Source of the DNA: an uncultured delta proteobacterium
GTDB taxonomy: Bacteria; Desulfobacterota; Binatia; UBA9968
Assembly (NCBI GenBank): GCA_963745835.1
Contig: CAVUZH010000020.1
Span: 137,040 to 201,039, forward strand
Length of the DNA: 64,000 nt
Direction of reading: 5' to 3'
The stretch's first letter is position 1. Each line of letters begins with the position of its first letter. Both the position numbers and the translations under genes were made by a program. The notes under the pieces are model-generated. The model saw only the letters and a program-made list of their open reading frames with translations, made no database searches and was not told the origin of the DNA. This document shows positions 1 to 64,000 of the stretch, piece by piece.

Positions 1-2309
<2,309 letters not shown>

Positions 2310-2531
2310 TCAACTGAAATATTGCCTGGAAAGTTCTGAGGTTAGACCCAAATTGAGACTGTAGACATAGTACCTCAAACGCGCCCGAAAGTAAAGTCAA
2401 AAGTGTCCTCTAAACTAGTGATTTATTTGGAGAATATATTAATCTGCAGTCCCTCTACTGAAACCGCGCCGGAAGATGTGGAATTGCGCTGCCGTTGACA
2501 GCCCCGCGTCTCTAAGAGAAAAGGAAACCGC

Positions 2532-3239
2532 ATGAAGAGCATTGTCGCTGCGTTCAAATTTCTTACGTTTTTAGGCCGGTTTATACGCTTCCCGCCGAGC
2601 GCTCCGATGGTGGGTCAAGCGGCGGCGCTTTTCCCTATCGTTGGTTTAGTGCTCGGCTTGAGTTTAGCGCTGCTCGCGCGCGCACTTCAAAACTATGTGG
2701 ATGTCGAAATTCTCAGCACGACGTTAGTGGCTTTTCTGGTACTAGCCACCGGCGCTCTTCACCTAGAAGGCTTGAAGAAAACCTTCGATGCGCCAGGGGT
2801 AAGGCCAAGCGCAGGGAGCGAGTCATCGAGCAGCGCTGTTGGGATTGTTGCGATCCTTGTCGTGATCCTTTTCAAAATTAAGGCCATCGATATTCTAGAA
2901 GAAAAGCTCACACTCGCATTACTCCTCACGCCTGTAATGGCGCGTTGGGCGATGGTCGTTTTCATCTACGGCTCATACCGCCACAGCGAAGGGGAGGCCA
3001 GTATTATCGCGGCAAACGTCAGATTCTGGCACGTTGCGTTTGTAACGATTGCGACACTCGCGCCGGCAAGTTACTTACTCGGCCGCAACGCCCTTTGGAT
3101 CGGGCTTTCTCTTTCGATTCTGAGCCTGCTTTGTCGAGCTCTGTTCCACAAGCAAACCGGCGCGCTGACCCGTGACAACTACGGCGCCGTGGTCGAAGGG
3201 AGCGAAGCCTTGAGCCTGGTTCTGATGGCATCCCTCTGA
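2532..3239 (+). CDS. CobS-like (cobalamin 5'-phosphate synthase family) membrane protein, degenerate paralog
   Basis: N-terminal AFKFLT, FPIVGLVLG, TGALHLEG and C-terminal G-LTRD-YGA-VE mirror the cobS at 13841. The conserved acidic motifs are eroded. Confidence 0.8.
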   Translation: MKSIVAAFKFLTFLGRFIRFPPSAPMVGQAAALFPIVGLVLGLSLALLARALQNYVDVEILSTTLVAFLVLATGALHLEGLKKTFDAPGVRPSAGSESSSSAVGIVAILVVILFKIKAIDILEEKLTLALLLTPVMARWAMVVFIYGSYRHSEGEASIIAANVRFWHVAFVTIATLAPASYLLGRNALWIGLSLSILSLLCRALFHKQTGALTRDNYGAVVEGSEALSLVLMASL

Positions 3240-3247
3240 GTTTCAGA

Positions 3248-4132
3248 ATGTCCGACATGGAACTCTTCACTCCGCTTTACCCGGTTGTTCCAGTATTTGT
3301 GCTAATCACCATTGGCTTTTGCTTCGCCCATTGGAAGAAAATCACTCTGCTTCCGATCACGGAGCTGATTGTTTACTTGGGGACGCCTTCTCTGGTGTTT
3401 ACCTCTTTGGCTAGTAAACCGATCTTGATAAACGATATCCTTGTCTTAGCAGGCGGCGTTCTTTTAATCTTTATCGGTGTAGGATTTCTGATCCGGCTCT
3501 ACTTCTCTTTGTTTCGATTCAGCTCCCGCGGTTTTGCTTTACCCGTGTTGTTCATGAACGCGGGCAATATGGGCATTCCACTGGCACTGTTCGCCTTCGG
3601 CGAGCCCGGCATGCAACGTGCCACGTTGATGTTTGTGATCATTACGTTTCTGCAATACTCGCTGGGCATTTACCTGTTGAGCGGGCGCGGCAACTGGAGC
3701 GAGATTTTTCGTTTGCCGTTGATCTACGCAACCATTGCCGGTTTAGGCTTGAACCTTAGCCGGATGACGATTCCGGAACTGCTCTTCCAACCAATATCGA
3801 TGCTCGGTCAAGCAACCATTCCAATAATGCTTGTCAGCCTGGGATACCGCCTGCATGAATTTCAGTCGTTTAAATGGCGCCACGCCTTTGGCGGCGCTCT
3901 TGTTCGGATATTCGGTGGGTTTATGACGGCGGCTATCGTGGTTCAATTGATCGCTGCCGAAGGCGTCAATCGCCAGGTATTGCTGCTTTACGGCGCTCTC
4001 CCGGCAGCAGTGATCAATTTCGTGCTCACCGAAAAGTATGGCAAGGATCCGGAGCTCGCTGCCTCCATAGTCGTTTTGAGCACTTTCATTTCAGTGGTCA
4101 CGATCCCGATTGTATTTTGGTTGATCCTTTGA
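3248..4132 (+). CDS. AEC (auxin efflux carrier/membrane transport) family transporter
   Basis: About 10 hydrophobic segments; motifs FMNAGNMGIPLALFAFG, LGQATIPIML, LPAAV...EKYG.DPELAASIV.LST. Confidence 0.88.
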   Translation: MSDMELFTPLYPVVPVFVLITIGFCFAHWKKITLLPITELIVYLGTPSLVFTSLASKPILINDILVLAGGVLLIFIGVGFLIRLYFSLFRFSSRGFALPVLFMNAGNMGIPLALFAFGEPGMQRATLMFVIITFLQYSLGIYLLSGRGNWSEIFRLPLIYATIAGLGLNLSRMTIPELLFQPISMLGQATIPIMLVSLGYRLHEFQSFKWRHAFGGALVRIFGGFMTAAIVVQLIAAEGVNRQVLLLYGALPAAVINFVLTEKYGKDPELAASIVVLSTFISVVTIPIVFWLIL

Positions 4133-4184
4133 CCATTCCTATGCGCCCGGCTCATCACTCCAGCCATTCAATGATCAACTATTG

Positions 4185-4213
4185 TTGACAATTTCCAGCT
4201 CACCAGGTAGTTT
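4185..4213 (+). promoter_or_regulatory. Putative sigma70 promoter for the B12 operon
   Basis: TTGACA-N17-TAGTTT directly upstream of the first cobalamin riboswitch. Confidence 0.55.
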
Positions 4214-4221
4214 CCGCGACA

Positions 4222-4396
4222 TCAGTCCGGTGCTCTAAGGTCAAAGGGAAGGCCGGTGCGAATCCGGCGCGGTCCCGCCACTGTAATCGGGTAAGGTCTT
4301 TCGCTCAAGCCACTGTCCTGTGCGTTATCGCAGGATGGGAAGGCGTGAAAGGCAGGAGGAAAGCCTCTCCATACTCGTAAGCCAGGAGACCTCCTT
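4222..4396 (+). ncRNA. Cobalamin riboswitch 1
   Basis: AAAGGGAA-GCCGGTGCGAATCCGGC-GCGGTCCCGCCACTGTAA...GCCACTG...GGGAAGGC...AAGCCAGGAGACC (B12 box), upstream of tonB. Confidence 0.95.
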
Positions 4397-4474
4397 CGAG
4401 CCATAAACCGGCCTCTCCGGAAGAGAGAGAAAGGTTTTCATGTATTTTCCCGAATCCCTCAATGCCGCTGAGCA

Positions 4475-5272
4475 GTGATGATCAGATCGGCCTCATTTTT
4501 TATTCTGTCTCTCGCTTTACACGCCACCGCATTGGTTTATCCCGTTTCTTTTCGTGGTAAAGGCCAGGTCGAGACCATTCAGGTAAAGATTCTGCCGATG
4601 GAGCAAGAAGCCGGCCGCGCTCAGGGCATTAGCGGAAATCAAGCGCCAAGGACCGATCGGAAATCGCGCCGCAACAGACCGTCTGCGGTTGGGCCAAAAG
4701 TCGAATCAAAGGTAAGCGCCGGTCCAGACTCACATGATCGACAGATTGAAGCGCCAACAAAGTTGGGCGACAGCAGCTCTACGTCACTTGCGGCAATCGA
4801 AAACTCTCCAGAGGCTGACGATATTAGGATGTCAGAATCGGCCGGCAATCACTTGCACAGCTACAGCACAGGTGGAATCAGAGATGGCATCGGAATCGGC
4901 AACGGCGGTGAAGCTTCGGCATCCTCCGGCACGGGCTCCGGACGCGGAAATGGTAGCGGATCAGGGTCATCGGGTAATATCAGCACAGTAAGTCAAGCGC
5001 GCTATCACGATACGCCCAAACCGAATTATCCGGAAATCGCCCGCCGAGAGGGCCGGCAGGGCCGCGTGCTACTGCGCGTCCTTGTCGACGAACAAGGCCG
5101 AACCAAGACATTGGAGGTAACCAGCAGTTCCGGCAACGAAGCGTTGGACCGCGCCGCCGCCGAGGCAGTCAGACGATGGCATTTTCATCCGGCGCGCTAC
5201 GACGATAAGGCCGTCGAGAGCTGGCTGCGGATTCCCATCGAGTTTCGGCTCGCGGATGCGAAATCTTGGTAA
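4475..5272 (+). CDS. tonB: Energy transducer TonB
   Basis: N-terminal anchor SLALH, low-complexity Gly/Ser linker, and C-terminal P.YPEIARREGRQGRVLLRVLVD..G...SSG...LD.AA.EAVRRW.F.PA. Confidence 0.92.
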   Translation: MMIRSASFFILSLALHATALVYPVSFRGKGQVETIQVKILPMEQEAGRAQGISGNQAPRTDRKSRRNRPSAVGPKVESKVSAGPDSHDRQIEAPTKLGDSSSTSLAAIENSPEADDIRMSESAGNHLHSYSTGGIRDGIGIGNGGEASASSGTGSGRGNGSGSGSSGNISTVSQARYHDTPKPNYPEIARREGRQGRVLLRVLVDEQGRTKTLEVTSSSGNEALDRAAAEAVRRWHFHPARYDDKAVESWLRIPIEFRLADAKSW

Positions 5273-5279
5273 CTGTTTT

Positions 5280-5512
5280 TAGGAGGTTCATAGACAAGTT
5301 TAGTAACCGCAGACGGATGTAAGGGAAAGAGGTGACCTGAAGAATGAAGGGCGAAAGATTTCCGCTTTCAGCTTTCATACTTCATCTTCTTAGGAAGTCC
5401 TCTGCTGCCCCGCAACTGTAAGGGCCACGAAAGCCGCACGCACTAGCCACTGTCCTTAAAGGATGGGAAGGCGCGGTGATTAGGGTAAAGCCCGAGCCAG
5501 GAGACCTATCCG
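5280..5512 (+). ncRNA. Cobalamin riboswitch 2 (with a 59-nt insertion in the P4 loop)
   Basis: AAGGGAA-AGAGGTGA[insert]AAGTCCTCT-GCTGCCCCGCAACTGTAA...GCCACTG...GGGAAGGC...GAGCCAGGAGACC, upstream of btuB. Confidence 0.9.
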
Positions 5513-5552
5513 ACTGTCTGACATTCCCCTTTCGCGGGAGAAGGAGGGTTCC

Positions 5553-7469
5553 ATGAAAGTCTGTTTACTTTTCTTGTTTCTCGTTTTGTTTTGCTTCTCT
5601 ACATTGCCTGCCGCCGAACCGCCTGAGCCAGTCTTACCTCCAGTGTTTGTAACTTCAACGCGCACGGAAATTCCGTTGGAGCAAGTCACAACATCGGCGT
5701 CTGTAATCACCGCCAAGGATATTCAGGCTCAACAGGCAGAGACGGTCTTAGAGATACTGCGCAGTGTCCCTGGCTTAGACGTGGTGCAGACAGGTTCGCG
5801 GGGCACCACTGCCAGCGTCTTCATTCGCGGATCCGAGTCCGATCATGTTTTGGTTCTGATCGATGGTGTCGAGGTTAACAGCACGACTCTCGGCGCTTTC
5901 AACTTTGCTCACCTGACGACGGAAAATGTCGAAAGGATAGAAATTCTTCGAGGCGCCGGTGGAACGCTCTATGGCTCGCAAGCCATCGGTGGAGTCATCA
6001 ACATCATCACAAAAAGAGGAAGTGGACCGGTCGAAGCGGGCATCTCGCTTGAAGGTGGTAACGGATGGACAAACCGCCAAGTTCTGACCCTGCAAGGTGA
6101 GGCCGGAAAACTTGGTTACTCCTTCAGCGCTGCGCACATCGATAGTGATGGTTTTCGCAAGGTCAATGACGACTATCGAAACCTGTCCACCTCGGCCCGT
6201 CTTGATTATAGATTGACTGAGGATATGGGTCTCAAAGGAATCTTCCGCTTTGCCAAGACCGACGTCGGGTTGTTCAACAATAACAACTTCGCCTCGCAGC
6301 CGGATCCAAACGCTCGCGAGGCCACTACGCAATACCTCGGCAAGTTGGAATGGGAGCAGAACATTTTTAAGAACTGGGATTATCGAATCTCCGGATCGCT
6401 GTTCAAAGAAAACATAAAAGACACCGACGACATCGACGACTGCACTTTCCTTGAATTTCCTTGCGATCCCCAACGAACCGTCGATCGCTTCCGTCCACGG
6501 ACCGATAGCGGAGAATTTCAGACGAATTATCGCTTCGACGATTGGAGCACGACGACTTTCGGCGTGGAATATAAACGCAGGTCCGCAGATACCAGCGACG
6601 GCATAGACGAAGGGATCAGAAATATGGGGTACTACTTGCAGGAACAACTGCAATTTCTCGACAAGCGCCTGATCATGATTCCCGGCATCCGGCTGGACGA
6701 CAATGAGAGCTTCGGCACCGAGTGGACGCCATCTGTTTCGGCGGCGTACCTTTTTCGCGAGATCGGCACCAAATTAAAGGCTGGCTACGCCAAAGGGTTT
6801 AAGGCGCCGACTTTGAACGAGTTGTTCTTCCCTCCGGCTTTCGGCTGCCCGGCATTCGGCAATCCAAATCTCGATCCGGAAAAAAGCTGGGAATTGAACG
6901 CGGGAGTCGAGCAAGACGTTTTGGCTGACCGCATCAAGATGGGAGCAACGTATTTTCACCGTGAAGTAAAGGATTTGATCGAGGGGCGGCCGATTCCCGA
7001 TGATCCCTCCGGTTGTTTCCGTGCCGTCAACGTCGGCAGCGCGCGCTTTGACGGTGTGGAGACGATGTTGCGAATCCAGATCTTTGCGCCTCTTTCCTTG
7101 GACACCCAATATACGTTTCTAAACTGGAACACCGCCGGTGGCATACTGCCGCGCCGGCCGAAACATCGCGGCAGCGTCAGCTTGAACTATTTGCAGGATG
7201 GTTTGAACGTGAATATTGCGGCCAAGATCGTCGGGCGGCGCGACGACTTCCGCGCTGCGTCTCCCTTCGGCAACACGACATCGCCGGGTTATGCGCGCGT
7301 AGACCTCGCCTCTTCTTATGCGCTCCCCTGGCGCACGGCTTGGGTCAAGCAAACCAGCGTGTTTGGCAAAATTGAGAATCTGTTTAACAAGAAATACGAA
7401 GAAGTGGATGGGTTTCGCGTCCGCCCGTTTAATTTCTTACTTGGCATGCGTGCGACTTTCGGCAGTTAA
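5553..7469 (+). CDS. btuB: TonB-dependent cobalamin receptor
   Basis: Signal peptide, TonB box VFVTSTR, plug IRGSESDHVLVLIDG and IEILRG.GGTLYGSQAIGGVINIITK, C-terminal NLFNKKY...ATF; B12 riboswitch context. Confidence 0.92.
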   Translation: MKVCLLFLFLVLFCFSTLPAAEPPEPVLPPVFVTSTRTEIPLEQVTTSASVITAKDIQAQQAETVLEILRSVPGLDVVQTGSRGTTASVFIRGSESDHVLVLIDGVEVNSTTLGAFNFAHLTTENVERIEILRGAGGTLYGSQAIGGVINIITKRGSGPVEAGISLEGGNGWTNRQVLTLQGEAGKLGYSFSAAHIDSDGFRKVNDDYRNLSTSARLDYRLTEDMGLKGIFRFAKTDVGLFNNNNFASQPDPNAREATTQYLGKLEWEQNIFKNWDYRISGSLFKENIKDTDDIDDCTFLEFPCDPQRTVDRFRPRTDSGEFQTNYRFDDWSTTTFGVEYKRRSADTSDGIDEGIRNMGYYLQEQLQFLDKRLIMIPGIRLDDNESFGTEWTPSVSAAYLFREIGTKLKAGYAKGFKAPTLNELFFPPAFGCPAFGNPNLDPEKSWELNAGVEQDVLADRIKMGATYFHREVKDLIEGRPIPDDPSGCFRAVNVGSARFDGVETMLRIQIFAPLSLDTQYTFLNWNTAGGILPRRPKHRGSVSLNYLQDGLNVNIAAKIVGRRDDFRAASPFGNTTSPGYARVDLASSYALPWRTAWVKQTSVFGKIENLFNKKYEEVDGFRVRPFNFLLGMRATFGS

Positions 7470-7543
7470 ATCCGTGAAGCTGATTCAACGGAAAGCCGGT
7501 CGGACCCGTTACGTGGCAAGATCAATATCTGAATCTTAGCCGA

Positions 7544-7846
7544 ATGATCGCCGTTACCGTGACCATCGATTTTGGTTCGGCGCCGCGTCAACCGTTGGAA
7601 GCGACGGTTACCTTGACTCACCGCAGCACGGTATTGGATGCGTTACAGATGGCAGCTCCAGTGGTCACTTCGTACAAGTTTGGCATGGATCATTTCGTCG
7701 AGGAGATCGATGGAATTAAAAATGACTTTGCTCGCGATCTCGGCTGGCATTTCGAGGTCAACGGCTATCGTTCCAATATTCCTGCGGAGCGATACCTGAT
7801 CAAAGACCGCGACTGGATCAAGTGGATCTACCTATCGGAAGTTTGA
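7544..7846 (+). CDS. DUF4430 / transcobalamin C-terminal-like beta-grasp protein
   Basis: TVLDAL...FVEEIDGIKN....GWHFEVNG......AERYLIKDRDWIKWIY pattern; lies inside the B12 operon. Confidence 0.75.
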   Translation: MIAVTVTIDFGSAPRQPLEATVTLTHRSTVLDALQMAAPVVTSYKFGMDHFVEEIDGIKNDFARDLGWHFEVNGYRSNIPAERYLIKDRDWIKWIYLSEV

Positions 7847-7862
7847 CGCTGGGGAAGCACGC

Positions 7863-9440
7863 GTGAGAAAAAATGCTTTGATGATGCTTGGAACCTCCTC
7901 GCATGTGGGAAAATCGATTCTCACGGCTGGCTTAGGTCGGGTCTTCGCGTATGACGGTTACCGCGTGGCGCCCTTTAAGGCCCAGAATATGTCGCTCAAT
8001 TCTGCAGCAACGCCGGACGGCGGTGAGATCGGCAGGGCCCAAGCGCTACAAGCCGAAGCCTGCCGGGCCATAGCATGCGTGGAGATGAACCCCGTTTTGC
8101 TCAAGCCGTCGACCGATACCGGCGCGCAGGTAATCTTCATGGGCAAGATCTGGGGACAAGTCAGCGCATCGGATTACCACACGCGACGCGTCGAGCAGCT
8201 CTTTCCCGAGGTGCTCGACGCGTATAAGCGTTTATCCGCAAGTTACGATCTCATGCTGCTCGAAGGAGCCGGCTCGCCCGCGGAAATAAATCTGCAAGAA
8301 CATGACATCGTCAATATGCGCATGGCGCATGCGGCTGATGCGGCATGTTTGCTGATCGGGGACATCGATCGCGGTGGCGTATTCGCTGCGATATTGGGCA
8401 CACTGGAATTGCTCGCGCCTGAAGATCGCGCCCGCATCGGCGGATTCATCATCAACAAATTTCGCGGCGATGAGTCGCTTTTACGTCCGGGCGTGACAGC
8501 GATAGAAGAACGCCTGGGACTGCCATGCGTGGGCGTGGTGCCGTATCTTGCCGATCTCGGTCTCGATGAGGAGGACGGCGTTGCCTTGGAAGAGCGTCCT
8601 TCAGCCGCGCGCCGCTGGACGTCTCTCGAGTCGGCATCAGCACGACCGCTGCGCATCGGCGTCATCGCACTGCCGCACATGGCGAATTTCACGGACTTCG
8701 ATCCTCTGGCGCTTGAGCCTTCTGTCTCGCTTGCCTTTCTCGAACATGCCGATGAAGCAAAAGCAGCCGACTTGCTGATATTGCCCGGTAGCAAACAAAC
8801 TATTGACGATCTTCAGTGGCTCGAGCGGCGCGGGTTCGCTCACGCAATTCGACAGCTGCATGAAAGCGCCGTGCCCATTATCGGAATATGCGGCGGCTTT
8901 CAGATGCTCGGTAGTTCTATCGAGGATCCGCAAGGCGTGGAGAGTCATGGGAATTCGGTTTATCAAAAGGGACTCGACCTTCTGCCGGTGCGAACCGTCC
9001 TCCGGGCGGAAAAAACCGTCCGGCGTGTTCGAGGCTGTCTTCGGTTCGATCTTTTCGGCCATCGGCTCTCTTACCAACCCCGCTTCGAAGGCTACGAGAT
9101 CCACGTTGGAGAGACGCTTTATGAGGGCGGAGCGCAGCCTCTCGCCGAGATCACGTGCGAAGGGCTCTTCGCGGCGATCGACGACGGCGCCGTGGATGCG
9201 TCTGGCCGCGTTATAGGCACTTACGTACACGGCTTTTTCGACAATGACGATTTTCGCCATTCCCTGATTCAGGCCGCACGCGCTGCACTCGGTCTCAATC
9301 CGGCGCTGACATGGGTTTATGCCGCTGCTCAGCGCGAAGCACGAATCGAACGTTTGGCCAATCAACTAAGGGAATCCCTAAACATAAATCTGATCAAAAG
9401 CTGGCTTGTCACTCCTTGCAAGCCGAAGGCGTCGCTATGA
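7863..9440 (+). CDS. cobQ: Cobyric acid synthase
   Basis: GTSSHVGKS, PFKAQNMSLNS, EIGRAQALQA, EGAGSPAEINL, NFTDFD, GICGGFQMLG, GYEIH, GTYVHG. Confidence 0.96.
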   Translation: MRKNALMMLGTSSHVGKSILTAGLGRVFAYDGYRVAPFKAQNMSLNSAATPDGGEIGRAQALQAEACRAIACVEMNPVLLKPSTDTGAQVIFMGKIWGQVSASDYHTRRVEQLFPEVLDAYKRLSASYDLMLLEGAGSPAEINLQEHDIVNMRMAHAADAACLLIGDIDRGGVFAAILGTLELLAPEDRARIGGFIINKFRGDESLLRPGVTAIEERLGLPCVGVVPYLADLGLDEEDGVALEERPSAARRWTSLESASARPLRIGVIALPHMANFTDFDPLALEPSVSLAFLEHADEAKAADLLILPGSKQTIDDLQWLERRGFAHAIRQLHESAVPIIGICGGFQMLGSSIEDPQGVESHGNSVYQKGLDLLPVRTVLRAEKTVRRVRGCLRFDLFGHRLSYQPRFEGYEIHVGETLYEGGAQPLAEITCEGLFAAIDDGAVDASGRVIGTYVHGFFDNDDFRHSLIQAARAALGLNPALTWVYAAAQREARIERLANQLRESLNINLIKSWLVTPCKPKASL

Positions 9441-10153
9441 ACCGAGGCTTTATGGTTCGGGTGGAACAAGACGTCTTCATAGTTAGTTTTCTAACACCCG
9501 TGCGGGTATTAAGTTGGGCAGTTCTCAACGGCGGGTTTTGTTACGCCGATCACATTATCAATCACCGAGTGCGCGGCAGCGATGGAGCTTTCTGCACCCA
9601 ACCACGCTCATGGCTGCGGCGCGCTGCTGTAGATCTGGGACTTCACGGCAAGATCGTGGCGATGGCGACTGCAGTAGAGATGGAGAACCTAAGCCAAGCT
9701 TCAATGTCCGGCGGCGGCGCCGAGGTGACATGTTTTGCGACTGTGGGTTGCGGCAATGGACTGTCCGCAGGCGATCGGGCTTCGGTGGCGATGGAAGATC
9801 CGGCCCAAGCGTCTCTTCACACCATCAATATGATATTGACGGTTCAACCGGGTCTGTCGGACGAAGCGATGGTCGAGGCTATTCAGGTCGCCACCGAGGG
9901 CCGCGTGCGCGCGCTCTACGAAGCCGGAATTCAGAGCTCGGCATCGAATCTCCTCGCCACTGGCACCGGCACTGACTGCATTGTCATTATTTCTCTCAAT
10001 GCGGCGCGCAAAATCTATTGCGGCAAGCACACGAAGCTCGGCGAGCTCATCGGCCTGGCAGCATACTCCGCGGTGAAAAGGGGATTGACGCGAGGGGCTA
10101 CCTGCAAAGGGTCAGCGCTGAAAACGAATGGCAAGCCTAAAATCGGAGAATGA
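9437..10153 (+). CDS. cbiZ: Adenosylcobinamide amidohydrolase
   Basis: LSWAVLNGG, MATAV, HTIN, ATGTGTD, YCGKHTKLGELIG. Start moved to ATG 9437, which overlaps the cobQ stop (ATGA). Confidence 0.88.
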   Translation: MNRGFMVRVEQDVFIVSFLTPVRVLSWAVLNGGFCYADHIINHRVRGSDGAFCTQPRSWLRRAAVDLGLHGKIVAMATAVEMENLSQASMSGGGAEVTCFATVGCGNGLSAGDRASVAMEDPAQASLHTINMILTVQPGLSDEAMVEAIQVATEGRVRALYEAGIQSSASNLLATGTGTDCIVIISLNAARKIYCGKHTKLGELIGLAAYSAVKRGLTRGATCKGSALKTNGKPKIGE

Positions 10154-10192
10154 GCAGTGTAGGCACATGGATCATAGGGTCAGAATAAAGCA

Positions 10193-11164
10193 TTGATGGA
10201 CTGGCAACCTGTCTTAAGCTCCACGGCGGCGATGATCATCGGCGCCTTCCTTTTGGATCTCGCTACCGGCGATCCGCACTGGCTGCCCCATCCGGTGGTC
10301 CTGATGGGCAAGCTTATTGCCCACGCGGAATCGGCGGTGCGCACGGGAACAGCGCGGCATGATTTTCTCGCCGGTATGGCTCTCTCACTCTCAGTGATCG
10401 CCCTCTCCTTCCTCGGAGCTTGGTCTCTGGTCGTTCTTTTTCGCATGCTGCCTTTCTGGTTTTATTTTATTTTTATCGCCGCACTCGCCTCGACCACCTT
10501 GGCAACGCGCGGGCTGCTCGACGCTGCTAAACGAATTGAAGCCTCTCTCGTCGCTGGCAATGTTGCCACGGCCCGGCGTAAACTTTCTCACATCGTCGGC
10601 AGGGAAACGTCCAATCTGAATCAGGACAGGGTGATGCGTGCTACTCTGGAATCTTTGGCTGAGAGCACCTGCGATGGCATCATAGCGCCGCTCTTTTATC
10701 TTTTTCTCGGCGGCGTTCCGCTGGCGATGGCCTACAAAGCGGTCAGCACCCTTGATTCGATGATCGGCTATCGGACAGAGCGCTATTTCTACTTCGGTAA
10801 ATTTGCCGCGCGGCTGGACGACGCCGTCAATTTCGTCCCCGCCCGTCTAACCGCTTTCTTCATGATCGTCGCGGCGCCGGCGGCGCGTCTCAATGCAGTA
10901 CGAGCCCTGCATGCGGTATGGCGCGATCATGCCAACCATTTAAGCCCCAACGCGGGCTATCCCGAGGCGGCCCTGGCAGGGGCATTCGGCATCCGGCTCG
11001 GGGGTCCGAGTATTTATTTCGGCAAGGAAGTCCACAAGCCCTATATCGGCGATGACTTAACACCGGTTCGAATCAAAATGCTAAGGGAGGGACGTATCTT
11101 ATGCCTGCTCACGGCGATTCTCTCGCTCGCGAGTTTCGCGCTACTGTCAACGATGCGCGAATAA
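10193..11164 (+). CDS. cbiB: Adenosylcobinamide-phosphate synthase
   Basis: GDPHWLPHPV, IVGRET, ESLAESTCDGIIAPLFY, YKAVSTLDSMIGY, ARLDD..NFVPARL, SPNAGYPEAA.AGA. Confidence 0.95.
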   Translation: MMDWQPVLSSTAAMIIGAFLLDLATGDPHWLPHPVVLMGKLIAHAESAVRTGTARHDFLAGMALSLSVIALSFLGAWSLVVLFRMLPFWFYFIFIAALASTTLATRGLLDAAKRIEASLVAGNVATARRKLSHIVGRETSNLNQDRVMRATLESLAESTCDGIIAPLFYLFLGGVPLAMAYKAVSTLDSMIGYRTERYFYFGKFAARLDDAVNFVPARLTAFFMIVAAPAARLNAVRALHAVWRDHANHLSPNAGYPEAALAGAFGIRLGGPSIYFGKEVHKPYIGDDLTPVRIKMLREGRILCLLTAILSLASFALLSTMRE

Positions 11165-12249
11165 AACCACGGCTTGACCGCACGCACGGCGGCGACATTG
11201 ATGCTGCGGCACGAAGCGTCGGCACCGAACCTAAAGAAATCATCGATTTCAGCGCCAGCATCAATCCGCTAGGGCCGCCGCCGTCAGCGCGCAAGGCATT
11301 TATCAATAGCTATGGCGAAATCTCGCGTTATCCTGATCCCTACGGAGAAAAGCTCAGAGAAGCTCTGGCCAAGCGCCATGGAATGAAAACCGCTGAAGTG
11401 CTGGTCGGCAACGGATCGACGCAACTCCTCTATGTGTTGTGCGCGGCTCTACGGCCGCGTACGGCATTGGTCATTGGCCCGGCATTTTCCGAATACGCCA
11501 ATGCTCTGGCGCTCGCAGGGTCGAACATTCGCTCGCTTTCTCTTAGCGTGGGCGACGGTTTCCAATTCTCGACGGAAAGACTGATGGCGGCATGGGAAAA
11601 GAACTGCGACCTGCTCGTTCTCACAACGCCCAACAGTCTGACCGGTCGGTTAATTCCAAAAAAAGAAATAGAAAACATCGCTCGGCTCGCTTTGGTCAGA
11701 AAGAGTTTTGTAGTCGTGGATGAAGCATTTATCGACTTCGTCGAAGATGAATCGGTCAAGATGCTGGTGCAGCACAATCCGTTTGTGATCGTGCTGCGAT
11801 CGCTGACGAAATATTACGCGCTGCCCGGCCTTCGCCTCGGCTATCTCATCGGCCAAGCCCGCAGAGTGGCACAGCTGGCCGCCTTTCGGGAACCCTGGTC
11901 AGTCAATGGCCCGGCGATGAGCGTGGCGCTGGCCTGTCTGGCGGATGCAGGGTTTACGGCAAAGACGGAGGGCTGGTTAGAACAGGAGAGAACTTTTTTG
12001 TTCCAGGGTCTTATGAAGCTCTATGGATTCCATCCTTTCTCATCGAGAACCAATTTCTTGCTGGTCAAGATCGAGAAGCATGGTGTCGATGCGCTGGAGC
12101 TCCGTTCCTTTCTCTTGCGCAGGAAAATTCTCATTCGCGCATGCAACGGTTTTGCAGAACTGAGCGGCGGTTTCTTTCGTGTTGCAGTTCGACGCAGAAA
12201 AGACAATCGCCGGCTGCTCGGGGCACTGAGCGAATGGACGCATCTGTAA
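11101..12249 (+). CDS. cobD: L-threonine-O-3-phosphate decarboxylase (start uncertain)
   Basis: HGG, DFSASINPLG, YPDP, GNGS, VDEAFIDF, PLP-lysine motif RSLTKYYALPGLRLGY. Confidence 0.92.
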   Translation: MPAHGDSLAREFRATVNDARIKPRLDRTHGGDIDAAARSVGTEPKEIIDFSASINPLGPPPSARKAFINSYGEISRYPDPYGEKLREALAKRHGMKTAEVLVGNGSTQLLYVLCAALRPRTALVIGPAFSEYANALALAGSNIRSLSLSVGDGFQFSTERLMAAWEKNCDLLVLTTPNSLTGRLIPKKEIENIARLALVRKSFVVVDEAFIDFVEDESVKMLVQHNPFVIVLRSLTKYYALPGLRLGYLIGQARRVAQLAAFREPWSVNGPAMSVALACLADAGFTAKTEGWLEQERTFLFQGLMKLYGFHPFSSRTNFLLVKIEKHGVDALELRSFLLRRKILIRACNGFAELSGGFFRVAVRRRKDNRRLLGALSEWTHL

Positions 12250-12261
12250 TAAAGTGTTCCC

Positions 12262-12792
12262 ATGGCAACAAACATTGTCTTAATCACCGGCGGCGCGCGC
12301 TCGGGAAAAAGCCGTTATGCCGAGCAGCGCGCACGAGAATTGGGACCAAGATTGCTCTATATCGCCACCGCAGAAGTCCGGGACAAAGAAATGTGTCAGC
12401 GCATCGCGGAACATAAAAGACGACGCGGCAATGACTGGGTGACCATCGAAGAACCGCTGGAATTGACCGCAACGCTTTTAGCGCAGCGCACCCGAATGGA
12501 TTGCGCTCTGGTGGATTGTTTAACCCTTTGGCTCAGCAATCTTCTGCTTGCCTACGAGATGAAATATGCGCGGGAAAAAGTCGAACGACTTGTCGAGACC
12601 ACGAGGCAGTTGGACTTCCATCTTATGTTGGTGACCAATGAGGTCGGCTGGGGCATCGTGCCAGATAATTCGCTGGCGCGCCAATTTCGCGATCTATCAG
12701 GCTGGGCCAACCAACGGATGGCTACAGTAGCAAACGAAGTCGTTCTTATGGTTGCCGGCATTCCCATGATCGTCAAGAAAACAACCCTATGA
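12262..12792 (+). CDS. cobU: Bifunctional adenosylcobinamide kinase / GTP:AdoCbi-P guanylyltransferase
   Basis: GGARSGKS, YIATA, RIAEH..RR, LVDCLTLWLSN, VTNEVGWGIVP, FRD..G.ANQ. Confidence 0.96.
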   Translation: MATNIVLITGGARSGKSRYAEQRARELGPRLLYIATAEVRDKEMCQRIAEHKRRRGNDWVTIEEPLELTATLLAQRTRMDCALVDCLTLWLSNLLLAYEMKYAREKVERLVETTRQLDFHLMLVTNEVGWGIVPDNSLARQFRDLSGWANQRMATVANEVVLMVAGIPMIVKKTTL

Positions 12793-13844
12793 CCTTGGCC
12801 GAGACGCTCAAAGAAATCCGCCCGCTTGATCGTTCGATTGAAAGCGTCGCGCAGGAGCGCCTCGACTCTCTGACCAAGCCACAGGGAAGTCTGGGAGAAT
12901 TAGAAGTGCTAGCGCGCCGGATCGCGGTTATTCAGGGCAGAGTTCCGCCGAGGCTAGGGCGCAAAATGCTTTTTGTTTTTGCCGCAGACCACGGCATCAC
13001 ACACGAAGGCGTGAGCGCTTATCCCAGAGAAGTCACGGCGCAAATGACGTACAACTTCCTTCGCGGTGGCGCCGCAATCAACGTTTTGGCGCGCCATCAC
13101 GGCGTCGAGACCGAGATCGTGGATGTCGGCGTCGATCATGACTTCACCGGATCCCTGGGCTTACGCCACCATAAAATTCGGCGCGGTACGGCCAACTTCG
13201 CCCGCGGACCCGCGATGACTCACGGCGAGGCGGAACGGGCACTGGAGTTAGGTATTCATCTCGCCGGCGAAGTCGCCCGGGAAAATGTCTTTGTTCTGAG
13301 CGCCGGCGATATGGGAATCGGCAATACCAGCAGCGCCGCAGCCATTCTTTGCGCAATCACCGGCGCTGCCCCGGCCAATGTGGTCGGCAGGGGCACGGGA
13401 ATCGACGATACAACTCTAGAAAGAAAAATTGCCGCCATCGAGAGAGGTTTGGAAACAAATAGGCCCGACGTCCATGATGCCCTTGATGTTCTCGCCAAAA
13501 TCGGCGGCTTAGAAATCAGCGCCATGACGGGAATGATTTTAGGCGCAGCGGCGTTGCGCATACCTACGGTCTTGGATGGTTTTGTAGCGGGAGCCGCTGC
13601 GCTTCTCGCGCAAAGATTTTCTCCGCATGTGCCAGATATCCTCATCGCATCCCACCTTTCAGCCGAAAAAGGCCATCGGCAGATGCTCGAACAGCTCGAG
13701 CTGAAACCTATCTTCGATCTGAAGCTGCGCCTTGGCGAGGGTACCGGCGCCTGTATCCTTATGGGTTTGATTGAAGCCGCGGTAAAGATCATGGGCGAGA
13801 TGGCTACCTTCAAGTCTGCCGGCGTGGAAGAAAGCTTCGCGTGA
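12789..13844 (+). CDS. cobT: Nicotinate-nucleotide:dimethylbenzimidazole phosphoribosyltransferase
   Basis: LTKPQGSLGELE, FAADHG, GGAAIN, GDMGIGNTS, GRGTG, LRLGEGTGA, MATF.SAGV. Confidence 0.96.
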   Translation: MTLAETLKEIRPLDRSIESVAQERLDSLTKPQGSLGELEVLARRIAVIQGRVPPRLGRKMLFVFAADHGITHEGVSAYPREVTAQMTYNFLRGGAAINVLARHHGVETEIVDVGVDHDFTGSLGLRHHKIRRGTANFARGPAMTHGEAERALELGIHLAGEVARENVFVLSAGDMGIGNTSSAAAILCAITGAAPANVVGRGTGIDDTTLERKIAAIERGLETNRPDVHDALDVLAKIGGLEISAMTGMILGAAALRIPTVLDGFVAGAAALLAQRFSPHVPDILIASHLSAEKGHRQMLEQLELKPIFDLKLRLGEGTGACILMGLIEAAVKIMGEMATFKSAGVEESFA

Positions 13845-14572
13845 GTTCGTTTTTCGCCGCGCTGCAATTTTTGACTCTCTTCCCATGGCCCAAGCGCATC
13901 GAGCGCTGCGCCGATGAGATCGGACAATCCGCTATTTTCTTTCCCGTTGTCGGTTTCTTGTTGGGCTCAATTTTGGTGGTGGCGAACTTCCTGCTCGAGC
14001 CGTTTGCAAGCGCGATCCTCGTCAGCGTGGTTCTGGTGACCCTCATGGCGCTGCTGACACGGGGACTTCATCTGGACGGCCTCGGCGACACTTTTGACGG
14101 CTTGGGTGGCGGCGGCGATCGCGAACGCATGCTCAGGATCATGGACGACAGTCACACCGGCGCTTTCGGACTCATCGCCATCGTGTTGGTTCTATTTTTT
14201 AAGATCCATGCCATCGAAAGCCTCGAAGTCGAACGATGGCGCGCACTGCTCGCGACACCGGTTCTGGGCCGCTGGGCAATGATCCTCCTGGGCTATCGTT
14301 CTGACGCGGCAAAACAGGGACTGGGCGCGACATTGATCGATCACCTATCGGCCAAGCAATTTCTTTGGGCTACTTTGATAAGCGTGCTTTTAGTTGCCGC
14401 GATCTTGCACGGCGTCGGAATAGCGATGATGGCCTGGGTTGCGCTCTTTACGATAGCAAGCAAAATCTATTTTCACCGCCGGCTGGGCGGCGTGAGCGGC
14501 GATACGTTTGGCGCCGTTGGAGAATTGAGCGAGACGTCTGTCCTATTCTTTCTAGCTCTGGGATTGAGATGA
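13841..14572 (+). CDS. cobS: Cobalamin 5'-phosphate synthase
   Basis: ALQFLT, TRGLHLDGLGDTFDG, IMDDSHTGAFG, GGVSGDTFGA..ELSE. Confidence 0.95.
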   Translation: MSSFFAALQFLTLFPWPKRIERCADEIGQSAIFFPVVGFLLGSILVVANFLLEPFASAILVSVVLVTLMALLTRGLHLDGLGDTFDGLGGGGDRERMLRIMDDSHTGAFGLIAIVLVLFFKIHAIESLEVERWRALLATPVLGRWAMILLGYRSDAAKQGLGATLIDHLSAKQFLWATLISVLLVAAILHGVGIAMMAWVALFTIASKIYFHRRLGGVSGDTFGAVGELSETSVLFFLALGLR

Positions 14573-15483
14573 ATTGTTGTCCACGAATACTGGCTGTCTC
14601 TTTTTTTTGCGCGTTCTTACTAATCTGGTGCGGGCTCGTTCCATTAGCTGGGGCAGCGGAGCGCCAACCGCAAAAAATCGTTTCCCTCGCACCAAGCGTT
14701 ACCGAAACGCTCTTTGCGCTCGGCTTCGGCCCTCAAGTCGTTGGCGTTACGACCTATTGCGATTATCCCGTCGAAGCGCGGAAAGTTCCCAAAATCGGCG
14801 GTTTCATGAGCCCCAGTATTGAAGCCATCATTTCGAAGCGTCCGGATTTCGTGATCGGCGTCAGCAGCGCTACGGACCCGACTAAGGCTAGAGAGCTGGA
14901 ACGCTTGGGTTTTAAAGTTACGCTGATTTCGCTGGCGAGTTTGAACGATATCCTGACTTCGATCAAGGACATAGCTCGGGTGTTGGGACGTGCGGAGGCG
15001 GGGGCGAAGCTCGTAAATGAAATCACCCGTCAAATTGATGAAACCAAGAGTCGAGTTGCACCCGCGCCGCGTCGCTCCACACTTTTGGCAGTAGGGCTCC
15101 AGCCGCTGGTCGCAGTCGGAGGTAAAAACTATATCGACGAGCTGATTACTTTGGCCGGCGGTGAAAATATCGCTGGCAATGCGGCGCAACCCTGGCTCAA
15201 TTTACCCGACGAATATGTAGTAGGCAAAGCGCCGCAGGTTATTATCCAAGCCGGTATGGGATCGGAGCGGGGGGCATCGATCAAGAACTGGCGAGATCTG
15301 AAATCCATTCCCGCAGTGAGAGATGGGCGCGTCTACTCCTATCAATCCGATAAAATTCTCCGCCCCGGCCCGCGCGTCGGCGAGGGATTGCGAGAAATCG
15401 CCCGCCTGGTGCATCCGGAATGTTTCGCGAAATCCGAGCGCGGCCCAAATAGTGAGAGCAGATGTGAAAGTTCTCGACCGTAG
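14569..15483 (+). CDS. btuF: Cobalamin ABC transporter substrate-binding protein
   Basis: KIVSLAPSVTETLFALG...VVGVTTYCDYP, AGGENI, RPGPR. Start set at ATG 14569 (ATGA overlap with cobS). Confidence 0.9.
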   Translation: MNCCPRILAVSFFCAFLLIWCGLVPLAGAAERQPQKIVSLAPSVTETLFALGFGPQVVGVTTYCDYPVEARKVPKIGGFMSPSIEAIISKRPDFVIGVSSATDPTKARELERLGFKVTLISLASLNDILTSIKDIARVLGRAEAGAKLVNEITRQIDETKSRVAPAPRRSTLLAVGLQPLVAVGGKNYIDELITLAGGENIAGNAAQPWLNLPDEYVVGKAPQVIIQAGMGSERGASIKNWRDLKSIPAVRDGRVYSYQSDKILRPGPRVGEGLREIARLVHPECFAKSERGPNSESRCESSRP

Positions 15484-16501
15484 AAAAATGATTTGGGTTA
15501 ACGGCGTGCTGCTGGCTCTGCTGGCACTCTCCGTCGTTGGCTGCACGTTATTTGGCCCGGTTCGCGTAAACCTAGCGAACGTTTGGAGTAACCTGTTTTC
15601 GGCCAATCCGGATGCTCAGATAGTTTTTCGCGCACGGCTTCCACGCGTTCTTCTGGGAGTCGCCATCGGCGGCGGCATGGCGGCCTGCGGCGTCGTCCTT
15701 CAAGCGCTGCTCGGCAATCCGCTAGCGTGTCCGCAGATGCTCGGAGTTTCCGGCGGCGCTTCTTTGGGCGGCATCTTGGGTTTGATCTTTTTTCCTTACT
15801 GGCTCGTGCCTATCGGCGGAGGTCTTTTTGGTGAAATCTCTTGGGTGCCACTGGCGGCGTTTCTCGGCGCGCTCATGAGCATGGTATTGGTTTATCGTTT
15901 CTCACTATTCCACGGCCGTCTTCATCCGTATCACTTGCTGCTCTCCGGGGTGATTTTCAACTCGTTCATCGCAGCCGTCATTATGTTCCTGAACTCCATA
16001 GTCGATTTTTATCAGGCCCAAGGGCTTCTCTTCTGGCTGATGGGTAGCCTGTCGACACGCACATATATGACCGTCGCTTTCATCTGGGCCTACATCATTT
16101 GTGGTTTTCTCTGGCTATGGGCAAAAGGCGTTTCACTCAACCTCATCACTCTCGGAGAAGTGACAGCAATGCAATTGGGCGTAGAAACCAAATCTCTCCA
16201 GCGGCAGATTTTTGTTGCTTCATCGTTGATGATCGGCGCCATGGTTTCGGTAAGCGGCATGATCGGCTTTGTCGGGCTGATGATCCCGCACGTGATGCGC
16301 CTGATGGTCGGCAGCGATCACCGCCTGCTTTTGCCGGCCTCGTTTCTCGCCGGCGGAATCTTCCTGTGTTGGGCGGACACTGTCGCGCGCGTGCTGCTCG
16401 CGCCGGCGGAGTTGCCAGTGGGAATCATAACCGCGTTCTTTGGTGGTCCATTCTTTTTGTTTTTGCTCTACCGGGAGGGCAGAAGAAAGCTGGCTTTATG
16501 A
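15464..16501 (+). CDS. btuC: FecCD-family ABC permease (B12 uptake)
   Basis: RLPRVLL, LQALLGNPLA.P..LGVSGGA, FWLMGSL, SGMIGFVGL.IPH..R, ELPVGIITA..GGPFF. Confidence 0.9.
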   Translation: MKVLDRRKMIWVNGVLLALLALSVVGCTLFGPVRVNLANVWSNLFSANPDAQIVFRARLPRVLLGVAIGGGMAACGVVLQALLGNPLACPQMLGVSGGASLGGILGLIFFPYWLVPIGGGLFGEISWVPLAAFLGALMSMVLVYRFSLFHGRLHPYHLLLSGVIFNSFIAAVIMFLNSIVDFYQAQGLLFWLMGSLSTRTYMTVAFIWAYIICGFLWLWAKGVSLNLITLGEVTAMQLGVETKSLQRQIFVASSLMIGAMVSVSGMIGFVGLMIPHVMRLMVGSDHRLLLPASFLAGGIFLCWADTVARVLLAPAELPVGIITAFFGGPFFLFLLYREGRRKLAL

Positions 16502-17286
16502 CGCTGGCGATTGAGTGCCGTAAGCTCTCGTTCGCTTACAAAGATCGGTCAGTGCTTTTTAGCATCTCATTGTCGGTTGCGAGAGGCGAAATCGTCGGCA
16601 TTCTTGGTCCCAACGGCTCGGGGAAAACGACTCTCCTGAAGATTTTTTCCGGGATTCTGAGCGGGCGAGGAGAGATTAAGTTAACTGGCAAAGATATTGC
16701 CCGTTACGGCAGGCGATCGTTGAGCAAGATTTTTGCCATTGTGCCGCAAGAAAACCGAGTCAATTTTCCGTACACGGTAGCGGAAATCGTCTTAATGGGA
16801 CGAGCCAGCTATCACCGCGCGTTTGCGCTCGAGGGCAAAGAAGACCTCGACGTCGCCCGTGCAAGCATGGAGCTCACGGATTCGCTCTTCCTCTCCGATC
16901 GCTATTTCCACGAACTGAGCGGTGGCGAAAAACAACGGGTGATGATCGCGCGCGCGCTTGCGCAACAGCCGGAAATATTACTCCTGGATGAGCCCTCTGC
17001 ATTTCTCGACCTGAAGCATCAAATCCAGATCTTCGAGCTTCTGCGGCGACTCAATTCAGAGCGCGGGCTGACCATCGTTGCCGCGCTGCATGATCTCAAT
17101 CTCGCGGCGCTGTTCTTTCCCCGCCTGATCATTCTCGACAAAGGAAAAATTCACTGCGACGGATCGCCAGCGGAAGTTTTGACGGAACGAACGATCGAAG
17201 AAGTTTATGATATTCGAGTTCGAATCGAACGCGATCTTTCCGGCAAAAAACCTCGTCTGTTCATTTCCCCTTGGTTAAAGGAGTAA
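16498..17286 (+). CDS. btuD: ABC transporter ATPase (B12/heme type)
   Basis: Walker A GPNGSGKT, LSGGEKQR, Walker B LLLDEP, LHDLN. Start at ATG 16498, overlapping the btuC stop. Confidence 0.9.
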   Translation: MTLAIECRKLSFAYKDRSVLFSISLSVARGEIVGILGPNGSGKTTLLKIFSGILSGRGEIKLTGKDIARYGRRSLSKIFAIVPQENRVNFPYTVAEIVLMGRASYHRAFALEGKEDLDVARASMELTDSLFLSDRYFHELSGGEKQRVMIARALAQQPEILLLDEPSAFLDLKHQIQIFELLRRLNSERGLTIVAALHDLNLAALFFPRLIILDKGKIHCDGSPAEVLTERTIEEVYDIRVRIERDLSGKKPRLFISPWLKE

Positions 17287-17292
17287 TCTGGC

Positions 17293-18444
17293 TTATCGGT
17301 TGGCAGTTCTATATCCCAACGCGTCTTGAGCGATGATCATCTTCTGCACGTTCGAGGAGCCTTCGACGATTTGATAGGACTTGGCATCTCTATAGTAACG
17401 CTCAACCGGGAATTCGGTGGAATAGCCGTAAGCGCCTAGGATCTTCATAGCCGCATCGACGGCAAATGCCGCAGCTTCTGCCGCGGTGTATTTTCCAATC
17501 GAAGTTTCGAGATTGTTGGGCTTTTTTTGGTCGGCAAGCCACGCCGCGCGGTACACGAGCAGGCGCGCCGCGTCTTCATGCACCACCATCTGTGCGATCA
17601 GGTCCTGGTTCATTTGAAACTCGCCGATCTTTTGGCCGAACTGAGTGCGCTCTTTTGCATAATTAATCGCGGCTTCTTTGGCGGCGCGGGCGAGACCCAA
17701 CGCGCCGGCAGCGCAGTTGAGCCGGGTCTGATTTAATTGCCACATGCAGATCTTAAAGCCGTCTCCTTCATCACCGAGACGATTGTTTACAGGCAGGCGA
17801 AAATTTTCGAAGGTAAGCTCCCCCAGGGGTGAACAATGGGCGCCCATGGTTTCGAGCGGTTTTCGAGTCACGCCCGGCAGGCGCAGATCGGCATAGAAGG
17901 CAGTCATGCCGCGATGTTTTTTTGAACGGTCGGTATACGTGTAGAGCAGACCGCCATCGGCCACCGGCCCGTTGGAGATCCACAGTTTGGTGCCGTTGAT
18001 CGCATAGTGATCGCCGTCCCGTGTCGCCGTCGTGCGCATCGCCGCCACATCCGATCCGGCGTCAGGTTCGGTGATGGCAAAGCAACCGATGCTGTCCCCT
18101 TGCACCAGGGGCGGTATCCACTGCTGCTTCTGCTCTTCGCTAGCGAACTGTAGCAACGCGAGCGCCGGACCGATTTGCATATTGATGGCAACTCTCATGG
18201 CGCTATGAACGCGGGCAATCTCTTCTGTAATGAGCACCATCGCAAGAAACCCCATGCCATTGCCACCGTATTTTTCCGGGATCACGCTACCGTAAAATCC
18301 GAGTTCGCCCATCTTCTTTACCAGGTCACCTCTAAAAGCATGCTCTCGATCGTCCTTGGCCGCTGTCGGCGCCACTTCCTTTTCAGCGAACTCCCGCGCC
18401 AGATCGCGTACCGCAACTAAGTCATCCGTTAACTCAAAATCCAT
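17293..18444 (-). CDS. Acyl-CoA dehydrogenase, resembling non-decarboxylating glutaryl-CoA dehydrogenase
   Basis: ITEPDAGSD, NGTKLWISNG, ERTQFG, ILGAYGYSTE, catalytic IVEG; SAMRVAIN segment. Confidence 0.9.
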   Translation of the reverse strand: MDFELTDDLVAVRDLAREFAEKEVAPTAAKDDREHAFRGDLVKKMGELGFYGSVIPEKYGGNGMGFLAMVLITEEIARVHSAMRVAINMQIGPALALLQFASEEQKQQWIPPLVQGDSIGCFAITEPDAGSDVAAMRTTATRDGDHYAINGTKLWISNGPVADGGLLYTYTDRSKKHRGMTAFYADLRLPGVTRKPLETMGAHCSPLGELTFENFRLPVNNRLGDEGDGFKICMWQLNQTRLNCAAGALGLARAAKEAAINYAKERTQFGQKIGEFQMNQDLIAQMVVHEDAARLLVYRAAWLADQKKPNNLETSIGKYTAAEAAAFAVDAAMKILGAYGYSTEFPVERYYRDAKSYQIVEGSSNVQKMIIAQDALGYRTANR

Positions 18445-18665
18445 TTTTCCTCCGTTGCGAAGGCTGATAGCCGTTGGCTGTTGCCGGTTGCCTCCTTATT
18501 TCATCAATTCCTTAGGGCAAACACGGCAAAACCGGAGCACCAATTTCTTCGGCTGCCGCTCCTTAACTTTTAGTGTAACGCGAATTGATCGCAAGTCGCG
18601 CCGGTGACCGGAACGGTTTGATCAGTCCGAGCAATCACGGTGGGCTGACCCCATCAACAAAGCGT

Positions 18666-21125
18666 TTAGGTTTCGGTCGTTAGCGAAGGATCGTGCCGAA
18701 CTCCGGCTGCGTTGATCTGCCGCTGCCGCTCGGCAAAGTGCGTCAGCTTTTGTTCAACCAACGCGTTGATCGATCCCGCTGGAAACTTACCTGCGGTATT
18801 GCGTGTCCCGGCGACAACATCGGTCAGCACCTCGATGCCCTGGTCGATGGATTGCACCGCGTAGATGTGAAACTTTTCCTCTGCCACTGCTTGGACGACA
18901 TCGGCGCGCAACATCAGATTACGCAAGTTCGATATCGGCACGAGCACGCCTTGGTCTCCGGTCAAGCCTTTTACCCGGCAGAGATCGTAAAAACCCTCGA
19001 TCTTACGATTGATGCCGCCGATCGCTTGAATTTCTCCGTTTTGATTAACTGAGCCGGTGACGGCGATATTCTGTTTCAACGGGACGCCCGAGAGACTCGA
19101 GAGAATTGCATAAAGCTCGGTGGAAGAAGCGCTGTCGCCGTCAACGCCATCGTAAGACTGTTCAAAGCAGATACTCGCCGAAAGCGACAGGGGTTTTTCC
19201 TGAGCATACTTGCCGCCGAGATAGCCGCTCAGGATCAGAACTCCCTTATCGTGGCTTTTGCCGCTGAGCTTAGCTTCGCGTTCGATATTGACCAGCCCGC
19301 CCCGGCCCATGTAAGTCTTCGCGGTAATGCGGGACGGCTTGCCAAAACTGAAATCACCCATCTGGTAGACCGCCAAGCCATTGATTTGTCCGACCTCCGA
19401 TCCCTGGACCTCTACCAGAATCGTTCCGTCGGTGATCAATTCCTGCAGGCGTTTCTCCAAAAGGTTTAAGCGGAAGGTCTTCTCGAGAATAGCTTGCTCG
19501 ACGTGCTTGGCTGATACCAGTTCCGCTTTCTCTCTGCCGGCCCAGTATTCCGATTCAATCAACAGGTCAACGGTATCGCTAAAACGGGTCGAGAGTTTTT
19601 CCTGATCTTCGACCATCCTGACGCAGTGCTCGATCACTCGCGCCACTCCGCTGGTATCGAAATGGCGTAAGCCTTCGCGGCTGCAGTAATCGCTGATAAA
19701 ACAAGCGAACGCGGTGATGTTTTGTTGCGAACGGTCCACTTGAAAGTCAAAGTCCGCTTTGACTTTGAACGTCTCGCGGAAATCTGGATCGGTGCTTGCC
19801 AAAGCGCGATACAGGTGAGGATCGCCGATAATGATGACTTTGGTATCGGTGGGGATCGGTTCCGGCCTTAGTCCCTGGGGCGGCGCCCAACCGAAAAACG
19901 CTGCCGGCTCTTCGATCCGCAGCTCGCGATTCTTGATCACCCGCAATAGTGCTTCCCAAACACCCGCGTTGGCCAGGACATCACGATCGTAAAGAACAAT
20001 ATAGCCGCCGTTCGCTTTGCTCATAGAGCCGGCTTTAATGAGCGTAAAGTCAGTTATGTAACCGCCTACCACCGGCTTTTTCTCAACGACACCAAAAAGA
20101 TTGTGATAGCTGGGATTGGTCTCGACAATGATCGGCGGACCTTGAACGTCGCTGTTATCGACGATGACATTTACCCGATAGGGAAGAAATGGGTCGGTTA
20201 CGGGTTCCGCCATCTGCACCGGCAGCAACTGTGCCGCGGCGGCATCAGGCTCGGCAGCCTTGAAGCGATGTAGACTGTTCAAGATGTGATCGCGCACACC
20301 ATCGAAATAGCGTAACAGCTTTAGATTATCGCTATATTTTTCTCTCAACTCCGCTAGCGGGATGGCGACCAGGTATTCGCCAGCTTTTTTTTCCAGCTCT
20401 TCAAGTCTTTGGTTGATTTCGTGCTCTACTTTCTTCCCTTCGCGCAAAGTCTCTTCCACCCTTTTGCCTATTTCAGAGCGCTTATCCTCCAGCGCTTTCT
20501 TCTGTTCAGGTGGCAACGCGAGGTAATCAGCCTCTTGCATCGGTTTGCCTTCTTTCGTTGGCAGCAGCGCAACTCCGGATGGAGTCATCCGCAACGTGAA
20601 GCCGTTTTTGTCGGCCTCGGCCATCAACGGCTCCATCAGGCCTTGTTGCTTTCTCTGCAGCTCTTCCACGAGTGACTGGCGATCACGTGCGAATTCGTCC
20701 CCTTCAAACACTCTTCTGCCTTCCCGTTGCAGATATTGAATCAGCTGTTCCATGTCGGATTTCAGGACCTTTCCCCAGCCTCGACGCATCTTGATAAACT
20801 GCGGGCGATCCGGATCGGTAAAATTGTAAACATAGCACCAGTCCGCAGGCGATTCGGCATCAGCCTGAACCGGAGCGCGTTCGGCGGTTGCTTTCTTGAG
20901 AAAGGCTTTGACGATGCTGGTTTTTCCGGTTCCGGTTAGCCCGGTAACAAAAATATTGAAGCCGGGTTTATTGACGCCGAGGCCGAATTGGATCGCGCGA
21001 ATCGCCCGATCCTGACCGATAAAGTCCTCCAGCGGCGTCATCTCCGCCGTGCACGTGAAGGGTAGATAGGATAAATCGCAACGCCAGGACAGCTTGTCTG
21101 GCGGAACTTCAAATTTACGCGCCAT
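18666..21125 (-). CDS. Lon-family (LonC/AAA_32-type) protease
   Basis: FIGQDRA, GLTGTGKT, coiled coil, GQINGL, Ser-Lys dyad DGDSASS...GGINRKIEG. Likely start MARKFEV at 21125. Confidence 0.9.
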   Translation of the reverse strand: MARKFEVPPDKLSWRCDLSYLPFTCTAEMTPLEDFIGQDRAIRAIQFGLGVNKPGFNIFVTGLTGTGKTSIVKAFLKKATAERAPVQADAESPADWCYVYNFTDPDRPQFIKMRRGWGKVLKSDMEQLIQYLQREGRRVFEGDEFARDRQSLVEELQRKQQGLMEPLMAEADKNGFTLRMTPSGVALLPTKEGKPMQEADYLALPPEQKKALEDKRSEIGKRVEETLREGKKVEHEINQRLEELEKKAGEYLVAIPLAELREKYSDNLKLLRYFDGVRDHILNSLHRFKAAEPDAAAAQLLPVQMAEPVTDPFLPYRVNVIVDNSDVQGPPIIVETNPSYHNLFGVVEKKPVVGGYITDFTLIKAGSMSKANGGYIVLYDRDVLANAGVWEALLRVIKNRELRIEEPAAFFGWAPPQGLRPEPIPTDTKVIIIGDPHLYRALASTDPDFRETFKVKADFDFQVDRSQQNITAFACFISDYCSREGLRHFDTSGVARVIEHCVRMVEDQEKLSTRFSDTVDLLIESEYWAGREKAELVSAKHVEQAILEKTFRLNLLEKRLQELITDGTILVEVQGSEVGQINGLAVYQMGDFSFGKPSRITAKTYMGRGGLVNIEREAKLSGKSHDKGVLILSGYLGGKYAQEKPLSLSASICFEQSYDGVDGDSASSTELYAILSSLSGVPLKQNIAVTGSVNQNGEIQAIGGINRKIEGFYDLCRVKGLTGDQGVLVPISNLRNLMLRADVVQAVAEEKFHIYAVQSIDQGIEVLTDVVAGTRNTAGKFPAGSINALVEQKLTHFAERQRQINAAGVRHDPSLTTET

Positions 21126-21243
21126 GAAAATACCTCGAGTTGGTCGAGTCAGAATATGGGGTCCATGAGAAAGCGTCAACCTGCTCAGCGTTTGCTGGAG
21201 CAACGCGGTTGAACCGTCTCCGGCGCCTCACTATAATCTTCGA

Positions 21244-22659
21244 GTGATTCAAACCTGCAGGTCCGGTGGATGCCAGAAGCTATGGTCCTGGCTGTTGGTG
21301 ACTTGCCTCCTCATTACAGGTTGCGCTTCTTACCGGTCACCGCTTCCGAGTGTCAGCCCGCCCGGTGAAGACGAGGAAACACGGATCAGCCGCGAGTTTC
21401 GCCGCGAGGCAAAAAAGCACTTTACCTACGTAAACAATCCGGAGATCGAACGGTATATCGAACGCATCGGTCAACGGATTCTGTCAGCGATGGGTCCGCA
21501 ACCATTCGAGTATCGGTTCTTTGTCATCGCAGACCCGCAGCTAAATGCGTTTGCAGTGCCCGGCGGTTCGGTCTTCTTTTACTCTGGCCTTATCGAACGG
21601 GCGAAAAGCACTTCTGAAATCGCCGGAGTCATGGGACATGAAATAGTTCACATCAAAGGACGTCATATGGCGCGCCAGTCCGGTCCGGACGCGATTTCGC
21701 TTTTGAGTTTGGTGGGAATGCTTCTGTTGGCTCGTAGCGGCGCTGGTGCGCAAGCAGCGGGCGTCGTTGGCCAAGCGGTTTCTGCTACTCGTCAAATCGC
21801 CTATAGTCGCCAGTTGGAGATGGAAGCCGATACCCTAGGAGTACGTTACATGACAGCGGCAGGCTATGATCCTGCCGGTTCGCTTGGATTTCTCAAGACG
21901 CTGGATCAGGAGCGATCTTTAAACCCGATAGACGTGCCGGCCTATATGATGACTCATCCGATAACCCAGGAGCGGGTCGCCAACGTTCAACTGGTCATTC
22001 GCTCCCTCGGCGATGTTCAAAGCAAATCCGAAGGTTTTGATCAGCTTAAAAAGATTCAGGTGCTTATTCGCTTGGCGCGGCAGGAGACCGATAAGGTAAT
22101 CGACGAATTTCAAAAACTGGTCGCGCAAACGCCTGGCGACAGCGCCGCGTTTCATCTTTTAGCGCTGGCACAGCATCATAAAGGCCAGATGTCACAAGCA
22201 AAAGCGAACTATGAGAAGGCGCTGAAACTTAACCAGGAAGATGCAGGTTTGTACCGCGACCTCGGCCGGCTATACACCGACTCGGGCGACTTCGGCGCAG
22301 CCCGCGCTATGCTGGATAAGGCCTCCAGCATGGAACCCAAGGAACCGCTGAATTACTTCTATCTCGGAGAATTACTGGAAAAAGAGAACGACTTACGCGC
22401 CGCGGCCGGCGCGTATCTCAATGCTCAGCAGCTTTCGCCACTCTGGGATAAACCGCCTGCCCGGCTTGGCACCATCTATGGAAATCTCGACCGGCTTGGA
22501 GATGCCTACTACTATAGGGCTCGGTCCTTATTGTTGCAGGACGAAGACGAGCGGGCGATGGCCGATCTTGAAAAGGCGATCAAAATCCTCGGCGAGAACT
22601 CTGCACGTGGGCAGACTGCCAAAGACGAACTGAATAATCTACGAGCTCGTCGGCGCTGA
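21244..22659 (+). CDS. M48 metalloprotease with TPR repeats (BepA/YfgC-like lipoprotein)
   Basis: Lipobox LITGC, NAFAVPGG, GHEIVH (HExxH), YSRQLEMEAD, THP, C-terminal TPR helices. Confidence 0.9.
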   Translation: MIQTCRSGGCQKLWSWLLVTCLLITGCASYRSPLPSVSPPGEDEETRISREFRREAKKHFTYVNNPEIERYIERIGQRILSAMGPQPFEYRFFVIADPQLNAFAVPGGSVFFYSGLIERAKSTSEIAGVMGHEIVHIKGRHMARQSGPDAISLLSLVGMLLLARSGAGAQAAGVVGQAVSATRQIAYSRQLEMEADTLGVRYMTAAGYDPAGSLGFLKTLDQERSLNPIDVPAYMMTHPITQERVANVQLVIRSLGDVQSKSEGFDQLKKIQVLIRLARQETDKVIDEFQKLVAQTPGDSAAFHLLALAQHHKGQMSQAKANYEKALKLNQEDAGLYRDLGRLYTDSGDFGAARAMLDKASSMEPKEPLNYFYLGELLEKENDLRAAAGAYLNAQQLSPLWDKPPARLGTIYGNLDRLGDAYYYRARSLLLQDEDERAMADLEKAIKILGENSARGQTAKDELNNLRARRR

Positions 22660-23049
22660 GCCTCTACCGGCTCTGTTAGCGACGGGAAAAGAATAGATCT
22701 TGCCACGTACAGGACTTGCGTATCTGCCTTCTTTCTTGATTAGCACCTTGCGAAGGTAGTCGGGATCAAATCCTAAAAGATCGCAGATGTTGTTAAACGA
22801 AAACAGCCACTCGGTGCCTTCATCCTCGACCCATTCCAAGGCATTCTGATACTGACTATTTCCTAAATTACTTCGCGCGCCGCGATACTTATTTAGACAC
22901 TCCACCGCGTCTTTCAAAATAGCGATCATCAAACGTTTCTCACCGTCAAGCTGACGCGACAGCCCGCCGGTACCGTAGAACTGAGACGGCAGAAAAACAT
23001 CGGGCTCAAGGATTCGTGCTAGAAAATCATCGTACATGTGCGGAAACAC
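22639..23049 (-). CDS. Conserved hypothetical protein (paralog of 27257-27772)
   Basis: EPDVFLPSQFY...EKRLMIAILKDAVEC...EWV....LFSFNNICDLLGFDPDYLR motif string shared with the paralog. Confidence 0.75.
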   Translation of the reverse strand: MFPHMYDDFLARILEPDVFLPSQFYGTGGLSRQLDGEKRLMIAILKDAVECLNKYRGARSNLGNSQYQNALEWVEDEGTEWLFSFNNICDLLGFDPDYLRKVLIKKEGRYASPVRGKIYSFPVANRAGRGSAPTSS

Positions 23050-23299
23050 TCCTGGGTGAAATTGAATCGCAAGCTATATCACGGGAGTTTCTTTCACGCA
23101 AGAAATATCGTCAATCAACGCGGGATGGGCCGCAACGCGGCACCGCGCATGAGTGGCAAGAGCAGATCCTACGGCGCCCAAACGGTCCCAATTGAACGAT
23201 TCCCGTTAAAGCACTGGGGCAATTGAATAGAGCTTTCGGCCTCCGCCGCGCCGGTATTCACCATCCTCTAAGCGCTTCGAACGGCGATTGTGCTGTGGT

Positions 23300-24010
23300 T
23301 TAGATCCCTTTCATCAAACCGGCGAGTTCTGTCTTAGCAGCATTGTGATCCCAGATCTTCTGAACCACCGAGTCTTTGCGGCGCTGTTTCATGACCCTTT
23401 GTGTCTCGTCCTCGTTGTAAATTATGACAGGTCCCAGCAATGAAGCTTTATAGAACCGCGACGCCGCTTCTTCCAAGTCCACACATCCGGCGAATACCCA
23501 TTCGATCGAATGAGCGACGACCATCGACCCATGACCGCGCAGCATCACGGCATCCGCGGCGCCAAGCGCTTTTGCCACTGCGTCGCCCTGCTCTATCGTA
23601 TGAATCAGTGCTGGGTCCATGTAAACAGGTAATGGTCCCGGGCCAAAAAAAGCGCCAGGATTGGAAGAAGCTGGATAGAACGGTTTGTCAACCATGCTCA
23701 GGATGGCAACCATATGATTGTGCAGATGAGCGACACTTTGGATATCGCTACGGGCTCTATAGGCCCGCGCGTGCATATTAACCTCTGACGGCGCTTTGTA
23801 TTTGCCTTCGATCAATTTCCCATCGAAATCGGTGATCACCATATCGTCCGGTTTTACCGTAGCGCGACTTACCGGGTGTGGCAGGATAACAAGGTGATCA
23901 GACCCGGGAATACGCGCGCTAATATGACCGCTGTAATCGACTAATCCGGCGTTGAACAACATGCGGGACGACATAGCGAGCTTTTTTTTGATCTCTGATA
24001 ATTCCGACAC
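23300..24010 (-). CDS. Class II aldolase/adducin family protein
   Basis: SGHISAR, PSEVNMH, VAHLH, LRGHG. Confidence 0.88.
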   Translation of the reverse strand: MSELSEIKKKLAMSSRMLFNAGLVDYSGHISARIPGSDHLVILPHPVSRATVKPDDMVITDFDGKLIEGKYKAPSEVNMHARAYRARSDIQSVAHLHNHMVAILSMVDKPFYPASSNPGAFFGPGPLPVYMDPALIHTIEQGDAVAKALGAADAVMLRGHGSMVVAHSIEWVFAGCVDLEEAASRFYKASLLGPVIIYNEDETQRVMKQRRKDSVVQKIWDHNAAKTELAGLMKGI

Positions 24011-24321
24011 GATTTACTCCTCTCAGTTGAACTGGTTGTCTGTGCTATATCTTTCCTCGAATAAGAGTTCAACCGAAATGGGCTAACGTTTGAAGCCGCA
24101 AGACTCGTTAAATGCCGAACCGCAACTTTGATGACGTGAAACCGCGAGCATGCATCGACTTACCACGACGCCGATTCCGGCGGTCCGGATGGGAGATAGC
24201 GGGTTCGGTCGCTAACCGCGGCACGTAAATGTCCGGCCGAGTGGTCTACCTTAGGAAACCAGCTTTTGCCGAATGGACGAGAGGCAAGTTCTAGTCTACG
24301 TCTTCTAACCAGCCTCTAGGA

Positions 24322-25782
24322 TTATTTCATTTTAAAGCTCGGCGGCACCACTTCATCGATGCTCTTTCCGGTCCAATGCCATTTCGGAACACTGTCCCAG
24401 ACTTGTTCCCCTTTTTTCTGAACTTTGTCGAGTAGCTCTTGCTCATCCAGGCGAAGGTATTTGTAATCGTCCACCAGTCTTTCGCCGTCGACGATGACGG
24501 TTCGCACATCGCGGCTGACGGCGTTTTCCATCAACGATCGAATGGGGTCGCGGACCGCGCCAAAGGTGAGGTCGCGGAGATTGACGATCGCAATATCGGC
24601 TTTGGCCCCTCTTTCTAATCTTCCGATATCGTTGCGCCCGAGCATCTTGGCGCCGCCTAAGGTCGCCGCGTTGAACACGTCTCGCGGGTGGCCGGACATG
24701 AAGCTCTTGTCGGCGACGCGCGACGCGAGCGCAGCGTAACGCATATCCGACAGAATATCTTTGGGGAAAGTGTCGGTTCCAATGCCCATGTTGATTCCAG
24801 CTTTGAGATAACGGTCGAAGGACTCCATAGTGATACCTAGCTTCAGGTATTTGAGCGGGCTGTAGGCAACCGAAGCGCCCGAATCGGCGATAATCTTAAG
24901 ATCATCGCCATATGGATACGCAAGCCAGCTATGGCCGCTGATGAAAATGCAATGAGAAAGAGAAACCTGCGGATCCAAGAAGCCGATCTTTTGCAGCAAC
25001 TCGATAGGCGTGCAGCGTTCACGCTGCATCACGGTATGGAATTCGAACAAATTGATCGTCGCATGGATCTGAATTCGAATGCCGGCATCGTTTGCCGCTT
25101 TTTTCGTTTGTTTAAGCAAATCAGGTGTGCAGGAATCGACGTGTCCGGGAAACAACATAGCACTCATGCGCCCGTTGCAAGCCCCATCAAATTGCTTTGC
25201 GAACTGGACCGCGTTTTTCAAGCCTTCGCTGCCGCGAGCCTCATCCCAGTCGTACTCTAAGCGGCCCTCGGGGTCGTGAAAAAAACTGACGTTCTTGTAG
25301 CTCGGGCCGGTGGCCGTTCGGATGCCGACCTCGTCGACCATGTCGACGAATCGCTCCGGCTCTGCGCCCGGACCGCCGATCTCAAAAGTAGTCGTTACCC
25401 CACTCTTTATTAGATGGATCAAGGAAAACCTCTGGCCAACATCGACATCTTTTAAGTGAGCGGAATGAGAGCCTTCACGAGTCGGCCCGCCGTGAGCTAG
25501 ATAATTGGCCGCGAAGAAATCCAATTTCGTGGAATCATTCAGAATGTAATCGCTGGCATTGATTCCCGAATGGAAATGAGTGTCGATGAAGCCGGGTGAA
25601 ACCAAGCAGCCCTTGGCATCGATCTTTCTGTCTACAGCTTGAGAGTAGTCTTTGCCGACGAATTCGATTCGATTGCCATCGTAGACGACCAGGCCGTCCT
25701 TGATGATCTCATGTTGTGTCCCGTCAAATCCGACTACGAATCCGCCTTGAATTAAAGTTTTCATGCCTAGCCTTTCAGTCAT
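24322..25782 (-). CDS. Amidohydrolase (deaminase/chlorohydrolase-like)
   Basis: PGFIDTHFH, IQIH, SHC, GIGTD, ATLGGAKMLG...G.LERGAKADI. Confidence 0.88.
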   Translation of the reverse strand: MTERLGMKTLIQGGFVVGFDGTQHEIIKDGLVVYDGNRIEFVGKDYSQAVDRKIDAKGCLVSPGFIDTHFHSGINASDYILNDSTKLDFFAANYLAHGGPTREGSHSAHLKDVDVGQRFSLIHLIKSGVTTTFEIGGPGAEPERFVDMVDEVGIRTATGPSYKNVSFFHDPEGRLEYDWDEARGSEGLKNAVQFAKQFDGACNGRMSAMLFPGHVDSCTPDLLKQTKKAANDAGIRIQIHATINLFEFHTVMQRERCTPIELLQKIGFLDPQVSLSHCIFISGHSWLAYPYGDDLKIIADSGASVAYSPLKYLKLGITMESFDRYLKAGINMGIGTDTFPKDILSDMRYAALASRVADKSFMSGHPRDVFNAATLGGAKMLGRNDIGRLERGAKADIAIVNLRDLTFGAVRDPIRSLMENAVSRDVRTVIVDGERLVDDYKYLRLDEQELLDKVQKKGEQVWDSVPKWHWTGKSIDEVVPPSFKMK

Positions 25783-26022
25783 TTTTTAGGACACGGGCAG
25801 GACTAACAAAAGAATTTGGCCAAGACAAGCTATGCCTTTAACCTCGGACGAGAATCTTTGGGGGCATTTGACCGGAGGTGTTTAGGATAACGAGCTTCTC
25901 TGATTGTAAGATAAACTACTTATAGAGGAACGTCGCTCCGGTTGGCGATCTTTTTGATGCTGAGATGGTCCGAGGCGACTCATAAATCGGTGGCGGGCGG
26001 GGGATAGTGATCAAGATCCTGG

Positions 26023-27055
26023 CTAAACGGCGAAGCGGAAGTGAACGATGTCACCGTCCTTCACGACGTAATCTTTACCTTCGAGACGCAGCTTACCGGC
26101 CTCCTTGCATTTGGACTCGCTGCCAAGCGCCATGAAGTCGTCATAAGCGACGACTTCGGCTCGAATAAAGCCACGCTCAATATCGCTGTGAATCTTGCCC
26201 GCGGCTTTGCGCGCTACGGTTCCGTGAGTAATGGTCCAGGCTCGGACTTCATCCTCTCCGGATGTAAAAAAACTGATCAGATCGAGCAAGCGATAAGAGG
26301 CGCGAATGAACCGGTCTCGCGCAGGTTCCTCTATGCCGATCTCTTTAAGAAAAGCGACGCGATCAGCTTCGTCCAATTGCGCGATCTCCATCTCGGCCTT
26401 GGCCGCCAGCGCCAGACCCTCCAAGCCGCGCCGTTTCAATTCTTCCAAATAATTAGAATCCAGCGGCTGCCCAGCCTGCTCTTCCGACTGGTTCAGCAGC
26501 ACAAGCAGAGGCTTACGGCTCAAAAACCCGAAACCGGCAAGCAAACTCTCTTCATCGGGAGTGAACGTCAAGTTTCGGAGGCTTTCTTCGTTTTCCAGAG
26601 CGGTAACCGCGCGCTCCAACAAATTCTCTTCAAGCGGGCGCGCCTTTTCTTTCTTGAGACGGGAGCGGCGATTTTCGATGATCCCGAGGTCGGCCAGAAT
26701 CATCTCCGTGAGAAGATTGTTAAGCTCCCTAATAGGTTTGGCATCGGCCTCAAAGTTACCCAAGACCAGAGCCATGGCATCGACCTCGCGCATCTGTGCT
26801 ACTCGCATTGTTGGCTTTGAGATTGTCCTCCCCCTGACTTGGCGGAAAGTCAGTGAAGCGAATCTCGGCATAGGTTGTTTTTCTAGGCTTGAAGATTTGG
26901 GAAAGCTTATCGATTCGGGGATCAGGAACCTTTATGACACCCAGATGGACTTCTTCCTTGCCGGCGAAGCCGCCGATCTGGGCATTTAGCCCCGTCAGCA
27001 TATTAAAAATAGTCGTCTTACCGGCACCACGGGGGCCGATCAATCCTACTTTCAT
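26023..27055 (-). CDS. ychF: YchF/Obg-like ATPase (DUF933), frameshifted near 26803
   Basis: The N-terminal part (GPRGAGKTTIFN, VPDPRID) and the C-terminal part (FFTSGEDEVRAW, AGKIHSDIERGFIRAEV, RLEGKDYVVKDGD) lie in two frames. Confidence 0.85.
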
Positions 27056-27256
27056 ATGGCTTGGTTCCTCAACGACAGACGATTTGATGCGGCTAGCAGT
27101 TTAGAAGATGAGTAAGCCCGACAATGATTTGCGCCTGGACGCTATTCGCGGTTTCTCGCGCCGGTTTTTTTCCGCGAATGTTCTTAGCCGATCGCCGCCT
27201 GGCGACTCACACCCCGAATCACCGATCTCCAAGCAAACCGCTGATCCTGACGTTTG

Positions 27257-27772
27257 CTAGCCGGCAGCGCGCGTTACAGGCTGGCGGCTTTGTCTTTCCG
27301 CCGCCTTTTCCTTCCAGCGCAATAACCCCTGCCGCAAGTAGCTGACATCGAAGCCGAGCGCCTCGCAAATGTTCTCGAACGAGAAAAGGTAGGATTTGTC
27401 CTCTGCGTCAAACCATTCCTCGGCCTCTTGATAAAGCGCCCGCTTTCTCTTGCACGTTGCTGCAATATTCTCCTGAAAGCAAGTAACAGCGTCCTGCAAA
27501 ACCGCCAGCATCAGCACCTTCTCAGGATCCAACCGGAAGGTTCTTTGATAAGTCGCAAGAAACTGCTCAGGAATGAGAATGTCAGATTGAAAAACAGCAA
27601 ATGCTTTTTCTTCAGACGCGGCATTGGAATGTCCAGGGCTCTTGGCCCAAAAAGGCGACCGACCTTGGCTATGATTATTCGAAACATTATTCGAAACCTG
27701 TGCCTCGAATCGTTTTTTCGCAATCACGGAAAACCTCCATTCTGCAATAGAAACAGTGTTCGTGGCGATCAC
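27257..27772 (-). CDS. Conserved hypothetical protein (paralog of 22639-23049)
   Basis: QSDILIPEQF...PEKVLMLAVLQDAVTCF...EAEEWF....LFSFENICEALGFDVSYLRQGL. Confidence 0.75.
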   Translation of the reverse strand: MIATNTVSIAEWRFSVIAKKRFEAQVSNNVSNNHSQGRSPFWAKSPGHSNAASEEKAFAVFQSDILIPEQFLATYQRTFRLDPEKVLMLAVLQDAVTCFQENIAATCKRKRALYQEAEEWFDAEDKSYLFSFENICEALGFDVSYLRQGLLRWKEKAAERQSRQPVTRAAG

Positions 27773-27876
27773 GCCTGCGTCTGACGGCAGACGGATACTG
27801 CAAGAACTTCAACGCCACTGAATAGCACCGCCGGAGCGGGGCTAAATCGAGCGAAGCCGACAGTTAACGAGAAAAA

Positions 27877-28263
27877 TCAAATCAACAGCACTGACTGGAG
27901 AATCTGAAGGGAAACCTTGGGCACGTGGTTCTCTAAGAAAAAGGCCAGTTTAACTGGATCGACAACCCGGACGTAATTGATCCTATAAGTTTGAAAGTTC
28001 GGCTGTGCAGATCGCGGAACATCACCGCTCAGACAGATGACTGCCAGTCTCTCGGGAAATGTGTCGGATCCTAATAAACCGTCGCCGGAGGCGTGATCGG
28101 ACGAGGCCGTGGTGTATAACGGCCCTTCCGAAGCAGGCTCGTACGCGAGGCTCATGGTAAAGGCGCCGAACGTGAAAAATATCAGAATCGCCGAAACCAT
28201 GAGGCTTTTTTTCATGTGATAGGTGGATTTCAATCTATTTACCATCTTTACGCTAACATTCAT
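27877..28263 (-). CDS. Hypothetical protein, possibly exported
   Basis: ORF fills an intergenic gap; signal-peptide-like MKKSLMVSAILIFF stretch; no recognisable motif. Confidence 0.35.
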   Translation of the reverse strand: MNVSVKMVNRLKSTYHMKKSLMVSAILIFFTFGAFTMSLAYEPASEGPLYTTASSDHASGDGLLGSDTFPERLAVICLSGDVPRSAQPNFQTYRINYVRVVDPVKLAFFLENHVPKVSLQILQSVLLI

Positions 28264-28442
28264 CGAATGAAAGTCAACAGTGCCTTAATGCGTTTTTCGG
28301 TATAACAGATTCGCATTATTGCTAAGGTGCACATTCAACCGCTTTAGCCAAAGAATTGCTCTTACCATCAGACGAACACCGAGAGTCGCGGTAGCAGGAG
28401 GACTGTTTGACCAAGCCAGGCAAGATGCTAAAGTCAGTCACT

Positions 28443-29621
28443 ATGCCTCTGGCTACTATTGAAGAAGCGATTAATGACATTCGCCGTGGGAAGATGGTCA
28501 TCCTTATGGATGACAAAGATCGCGAGAATGAAGGGGACTTGTGCATGGCGGCGGAAAAAGTCACTCCCCAGGCAATAAATTTCATGGCAACTCACGGCCG
28601 AGGCCTGATTTGTCTCACCCTAACTGAGGAAAGGGTGAGATTGTTGAATCTTTCTATGATGGTGTCGGAAAATACCTCTCCGTTCGGCACCGCGTTTACG
28701 GTCTCGATCGACTCCGTGCTCGGTATCACCACCGGAATATCGGCGGCTGACCGGGCCAAGACGATCCTTGACGCCATCGAAGACGATGCCAAGCCTCAAG
28801 ATCTAGTTACGCCGGGACATATTTTTCCATTGCGCGCGCGCAATGGTGGCGTTTTGGTACGAGCAGGTCAGACTGAGGGCTCGGTTGATTTGGCGCGTTT
28901 AGCCGGTCTGAAGCCCGCTGGAGTCATCTGCGAAATTATGAAAGATGACGGTACGATGGCGCGCCAACCGGATCTGATGAGGTTCGCGCGCAAGCACAAG
29001 TTGAAAGTAGTGACAATTGCCGACCTGATCCAATATCGACTTAACTACGATTCCTTGGTTTATCAGGCGGCGAGTGCGCCACTGCCGACGCGCATGGGCG
29101 GGCAGTTTCAGGCGATCGTTTATAATACTCACGTCGATCAAAGTGAGCACCTTGCATTGATTAAAGGTCATATTTCTCCAAAAGAAGAAACTCTAGTGCG
29201 AGTTCACACGAAATACGTCCCAGGCGATGTTTTCGGCTTCGAGCTGCTCAACACAGGCAGGGTCATTCAGAGTTCAATGGAAATCATCGCCAGAGAAGGC
29301 AAAGGCGTGATCCTCTATTTGCAACCTGAGCACAAAGGCTTAAGTCCGGCAATGGTTACCTACCCCACAGTTCAGGGTAAGCAACAAAAGAATATCAATC
29401 TTTCATTTATCTATCGCGCGGACTTCAAAGAATACGGGATTGGCGCGCAGATACTGCGCGACTTGGGCGTGCGTAAGATGCGGCTACTTACCAATAATAA
29501 GAAGCACCTGGTCGGGCTCCGCGGATACGGGCTCGAAGTGACATCGCTCATGCCAATTCCGCGCGACAACCCGCTGCGTGAAGCCGCCAAGCAAAGACGA
29601 ACCAAAAGTAGAAACGCTTAA
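28443..29621 (+). CDS. ribB: DHBP synthase fused to a degenerate GTP cyclohydrolase II domain (RibBA/RibBX)
   Basis: [44 protein letters not shown]. The C-terminal domain has VRVH..GDVFG and [12 protein letters not shown] but no Zn-binding cysteines. Confidence 0.93.
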
Positions 29622-29747
29622 AGTTCGGGCTCTTGAACGCTTCGCTCAATTATCGGGAAAAAGGAATTGCCTGTCGAACTGCCGGCCGGCGGCTAATGGC
29701 GAAAGAGTTTCAGAATCCCAGCATACAGCTTTTCTGACGGCGCTAGT

Positions 29748-30266
29748 CTATTCAGATTTCTTGAGGTAGTTGGGCAATTCGGCGCGAATTCTCTTGAGCG
29801 CCTCGCCAACATTTGAGAAAACTCGCTCTCGGACCAATTGTCCATCGACCCAATAATCCAGTGCCGGCGCATCGGTGAAATTGATATCCACATAACGCTC
29901 GCCAACGGGTTCGCCGGTGATGACAACCCGCACAGAATAACCGGCGTCAACGATCAGCCCCCGGGCCCCAGGAGGTAACGGCAAGCCGGTTTTGATTTTG
30001 GCCAACTTCTCCGGCGGATAGGTTCCGACGTCCATCGAAAAGTAGCCCCATTCTCCAGGCCGGACCGTCAGTTCCTTGAGCAGTCGCGCGTTGATATCGA
30101 CGAGGTTCTTCGCCGCCTGATCCTGATTGTAACCCCTGAGCAGTTCGTAGGCCCACTTCTCGATAATTCCGGGTACGGGAGCTAGCGGCTTTTCGCGTTC
30201 CTTAACCGGGCCGCGATCGATCCACCATTTGCTTTCTTCAAGCGTCTCGTTCTTTTCGTCGGCCAT
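29748..30266 (-). CDS. Hypothetical protein
   Basis: Natural-looking ORF (MADEKNE...) directly downstream of and co-oriented with 30295-31287. Confidence 0.6.
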   Translation of the reverse strand: MADEKNETLEESKWWIDRGPVKEREKPLAPVPGIIEKWAYELLRGYNQDQAAKNLVDINARLLKELTVRPGEWGYFSMDVGTYPPEKLAKIKTGLPLPPGARGLIVDAGYSVRVVITGEPVGERYVDINFTDAPALDYWVDGQLVRERVFSNVGEALKRIRAELPNYLKKSE

Positions 30267-30294
30267 ATAGTCGTCGCCGTTGTTCTGCGGCTCG

Positions 30295-31287
30295 CTAAAT
30301 TTTAAATTCCTCCAGAGTACTTTTGGCAAAAAGCGTATCAACATCCACAGGCTTGCTGATCAGTCCTTGCTCGTGAGTGTACTGCACAAGCGTCTCTAGA
30401 ATATGGCGATTCGCTTCCAGGCCGTACGCCCAGGGATCATCGCCGAGAACCTCGCGCTCTTTTTCCATCTCATCGATGGACCACGCCAGCATATATTTGA
30501 GCGCGGAGAATTCGTACATGCTTTCCTGGCATAACTTCTTGGACTCGTTGAAAGCCTTGAATAGGCTCTGCGCGATCCAAGGATTGTTTTCGTAAACTTC
30601 CTCGCGAATCACCACGGTGTGCATGATAGGAAAGATCTTGGTGCGACGGAAGTAGTCTTGCTCGACCTCGCGAAAATTTGGTATCAGCCGCTGCACTTTG
30701 GGATGACGTCTAACAAACGGCGATGGCATATGCGCTGAGATCATCGCATCGATCTCGCCCGTTGCCAACATGCCTGAAAGTGTATTCCCCGCCGGAATCG
30801 GTCGGATATCGATATTGGTCGGCAAGTTATGGCTCACCTTATCCTCTCGACCCGGGTGCTCTTCACCCCCGGTAAACCATTTCATCTTTTCCGGAGGAAC
30901 TCCGTATTCATGCTGCAGGATGCCCCGCGCCCAGGTAGCCATGGTGATCTGATATTCGGGTACCCCGACTTTTTTTCCTGCCATATCGGCTGGTTTTCTG
31001 ATGCCGGAATCAGTGTTGATATAGATACAGGAGTGCCGGAATGTCTTGGACGGAAAGACCGGGATCGCAATCAACTTGGGCGCGCCTTTGTCCCGCGACA
31101 TAAGGTAAGAACCAGTCGACATCTCCGCTGCATCGAACTCCCCGTAGCGCAGCATTCGCCAGAAGGTCTCTTCCACTCGCAACGGCAAATAAGTCAAATC
31201 AACGCCTTCGACTTCGACTCTGCCGTCTTGTAGCGCGCGGGTGCGATCGTAGTCCCAACAGGCCAGTGTCAAACGGATTTTTCCCAT
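30295..31287 (-). CDS. 4,5-dihydroxyphthalate decarboxylase-like / periplasmic-binding-fold protein
   Basis: LTLACWDYDRTRAL.DG, EFDAAEMS, IPVFPS..FRHS, VGVPEYQITM..WARGIL, IFPIMH, YGLEANR. Confidence 0.8.
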   Translation of the reverse strand: MGKIRLTLACWDYDRTRALQDGRVEVEGVDLTYLPLRVEETFWRMLRYGEFDAAEMSTGSYLMSRDKGAPKLIAIPVFPSKTFRHSCIYINTDSGIRKPADMAGKKVGVPEYQITMATWARGILQHEYGVPPEKMKWFTGGEEHPGREDKVSHNLPTNIDIRPIPAGNTLSGMLATGEIDAMISAHMPSPFVRRHPKVQRLIPNFREVEQDYFRRTKIFPIMHTVVIREEVYENNPWIAQSLFKAFNESKKLCQESMYEFSALKYMLAWSIDEMEKEREVLGDDPWAYGLEANRHILETLVQYTHEQGLISKPVDVDTLFAKSTLEEFKI

Positions 31288-31333
31288 GCTGTTCTCCTAT
31301 TCACTAGATAAATGATTGACTTTGCGCGCCGAA

Positions 31334-31531
31334 TTACTTTATTCCGGCAAAGAACTGATTTGCGCCGACCACGAACTGGTCTTTGTCGCCCTGCAGCACG
31401 ACGGCCGCTTCCCCCGAAGCAAGCGTCGTCCGCCGCTGAATAGTATAGGTGTTTCCTCGAAAGATGACTTGCTGCCCGGGGCGATACTGCTCTAGTTTCA
31501 AATGATCGTGCTGCGGATCAATCTTTTCCAT
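31334..31531 (-). CDS. Small hypothetical protein
   Basis: 65-aa beta-rich ORF co-oriented with the downstream genes. Confidence 0.55.
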   Translation of the reverse strand: MEKIDPQHDHLKLEQYRPGQQVIFRGNTYTIQRRTTLASGEAAVVLQGDKDQFVVGANQFFAGIK

Positions 31532-31646
31532 GGCAGATTTTCATAACACATTCACAATTAAAGCGTAAATCGCGGCGCTTTATGACGGGTGTGAAATTGA
31601 CATCGGCTAGAGCCGAGAATACAGTCGAACATCGCCAGGGACAAAC

Positions 31647-32576
31647 ATGCGAATTGCGGTGATGGGCACAGGAGCGGTGGGCGGATACTTCGGCGCGAAA
31701 CTTGCCGCTGCCGGCGATGATGTCGTATTCATTGCCCGACAAAGACATCTGCCAGGGTTGCGCCGCAGCGGATTGCGCATCGAAAGCTTCAATGGCGATC
31801 TGCGCGTGCGCAATGGGTTGTTTACCGACTCGCCTGCCGATGCCGGCGTGATGGATTTGGTGCTCTTCTGCGTCAAGTCTTACGATACAACTGAAGCGGC
31901 AGCGGCGCTGGCCCCAATGATCAGCAAACAAACGGCCATTCTTTCGCTTCAAAATGGCATCGATAATCCCGACAAGATAGCCGGATTTTGGGGCACGGAA
32001 AGAACTTTGGCCGGCGTGGTTTATATCGGCGCACAGGTGTCGGCCCCGGGTGTGATCCAGCATTCGTCCGGGGGGAAGATCGTTCTCGGACCGATTAGCG
32101 GTCATCCGGGCGACACCGCTCACAGAGTCGAGCAAAGGCTGTCGCGCGCGGCGATCCCATGCGCGATCAGCGCCGCCATCGAGCAAGTTCAGTGGGCAAA
32201 GCTGCTGTGGAATGCGCCCTTCTGCGCCATTTCGTGCTTAACCCGCTCCACGGTTCGTGAGATCGTCGAGTCGGAAGCTCTCACCAATCTTGCCTTGGAC
32301 TGCATGAAAGAAGTCCAAGCCGCGGCGCGCATTCGCGGCATCGACCTGAAGACCGAACTATTTGATCAAACACTGGCTTTTTCCAAGGGCTTGGGCGATT
32401 TCAAAACGTCGATGCTGCAGGATCTGGAAGCACGTAAGCCGCTCGAATACGACGCCCTCAACGGATTTGTCATGCGCTTACTGGAGCGAGCCGGAGAGCA
32501 AGCGACCATCAACAGGGTGTTTCACGGTACGTTGAGTTTTCTGGATAACAAAGTTCGCGAGGAGGCCTCAGGCTAA
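31647..32576 (+). CDS. panE: 2-dehydropantoate 2-reductase
   Basis: GTGAVGG, VKSYDT, LQNG, WAKLLWN, TSMLQDLEA.KPLE.DALNG. Confidence 0.92.
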   Translation: MRIAVMGTGAVGGYFGAKLAAAGDDVVFIARQRHLPGLRRSGLRIESFNGDLRVRNGLFTDSPADAGVMDLVLFCVKSYDTTEAAAALAPMISKQTAILSLQNGIDNPDKIAGFWGTERTLAGVVYIGAQVSAPGVIQHSSGGKIVLGPISGHPGDTAHRVEQRLSRAAIPCAISAAIEQVQWAKLLWNAPFCAISCLTRSTVREIVESEALTNLALDCMKEVQAAARIRGIDLKTELFDQTLAFSKGLGDFKTSMLQDLEARKPLEYDALNGFVMRLLERAGEQATINRVFHGTLSFLDNKVREEASG

Positions 32577-32579
32577 CAC

Positions 32580-33488
32580 ATGCGACAAGTACTACGGATG
32601 CGGAGGATGACGCGAGTTCTATTACTCACAGTCGGCGGGTTTTTTATGGCAGCAGCGACGGTCAATGCTCAGGCCAATAAGGATCTCGTTGCCCAAGGCC
32701 AGTACCTCTTCGCCATCGCAGGCGGTTGCGCCTGTCATACTGTGCCAAAAGAAACTTACCATACCGGCGGCCGTGCGTTTCCGATTCCCTTGGGCACCGT
32801 GTTCAGCACAAACATCACTCAAGACAAAGAAACCGGATTGGGAGATTGGAGCGATCAGCAAATTCATGACGCTATGAACGCCGGGATCAGGCGCGACGGC
32901 AGCCGGTTGTTGCCCGTAATGCCGTACGAAGCCTATTCCGGCATGGCTCAGCAAGATCTTAAATCGTTGCTCGCTTACATGAGGACTTTGAAACCGGTGA
33001 AAAAAACGACGCCTGATCTGAAGACGTGGGTGCCCTTGGTGCGCAGCGTGGCAGTGCCTGTTTATCTCAAAGTCTTTGGCGGTTCATCGAATTCGCCCGC
33101 GCAAGCGCCAAAGAGCGGGGTCGAACGCGGGCGTTACCTGGTTAATCACGTGTCGATTTGCGGCGATTGCCACACGTCAAGAAACTCGATTGGCGTTCCA
33201 AACCGTTCGCAATACCTTGCCGGCACCATCGCTAAAAATGGCCCGCTCGGAGAAGAGGTGCCGAACATTACATCTGACAAAGAAACCGGTATCGGCGATT
33301 GGAAACGCGAAGATATTGCCGAGCTACTAATTACGGGGACAAAACCAGACTTCGATAATGTGCAGGGTCTCATGTCCGAGGTCATCCAGGGAACCCCGCA
33401 CGGCTATAAAGACATGCGGCGGGAAGACGCCCTGGCTATCGCCGACTATCTAAAGTCGATCCCGCCGATCAAGAACAAGATCAAATAG
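32580..33488 (+). CDS. Periplasmic diheme cytochrome c (dehydrogenase cytochrome-subunit-like)
   Basis: Signal peptide; two repeats with G.YL, heme motifs CACH and CGDCH, NIT.DKETG.GDW, MPY, AIADYLKS. Confidence 0.88.
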   Translation: MRQVLRMRRMTRVLLLTVGGFFMAAATVNAQANKDLVAQGQYLFAIAGGCACHTVPKETYHTGGRAFPIPLGTVFSTNITQDKETGLGDWSDQQIHDAMNAGIRRDGSRLLPVMPYEAYSGMAQQDLKSLLAYMRTLKPVKKTTPDLKTWVPLVRSVAVPVYLKVFGGSSNSPAQAPKSGVERGRYLVNHVSICGDCHTSRNSIGVPNRSQYLAGTIAKNGPLGEEVPNITSDKETGIGDWKREDIAELLITGTKPDFDNVQGLMSEVIQGTPHGYKDMRREDALAIADYLKSIPPIKNKIK

Positions 33489-33562
33489 CGCCGCGGCGCT
33501 TGTTAGCAGGCACGTAAAATCAACTTCGTTTAACGAAGTGGTAAGGTGAGTAAGCCTCGACG

Positions 33563-34543
<981 letters not shown>

Positions 34544-34560
34544 CGAACTGCCTTTCTGAT

Positions 34561-35937
34561 CTAGCGGATAAGGTCGCGGTACTCGAGTGGCATTCGCTGT
34601 TTCTCCGCCGGAGCCTCAGGCACGTGAGCGGGTAATGGCACATTGCTAACCGGTAGTTTTGGTCGATTTCTATTTTCTGTGCCGTCTTTGCTCGATGTCG
34701 TCATGCCGCTGCTATCAGCGGCAATTTCCTCCGGCAACTGCACGGTCACATACTTAGCCCCTTTGATGCCATCCGGGCCTTGCTCGCCCGGTTGACGGTA
34801 ACGCTCGGCCGGTGGTCCGTCCTTGGGCATCTCTTCAGATCTGTTCTTACCTGACCTCCCTTCCGAGTTTTGTTTCATTTTACCTGCGGATTCATCAGTC
34901 GTCTTCTCGGGATTGTTCGGGTCCGATTGACTAGCCTTCTGCTCTTTTTGATCGCCTAAATTTTTTTCTTGTCCTTTCCCCTGGGGATCTCCCTGCGCCG
35001 ATTTTCCGTCTTTCATCTCCGGATTTAACTGCGCGGACAGTTCGCCCTTGGAGTCGCCACCGCCGCCTTGGCTCGTCTTTCCTTCGCCTTGGCCCTCCTG
35101 TGAAGCATTGCTCTGCACACCGCCACTGTCCTTTTTTTGTTCCTGCTGGCCTCCGCCGGCGGTCTCTTGTTCAAGACTCTTCAACGTACTGCTGGCGTCA
35201 CTTAGGAGATTTTGATTATCCTGCTCCTGTTCTCTGTCTTGCTGTCGTTCGATCTGCTCCTGCATCTCGTCAATCAACGATTGCTTTTCCTGTGACGCAA
35301 CTTGTAAATTATCAAGCTTATCGGCCAGCGATTGCAGGCCGCGAGCAATTTCCGCCAGCGGCGGGCGGTGTATCATTTGCTCTGCTAAGTCACGAATCCG
35401 CTGCTGCGGCGACACGCCAGATTTCGTGAAGCTGCTGTTTACAAGCAAATGGAACAGGAGGATTAGTGCGAGCGAACCGATTGTCGACCAGTAGAAGGGC
35501 CGCTTGAGCTGATAAGGGAAGTCGCGTCTTATCTCAACGCGACTCAACATTCCCATCGCTTCACGCCGCAGACGAGCCAGCATAGCCTCGGATGAGGGCG
35601 ATAATTCTATCGTGGCCAATGTTACGAAACGATCTTTCGCGTCTGCCTTATCATCGACCAGGCGCGCTGCCGCCGGCATTGACAGCACTCGCGGACGAAT
35701 TCGAAGAATAACCGCGAGCAGTCCGATTACAATCACTGCTAAAGCCAGCAAAAGCAGCGGAAGCGCCGGAATCCATGCCCCCCGATACACGACAGCAAGC
35801 AAATAGAGGAGGGCCAAAACGGGCGGAGAAAAAGTAAGCAGGGAATCCCAAACGACGTGATTGCGCAAATGTCGAACTAGACGATGAACGAAATCCTCCG
35901 GCGATCCATATTCCTGTTTGCCGACATAGCCATGCAT
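34561..35937 (-). CDS. Membrane-anchored protein with coiled coil and Q/G/S/K-rich tail (MoxR-associated)
   Basis: Three TM segments, AARLVD....KDRFVT, low-complexity C-terminus ending MPLEYRDLIR; directly upstream of moxR. Confidence 0.7.
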   Translation of the reverse strand: MHGYVGKQEYGSPEDFVHRLVRHLRNHVVWDSLLTFSPPVLALLYLLAVVYRGAWIPALPLLLLALAVIVIGLLAVILRIRPRVLSMPAAARLVDDKADAKDRFVTLATIELSPSSEAMLARLRREAMGMLSRVEIRRDFPYQLKRPFYWSTIGSLALILLFHLLVNSSFTKSGVSPQQRIRDLAEQMIHRPPLAEIARGLQSLADKLDNLQVASQEKQSLIDEMQEQIERQQDREQEQDNQNLLSDASSTLKSLEQETAGGGQQEQKKDSGGVQSNASQEGQGEGKTSQGGGGDSKGELSAQLNPEMKDGKSAQGDPQGKGQEKNLGDQKEQKASQSDPNNPEKTTDESAGKMKQNSEGRSGKNRSEEMPKDGPPAERYRQPGEQGPDGIKGAKYVTVQLPEEIAADSSGMTTSSKDGTENRNRPKLPVSNVPLPAHVPEAPAEKQRMPLEYRDLIR

Positions 35938-35983
35938 AACGCTGGACTATAACATTTCAACGGGATGGCATAAATGCGCGCGC

Positions 35984-37015
35984 CTAACGGAGGCCAGACG
36001 TTTTGCGAGGCGCTGATGTGACCTCGCGAACGGGTTGATGGGTCCGCACCGCCTGATTATGCGACTCCAAGTCTTGTGAAAATATATGCGTGCCGTCGTT
36101 CTTTGAAACAAAGAACAGGTAGGGCACATCAGCCGGTCGCAAAGCCGCTTTGATGGACGCGAGGCTCGGATTGCAGATCGGCCCGGGCGGCAATGCCGGA
36201 ATCCGGTAGGTGTTGTAAGGATTTTGATCTTTAAGATCTTTGCGGGTTAAATTGCCATCGAATTCTTTCAAACCATAAATCACCGTTGGATCGCTTTGCA
36301 AAGCCATATTCCGTTTGAGCCGATTGTGAAAAACCGCCGAAATCCACGGCCGTTCAGCTTCGACGCCGGTTTCTTTCTCTATGATCGAAGCTAGAGTGAT
36401 GATCTCGTGGCGGTTTAAATTGTGACCGCTACTGAGTTGCGCCCAAATGGGTTCAGATGCTTTACGGAACTGCTCCGCCATGGTTAGGATAATCTCCCTT
36501 TCAGAAGTCATCGGCGTAAATTGATACGTGTTTGGAAATAAGTAACCCTCCAGCCCTTTGTCCTGTAAGCCAAGAGTTGCCAATAACTCCGGATCCGCAG
36601 CGGCTGCAAGAAACTTCTCGCGATCAGCGATCCGCATTTTTGCGAGTAGCTCGGCGATTTCCTTGATCGTCAATCCTTCTGGAATGGTCACCATTAAAAA
36701 CACCCGCTTGCCGGTAACCAAGCGCTGTAGAACCTCTTGCGGCGCCAAGGAAGGATCGAAACGATAAACACCCCACTGAATCTTTTTATCCGAGCCGGTT
36801 AACCGCGCCCATAATGAGAATAGCTTTTCGTTTGGGATCACTCGCTGAGCGCGCAGTTTGCGGACCACAGCCGCAAAGGGCTCTCCCTGCTCAACTCGCA
36901 GTTCGACTGGCTGAGAATTCTCCGAGGTGGCGCGAAAGATATGAGCTACCAGGAACCCGCCAAACAGCAAGCCAGTAGCGATCAGAGCAAGTACCGTTAG
37001 AAAAAACCGCTTCAC
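35984..37015 (-). CDS. mltG: Endolytic transglycosylase MltG
   Basis: TIPEG, LEGYLFPNTY, LASIIEKET, VFHNRL...M.LQSDPTVIY, PYNTY...LPPGPICNP. Confidence 0.95.
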   Translation of the reverse strand: MKRFFLTVLALIATGLLFGGFLVAHIFRATSENSQPVELRVEQGEPFAAVVRKLRAQRVIPNEKLFSLWARLTGSDKKIQWGVYRFDPSLAPQEVLQRLVTGKRVFLMVTIPEGLTIKEIAELLAKMRIADREKFLAAAADPELLATLGLQDKGLEGYLFPNTYQFTPMTSEREIILTMAEQFRKASEPIWAQLSSGHNLNRHEIITLASIIEKETGVEAERPWISAVFHNRLKRNMALQSDPTVIYGLKEFDGNLTRKDLKDQNPYNTYRIPALPPGPICNPSLASIKAALRPADVPYLFFVSKNDGTHIFSQDLESHNQAVRTHQPVREVTSAPRKTSGLR

Positions 37016-37063
37016 GATTCGATTAAAAAGCTGGCAGGCGGGTCAGGATAGCTGGCGTCACAA

Positions 37064-37633
37064 TCAATTTTCAGTGAGGTTGACCTTCATCCAACCATCC
37101 ACTTGCCGCAGAAAACCAGCGAAAGGATCCTCTCCCGGTTGGGCGGCAAAATAGGCCTTGCGCGTGTAATCCAGCGCGCCAGAATAATATTCAAATTTGG
37201 TTGAAAGTTCTTGGAACAGAATGAAACCCGTGCGGTAGAGCGATACGTCCAACTCCGAAACAGTCCAATAGGAGCGACTACCTTCTTTGATGTAATAATT
37301 GAGGAAACCGCGGCCTTCCACATATGTACGAAATATTCCGCTCATGAAAAGAGCGTAATCGCCGACGTATTTCCGGGTTTCTCGCTCGCGTAGAAGTTGG
37401 TTTTCGTTGGCCGGCGCCTCGGGTTCATGCGCCAGCATCTCAACAACACTTTCAATCTTCCGGCCCGCCCGCGAACGGAGGCGATAAAGACTATCGGTAC
37501 GGGCAAAATCGGTCAACACGTCAGCGACGTAGCCGGCGACCGTTGCATCATAGATGCCGAGTTGCCAGAAACTCTGGCGAACCGCATTCAAAAAGAACTC
37601 CCGGAGTTTGTTGTCCGAGCTTTGCTTTTCCAT
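37064..37633 (-). CDS. Conserved hypothetical protein
   Basis: Helical ORF with YVADVL.DF, KYVGDYALFMSGIF, YYIKEG..SY, FQELS..F; start uncertain. Confidence 0.7.
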   Translation of the reverse strand: MEKQSSDNKLREFFLNAVRQSFWQLGIYDATVAGYVADVLTDFARTDSLYRLRSRAGRKIESVVEMLAHEPEAPANENQLLRERETRKYVGDYALFMSGIFRTYVEGRGFLNYYIKEGSRSYWTVSELDVSLYRTGFILFQELSTKFEYYSGALDYTRKAYFAAQPGEDPFAGFLRQVDGWMKVNLTEN

Positions 37634-37844
37634 TCTAAGCATTGATGATACCAAACTTACCCAAGCTTGAAAAGAATATCCCAGCGGCCATGAGCCGGCT
37701 TTCACTTACGGCGACACGCCTACTAACCGATAGCGGGTACACTGAGCCCGCTTCGGCGAATGGGCAGAAATGGACGAATGGTAAAATTTGCGGTTTGTGT
37801 TTAACTAGATGCGCATTATGCCATTTTCGAAGGAGGAATTAGCG

Positions 37845-38360
37845 ATGGCGCGGGATTTAAAAGAGGCCTTTTTTCGTCTTGACGGCGCTTGGGCGTCATT
37901 CGAGCTCGGATCGATTCGGCGCCGTGACGATTACCTCAAACCTTTTCGAGTACTCCGCTGTAAAATCGACGATCAGGTCGACTTCCAAAGCCCGGGAGCA
38001 CCCCAGAGTGCAACCGAGGCTTCCGTTTTGATCGAAGTCTTCGGCGAACAGGAGCTGGTGGCCGCGAGCGGGCGCGGCCCTGTTCATGCAGTCGACAATG
38101 CCATGCGCAAAATCCTTGAAAAACATTTCCCGCAACTCGCCGAAGTCAAGCTCGAGGAGTTCGATGTGCGGCTGCTGCCATACGAGCCGCGCGATGACGA
38201 TGATAATGGCGCCGGCGCGCTCGTTCGTGTGCTGGGCATCTTTTCCGATGGAGAGGATCGTTGGGGAACCGTCGGTGTCGCAGTCGATATCCTCCAGGCA
38301 AGCCTTGAGTGCATCATCGACGGCCTGGAATGGAAGCTCAGAGGCGAGCAGAAGCATTGA
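37845..38360 (+). CDS. Stand-alone LeuA/CimA allosteric (dimerisation) domain protein
   Basis: AGGAGG RBS; ASFEL, EASV, AASGRGPVHAVDNAMRK.L...FPQL.EVKL.EFDVR, VRVL, WGTVGV..DILQAS. Confidence 0.8.
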   Translation: MARDLKEAFFRLDGAWASFELGSIRRRDDYLKPFRVLRCKIDDQVDFQSPGAPQSATEASVLIEVFGEQELVAASGRGPVHAVDNAMRKILEKHFPQLAEVKLEEFDVRLLPYEPRDDDDNGAGALVRVLGIFSDGEDRWGTVGVAVDILQASLECIIDGLEWKLRGEQKH

Positions 38361-38400
38361 AACTGTGCTAGTGCCGCCGATTGCCTGGCCGTGGGTATTC

Positions 38401-39246
38401 ATGTCGTCGTTGCCACTGAATCTTCTGTTTTGGACAGTGCTCTCAACAACATTGGTCGGCGGTTGCAGGATCGAGGACAGATTTATTTTTCATCCTGATC
38501 ATGTTACGGACCGGGATCCAAGTCATATCGGACTCACATTCGAAAACGTTTTCTTTACAACGCAAGATGGCATCCGGTTACACGGCTGGTTTATCCCGCA
38601 TGAAGACGCCCGCGCCACTCTTGTCTGGTTTCACGGCAACGCCGGAAATATTAGTGATCGCCTGCTCAATATCAAGCTGCTCCACGACAGGATCAACACT
38701 AATATCTTTATTTTTGACTATCGCGGCTACGGTCAAAGCGAAGGGAGCGTCTCGGAGAAAGGCACGTACCTTGATGGCGAGGCGGCAATTGCATATTTGC
38801 TGGGGCGCGATGACGCCGCCGCGCGCAAGCTAATCCTGTTCGGCCGATCGCTTGGCGCGGCGGTCGCCGCAGAGATGGCCACCCGATTCACTACCCTCGG
38901 CCTGATCCTGGAAAGCCCGTTCGTTTCAATCCGGGAAATGGCACTTGAGATTTTTCCTTCATTACCGATTGGTTGGCTGCTCCGGACCCGGTACGACACC
39001 CTGGAAAAAGTTCGCCTGGTTAAAACCCCGATATTGGTTTTGCACGGCGACCGTGACGCCACCGTTCCGTTCGCACACGGAAAAAGAATTTTCGAGGTTG
39101 CCTCGCAACCTAAAAGATTTCACCGGATCATCGGCGCCTCGCACAACGACACTTTCGTTGTTGGCGGCGAAAAGTACTACGAAATTTTGCGAGAGTTTAT
39201 CGAAAGCACGTTTGCAGCAAATGAAAAGATTGAGCTGTCGCCTTAG
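38401..39246 (+). CDS. Alpha/beta hydrolase (ABHD13/BEM46-like)
   Basis: FHGNAGN, DYRGYGQSEG, GRSLG nucleophile elbow, HGDRD, SHND. Confidence 0.9.
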   Translation: MSSLPLNLLFWTVLSTTLVGGCRIEDRFIFHPDHVTDRDPSHIGLTFENVFFTTQDGIRLHGWFIPHEDARATLVWFHGNAGNISDRLLNIKLLHDRINTNIFIFDYRGYGQSEGSVSEKGTYLDGEAAIAYLLGRDDAAARKLILFGRSLGAAVAAEMATRFTTLGLILESPFVSIREMALEIFPSLPIGWLLRTRYDTLEKVRLVKTPILVLHGDRDATVPFAHGKRIFEVASQPKRFHRIIGASHNDTFVVGGEKYYEILREFIESTFAANEKIELSP

Positions 39247-39333
39247 CGGCGCAAGGTATTCAGGAGTCGAGGCGGGCGAGGTGAATCACTATGCGCATTC
39301 AATAGCGGCTCATGAACAGCCGGAGAACGACAT

Positions 39334-41061
39334 TTAGAGTAATGATGCTTGGGCCTTGGTCCAAGCCGGCAGGTAAGCATTTCTGAGATACTGAAACATC
39401 ATTCGTTGCGTGTTGAAAAACGAACCATTGAAGGCGACTGCCGAGCGCATGACATGAGCAAATTTATCAGGAGCGTTGTAATAAAGAGGTAGAATTACTT
39501 CTCCCAATTTGTAGTAAAGAGAATCTACCTCAGTCTTGGTGTCGCCATCGCCGGAGCCCAATCCGCCGATTGACCACCCGGTCACTCCCTCTATGTGGCC
39601 CTCAATCCACCAGCCATCTAAAACACTCAAGCTGGGCACGCCATTCAAGGCAGCTTTCATGCCGCTGGTACCAGAGGCTTCCTGAGGCCGCAGCGGAGTA
39701 TTCAGCCAAACATCGACACCAGCACAAATCATTTTGCCGAGGGCCATATCGTAGTTTTCGAGATAAACGACCCGGACATCATTGGCCAGAGCTGCCGCTG
39801 CTTCAAAGATTCGACGAATGATCGCTTTTCCGCCATCATCACGGGGGTGGGCTTTACCGGCATAGATCAGCTGAAGCGGTCCCACCTGTCGCGCAATATT
39901 CTTCAACCGATCTAAATCGGTGAAGAGCAGATCACCGCGCTTGTACGCCGTTGCGCGACGCGCAAAACCTAGAGTAAAAACGGCCTCGTCGAGTTGGCTG
40001 CCGGTCAGCCAGCGCACCTGCTGCAATAGTTCCCTCTTGGCTTCGGCGTGAGCTTCGCGAACTTGCTGCAAAGGAAACCCGATCGCATGGCGAAGATAAC
40101 AATTGTCGCGGCGCCAATCGGGTATGTGCCGGTCAAACAAGGTGGCGATCGGTTTCGCTATCCAGGCTTCGGCGTGAACGCCGTTGGTGATCGCTTCGAC
40201 ACGTTGGCCGGGGAACATCTCGCGGGAGACCTCGCCATGCCGCATCGATACGGCATTAACATAACCAGACAAACGCAGCGCCAGCTGGGTCATATTGAGC
40301 GAACCGTCCATGACTCCCACCTGACGCAGGAGCGCCCCGCGAGCTTCACCCAACACCTGATACACGAGGTCTGCGGGAAAGCGATCGTGCCCGGCCGGAA
40401 CCGGCGTGTGAGTCGTAAAAACACACTGCCGCCGCACCGTTTCGATCTCGGTCTCAGAGAAGCGATGATTGGCGGATAGCTGCTCCAATAACGCTATGGT
40501 CGCTAGCGCGGAATGTCCTTCGTTCATGTGGTAGATCTTGAAGCCGGGGTAGTTTAGTGCGCGAAGCATCTGCACACCACCCAGTCCTAGTACCGCCTCC
40601 TGACAAAGACGGTAACGATCATCGCCGCCATAGAGATGATCGGTCAGAACTCGATCGCGTGAATCGTTCTCATCTAGGTCCGTATCTAGCAACAATAACG
40701 GGACGGTGTGGCCCATGATACCATGGAAGCGATACTGCCAGGCCCGTATTTTTACCTCCCTGCCTTCAATCATCACCGAAACGCGCGGCGGCAACGCTTC
40801 GAGAAACTTTTCTGGAGACCACTGCGATGGACTCTCTAATTGATTGCCAACGGCATCAAGCCGCTGATCAAAATAACCTTTTCGATGCAGGAGCGTGAAG
40901 GCGACCATCGGAACGCCCAAATCAGCTGCCGAGCGCAACGTATCACCGGACAAGATACCGAGGCCGCCGCTGTAGGTTGGAATATCCGAATCAATAGCCA
41001 CGTCCATTGAAAAGTACGCGATTGTCGCCGGAACAGAAAAAGCAGTTGGTTCAGTCATCAT
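39334..41061 (-). CDS. glgP: Alpha-glucan phosphorylase (short form)
   Basis: YSGGLGILSGD, HMNEGH, FTTHTPVPAGHD, ITNGVH, FARRATAYKR, GKAHP, EASGTSGMKAALNG. Confidence 0.95.
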   Translation of the reverse strand: MMTEPTAFSVPATIAYFSMDVAIDSDIPTYSGGLGILSGDTLRSAADLGVPMVAFTLLHRKGYFDQRLDAVGNQLESPSQWSPEKFLEALPPRVSVMIEGREVKIRAWQYRFHGIMGHTVPLLLLDTDLDENDSRDRVLTDHLYGGDDRYRLCQEAVLGLGGVQMLRALNYPGFKIYHMNEGHSALATIALLEQLSANHRFSETEIETVRRQCVFTTHTPVPAGHDRFPADLVYQVLGEARGALLRQVGVMDGSLNMTQLALRLSGYVNAVSMRHGEVSREMFPGQRVEAITNGVHAEAWIAKPIATLFDRHIPDWRRDNCYLRHAIGFPLQQVREAHAEAKRELLQQVRWLTGSQLDEAVFTLGFARRATAYKRGDLLFTDLDRLKNIARQVGPLQLIYAGKAHPRDDGGKAIIRRIFEAAAALANDVRVVYLENYDMALGKMICAGVDVWLNTPLRPQEASGTSGMKAALNGVPSLSVLDGWWIEGHIEGVTGWSIGGLGSGDGDTKTEVDSLYYKLGEVILPLYYNAPDKFAHVMRSAVAFNGSFFNTQRMMFQYLRNAYLPAWTKAQASLL

Positions 41062-41201
41062 CCGTAAAATCTTGCGTTTGTCGCGTTAAATACAGGTTCG
41101 ATGGTCTGGAGGGGAAATCAATCGTTTGCTCAATTTTTACCCCAAAATGATACCACGGGCGGCAAATCACGGCAATTCTTTGCTGCTAATTATGGGAACA
41201 G

Positions 41202-41921
41202 TTATGGATCGAGTCGATAAGTAGATATGAAATTTTTCCAGGATCCCAGTTCCGCAAGAGATCGCAGAGCGATCAGTGTCGGAGGCATCATCGGCAGACC
41301 TCCCGACCCGGATAATTTTAAAGCTTCTTGCGGGGTGAGCCAAACGCTCTCGGCGACTTCCTCGGAACAATCGAGAGGTGTTTGTCCTTCCGGCAGGGAA
41401 CCCACATAAAACCGGGTGTCGAAACGCACCGGGTGATGATTCGGAGTAATCCGATGGAACAGGTAAGTCAGCCGACCAACGTCGCAAAAGAGTTGCTCGG
41501 ATTCCAACAAATCGGCCAACGCCAGCCTCCTGCGCCATAGTGCCTCACGACTTTGCGCCAGACGCTCCCGAAGGGCATCCAAGTTTGGTTCAAGAGAGTC
41601 CCTTTGTTTGACGAAAAAGTGAATTCCAGTTTCTTCAAACAGCTCTCGTATTGCTGCCACCCAATGGCCCATCGCTTGTTCCGGAGTCATGGCTGCGGCT
41701 AAGATCTGCTTAGCCTCGGGCGGAGACAAACCGCGGCAGCGCGCCAACATTCTATCGGACCAGTCGTCTTCTTCCACGGCTCCGCCTGGAAACACCAGAA
41801 ATCCAGCCAGAACCTTGAGATGCGGGGAACGACGGGTCATGAGAACTTCAAAACACCCGCCTCCTCCTGGTTTTGCCAGTATAACTGTTGAAGCTTTTCC
41901 GGGAACAACAAGTTCGCTCAT
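41202..41921 (-). CDS. NUDIX hydrolase (Nudt19-like)
   Basis: VFPGG, AAIRELFEETG, RFDTRFY, MMPPT. Confidence 0.88.
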   Translation of the reverse strand: MSELVVPGKASTVILAKPGGGGCFEVLMTRRSPHLKVLAGFLVFPGGAVEEDDWSDRMLARCRGLSPPEAKQILAAAMTPEQAMGHWVAAIRELFEETGIHFFVKQRDSLEPNLDALRERLAQSREALWRRRLALADLLESEQLFCDVGRLTYLFHRITPNHHPVRFDTRFYVGSLPEGQTPLDCSEEVAESVWLTPQEALKLSGSGGLPMMPPTLIALRSLAELGSWKNFISTYRLDP

Positions 41922-41993
41922 GAAACTCCTGATGGATGGCCCAGTAGTTTTGATTCGATTACTTCAGCGGCTATGCCGGACGTCCAAGAACTC

Positions 41994-42782
41994 TCACCGC
42001 CTCATGACAGTTCGAAGCGATGGCGACGGTCTGCCGATATGAATGTGCGCCCCGGTCGATGAGCCGGGAATAACATTTCTAAACGCGATAAATGGGATCC
42101 GACTTTGACGTAGATGGGCGATTAAGGAGCGGCCTTCTTGGCTGTCAGGATGAAGCGCGACATCCATCGCATCTCTATGATCGAACTGTAGTCGATCATG
42201 AATCGCCGTTTGACCATGAGCACTGACGGGCAAGCTACGGCCGAAGGTCTCAAAAAAGAAATTGTGAATCTTCGGCGCGTCACCGATAAACCAGACTCGA
42301 TCGCCGTTGAAGCGAATAAGAGAACCGGTATCACTGTAGCCATTCGCCGCTAAGCTGGGCGATTGCAACTGCTCGCCCACCAACGAAGCTTCAGTAATCG
42401 CGATATCTTGCTCGTTGAGCCAGCGTTTATCGCCTTCCAAACGCGCTATCGCCTCGCCAAGAGAGCGCTGGCTTTGCTCTAGCTCCGCTTTTGAAATTAA
42501 CCCTTGACCATAAAATTGGCGCCGCTTTTCATATTCCACGGTAAGCTTTTTAACTTCTGCCTCACGCAATGCAATTAGCTTTTCGGCTCCGGCGCGTGAG
42601 TCCCTCATCTTTTGTAGGACATCGGCGCGCAGTTGCGCCAATGTGGCATCGGCCGCCGCCGCGCGGGAGATACTCGAAGTCGGTCTGGTCTTATTAGCTT
42701 GCCCGAGGACGCTGCCGACCGACGCCGGTAATACCAGGAAAGTGAGGAGGATTAGCGGCGCTGTACGGTTTGAGAACGACAT
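41994..42782 (-). CDS. Exported coiled-coil protein with a putative Zn-peptidase (M15/LAS-like) C-terminal domain
   Basis: Signal peptide, coiled coil, then H-RDAM-D ... GAHIHIG. Confidence 0.55.
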   Translation of the reverse strand: MSFSNRTAPLILLTFLVLPASVGSVLGQANKTRPTSSISRAAAADATLAQLRADVLQKMRDSRAGAEKLIALREAEVKKLTVEYEKRRQFYGQGLISKAELEQSQRSLGEAIARLEGDKRWLNEQDIAITEASLVGEQLQSPSLAANGYSDTGSLIRFNGDRVWFIGDAPKIHNFFFETFGRSLPVSAHGQTAIHDRLQFDHRDAMDVALHPDSQEGRSLIAHLRQSRIPFIAFRNVIPGSSTGAHIHIGRPSPSLRTVMRR

Positions 42783-42840
42783 GCTGTACTAAGTTCAGCT
42801 CTTTTCACAGAGCGAAGATGTTATACTCCTTAGCACCGTG

Positions 42841-45521
42841 TTAAGCGTGAGCTTCCGCCCAATTCGGGCCCACATGGATATCGACGTCAAGGCCGCAGCG
42901 AAGATCCGCAGCTTGAGTCATCGCTTCCTCGATCAAAGCCCGAGCCTGCTCAAGGTGCTCGACAGGAATCTCGAAGACGAGTTCGTCGTGCACAGTCAAC
43001 AGCATCTTTGCAAGCGGTTCTCTACGCAACGCTTCACCCACATTGATCATAGCCTTCTTTATGATATCTGCGGCGCTTCCCTGTATCGGGGTATTGAGCG
43101 CCATACGCTCGCCGAGCGCTCTTAGCCGGAAATTTGACGAGCCCAATTCCGGCAAATAGCGACGGCGGCCAAACATCGTGGTCGTAAACCCGTCGATCTT
43201 GGCTTGGTTCACCTGCGCGGCTAGAAACTCTTTCACTTTCGGAAATTGCGCATAATAGGCTTCTACAAAACTCGCTGCCACGTCCATTTCTACGCCGAGC
43301 CGTTGCGATACTCCGAAAGTGGACATGCCATAGGCGATGCCATAAGAAAACTGTTTTACCTGGTTGCGCATCTGCGAGGTCACTTCAGCCAAAGCGATAC
43401 CGTAGACTTTCGCCGCGATGGTGGCGTGAAAATCATGCCCCTGCGCAAAGGCTTGCAAAAAAGTTTCGTCTTGCGACAGATGCGCGAGAACACGCAGCTC
43501 AATCTGAGAGTAATCCGCTGATAACAGCACATGCCCCGGCGGCGCAATAAAGGCGCGGCGAATCTGACGTCCCAGCTCACCACGTATCGGTATGTTTTGC
43601 AGGTTGGGTGCGGTTGACGACAAGCGTCCAGTGGCAGCCGTCGTCTGCTCGTAAGTGGTATGGATTCGATTGCTTTTGCTATCAATCAGCTCCAACAGCA
43701 TCTCCGTAAAGCCGGTCTTTAGTTTCGATACCTCTCGATATTCGAGCAGGACTGGAATGATTCGATGCACCTCGGCCAGCTTCTCCAATTCGGCAGCGTC
43801 GGTGGAAAAACCCGTCTTGATTTTCCTGGTCTTGGGTAGACCGAGCTTTTCGAAGAGAATCCGCTGGAGCTGTGGCTGCGAGTTCACCTTGAAGTCTTCG
43901 CCGGCGAGATCTTTGATTGCCCGTTCAAGCGCGGTTATTTTGTTTCCTAAATCGGCATCGAACTTTTCAAGATAATCGCGGTCGATGAGGATGCCATTAT
44001 GTTCCATTCTGGCTAGTACGCCAATTAGTGGGAATTCCAAGGTGGTGGCAAGTTCCCAGATGCCTTGCTCGCTGAGCTGCTCTTGCAGTATGGGAACCAT
44101 GCCGCGGATAGCCATAGCTTCACGAGCGATGCGCTCTTTTTCTGGGGCGCCGAAGGCAAGAGTACTTTGTTCGCCGATCGCCAGTTCGGGTGCGTTGCCG
44201 TTGAGCAAAACCCCCAGATAACGTTTCGCCGCGTCAGCCAGCGTGTATCCAGAGGCTGATCCCGGCTCCAGTAAATAGGCGGCAATCTTGGTGTCACAGT
44301 AGAATGATCGAAATTCGATACCGACCGTCAAAGCTAAACGATAGATGGATTTGGCGTCATGAGCCACTTTCAACCGCACAGGATCTTGAAAAAATTCCCC
44401 GAGCCGGTCCATTGCTGCGCCCATGCCCAGCGTGTGCACCTCGCCAGGCCCATCACAAACAGCCAGCCAATTCTCGCTCCAAGCCAATGCGACGGCGCCA
44501 TCTTGTTTGATTTCGTCAGCCGATCTCAATTCCGAGATTGATTTTGGTTCGAGAGCCGCGCCGAGAGGCACCGAAACGTGCATATTCAGCGCTCTCAAAC
44601 GTTCGTGTAAACTACGGAACTCAAGTGAGGTAAAGAGCTTTAGAACTTCTTCATCATCCCAGCGCTCGAGGCACAGTTTGGTTGAATCGAGTTCGAGTAC
44701 AACATCATTGAGTAACCGTCCCAGCTCTTTATTGATCCGTACCTGCTCGGCGTGCGCTTTGATCGAATCGCGAAGTTTGGGTGTGAGCTCATCCGCATGC
44801 GCGATGATGCCTTCAATATCGCTATACTTCTTGACCAGCTGAGCCGCGGTTTTGTCGCCAACCCCGGGAATACCAGGAAGATTATCGGAGGGCTCGCCCT
44901 TGAGCGCCACGAAATCGAGCCACTGATCCGGGAAACGCCGTAGCGCTCGATAACCGTAGGCGCGTCATATCGGATGACATCGGAGATTCCGCGGCGAGTC
45001 ATGATCACCGATACCCCTTCGCCTACAAGCTGGAGAATGTCTCGGTCACCGGTGACGACGATTACTTCGCAGCCTTCACCACGGCAATTCTTGGTCAGCG
45101 TCGCTAACAAGTCATCGGCTTCATAGCCCTCGAGCTCGACAATCGGAATTCGCAGAGCTCGAAGCACCTCTCGAATCAATGGCAGCTGCTGCCTGAAAAG
45201 ATCCGGAGTCTCCGCGCGACCCGCTTTATAGGCAGCATAACGATCGAGGCGAAACTGCGGCGCGCCTTTATCGAAGCAAACTATGACAGCTTGCGGCCGC
45301 TCGTCGGCCAAAAGCTTTATGAGCATGGAGGTGAAGCCGAAAACGGCATTGGTCACCTGTCCGGAAGATGTGATCAGCGTGTCGGGCAATGCAAAAAAAG
45401 CGCGGAACGCGAGAGAGTGACCATCGATCAAGATGATCTTGCGCAGGTTATTTCTAGACCGGGCACTATCGGTTGATCCAGCCGATTTTTTGCTTGATTG
45501 ATTTTTGTTTTTAGCGCTCAC
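42841..45521 (-). CDS. polA: DNA polymerase I, frameshifted near 44930
   Basis: The 5'-3' exonuclease part (IDGHSLAFRAFFA, YEADD, VTGDRD) is in one frame. ALKGEPSDNLPGIPGVG and the polymerase motifs TGRLSS..PNLQNIP, ADYSQIELR, PIQGSAADIIK, VHDEL are in another. Confidence 0.95.
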
Positions 45522-45649
45522 CTTCGTAGTCTACCCGTTGAAGTTAACCGGAGCAAACAAGCCGAATTAGCGCTGCAGCGCATCTGGTACTAGTTCAAGG
45601 TGCACAACCTTGCTAAGTGCAAACTCGGCCCTACTCCGAGATGGTGGGC

Positions 45650-47215
45650 TTATTTACGCCAAACTAAAACGCTCGGACTCGCTCCTCCGTCCGACAGCAA
45701 TGTCTCGCTGTGGCGAATGACTTTTCCCGAAGAGGTACGCGGTAGCGACTCACGGATGACAATCTTTTGCGGCACTTTGAAATTTGCCAGATTAGCGCGC
45801 AGAAAACTTATCAACTCCTTTGTTGCGATCGCATGGTCTGGCCGGGGCACTACCGCAGCACCGATCACCTCACCCCGCTTCGGATCAGGGATGGCAAAGA
45901 CAATGGTCTCTTGCACGTTCGGAAAGCTGTAGATCAGGTTTTCCACCTCGGCGGGGTACACGTTAAGACCGCTGGTGATGATCATATCGTCAAGTCGACC
46001 GAGATGGATGAAGTAACCGTCCGAGTCCCGTTTGCCGACATCGCCGGTGTAAAACCAGCCGTTACGAATGCGCGCTGATGTGGCCTCTGCTTTGCGAAAA
46101 TACCCTTTCATCACATGGGGACCACTCGTAATGATTTCTCCCGGTTCATCGACGGGCAGTTCCCTACCGGACTCATCGACGATTCTTACTTCGACTCCCG
46201 GTACTGCGCGGCCAATACTTCCCAACTTGGCTTCGGCGTGCTCCGGTTCAACCAGGGTGATCATCGGCGAAGTCTCGGTCAAGCCATAACCCTGGATAAG
46301 TGCGATGTGCGGCTGAGCTGAATGAAATGCGCGCAGGAGCGGCAACGGAACCGTAGTCCCCATCATGGCGGCGATCTTCACGCTGCTGGTGTCATATTTC
46401 GAAAGATCGCGCACCCCTAGGAGAAGTTGAAAAACAATCGGCACGCTTTCAAAGACACTAATGCGATATTTCTGAATGCCGTCCAACAAGGTAACGGGGT
46501 TAATTTGGTCGAAAATGACTAGAGTGAATCCTTTTTCGGCCACTTCATTGCAGACCAACGGGCCAACGATGTGCGACATCGGCAGGATGCAGCCCCGGAT
46601 CGTGCTCGAATCGGTGATGCCCATAGCGGTCATGACACGCGGGTACTGCGCCAGATTGCGGTAACTGAGGACCACGCCTTTGGGTTCGCCTGTGGTCCCT
46701 GAAGTATAAAGAATCAGTGCCTCGTCGTCAGCCTGCCGTCGCGGCGCGAGCGCTGATCGAGGCGGTGCCGCGTAGCGACTTTCAAAGGACTGTTCGCCCT
46801 CGCCTTGGACAATCCATATTGATACTGGGGTGAGCTCTTCGAGGACATTGGCCACTTCGGAGATCAGCTGCTTATGGACAACCAGGAGCTTGAGATCCGC
46901 ATCGCACAAGACGTCCTGTAACTCCTTGCCCCTCAATCGGGCATCAAGGAGCACGCTCACTGCGCCGAGTTTTTGACTAGCAAAATAAATCAGCGGAATT
47001 GCCGCGCAATTTGGTAACAGCACTCCCACTCGATCGCTTTGTTTGATCCCTTCGCTGTGCAAGTGACCGGCTAGAGCATGCACCCGCGCGTTAAGAACCG
47101 AAAAGCTCAGTTCTTCTTGCTTGTCAATGATCGCGGTTTTGTTTGGATGCTTTCGTGCTGCTTGGTCGAGCAACTCCGCGGCGAAAAATCCTACTGAATC
47201 GATATGGTTTGCCAC
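45650..47215 (-). CDS. AMP-forming long-chain acyl-CoA synthetase family protein
   Basis: YTSGTTGEPKG, QGYGLTE, GWFYTGD, GR.DDMII.SG.NVYPAEVE, LPRTSSGK. Confidence 0.93.
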   Translation of the reverse strand: MANHIDSVGFFAAELLDQAARKHPNKTAIIDKQEELSFSVLNARVHALAGHLHSEGIKQSDRVGVLLPNCAAIPLIYFASQKLGAVSVLLDARLRGKELQDVLCDADLKLLVVHKQLISEVANVLEELTPVSIWIVQGEGEQSFESRYAAPPRSALAPRRQADDEALILYTSGTTGEPKGVVLSYRNLAQYPRVMTAMGITDSSTIRGCILPMSHIVGPLVCNEVAEKGFTLVIFDQINPVTLLDGIQKYRISVFESVPIVFQLLLGVRDLSKYDTSSVKIAAMMGTTVPLPLLRAFHSAQPHIALIQGYGLTETSPMITLVEPEHAEAKLGSIGRAVPGVEVRIVDESGRELPVDEPGEIITSGPHVMKGYFRKAEATSARIRNGWFYTGDVGKRDSDGYFIHLGRLDDMIITSGLNVYPAEVENLIYSFPNVQETIVFAIPDPKRGEVIGAAVVPRPDHAIATKELISFLRANLANFKVPQKIVIRESLPRTSSGKVIRHSETLLSDGGASPSVLVWRK

Positions 47216-48195
47216 AGCAAAAAGGCCCTCTCGAATGGTTTGTACCAGCGCGCGAGCTGCGCCAGCTCGCCGCGCTTAAGTTTTAAGTTGCCCTGCTGAG
47301 TTGCAAGAAAAGGATCGACGCGGGCTCGAAACACTGCGCTCCACCACTCTTCTGAGCCGCTGATCATAAACTCACCGCTATCACCCCGTTCAAGCTGCGT
47401 GATCTGGCCAGAGTCAAAACGCACGGTCCAGGCTGCGTCCTTTTCTTCAAGAAAAAGCGTCAGGGATGTAGAGAGGCCGGTCTCTTCCCCGTGAGAACGA
47501 AATTGAGAATCATGGTTCGCGCGCTCCACCAAAGCGGACATGTGCTCTTTCGAGAACAACACATAAGATTCACGCGTCTGTGGATCGGCGAGGCCCTTTT
47601 GTTGTGTTATCCGATCCGCAATCGAAGCGTTCGATTCACTTCGAAGCTCCATGAAAAACCGGCAACGCACAGCTTCTTCCAGTAAATCGGTAAGCAAAAA
47701 GGTCTCTTGAAGATTCCTGCCGATAGCCACCGTGCCATGACCCTTGATGATGGCGACCGGACGGTACTTTAATTCTTCTGCTAACCTCTCGGGCTTTGTT
47801 ACCGTCGGCGTATCCTGAGCGACTATCGGAACTTCGCCAATTGTATACTTCTCCTCAAAACTCACCGGAACGAAATGATCATGGGTCAATGAAAATGCCA
47901 GAGTCATGGGTGGATGAACATGAACGATGGCTTGTGTCCCGCTGGCTGCATACAGAGCCAAATGCAGAGGCGTCTCGCTCGATGCAAGCTGGTCTCGGTT
48001 AAGCGGCCTGCCGGCGCCATCAATCCGCACCAAATCTGCCGCTGTTAAAAAACCAAGGGGTGCATGCCGCCCCGTGATCAAAAACTCGTTCTCTCTAACC
48101 CGACAACTGAGATTTCCGCCCCAGCCGCTGATTAGATGACGGTCAAACAGCAGCTTGCCCCATTTGATCATCTCTCCTTGGAGCTTCTTCATCAT
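47191..48195 (-). CDS. Class II aldolase fused to a C-terminal SCP2-like lipid-binding domain
   Basis: GGNLS, SSETPLH, HVHP, GHG; C-terminal LFSKEHM..L...AN....WTVRF..G.I...FMISGS...W....DPFLATQQGNLKLKRG. Confidence 0.8.
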   Translation of the reverse strand: MMKKLQGEMIKWGKLLFDRHLISGWGGNLSCRVRENEFLITGRHAPLGFLTAADLVRIDGAGRPLNRDQLASSETPLHLALYAASGTQAIVHVHPPMTLAFSLTHDHFVPVSFEEKYTIGEVPIVAQDTPTVTKPERLAEELKYRPVAIIKGHGTVAIGRNLQETFLLTDLLEEAVRCRFFMELRSESNASIADRITQQKGLADPQTRESYVLFSKEHMSALVERANHDSQFRSHGEETGLSTSLTLFLEEKDAAWTVRFDSGQITQLERGDSGEFMISGSEEWWSAVFRARVDPFLATQQGNLKLKRGELAQLARWYKPFERAFLLWQTISIQ

Positions 48196-48212
48196 TCTAG
48201 TCTCAAAATTCG

Positions 48213-49719
48213 TTAAACAACTCCCAGCGGTATGACTTCGCTTTCGAGGGGAAAGATTGAGGCTCCGCTGGGACAAATATTTTTTCCCATGAACGTCGAG
48301 ACATCGTTATCAATACTCAATCTCTCAACTGAATCAGACGCGCAGCAGTTCAACGGGTACGCCATGGGCGCGCGCCAATTCAAGTGCCAACAATGAGCCA
48401 CAGATAACACTGGCTCCCTGCGGGTCGAGCCGGCTATAGTAGAGGTAGAGCTTACTGATTTCGGCCCGGGCGAAAAAAAATCCTATCATGTTGTCAGAGA
48501 TCAGAGTCGTCGGCAGATCGTGCTCAAGCAGCGCCGGCGCCACGGCATGAACGCCCCACATATGCGGCCGCATTTCCGGAATCAAGAAACGGCTGGCTCG
48601 CTCAGCTTTCAGCGCACCGACTAAGTGATCGCACTGATCTGAAGGCGGGATACCATAAAGGAGCAGGTACTTGCTTCCATCCTTTATCGGGCCAGGTTCT
48701 GGGGCTCTCTGCTGCTGGTACTTTCGGCGGAAACTTTCAGGTGTGTAGACACCGTCAAAACCAATAAGATGCGTAATTAACGGCCCGGGCGTAACATCAA
48801 AAGCAGGATAGCGGACCGCAACTCTAGCGTCGGCTATCAGCTGCCGTCCTTGGAAGCTTAGCAGCTCTGCGCCCGGCCTTTCTTCGATCGGCACATCGCT
48901 CCCTTGCACCAACGAACGCGGGTCTTGAACCAGCACGTGAAAAGGAACTCCGTATCGCTTTGCCATTACCGCCAGCGGATAGGTGCCGACTTTGTTGATG
49001 ATATCGCCATTCTGTGCCGCACGATCCGAACCGACGACGACTGCATTGACTTCGCGTCGAGCCATCACCTGGGCAATGGCGCAATCGGGAATCAGTGATA
49101 CGCGAACGCCTCCTCGTGCGAGCTCCCACGCGGTTAGTCTCGCGCCTTGCAGGTACGGTCGGGTCTCCGTGGCGATGACGGCGAAGTCTTTGCTCATCGT
49201 CGCGCAATGCTGCGCTATCGCCAACAGTTCTCCACTCATGTTGCAGTGGGTCAAAAGCCGCGCCGGGTCCGGCAAAAGCTCGGCAGCGCGCTTTGCTCTT
49301 GCACCCCGGGCACGGACTATCTGCGCGGCGAAATCACAAGCCCGCTCGCTAATCCACTCACCGGCACTCACGTTTCCCGGCAGCTTTTCAAACCACTCGT
49401 CGAAATATTGACTCAGTCCGCGGAAATCGAATGTCGGTCGCGCTCGGCAGAACTCGTGGGTCAGTTGATCGATCGATTTTCGCAGCGGGGGGATTTCCTT
49501 CGCGTGATAGTTTTGCGCCAGGAGCGCACCGCTATAGAGGAACGTAAGGACTTGACCAAAGGCACGCGTTTTCATCTCACGCACAGCATCGATGGCCTGC
49601 GAAGCATCTTTGACGCTGATATATTGGATCTGCTCGGGAAGCGAAATCTCATTGAGAATTCGAAAACCGCCACCTTCCCATAGAACCGGCTCAAAAAGCG
49701 GACTTTGTACCGAATTCAT
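48213..49719 (-). CDS. mtnA: MtnA/eIF-2B-family ribose-1-phosphate isomerase with a duplicated C-terminal domain (C-terminus probably frameshifted near 48345)
   Basis: ARPT, LTHCN, ATETRPYLQGARLTAWEL, VGSDR..NGD..NKVGTY, IEERP, PAFDVTP; second copy IPEMRP...TTLISDN. Confidence 0.85.
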
Positions 49720-49742
49720 AAACGATCTGCAGTTGCACCAGG

Positions 49743-50477
49743 CTAAAAGTACTTGAGAGCTTGGCGGGCAACCGCAATGATTTTCTCTTCGGCTGCGAAA
49801 AACAAAGGGTCACGAAACCCGAATTTGGCGTGCAAACACTCATCCGACACGGCAAGAATGGCACCGGCCTTTTTCTTTCGAACTTGAGCGATCGTCAAAA
49901 AAGCCGAGGTCACCATGTCGATGCTCGAAACATTTTGTTCTGTGAGTTGCGCGATCAATTCCGGCGTTTCCTGGAATAGCGCGTCAGTGGTAAAAATCCA
50001 GCCCAGATGGAAGCGCACCTGCAGGCTTTCCGCGGCTCGCTTCAATGCATCGACTATCTCGGGGTGAGCCACGGTGGAAAAATTATTCGCCACGTAATAG
50101 GGCGATGTGCCTTCACCGCGCAGGGCTCCGGTTACGATGATCAGATCGCCAATCTTCACATGCTCCTGCAACGAGCCGCAACTTCCGACGCGGATCAGCG
50201 CTCGGGCGCCGGCGCCGCAAAGAATTTCGGTGGTAATCGCCGTGTCCGGAGCGTAGCGCCCGCCATTGCCGACGGTTACTCTCTTTCCGTCCAGAGTTCC
50301 GGTGTGCATCTCGTAATCCAGGAACGTGAAGTTTTTTTGCGGTTGATCCAACATACTCAAAAGCAATTGGCTGCGATCCTTCGGGCCGGGAATCAAGGCA
50401 TAAGGACCGAGAGAATCGGCCTTCAGCCCGAGCATCGAGAGCATTCTTTGCGGTGTAAAGTGAGCTTCTTTGAGCAT
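49743..50477 (-). CDS. Nucleoside phosphorylase (NP-I, DeoD/Udp-like), divergent
   Basis: LIPG, LIRVGSCGSL, GDLII..GALRGEGTS.YY, TTDALF, DM, VSD. Confidence 0.88.
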   Translation of the reverse strand: MLKEAHFTPQRMLSMLGLKADSLGPYALIPGPKDRSQLLLSMLDQPQKNFTFLDYEMHTGTLDGKRVTVGNGGRYAPDTAITTEILCGAGARALIRVGSCGSLQEHVKIGDLIIVTGALRGEGTSPYYVANNFSTVAHPEIVDALKRAAESLQVRFHLGWIFTTDALFQETPELIAQLTEQNVSSIDMVTSAFLTIAQVRKKKAGAILAVSDECLHAKFGFRDPLFFAAEEKIIAVARQALKYF

Positions 50478-50480
50478 TGA

Positions 50481-51704
50481 TCAAACAGCTTGGCCGACAA
50501 ACTCAATCAGATCTTGGGTCGGCAGAGCAGGCTGTTCAAGCGCATTGAATGAGCGCTGGCATAACGCGCTTGAAGTCAAAATCAATTCGGCGCCGGTCTC
50601 CTTCGCCTCACGCATACGATCGGTTGCGCTCCATTGAGCGAGGCTCGGATCGGCTTCAGGAACACCGCCACCGCCGCCGCAGCACCATGCCCAACGTTGG
50701 TTCCGTGTCATTTCCACGACCTCGACTCCAGGAATGGCGCGCAAAATGGTGCGCGGCGCTTCGTATATGCCGCAACCTCGCCCCAAATGGCAGGAATCGT
50801 GGTAAGTAACTTTTTTTCGAATCGGTCTGGTCATTTTCAACTGACCCGCCCGTAAGGCGGCTTCGAGATATTCCACGCCATGCAAGACTTCCAAATCGGC
50901 GGCACCAACTTTGGCATTCTCTCGCCAAATGCGCCGGCAACTGCCGCAAGCAACCACCAGCCTTCGCACTCCACCTTGCGTAATTACGGCCAGGTTTTCC
51001 TGTTGCAGACGCTCGTACTCGCGCCGAAATCCGAGATCGTACGCATGCAACCCGCAGCATTTTTCCTGATCACCGAGGATAACAAAGTCCTCGCCTGCCT
51101 TTTGCATCAGCTTGGCTAAGGCCACGACACCGGCGCGGCCGCTTGACTGATCGGCGGAGCAACCGGCGAACAACAGCGTCGGGGCATGTCGCTCAGCAAT
51201 TTTAGCCAGCCCCAATCCGTCGGCCCAAAAGCCGCGTTCTGCCCTCGTTTGTGACCAGGGGTTATCGTGTTGCTGCAAGCCCTGGTATAGCTGGCGATGA
51301 GCGGCAATCGGACCCTCTTCCTCAGTGATCTGCTCGCGCATGGCAACCGTAATATCCCATGGGCCGTAACCGTCAGCCCGGACGCCGCAAAGCTCCTGGC
51401 ACATCAGGCAGGTTGTACAACTATAGACGATTTCCTTGAGTTCGGGCGTGATCGGGTCAAGCCCGTGAAAGACACGCTGCGCCATCAGCCAACGCGACTT
51501 TGGCGTGTGGCGTTGGAACCGATAAAATTCATACGGAGGGCACTTCTCTTTAGGCCCGGGAACGTCTTCCATCGGATTGGCCGGGCCGTGCCCATAACAG
51601 GAGCCGCATAAAACACAGCCACTGCTGCGCGCATTTAGATCTTTGGCATAAAGCCATTTTTTGACCCGCTCTAGGCCGAGGTTCTTTTTGGATTCGTCTT
51701 GCAC
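50481..51704 (-). CDS. Fe-S oxidoreductase with CCG domains (HdrD/GlpC-like)
   Basis: CVLCGSC..CP, CTTCLMCQELC, KCCG, YHDSCHLGR, WCCGGGGG. Confidence 0.9.
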   Translation of the reverse strand: MQDESKKNLGLERVKKWLYAKDLNARSSGCVLCGSCYGHGPANPMEDVPGPKEKCPPYEFYRFQRHTPKSRWLMAQRVFHGLDPITPELKEIVYSCTTCLMCQELCGVRADGYGPWDITVAMREQITEEEGPIAAHRQLYQGLQQHDNPWSQTRAERGFWADGLGLAKIAERHAPTLLFAGCSADQSSGRAGVVALAKLMQKAGEDFVILGDQEKCCGLHAYDLGFRREYERLQQENLAVITQGGVRRLVVACGSCRRIWRENAKVGAADLEVLHGVEYLEAALRAGQLKMTRPIRKKVTYHDSCHLGRGCGIYEAPRTILRAIPGVEVVEMTRNQRWAWCCGGGGGVPEADPSLAQWSATDRMREAKETGAELILTSSALCQRSFNALEQPALPTQDLIEFVGQAV

Positions 51705-51796
51705 AGTATGAAGCGTGTAAGATCCGCAGCTGTTTGAAGAAATGAAATCTTAAGACATTAATTGTATAGCCCCAGACAAACTGGCGTGTCAACAAA

Positions 51797-52258
51797 CTAG
51801 CTTAGATGGACGAGCTCGGCGTGATTCAGCAGCTTTCGTAGCAAGGCGGAGAGTTCTTTCTGATGCGAAAGATCGAGCGAAGAAAAAATTGCAGATACAC
51901 TTCTCTCAAAGAGAGGAATTGTGGTCTTGTATAAGTTGGCTCCTTTATCTGTCAATGTTACGTGAACAACACGGCGGTCGGTTGAGTCGCGCTTTCTTAC
52001 GACCAGTTTTTTTTGCTCAAGCCGGTCAACGATACCGGTTAGATTGCTGACCGTCACCATCATCTTAGCGCCGATCTCGCCAAATGGGAGGCTGCCTGCG
52101 TAACCGATGGTTGCGAGTACGTAGAACTGTGGCGGTGTTAAACCGACTTTGCCAAGATCAGATTCCAACTTTTTATGCGATGAGAGATTAAACCTTAAAA
52201 ACCGCACCCAGAGACTCGTGCTGTAGGAAGCAAAAAAGAGACGTTTTTCGACTCGCAC
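51797..52258 (-). CDS. MarR-family transcriptional regulator
   Basis: LTPPQFYVL, SNLTGIVDRLE.K.LV.R.RDSTDRRVVHVTLTDKG. Confidence 0.93.
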   Translation of the reverse strand: MRVEKRLFFASYSTSLWVRFLRFNLSSHKKLESDLGKVGLTPPQFYVLATIGYAGSLPFGEIGAKMMVTVSNLTGIVDRLEQKKLVVRKRDSTDRRVVHVTLTDKGANLYKTTIPLFERSVSAIFSSLDLSHQKELSALLRKLLNHAELVHLS

Positions 52259-52397
52259 GTGGCCAATTTAGTCGGCGTCAAATCAAAAAGCAATAAATAG
52301 CTCGTTGTTTGCCAATTGAGGGTTGATTCGTGTAAGCGGTTCGGCGGCTTGACTCCTAAAGCCCAGCGGCTTAACTGGAATTACAATCGAAGTAAAA

Positions 52398-53132
52398 ATG
52401 AGACTCCATATACTGGGCTGCGGTGATGCATTCGGCAGTGGTGGGCGTAATCAAAGTGCATACTTAATCGAGGCTCCGGACCGCCTGTTCTTGCTGGACT
52501 GCGGCGCGACTTCTTTGCTCGCGCTGAAGAAGCTCGGATTTAATTCGGGCCAACTCGATGTCATCTTCGTGAGCCACCTACATGGCGATCACTTTGGCGG
52601 CTTGCCTTTTTTATTTAGCGAATTTTTGTATGAGAAGAGCCGCGAAAAACCGCTGCATGTGGCTGGACCCGTGGGAACAGAAGAAAAAGCTCGTGCCGTC
52701 TTCGACCTCATGTACGGAAAGGGCACCAAGGCCGTGGATCTTGCCAGTACCCGCTTCCATGTTTTAGAGCCTGAGAAAACTTCAACGATTCAGGGAATTG
52801 AGGTATTTCCATTCCGCGTGCCGCATCAGGTGAACGAAATATCGCTTGCGTTGAAGGTTAGTTATAACGGCAAGCACGTTTTGTTTTCGGGAGATTCGGC
52901 CTGGACAGATGCTTTTCTAAAGCATGCCCGGGGGGTCGACCTTTTCGTCTGCGAGTGTACCTACTACGACCGGGAGACTTCGAACCACATGAGCTACCTA
53001 CAGTTGAGAGAACAACTGCCACGTTTGAGCTGCTCTCGAATCATACTGACTCACATGGGCTACGACATGCTCGCTCGTAGCGCCGAAATTTCCTGCGCGA
53101 TGGCAGAAGATGGAATGGTCGTGGAGATTTGA
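52398..53132 (+). CDS. Metallo-beta-lactamase-fold hydrolase (RNase Z-like)
   Basis: LGCGDAFGSG, LLDCG, SHLHGDHFGG, FSGD, HM, LTH. Confidence 0.9.
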   Translation: MRLHILGCGDAFGSGGRNQSAYLIEAPDRLFLLDCGATSLLALKKLGFNSGQLDVIFVSHLHGDHFGGLPFLFSEFLYEKSREKPLHVAGPVGTEEKARAVFDLMYGKGTKAVDLASTRFHVLEPEKTSTIQGIEVFPFRVPHQVNEISLALKVSYNGKHVLFSGDSAWTDAFLKHARGVDLFVCECTYYDRETSNHMSYLQLREQLPRLSCSRIILTHMGYDMLARSAEISCAMAEDGMVVEI

Positions 53133-53134
53133 AA

Positions 53135-54376
53135 CTACAAGGGCGGCTCTATCTGGCTTCCAACACTCTCGTTTTCGGGAATGATGGAATACGGCAGGAC
53201 AATGGCCCGATGGCCGCTTTCTTTTAACACGTCCTGGAGTATATCCTGCGCCTCCGAAAGCTCGGCATAAGGACCCAAGCGGACACGATAAGAAGTCTCG
53301 CCTTTGTCGCTTAGCGTTGTTTTTTCGACAAAAGCATCAAAGCCTTTTTCCGAGAATGCCTTCACCAGAGCTTCTGCTCTGTGCTGCTCGCGAAATGAAC
53401 CAACTTGCAGAATGTAACCGTCGCTCGAAGATTTGAGCGCGGCGTCTTCCTGCGGCATTACTGCTAATGCGGATAATTTTGCCGAGTCCGGATTGGCTCG
53501 CTGTGCACTCAGGGACTTCGCAGCTGGTGTCAACGTATTAAGGACGTGGTAATTATCGAATCCGTATTCTAGAAGGCGTTTCGTATCACCCCAAAGATCG
53601 CGCGAGCCGAGTAGCGACACTATCAGGGTTACGCCATTTCGCTCGACCGCACCGACATAGCATTTTTGAGCGGCAAAGGTATAGCCTGTTTTGCCGCCGA
53701 TTGCGCCATCGTAGTTCCACAAGAGCCGGTTGTGATTACGCACTGAGATCAGCCGCGTCCGCGTGCTTTTCTTTCCGGGCGACAGCGATCTCACCGAACT
53801 CATTTTCGTACGCATAATTTCTCGGAACGTTGGATTTTTCATCGCATATCTGAAAATTAACGCCAAATCACGAGCCGTCGAGTAATGATCCACCGCCGTC
53901 AATCCATGCGGATTACTAAAATGTGTATTGATTGCCCCAAGATCATGTGCCTTTTTCGTCATGATCTCGGCGAATCTTTCCACGGAACCCCCGATGCCCT
54001 CGGCCAATACGACACTGGCATCGTTAGCGGAGCCTAGCAGCACCCCATAAAGCAGATCTTCAATACTGACCGTTTGTCCCGGCTTGAGGTAAAGCTTGGA
54101 GGCAGGCACCCGGGTTGCAGCTTTGGAAACGGTTAGTCGTTCGTTGGATCCTTTCTGACTCTCAAGGGTCAGAATTGCAGTAAGTACTTTAGTCGTGCTG
54201 GCTGGTGGAAGCGGGGTGTCAGCATTTTTTTGATAAAGGATCTTGCCGGTTTTCGCATCCATCAGAAGTAGTGCGCGGGCGGATAAGTCGTCGTCTGGAG
54301 AAACTGCCCAGAGCAAAGAATTAGGCAGAAGCGCGGAGATAAACAGGAATCCCGCTATAATCAATCGTAAGTTCAA
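53135..54376 (-). CDS. D-Ala-D-Ala carboxypeptidase (S11) with SPOR domain
   Basis: ASTTK (SxxK), SAN, NPHGL, KTG; C-terminal LQVGSF...YRVRLGPY. Confidence 0.92.
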   Translation of the reverse strand: MNLRLIIAGFLFISALLPNSLLWAVSPDDDLSARALLLMDAKTGKILYQKNADTPLPPASTTKVLTAILTLESQKGSNERLTVSKAATRVPASKLYLKPGQTVSIEDLLYGVLLGSANDASVVLAEGIGGSVERFAEIMTKKAHDLGAINTHFSNPHGLTAVDHYSTARDLALIFRYAMKNPTFREIMRTKMSSVRSLSPGKKSTRTRLISVRNHNRLLWNYDGAIGGKTGYTFAAQKCYVGAVERNGVTLIVSLLGSRDLWGDTKRLLEYGFDNYHVLNTLTPAAKSLSAQRANPDSAKLSALAVMPQEDAALKSSSDGYILQVGSFREQHRAEALVKAFSEKGFDAFVEKTTLSDKGETSYRVRLGPYAELSEAQDILQDVLKESGHRAIVLPYSIIPENESVGSQIEPPL

Positions 54377-54635
54377 TGTTTTCAGCTTCTTGGCCTCTCT
54401 TTCGGGGCTTCTTCACTGAATGCGCTGGTCGCTCGGAAGCATCAAAATAGAACCAGTTTATATCATATCTCCCGATCTCAGGATAGCTTTTTGTCCTCGA
54501 ACCGTGTTCGCATCACGACTAGCTGCAATCGATTTGTCAGTCCGAGCCCAGGATCACACTTGGAGGCCAATAAGCAATCTCCTTTGCGCCGGAATCTCGT
54601 CGAAGATACTGATACTGCGTGGATCTAACTGAGAT

Positions 54636-55178
54636 CTACTTCAAAATCTTAATCTGGGAGGGATTTTCCAAGACCATTTCCAACCCATATTGCGGATGAT
54701 CCTTTATCTCTCCACGTAGCTCCACGTCCCTGCCATCAAACGCTTTTGGCGGCAGCTTCTGTTGCTCGAAAAGATCCACGGCCGACGCAAAGATGACCGC
54801 CGTCAGCGCGGACCGGGAAGGTCCGAAATTGAGAAAGTAAGTGTTGCTTTTGGCCGAATGGCCGACACGAAAAATTCGGCCGCGAATCCGCGCAGGCTTT
54901 CCGGCCAAAGCACGAATCTTTTCGACCTCGAGCGCCTGCAAAACAGCGGGTTCGACCGCTTGTTCATCAACCGGCAAATGCGTGAACTTGACGGCAAAGC
55001 TTGGAAGAGCCGGGGACGGGTGAAGCCGCACCACATCCAACGTCGTGGATTCGTCGACTTGCGCGATCGGAGGATTCCAACGTTGATAAAGAACTAGGGT
55101 GAAGACTCCCGCAAAAAACGCGACTATAAGTGAGATCGCGTGTGTCGGCGCGAAGTCTTTCAAGATTTTCTCTCCCAC
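54636..55178 (-). CDS. Membrane-anchored OB-fold protein
   Basis: N-terminal TM; GK..RIRGRI..V......YFLNFG.....TAVIF......GR.VELRGEI......EMVL.NPSQI. Confidence 0.65.
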   Translation of the reverse strand: MGEKILKDFAPTHAISLIVAFFAGVFTLVLYQRWNPPIAQVDESTTLDVVRLHPSPALPSFAVKFTHLPVDEQAVEPAVLQALEVEKIRALAGKPARIRGRIFRVGHSAKSNTYFLNFGPSRSALTAVIFASAVDLFEQQKLPPKAFDGRDVELRGEIKDHPQYGLEMVLENPSQIKILK

Positions 55179-55696
55179 AAACGCTCAAAAATTCGTCGGT
55201 ATTCCTCTGCTAGCGGCCCGGCATCACGAAAAAGTAAAAGATTTTCATCATTGGAGCTGTCGGCGGCTTGGGTCCAATTATAGGAGCCGGTAAACACGAC
55301 GCGCCGGTCGATGACGGCGAATTTCTGGTGCATGAGCCCAGCCTCTCGTGCCGCATTGGGCGGCTTGCTGCCTGAAAGACGCCGTACCGGAATTCTTTGC
55401 ACCTCTAAAAATTTACCTTTAGACTTGTCATTGCGCGAGTCAAACTCCCGATCAATGATGACCTGAACCATAAGACCCCGCTTCTTGGCTTGCACCAAAG
55501 CGCCGGCTAGTTCGTCGCTTGTGAACGCGTAGACGGCAACCAGAAGTTCTCTTCTAGCATTCTCAATTTCTCGTACAATATGGGTAGAGCACTTACCTTG
55601 GGGACTAAAACAAGCTTCCACAGCCATATCGGCCCTGGCGAAGGCAATGAGCGTAAAGAAAATTGCGCCTGCAATCAGGAATGGCAATGGCTTCAT
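55160..55696 (-). CDS. Exported single-HKD phospholipase D-family nuclease (Nuc-like)
   Basis: Signal peptide, FSP, VAVYAFTS, MHQKFAVID, TGSYNWT, NDEN. Confidence 0.88.
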   Translation of the reverse strand: MKPLPFLIAGAIFFTLIAFARADMAVEACFSPQGKCSTHIVREIENARRELLVAVYAFTSDELAGALVQAKKRGLMVQVIIDREFDSRNDKSKGKFLEVQRIPVRRLSGSKPPNAAREAGLMHQKFAVIDRRVVFTGSYNWTQAADSSNDENLLLFRDAGPLAEEYRRIFERLWERKS

Positions 55697-57060
55697 ATTG
55701 CCGCGATCCGGTCGCCGTAGCTTGGGACCGTCCGCCCTCCCAAGCACATCTGCAAAATAAGCCGCTCCATGACTAATTGCGGGTTCGCCCCGCTTGACTT
55801 TAAGAGCAGATCCGCATCGTGAATACCGCGCATGTGTGAAAGCAACTCGGGTAACGAGAATGTTTCAGCTCGCTGAAAACAAAGATAATCCGCGTACGGG
55901 TTGCGCGTCAGTAATGTCGTCCTATGGTCGATGATCGCTTGCTCAAATTGCTTGTAGGTCATACCGCGCTTCCACCGGCCGCGCAAATCACTTTCGAGTA
56001 TTTGCCGCGCAGATATAAGCTTCCGCACTTCAGCCGCGATGACGCTCAGTAATCTCAGTGGGTGATCACCTCCCGCGATCAGACGAACTAGCTGGCAGAG
56101 AGCCGCTGTAGCGTCACGCGCGGCAATAAACCGGGTGAGATCGAAAATCCAACCTTCGATTTGGTCCGTGAAAATCGTCTCAACATCATCAGCGCGGATC
56201 ACCGCGTGTTCACCGACGTAGAGCACCAACTTATTCAGCTCTTGTTGAAGCGTGCGTAGATCATCCCCGGCGCGGAACAAGATCAATTCGCGGGCTTTCG
56301 GGTCAACCCCCTTATTAGAGAGACTCAACTGCCGGTCAATAAATTCCCGCAGCTTGTCTCGGCTGATCTTGCCAAACCGATCACGCTCGAGACCAAGAAA
56401 AAATATCGCGCCGTTTTCTTCGAATTGCTTGTAGAGTCGAGTTCGCCGGTCCACTTGCGCTGCACTGAGGAGCAGAAAATCCCAGGACGGCAAACCTCCG
56501 TTCAATAGTTTCCGAATTGCGTTTTCTTCGGATTCACGGCCTTCTTTAAGCTCAAGTCCTCTGCTCTTACAGTATGCGACCAGCGCGTCGGCCGCTTCCC
56601 TACCGTCATGATCTTGTGCCTGTAACAACTCAAATACTGCTGCATCCCGGGACGGTTCGAGCTGTTCCCATTGTTTTTGGCTCCAACCCTCGACCGCTAG
56701 TAAATTGAATAAAAGCTTACCTGCATCATCTTTTTTGTCCTCACTCCATAGCTGCAATATTTTCTGCCCGAGTTCGCTTTTATTCTCACGCGAAAGAAAG
56801 TAGGGCGCATTTTCGACCCAGACAAGCTTTTTTCCGGGCAAGAACGGGGGAGTCAAAAGCGACAATTCAATCTGATCCCATGTCGCTGAGCGGCCGTCGA
56901 ACCGCTCAAGATTAAATTCTCTCTGGTCAGGGGGTACGACCATATCGATCAGCGCCTTGCAGCCCGATTGTACCTGCAGATCATCGCCGAATAGAAGCAC
57001 CAAGGCCGGTCCACTACCATTTCCAACATCATTTAGAAAATTTTCAAAATTTCGTTTCAT
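55693..57060 (-). CDS. holA: DNA polymerase III subunit delta
   Basis: LLFGDD, FN..RFDG, PPFLPGKKLVWV, QELNKL.LY, IFDL, D..LKSSG.NP.L.MERLI. Confidence 0.85.
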   Translation of the reverse strand: MKRNFENFLNDVGNGSGPALVLLFGDDLQVQSGCKALIDMVVPPDQREFNLERFDGRSATWDQIELSLLTPPFLPGKKLVWVENAPYFLSRENKSELGQKILQLWSEDKKDDAGKLLFNLLAVEGWSQKQWEQLEPSRDAAVFELLQAQDHDGREAADALVAYCKSRGLELKEGRESEENAIRKLLNGGLPSWDFLLLSAAQVDRRTRLYKQFEENGAIFFLGLERDRFGKISRDKLREFIDRQLSLSNKGVDPKARELILFRAGDDLRTLQQELNKLVLYVGEHAVIRADDVETIFTDQIEGWIFDLTRFIAARDATAALCQLVRLIAGGDHPLRLLSVIAAEVRKLISARQILESDLRGRWKRGMTYKQFEQAIIDHRTTLLTRNPYADYLCFQRAETFSLPELLSHMRGIHDADLLLKSSGANPQLVMERLILQMCLGGRTVPSYGDRIAAI

Positions 57061-57162
57061 GCTGTAGCTAGGGTTTGCTGAAAAGGGTTGAGCTCTTTTG
57101 CTTGGCGCTACTCGAGATGATAATTATGACCTCACCAAACCACGTACCTCCCAGCATTCCGG

Positions 57163-57390
57163 TCAATGTTTGGGAACCCACATCTGGTTTTTCTCACTCC
57201 AGGCATAATCTGACTTCCAAACTTTGAGTCCCATGGTGTATTTACCGCCAGATTTTGAAACGAAAATCCTCTCGTTCGAATGAGGAATCTCAACCCGGGC
57301 GATAATGAGAACCTTCTTTGAGATTCCCTTGTTGATCAAAATGCGGTCACCGACGCGCATCGTTGGCCGATTATCTTTGCGAGCTTTCAT
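57163..57390 (-). CDS. Small basic hypothetical protein
   Basis: 75-aa Lys-rich, beta-rich ORF (MRVGDRILI...) upstream of holA. Confidence 0.45.
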   Translation of the reverse strand: MKARKDNRPTMRVGDRILINKGISKKVLIIARVEIPHSNERIFVSKSGGKYTMGLKVWKSDYAWSEKNQMWVPKH

Positions 57391-57568
57391 GAGCGAAAAA
57401 TATCATTGCCGGAGTGCTCAGGCAAATTTCTCTGGCCTGAATGCACCTATGATGATCTAGAGCAGAGAGCCGGTCAAACTATGCAGCTGATGTTCAGGAG
57501 CGCCTACGTATGACGTTAAAATCTGTAAGGCTCTCAAAGCTAGAGTCTTATTAGGAGCGACCCTTGCC

Positions 57569-57597
57569 TTGACAATCTCCAGCCCCTCTCCTATAGC
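57569..57597 (+). promoter_or_regulatory. Putative sigma70 promoter
   Basis: TTGACA-N17-TATAGC. Confidence 0.55.
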
Positions 57598-57756
57598 TGG
57601 TTCGATTTAGTTTCGCCATGGAATTTAGGACGAGCCATAGCAATTCTCAATATTCCAATAGGTCACGGCGGAAATCTGTAGCGCACAGTCCCATGCTGGC
57701 GCAGAGCGGAGGTTCTGCCTGTACTTGGGTGTCTCGACTTGGCTGTCACGTACAGT

Positions 57757-57786
57757 CTAGGTGAATAAAAACTAGGTGAATAAAAA
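57757..57786. repeat. Perfect 15-bp tandem repeat (CTAGGTGAATAAAAA x2)
   Basis: Read directly from the sequence. Confidence 0.9.
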
Positions 57787-58047
57787 TTGCCAGAGTTCTT
57801 GGGCGAATGCGTCAAATTGTTTGGATTTACCATCACCTAAAGTGGCATGCCCTAGCATATTCAATCAGCAACTTTGGCTCTGAGCATAACCTGATGAAGA
57901 GCGAGTTCTCATGCGCTATGCGCCGCGCCTGTAGAATCCGTGCAGAAACGAAGATCGAATTCGCCGAGAATGGAACCGGCGGAATCCTTGCAAGCTTCTC
58001 AGCCTAACAACTAAAGACGTTCCACATCGATTTCTTCGGAGGCAATT

Positions 58048-58992
58048 ATGCGCTTTGTAACTTTTACGCGAAAGAATGAACAACGCCTCGGACTGATGGG
58101 GCCACAAGATCAAATCATCGATCTGGCGGAGATCAATCGCCGCTTTTTGAAAAACGGCAATGCCTCCTACCTTGCGAGCATGCAAGCCTTCATCGAAGGC
58201 GGTTCTAAAGCAATTCAGGTTGCACGTCAGGCCGACAAATTTGTCGCCGCTAAAAACATCGCGGACCAAAAGAAACTCGCTGCTGTGGGGGCGTTAGTAC
58301 GGCCCAATCAGGGTAAAATTATTGCACCCGTTCCAGTGCCAAAGAAGAATGTAGTCATGCTCGGCATCAATTACCGGGAACATGTTGACGAAGGCGCCAG
58401 AGCGCGCTCGCTTGACATTAAATATCCGGATTACCCGGTATTTTTCACTAAGCCATCGACTAGTGTCATCGGACAGTTCGGCAAAGTCATCAATCATAAA
58501 GTCACTGAAAAACTAGATTGGGAGGTCGAATTGGCCGTGGTTATCGGCAGGCGAGGCCGTGATATTCCTAAAGAGAAAGCTTACGACTACGTTTTCGGTT
58601 ACACTGTATGTCTGGATATGACCGCGCGTGAACTACAACGTCAGCATGGGCAGTGGTTCAAGGGAAAATCGTTGGATACTTTTTGCCCTATGGGACCTTG
58701 GATCGTTCACAAGAGCGCCCTTAAAGACCCGCAGCAAGTGCAGCTTATCTGTCGTGTCAACGGTGAAGTGATGCAAGACGGCAACACACGAGACATGATC
58801 TTTGATATAGCCACGACCATAGAATCACTATCGCAGGGGTTAACCCTTGAGCCGGGAGACATGATCAGCACGGGGACGCCTTCGGGTGTCGGATTTGCCC
58901 GGGTTCCGCCGGTGTACTTAAAGCCGGGAGATAAGGTGGAGGGGGAGGTGGAAGGGATCGGAGTTCTACAAGTCGAGATCGTTGCGCCTTAA
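58048..58992 (+). CDS. Fumarylacetoacetate hydrolase family protein
   Basis: GINYREH, PVFFTKP, DWEVELAVVIG, DMTARELQ, WFKGKSLDTFCPMGP, TGTPSGVG. Confidence 0.93.
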   Translation: MRFVTFTRKNEQRLGLMGPQDQIIDLAEINRRFLKNGNASYLASMQAFIEGGSKAIQVARQADKFVAAKNIADQKKLAAVGALVRPNQGKIIAPVPVPKKNVVMLGINYREHVDEGARARSLDIKYPDYPVFFTKPSTSVIGQFGKVINHKVTEKLDWEVELAVVIGRRGRDIPKEKAYDYVFGYTVCLDMTARELQRQHGQWFKGKSLDTFCPMGPWIVHKSALKDPQQVQLICRVNGEVMQDGNTRDMIFDIATTIESLSQGLTLEPGDMISTGTPSGVGFARVPPVYLKPGDKVEGEVEGIGVLQVEIVAP

Positions 58993-59153
58993 TAGCGCCC
59001 ACCGGCTTGTTTACGTGGAGGATAACAGCTCCGTCGCCTTTCATTGAGTAGTCACGGACGAGCGGTGAAGGGCTTAAAACGTAATTATACGAACCTCCGA
59101 TTTTCTGGAACGGAGTTGACTAGGTTTTCATGCTCTGTTAATTGTGCAATCAA

Positions 59154-59243
59154 GCTAGGGGTGTCTGCTTAAGTCGGACTGAGAGCCTGCCACCCGCAGG
59201 TAACCCTTCGAACCTGATCCGGTTTGCGCCGGCGTAGGGAAGC
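59154..59243 (+). ncRNA. TPP riboswitch
   Basis: GGGGTG...CTGAGA...ACCCTTCGAACCTGATCCGG...GCCGGCGTAGGGAAGC upstream of thiS. Confidence 0.92.
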
Positions 59244-59296
59244 GTGAAAGTCATGGCCCCGTTTTGATTCTGTTAGGCAAGCGGGACAAGCTTGAG

Positions 59297-59347
59297 ACCG
59301 TATTCCCAACCACCGTTCCGGTGGTCAAAGTGAATACGGTTTTTTTT
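59297..59347 (+). terminator. Riboswitch-associated intrinsic terminator-like hairpin
   Basis: ACCGTATTC/GAATACGGT stem enclosing ACCACCG/CGGTGGT, followed by an 8-T run. Confidence 0.65.
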
Positions 59348-59548
59348 ATGAAGATCCATATTAACGGAGAAGAGAAAAAAATCGCCGAGGGGCTCAACAT
59401 AGCGGGACTACTGGACCAATTAGAAATTCGGCCGGGTCGGGTTGTGGTAGAGCTTAATCGCGCAATCATTTCGCGTGAGACGCAGGAATCGACCTCGTTG
59501 AAAGAGGGAGATGTCCTCGAGATTGTCCACTTTGTGGGTGGAGGCTAA
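59348..59548 (+). CDS. thiS: Sulfur carrier ThiS
   Basis: MKIHING...VVVELN...[16 protein letters not shown] with C-terminal GG. Confidence 0.95.
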
Positions 59549-59552
59549 AGCT

Positions 59553-60326
59553 ATGCAAGATGTATTTAAGTTGGGCGAAAAATTCTATCAGTCACGGTTG
59601 ATCGTCGGAACGGGGAAATACAAGAACTTTGAAGAGACCAGGAACGCAATCGAAGTCTCTGGAGCTGAAATTGTCACGGTTGCAGTACGACGGGTAAACA
59701 TCACGGATCCTCACAAGGAAAATCTGCTCGACTATCTCAATCCAAACAAATACACGATTCTCCCGAACACCGCTGGCTGTTACACTGCTGACGACGCCGT
59801 TCGTACGTGCCGATTAGCGCGAGAAGCAGGTGTTGGCAATATGGTAAAATTGGAAGTAATCGGTGATGATAGAACCCTCTTTCCAGACGTGCCTGCTACT
59901 CTGGAAGCCGCCAAGGTTCTGGTAAAAGAAGGATTCATCGTGCTTCCGTATATAACCGACGATCCAATCACCGCTCAGAAACTTCAAGACATAGGTTGTG
60001 CCGCAGTCATGCCGCTGGCTGCGCCCATTGGCTCCGGATTAGGCATCCGCAACCCTTACAATATTCGGATCATTCTCGAACAAGCGACCGTTCCAGTTAT
60101 CGTTGACGCAGGCGTCGGAACTGCTTCGGACGCGGCGATCGCCATGGAATTGGGATGTCATGGAGTCTTGATGAACACAGCCATTGCTAGCGCCCGAGAT
60201 CCGATCCTTATGGCAGAGGCGATGCGCCTCGGTGTCGAGGCCGGTCGCAAAGCTTTTCTGGCTGGCCGTATCGGCAAAAAACTCTACGCCACCGCTTCCA
60301 GCCCTCTCGAGGGCATTTTGGCTTGA
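59553..60326 (+). CDS. thiG: Thiazole synthase
   Basis: [52 protein letters not shown]. Confidence 0.97.
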
Positions 60327-60336
60327 GGCACCGCAA

Positions 60337-60966
60337 GTGCCAAAGCCCGATTTCAAGTTGTATCTGATCACCGATCGAACTCAGACCAAAGGACGGGACT
60401 TACTCTGGCTATTAGAGCAAGCTCTCGATGCCGGCGTTAAAGCGATCCAGCTAAGGGAAAAAGATCTCGCTGGCCGGGATCTGTTCTTATTGGCCGAGAA
60501 AGCCAGCAAACTTTGTCAAAATTACGGTTCCTCATTGTTTGTCAATGAACGTATCGACATTGCCTTGGCCGTGAACGCCGCGGGAGTACAGTTAGGAAAA
60601 GCCTCAGTGCCCATCGCCCTCGCGCGACAACTGTTCGGAGCGCAAAAAATGATTGGAGCGTCGACGCATTCTCTTGATGAAGCGTTAGAAGCGCAACAGC
60701 AAGGCGCGGACTTCCTATTATTTGGACCGGTTTATTTTACCCCGTCCAAAGCCACCTATGGCGCGCCGCAAGGTGTAAACAAACTAAAAGAAATCGTGGA
60801 GAAAATCTCACTGCCGGTTTATGCTATCGGTGGTATCAAGATGGAAAATATTCTCGATCTCAGATCGATCGGTGTTTCTGGGGTAGCGCTCATTTCTGCA
60901 ATCATGAGTTCCGATGCTCCCAAAAAAGCAACAAGCGACCTTTTGCGAATGATTGGGAGCGCGTGA
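60337..60966 (+). CDS. thiE: Thiamine-phosphate synthase
   Basis: LYLITD, IQLREK, VNERIDIA, GASTHS, FGPVYFTPSK, YAIGGI. Confidence 0.93.
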   Translation: MPKPDFKLYLITDRTQTKGRDLLWLLEQALDAGVKAIQLREKDLAGRDLFLLAEKASKLCQNYGSSLFVNERIDIALAVNAAGVQLGKASVPIALARQLFGAQKMIGASTHSLDEALEAQQQGADFLLFGPVYFTPSKATYGAPQGVNKLKEIVEKISLPVYAIGGIKMENILDLRSIGVSGVALISAIMSSDAPKKATSDLLRMIGSA

Positions 60967-61268
60967 AAGAGACTGCGCAGCAAGTCTTGGATTATCTCGC
61001 AGGATCGCTGCTGGTTACCTTGGCCGTGGCATTCGTCGCCGGCTGGGCTGCCAGCAAGACGGTCGCAAGCGAGTGGCGTTCAGGGGTTATCGTATGGCTG
61101 TTCGTAGGTGTGGCCGGTTTATTCCTCAGCCAGTTCATATTGCTTTTTTCTGGTCTGCAGGATTATATTGAGGGCATCTCTGAATTCCGACTCTTGTTTG
61201 ATCTAATCGCCGCTTACGTTGCATCATTTTTTATCGCGGCTTTGATTCACTTCGTAAGACCCCTCTAG
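60963..61268 (+). CDS. Small three-TM membrane protein
   Basis: Hydrophobic 101-aa ORF overlapping the thiE stop (GTGA). Confidence 0.65.
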   Translation: MKETAQQVLDYLAGSLLVTLAVAFVAGWAASKTVASEWRSGVIVWLFVGVAGLFLSQFILLFSGLQDYIEGISEFRLLFDLIAAYVASFFIAALIHFVRPL

Positions 61269-61344
<76 letters not shown>

Positions 61345-61515
61345 ATACCCAAGTCGGCCGCGGAAATCCCGGCGCCTTGATTAGCACTGGAGCTTTCCGC
61401 GGCTTTTCTCACCTTCTATGATGCACGTGTGGGCGGCCGCGGATTTCGGCCGCTATTGACGAAAAGTCGGTGGAGCAATAAAACAAATCGACCTTGATGG
61501 AGTACTGCTCTGTCT

Positions 61516-62945
61516 ATGAAGAGTCACGACAACCTGCTCGGGTCTCCTGCAGCCGAGAGTGACAGCATCATCCTCTGCTCCACCAGCCAAGGTTACAACG
61601 TCAGAGCCACCCCGCTTCGAATAACACGCGATGTGGTGGTTTTCGAAGTGTACAATCCCTACAGCATTCTTCAGCTCTCCGAGGTTTTAACAGCGTTTAA
61701 AATAATCGTTAACGATCAGTCGATTTATTCCGGTCGTGCAACGGTGAGTAATCTGGTTAACACAGGGATTATGCTCGTCTGTGAAGCCAGCCTCGAAGAT
61801 GGCTGGTCGGACATCGACCTTCTCAGCCTGGTATCTCAGCCAACCAAATTGCGCGCGGATTTCAGAAGCTTTCTCCGACAATGCGAGAGGATTCATAGCA
61901 TTCAACCCCAATACAAAGTGGTTGTCGCAGATATGCAGAACTATTTCACAGAGCTCAAGCGTTGGCTCGAGCACGTTGAATTAGGTATCCGCTCCTTGCC
62001 GTCCGGCGACCGTTCGAAAACGGAATCTTCGGTGATTGATGAATTAGCTCCTAACCTTTTGCCATCCATCGACTCACTATTCGGGCGTTTTGAAGAAACA
62101 GCCGCCGACGTGCCGGTACAACTTCTACCAAGCCATAGAAACTATGCTAAGCGGCAGCTTCACCCCCATCTACTATGCTCCCCCTTCGCCTACCGAACCT
62201 ACCACAAGCCGTTAGGCTATGCGGGTGATTATGAGATGGTGAACATGATCCTGAGAGATCCGAATGAGGGAAGCACTCTGTTTTCCAAGATCATAAACGC
62301 CTGGTTCCTGAGCCAAAGTCCGGCGGGAGCACACCGGAATCGCATCAGTTATCTAACGCGGCTTTTGGTAGGTGAAACTTCGCGGGTGCGACGTAACAAT
62401 AAGGTGGCGAAAATCTTCAACCTTGGATGTGGGCCAGCTAGCGAGATCCAGAATTTCCTCATTCAGGATGAAGTATGCAATGACGCCGCGTTCGTCTTAC
62501 TGGATTTTAATGAAGAAACCGTTCAACACACGGGCAGGGTTCTTGAAAATCTTAAGACTAAATACAACCGTAAAACCAGCATTGAGGTTATAAAAAAATC
62601 CGTTCACCACGTTCTCAAGCAAGTGCATCGTCCGACGCCGGGCTATGACATGGTGTATTGCGCTGGAATCTTTGACTATCTCTCGGATCGGATATGCAAG
62701 CAGCTAATGAACATTTTTTACGAGCTGCTTGAACCTGGAGGACTGCTCGTTGCCACCAATGTGGAATCTTCTAATCCGTCACGAAACGGCATGGAGTATT
62801 TACTGGAATGGCATCTGATCTATCGCACTCCGCTTCAACTCCAAGGCTTAATCCCGGATCGGCTCCTCCCCGAAGTTTCACTCTTAAAACCGATGACACT
62901 GGTATCAATGTATTCCTCAAGGTAAGAAAGCCCGATGACGCCTGA
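61516..62945 (+). CDS. PhcB-like SAM-dependent methyltransferase (fatty-acid methyl ester signal synthase family); C-terminus probably frameshifted near 62861
   Basis: N-terminal SQG...FEVYNPYSILQLSEVL, KPLGYAGDYEMVNMI, AHRNRI, SAM motif NLGCGPA, YCAGIFDYL. The alternative frame gives a tail ending DDTGINVFLKVRKP. Confidence 0.75.
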
Positions 62946-64000
62946 CGTTCCGAGCCAGCACGAAGAGGAATTTGAGCAAGCGTTTATCTCGCGCGAACGT
63001 CAAGATCGCATTCGCAGCGGAAAAGTCGCTTGCGCTTTGGTGATGTTCCTTATGCCCGCGGGAGTCATCCTAGACCTCTGGGTTTATCCGGAACGAGTCC
63101 GCGAATTTTTTCAGCTGCGCTTAATCTGCTCGGTAGTGGCAGCGAGCTGGTGGACTCTTCACCAAACGTCTTTTGGCCTGCGGCATTACCGCTTGCTCGG
63201 TGTTCCGATAGCTATTCTTCCGGGATTATTTATCGCTTGGATGATCTCAGTCACCGAAGGTCCAGCCTCACCTTATTACGCCGGACTGATTCTCGTGTAT
63301 TTTGCGGTCAATGCGATCGTGCACTGGAGTACGGTCGAATCTTTGTTGGCTCTGGCGGCTCTTTATCTTTTTTACCTGGTGGCTTGCGCCCGCTGGCCCA
63401 TCGCGGAAGAGCAGGGAATATTTTTTAACAATATCTATTTCTTGGTGCTTACAGGAATTATCGTGGTGATCGGCAATTATCTCTACAATCAGCTCCAGCT
63501 CCGCGAGTTCGTGTTGCGCTTCGAGTTGAGCCAAAACCGACGAACACTTGAAGAAGCCAATCAGAAGCTAATTGAATTGGACCGCGTCAAGAGCCAATTC
63601 TTCGCCAATGTGAGCCATGAGCTGCGAACGCCGCTGACTTTGTTGTTGACCCCGCTGCAAAGCCTAATCCAGGAGCATAAATCGGGAGCTAGCGTCGCCC
63701 ACCCGGGACTTGCTGCTGATCATGCAGAGCAACGGCATGCGACTTTTGAAGCTAATCAACGATTTGTTGGACCTCGTACGGCTAGAATCCGGCAAAATGG
63801 AGGTTAATTCAGAGCCGGTGGACATCGAACGCCTCGTTCACGGAGTTGCCAACGCAGTAAAAAACACCGCTCAAGATCGCGCCATCGACGTTGAGGTAAT
63901 GATCGACCACAATGTTGGCACAGTGGTCGCCGATAGCGATAAACTCGAAAGGATTTTGCTGAATCTGCTGTTTAATGCGATCAAGTTTACGCCTGCGGGC
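62935..64000 (+). CDS. Membrane sensor histidine kinase (PhcS-like), frameshifted near 63685, truncated by the window edge
   Basis: About 6 TM segments with SPYYAGL, H-box FFANVSHELRTPLT; continues in the +1 frame with RLLKLINDLLDLVRLESG and N-box LERILLNLLFNAIKFTP. Confidence 0.9.

Follow-up and report, generated by a model that had tools for sequence, protein, structure and literature searches.

Known routes for trimming 5'-substituted nucleosides

The DHAP shunt of Rhodospirillum rubrum, Rhodopseudomonas palustris and extraintestinal E. coli relies on MtnP (or MtnN together with MtnK), MtnA and Ald2; the base is removed, an MtnA-family isomerase follows and a class II aldolase releases DHAP and an aldehyde from the 5' end, as set out in the pathway description of PMC10986504. 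A related arrangement, the 5-deoxyribose salvage by DrdK/DrdI/DrdA of Bacillus thuringiensis (PMC6079011; PDB 6btd/6btg), has an isomerase and a class II aldolase of its own, paralogues that exist alongside the MtnA of methionine salvage; it starts from a free sugar and a kinase and includes no SCP2 domain, ligase or Fe-S protein. The fluorometabolite route of Streptomyces cattleya uses fluorinase, PNP, isomerase, aldolase and aldehyde dehydrogenase to trim a SAM-derived 5'-substituted 5'-deoxyadenosine to a 2-substituted acetaldehyde and then to the acid, the same five-step logic as that of the cassettes bearing an aldehyde dehydrogenase (ALDH) described below. Its 5' substituent, however, is a fluorine installed by a SAM_HAT-family enzyme, and neither SCP2 nor a CoA ligase belongs to the route as outlined in PMC7688953; a SAM_HAT-family gene was absent from all 160 loci that we examined. 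In the HpnH/HpnG pair (adenosylation by the adenosylhopane synthase, then base removal) and the MqnE route, a radical SAM enzyme joins 5'-deoxyadenosyl to a lipid or aromatic carbon and a PNP-family enzyme acts next, but in the account given in PMC13459092 the ribose carbons are kept, without an isomerase or aldolase step.

Organization and conservation of the operon

The window, the whole 64,000-nt stretch of DNA analysed, belongs to a soil bacterium of Candidatus Binatia. At 45650-52258 it carries six ORFs, all on the minus strand, where the earlier note had placed six co-oriented genes. The MarR gene is separated by 92 nt from the CCG gene, which lies 3 nt from the phosphorylase gene; 23 nt separate the latter from the isomerase gene, and the ligase and aldolase genes overlap by 25 nt. 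By family assignments, no known chemistry comes closer than that of the DHAP shunt, as the earlier note had proposed. The locus differs from it in a phosphorylase that is not MtnP, an isomerase with an extra IF-2B-like domain, an aldolase-SCP2 fusion and the presence in the same operon of an acyl-CoA ligase, a CCG Fe-S protein and MarR. All six genes are partly covered by RNA-library contigs from three soil metatranscriptome runs, although such contigs prove neither transcription nor a single transcript.

Conservation was assessed in 66 Binatia-type loci with a fused aldolase, each gene being counted only where the contig extended far enough to hold it. All six genes were found in 47 of the 66, and on this count the isomerase (60/60), phosphorylase (57/57) and ligase (57/57) were always present, with MarR in 49 of 50 loci and the CCG Fe-S gene in 52 of 54. 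The fused aldolase gene itself occurs in 23 of the 25 genomes of the family. The clustering of the six genes is far beyond chance, and the operon is confirmed as real and conserved. Throughout the family, however, the cluster also keeps its synteny with DacA, an MBL-fold hydrolase and PolA, so that conservation inside the family says little, by itself, about a functional link. This shared synteny would fit six mere neighbours held together by the chromosome region without a common pathway, a reading that we consider highly improbable given the gaps of 3-23 nt, the 25-nt overlap and the joint movement of the four core genes into unrelated contexts in distant lineages.

Phosphorylase, isomerase and accessory genes

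The product of the third gene (49743..50477, minus strand; 244 aa) had been called a nucleoside phosphorylase. It is a member of the PNP_UDP_1 family (PF01048, 118.6 bits) but not MtnP, forming instead a distinct, divergent subfamily of the hexameric purine nucleoside phosphorylase type. It stays under every NCBIfam cut-off (best TIGR01718, 136 vs 280), its top scores coming from uridine and purine nucleoside phosphorylase models. In alignments to solved PNP and UP chains, the ribose motif reads D-M-V instead of E-M-E, while the Asp of the S-D motif is retained, and none of these positions varies among 12 Binatia and 32 distant sequences. By alignment, two residues are missing from this 'DMV' protein, the ribose motif's second Glu and the Arg that contacts phosphate across subunits; it may be no phosphorylase, or may bind another sugar. 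An N-terminal His (H6), which might be the counterpart of the His that binds the 5'-OH in E. coli PNP, is also invariant.

The isomerase (PF01008, 187.7 bits) exceeds the cut-off of TIGR00524 (192.2 vs 185.85 bits) and stays below that of TIGR00512 (215 vs 279); its fold matches MtnA (2yvk/1t9k) and the catalytic positions C159 and D239 are conserved. The MtnA-type assignment of the earlier note thus stands, with the additions of a C-terminal domain and a frameshift in the assembly. The extension of ~150 aa gives a second IF-2B profile match, is Rossmann-like in the predicted model (pTM 0.88) and has IF-2B proteins as Atlas neighbours. The annotated ORF (48334-49719, 461 aa) is shortened by one extra base near 48341, which is missing from one RNA-library contig; the intact frame would run to ~48213 (48213..49719, minus strand), and relatives measure 501-512 aa. 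Elsewhere in the genome, a canonical MtnP (308 bits, above cut-off) and MtnA (294 bits) lie in separate housekeeping contexts, which marks the operon copies as specialised paralogues serving a second route.

The first gene (51797..52258, minus strand) encodes a MarR-family regulator of 153 aa (PF01047, 59.5 bits) that reached no NCBIfam equivalog in the profile search and probably senses a pathway intermediate. It is followed by a soluble Fe-S protein of 407 aa (50481..51704, minus strand) with a 4Fe-4S dicluster (PF13183, Fer4_8, 28.7 bits) and two CCG domains (PF02754, 104 bits in two stretches), similar to HdrD, GlcF, GlpC and TfrB; its best NCBIfam model is TfrB, at 138 bits against a cut-off of 385. 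Among 80 distant metagenome loci, MarR was found in none and the CCG gene in one, as a weak match; the sole distant locus with MarR is the cassette of genome G075, headed by a regulator 40% identical to that of the window. The CCG gene is thus lineage-specific and MarR nearly so, and neither is part of the core. Conservation of the neighbourhood, which the earlier note had wished to see tested, was borne out within Binatia, where the six genes form one block, and elsewhere for the core three and the ligase, but not for these two genes. The proposal that the Fe-S protein oxidises the aldehyde gained no support from this distribution, which includes its absence from two of 54 Binatia loci; we regard it as a putative redox accessory limited to the lineage.

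A GlcF/GlpC-like CCG protein, the uridine/purine phosphorylase scores and the invariant H6 would also suit catabolism of ordinary nucleosides, in which ribose-1-phosphate would pass through ribulose-1-phosphate to DHAP and glycolaldehyde, with the CCG protein serving glycolate oxidation. We consider this improbable, since the operon has no GlcD/GlcE partner, the CCG gene is no part of the cassette in other lineages, the ribose-binding Glu is replaced, and SCP2 and an acyl-CoA ligase would have no role for glycolaldehyde.

Aldolase-SCP2 fusion and acyl-CoA ligase

Residues 1 to ~190 of the fusion protein (47626..48195, minus strand) form a class II, metal-dependent aldolase domain (PF00596, 125.3 bits), which superimposes on FucA 2fk5 (Z 26.1, rmsd 2.4 over 184 residues) and matches DrdA 6btd in Foldseek (E 4e-11); none of the residues E74, H92, H94 and H153 varies among 15 sequences. 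The likeliest translation start, which relatives share, is at 48195 (MMKK...) and not at the TTG at 48276. Residues 211-332 (47200..47565, minus strand) score 17.9 bits with the SCP2 model, under its cut-off of 21.3, but PF02036 matches every one of 16 members of the family (best E 3.3e-6). The profile finds 2cx7 in the PDB (E 2.8e-5), and the structure comparison that the earlier note had called for confirms the sterol-carrier-type fold (Z 18.9 with 2cx7, 120 residues superimposing at rmsd 1.6; SCP2 from human, archaea, yeast and mosquito give Z 8.4-10). The SCPx thiolase-SCP2, the alkyl sulfatase YjcS (4pdx), UbiJ (6h6n) and Eis likewise carry this fold on an enzyme whose ligand is hydrophobic (Z 7.0 to 8.3 for UbiJ and YjcS, 5.0 to 6.6 for Eis-type chains), although none of them is a sugar-phosphate aldolase; no description of an aldolase-SCP2 fusion was found in the literature searched. 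The fold is retained across 24 representative clusters at 22-51% pairwise identity. Eleven loci of other Binatia have only the phosphorylase and an aldolase without SCP2, and fused and unfused forms interleave in the aldolase tree, indicating that SCP2 is dispensable in some lineages.

The last gene (45650..47215, minus strand) encodes an AMP-forming acyl-CoA ligase of 521 aa (PF00501, 284.3 bits; PF13193, 65.8 bits) that reaches 423.6 bits with NF004837 (PRK06187; cut-off 476). Its best solved relatives are feruloyl-CoA synthetase/fatty-acyl-CoA synthase 8wev/8weu, followed by FadD13, and the family assignment gives no chain length.

The cassette in distant lineages

The core of phosphorylase, isomerase, aldolase-SCP2 and ligase recurs in other lineages at 30-45% identity, and the best matches of these distant proteins in the window's genome are the operon genes. 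The order phosphorylase, isomerase, small IF-2B protein, aldolase-SCP2 is the same, at 30-47% identity, in 45 distant loci that span 7 kb or more. An ALDH comes next after the aldolase in 41 of them, and a ligase of the NCBIfam subfamily of the window ligase is nearby in 20, which backs the proposed passage from aldehyde to acid to CoA ester. A B12 radical SAM enzyme (32/45), ketosynthase (20/45) and MMPL (11/45) accompany the cassette, and the lipid-export genes (MMPL, LolA-like, DUF1302) or ketosynthases adjoining it support the hydrophobic substrate that had been predicted. Within the phylum, the cassette occurs in six of the seven other genomes with the fused gene, the contig of the seventh being too short for a verdict, and is rare overall (8/151 genomes).

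The cassette could instead be an ordinary DHAP shunt for 5'-deoxyadenosine and/or MTA, the acetaldehyde or methylthioacetaldehyde being oxidised and CoA-activated while SCP2 is structural or binds the CoA ester. Its three core enzymes come from families that also serve in the DHAP shunt and in DrdK/I/A, the radical SAM enzyme of distant cassettes is of a kind that yields 5'-deoxyadenosine, and both the interleaving aldolases and the Binatia with only a phosphorylase and an unfused aldolase would fit. We nevertheless find such small SAM by-products unlikely as substrates: the genome already has canonical MtnP and MtnA, the phosphorylase, its ribose motif changed, forms a subfamily apart, the SCP2 fold is maintained despite low identity, the ligase is PRK06187-type and not an acetyl-CoA synthetase, the neighbours are lipid-export and ketosynthase genes, and so sparse a distribution is unlike that of a housekeeping detoxification route.

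Proposed hopanoid and futalosine-like substrates

Adenosylhopane, the substrate favoured by the earlier note, would be cleaved to DHAP and a C32 hopanoid aldehyde, then converted to the acid and CoA ester. The chemistry is formally possible, an SCP2 fold is present, the phosphorylase shows weak HpnG likeness (28 bits in the window and 50 in a distant member, against a cut-off of 187) and the cassette radical SAM enzymes weakly resemble HpnJ (121-175 bits vs 578). Adenosylhopane is described as common in soils, from which it might conceivably be taken up. Unlike the HpnH/HpnG and MqnE systems, however, the window's genome has no shc (squalene-hopene cyclase; best 19.7 bits vs 431), no hpnH (best 42 bits vs 225) and no MqnE. 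Above cut-off, shc occurs in only 4 of 41 relatives, against the near-universal fused gene of the family, and neither gene reaches its cut-off in the nearly complete genomes with the full cassette (shc 0/5, hpnH 0/5). Distant cassettes adjoin ketosynthases and cyclases, not hopanoid genes. Adenosylhopane therefore appears extremely unlikely as the substrate. A futalosine-like compound is also unlikely, as the search for MqnE returned CofH as best match and MqnA/D matched at just 27.6 bits.

Proposed pathway

Judging from protein families and neighbourhoods, the divergent phosphorylase would strip the purine base from a 5'-substituted nucleoside to give a 5-substituted ribose-1-phosphate, from which the MtnA-type isomerase, bearing the additional IF-2B-like domain, would make the ribulose-1-phosphate. 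The class II aldolase would then yield DHAP and an aldehyde retaining C4', C5' and the 5' substituent, whose hydrophobic part may be held by the tethered SCP2 domain. The Binatia operon contains no aldehyde-oxidising enzyme (ALDH in 0 of 80 loci); oxidation would fall to an enzyme from outside this operon, the adjacent ALDH being the candidate in other lineages, and the ligase would make the acyl-CoA from the acid.

We lean, by a modest degree, towards the view that Candidatus Binatia has in this operon its own version of a 'nucleoside-trimming' cassette akin to the DHAP shunt, of which the cassette represents a previously undescribed variant. In this bacterium, the operon probably cuts a modified adenosine-type nucleoside, likely a greasy one, to yield a sugar phosphate together with an aldehyde that would end up on CoA.

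Organisation of the operon and its surroundings

The ORF listing places six co-oriented genes on the minus strand at 45650-52258, in agreement with the earlier note, although the start of the aldolase gene had to be corrected and the isomerase gene carries a frameshift. Pfam domains identify them as MarR, a protein with a 4Fe-4S dicluster and two CCG domains (the CCG protein), PNP_UDP_1 (phosphorylase), IF-2B (isomerase), Aldolase_II with a sub-threshold SCP2 match, and AMP-binding with AMP-binding_C (acyl-CoA ligase). The intergenic gaps amount to 92, 3 and 23 nt, and 25 nt are shared by the aldolase and ligase genes. Within the operon, sites resembling promoters or terminators show no excess over the shuffled expectation, and a search of two intergenic regions for operators or promoters revealed no inverted repeats. 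The flanks have a housekeeping character, with an MBL-fold hydrolase, a D-Ala-D-Ala carboxypeptidase with a SPOR domain and DNA polymerase I nearby, and Lon, an M48 peptidase, YchF and the Pol III delta subunit farther away.

The true start of the aldolase gene is probably 48195, the start common to its relatives. The isomerase ORF ends at 48334 owing to one extra base; in the 94%-identical relative locus L015 and in eleven other relatives the isomerase runs approximately 40-50 residues longer and contains a conserved motif in this part. A contig from RNA library X17 has one base fewer at 48341 (depth 3.5, one contig); DNA run X1 has no contig across 48192-48432. The extra base reflects either an error in the assembly or a frameshift specific to this strain. 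DNA polymerase I (42841-45521, minus strand) is also divided into two ORFs that overlap, one for the 5'-3' exonuclease part (44640-45521) and one for the remainder (42841-44910), and both tblastn pieces lie in a single frame in L015, 95% identical in this comparison. This split looks like a second frameshift in the assembly, resembling that of the isomerase gene, and suggests indel errors or real decay.

Contigs from three soil metatranscriptome libraries of three studies cover all six genes in part, with 95-99% identity and with depth on the operon in 25/30, 22/30 and 17/30 bins, and some of them span the MarR/CCG and phosphorylase/isomerase junctions; such contigs are no proof of transcription, strand or a single transcript.

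A second phosphorylase-isomerase pair

The operon phosphorylase reaches no NCBIfam cut-off, the best match being uridine phosphorylase TIGR01718 (136 bits, cut-off 280), and the MTAP models do not match it, so it is not the MtnP-type enzyme (or MtnN plus MtnK) of a DHAP shunt. It can be aligned with the Sulfolobus MTAP as well as with uridine and purine nucleoside phosphorylases of the hexameric type. In these alignments the ribose motif reads D-M-V in place of E-M-E, the inter-subunit arginine has no counterpart and the Asp of the S-D motif is retained, which points to a purine as the base. The aligned ribose-motif, Arg and Asp residues presumably play the roles that they have in E. coli PNP and UP. 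The motif positions are invariant in 12 Binatia and 32 distant sequences.

The isomerase passes the subfamily model eIF-2B_rel TIGR00524 (192.2 bits, cut-off 185.85) and stays under the cut-offs of the MtnA equivalogs TIGR00512 and NF004326. Its fold is MtnA-like (2yvk and 1t9k, E 1e-25), and C159 and D239 are invariant, as in the MtnA-family 1-phosphate isomerase of a DHAP shunt; we take both residues to be catalytic, as in B. subtilis MtnA. The C-terminus forms a Rossmann-like IF-2B repeat.

Canonical counterparts of both enzymes are encoded elsewhere in the genome, in unrelated housekeeping neighbourhoods. The sole TIGR01694 match over cut-off, the canonical MtnP (308 bits), is encoded by another gene, on contig C3, and the canonical MtnA has 343 aa and 294 bits. 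The operon phosphorylase and isomerase are therefore paralogues, and the operon appears to be a second, specialised route beside the canonical MtnP and MtnA.

The aldolase-SCP2 fusion, the ligase and the CCG protein

The aldolase domain (PF00596, 125 bits) superimposes on FucA 2fk5 with a Z of 26.1 and matches DrdA 6btd in Foldseek with an E of 4e-11. Its metal ligands E74, H92, H94 and H153 are invariant, as in the class II aldolases (Ald2/DrdA-like) of the DHAP shunt. The mtnB model (55.6 bits, cut-off 137) and NF006413 (135.5, cut-off 203) both fall short, and the enzyme may be an aldolase or an MtnB-type dehydratase. NF006413 has 15 matches in the whole genome, and a stand-alone gene of the class II aldolase family (236 aa) lies in the window itself at 23300-24010 on the minus strand, beside an amidohydrolase at 24322-25782.

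The earlier note had described an SCP2-like C-terminal domain, and profile and structure comparisons bear this out. The window protein itself scores 17.9-20.3 bits with PF02036, under the cut-off of 21.3, and all 16 relatives of the fusion protein that were compared match this model (best E 3.3e-6). A profile of the fusion family finds the Thermus SCP2 2cx7 in the PDB (E 2.8e-5), onto which the predicted domain superimposes with a Z of 18.9 and an rmsd of 1.6 over 120 residues; the Z values for human, archaeal, yeast and mosquito SCP2 are 8.4-10. These values come from VIA-align, which alone separated the SCP2 part, since whole-model Foldseek was swamped by the aldolase domain. The C-terminal domain is an SCP2 fold, and its lipid binding is putative.

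The ligase is PRK06187-like (424 bits, cut-off 476). Among solved structures, a feruloyl-CoA synthetase/fatty-acyl-CoA synthase pair and FadD13 are its closest relatives, and they do not fix the chain length of the substrate. The CCG protein contains PF02754 in two stretches together with PF13183, the domain content of the HdrD/GlcF/GlpC type. It reaches no equivalog, the best being TfrB (138 bits, cut-off 385), and neither the six operon genes nor the flanks include a flavoprotein or membrane partner for it.

Conservation within Binatia

The closest loci are labelled as Candidatus Binatia or 'Deltaproteobacteria' MAGs. The fused aldolase aligns through SCP2 in 66 of the 80 loci compared; two more (L086 and L099) have all six genes with broken alignments, 11 have only the phosphorylase and an unfused aldolase, and one is a fragment. 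The neighbourhood, whose conservation the earlier note proposed to test, is conserved. Among the fused loci with room on the contig, the isomerase is present in 60/60, the phosphorylase and the ligase each in 57/57, the CCG protein in 52/54 and MarR in 49/50, and all six genes are visible in 47 of the 66. In a set of 41 genomes, which takes in the unpublished G012 and G018 without any conclusion depending on these two alone, the fused gene occurs in 23/25 genomes of the window's family, 1/5 of a second family and 0/11 of a third. Within the first family it was not found in G009 (82% complete), and only the aldolase part was found in G019. Synteny within the family extends to DacA, MBL and PolA, so that within-family conservation alone is weak evidence.

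In the unfused loci, addAB-like genes precede the phosphorylase/aldolase pair, and genes for the isomerase, the CCG protein and the ligase are missing from the vicinity. In the aldolase-domain tree, fused and unfused Binatia sequences form a single clade (support 100/99) whose outside neighbours are fused, and the simplest reading would be a loss of SCP2 from the unfused Binatia aldolases. Elsewhere on the tree fused and unfused sequences interleave, and short representatives may be fragments.

The cassette beyond Binatia

Searching 1.84 billion representatives with a profile brought up 74 matches at E up to 1e-30. Approximately 24 representatives of 320-342 aa, with 22-51% pairwise identity, span both aldolase and SCP2, which corresponds to about 24 separate 50%-identity clusters with the fused architecture. 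Soil and sediment metagenomes commonly contain the cassette; 917 proteins were found at E up to 1e-10, and the best 120 of these are all full-length fusions. With 13 distant fused representatives as seeds, a metagenome scan yielded 80 distant loci. Here tblastn with the window proteins (E up to 1e-6) gave matches to the isomerase in 62 loci, to the phosphorylase in 38 and to the ligase in 26, a weak match to the CCG protein in one locus and none to MarR.

Of the distant loci, 35 are shorter than 7 kb. In the 45 of at least 7 kb, ORFs were clustered and one representative per cluster was annotated. All 45 contain the isomerase and/or a small IF-2B ORF. In most, including L172 and L150, the isomerase is followed by a separate IF-2B-like ORF of approximately 150 aa (PF01008, 40 bits), located before aldolase-SCP2; a minority, e.g., L188 and L200, lack it. 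This ORF is the counterpart of the C-terminal extension of the Binatia isomerase, and the Atlas neighbours of this small IF-2B domain are commonest in Omnitrophota, an independent hint at the lineage of the metagenome loci. We know of no described function for a stand-alone half-IF-2B protein.

An aldehyde dehydrogenase (ALDH) gene immediately follows the aldolase in 41 of the 45 loci, in contrast to the Binatia operon, which has none (0/80 loci) and adds the CCG protein and MarR instead. A B12-binding radical SAM protein (BchE/HpnJ-like, far below cut-offs) and the phosphorylase are each encoded in 32 loci, and a ligase of the same PRK06187 subfamily in 20. Further partners include ketosynthase (20), cyclase (15), polyketide cyclase (14), SDR (13), Amidohydrolase_2 (13), an MMPL transporter with a sterol-sensing domain (11), LolA-like (11) and DUF1302 (10) proteins. 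The conserved unit is the phosphorylase, the isomerase with its IF-2B piece, aldolase-SCP2 and, often, the ligase. Of the ligase and Fe-S genes that the earlier note asked about, the former is often kept with the core and the CCG gene is not kept outside Binatia.

A full-length fused homologue is present in 8 of 151 sampled genomes of the window's GTDB phylum, the window's own genome included, and its surroundings there follow the pattern of the distant loci. Genomes G079, G151, G184 and G117 encode, in varying order, MMPL, radical SAM, phosphorylase, isomerase, small IF-2B, aldolase-SCP2, LolA-like and DUF1302 proteins and one to three ligases, and in G079 and G184 ALDH follows the aldolase. 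In G166, genes for ketosynthase, cyclases, SDR, radical SAM and amidohydrolase precede the trimming genes and ALDH. G075 has a MarR 40% identical to that of the window, then MMPL, LolA-like and DUF1302, and its aldolase-SCP2 stands directly before a ligase 43% identical to the window's. In G047, the contig (4.7 kb) is too short to show more than the fused gene.

Pathway and substrate

The best-supported reading, which retains the general proposal of the earlier note and which we judge slightly on the probable side, is a route resembling the DHAP shunt that takes a hydrophobic 5'-substituted nucleoside through to a CoA ester. In most distant lineages an ALDH stands between the aldolase and ligase steps, which supports the sequence aldehyde, acid and acyl-CoA. 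A hydrophobic substrate and, in distant lineages, a biosynthetic role are supported by the lipid-export and ketosynthase partners and by the SCP2 fold.

Adenosylhopane, the substrate named in the earlier note, fared poorly in the hopanoid gene searches. shc is absent from the own genome and over cut-off in only 4/41 relatives, hpnH is over cut-off in 0/1 (the own genome), and five cassette genomes of 93-100% completeness have neither gene over cut-off (0/5 each); shc and hpnH are hence negative or non-co-occurring across the own genome, 40 relatives and these five. The HpnG model TIGR03468 gives the operon phosphorylase 28.4 bits (cut-off 187.1), so it is not an HpnG equivalog. Nothing besides the SCP2 fold points to an uptake of exogenous adenosylhopane, and we consider this substrate highly improbable. 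The futalosine-like alternative was likewise abandoned, as the sole MqnE-like gene is CofH and the MqnA/D family PF02621 reaches only 27.6 bits. This CofH, a subunit of the F420 (FO) synthase, is encoded on contig C22 at 198673-199749 (locus L133) and scores 468 bits, over its cut-off; the organism probably makes deazaflavin cofactors. A halogenase/hydroxide adenosyltransferase was rejected as nucleoside source, since the own-genome SAM_HAT gene lies beside dnaA/dnaN and none occurs in the 160 loci.

A further reading, which we regard as unlikely, is that the cassette is a biosynthetic device in which SAM donates two carbons from its ribose. By analogy with HpnH and MqnE, a radical SAM enzyme would join 5'-deoxyadenosyl to a hydrophobic precursor, the candidate being the B12-binding radical SAM protein encoded beside the cassette of other lineages. 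Trimming of the adduct by the phosphorylase, isomerase and aldolase-SCP2 would then leave only C5'-C4' as a -CH2-CHO extension, and oxidation and CoA ligation would provide an acyl-CoA for a lipid or polyketide. The Binatia operon would represent the detached trimming-and-activation half. The own genome does encode a homologue of the cassette radical SAM protein, 38% identical, on contig C18 at 168739-170217, with orthologues in 20/24 genomes of the family, 3/5 of the second family and 0/11 of the third. No orthologue turned up in G018 (unpublished), G019 or G023, although two of these carry the operon; as the relatives are not independent, this co-occurrence is a lead only and not evidence of coupling.

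In the C18 cluster (168739-174460; locus L216, 9740-15463), the radical SAM gene is followed by genes for SDR, FAD_binding_4 (with a GlcD-like N-terminus), a TenA/haem-oxygenase-like protein and an O-methyltransferase. Speculatively, the GlcD-like protein could pair with the GlcF-like CCG protein of the operon. On the same contig, at approximately 52980-58960 (locus L225, 12981-18960, minus strand), co-oriented genes encode a DctM-type TRAP transporter, an aldehyde dehydrogenase, an AMP-forming ligase 27% identical to that of the operon, and a 234-aa class II aldolase without SCP2, so the aldolase/ALDH/ligase theme occurs twice in this genome.

Significance

The literature searches brought up no description of the cassette, although the supplementary gene tables of the Binatota genome paper (PMC8262859) might list the genes. 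Chemical precedents are described in PMC10986504 on the DHAP shunt, in PMC7688953, which lists the S. cattleya fluorometabolite enzymes, and in PMC13459092 on HpnH, HpnG and MqnE. Within these searches, the pathway is of a known kind and the variant has not been described. A role in hopanoid degradation, which would have been relevant to biomarker geochemistry, is not supported.

The cassette proteins are small and soluble. If the chemistry proposed here is true, a salvage route for SAM by-products has been rebuilt to deliver a hydrophobic aldehyde or acid to coenzyme A. This would add a new substrate class for the PNP, MtnA and class II aldolase enzymes, give SCP2 a function in bacteria, and account for an unannotated block that recurs among gene clusters from uncultured lineages.
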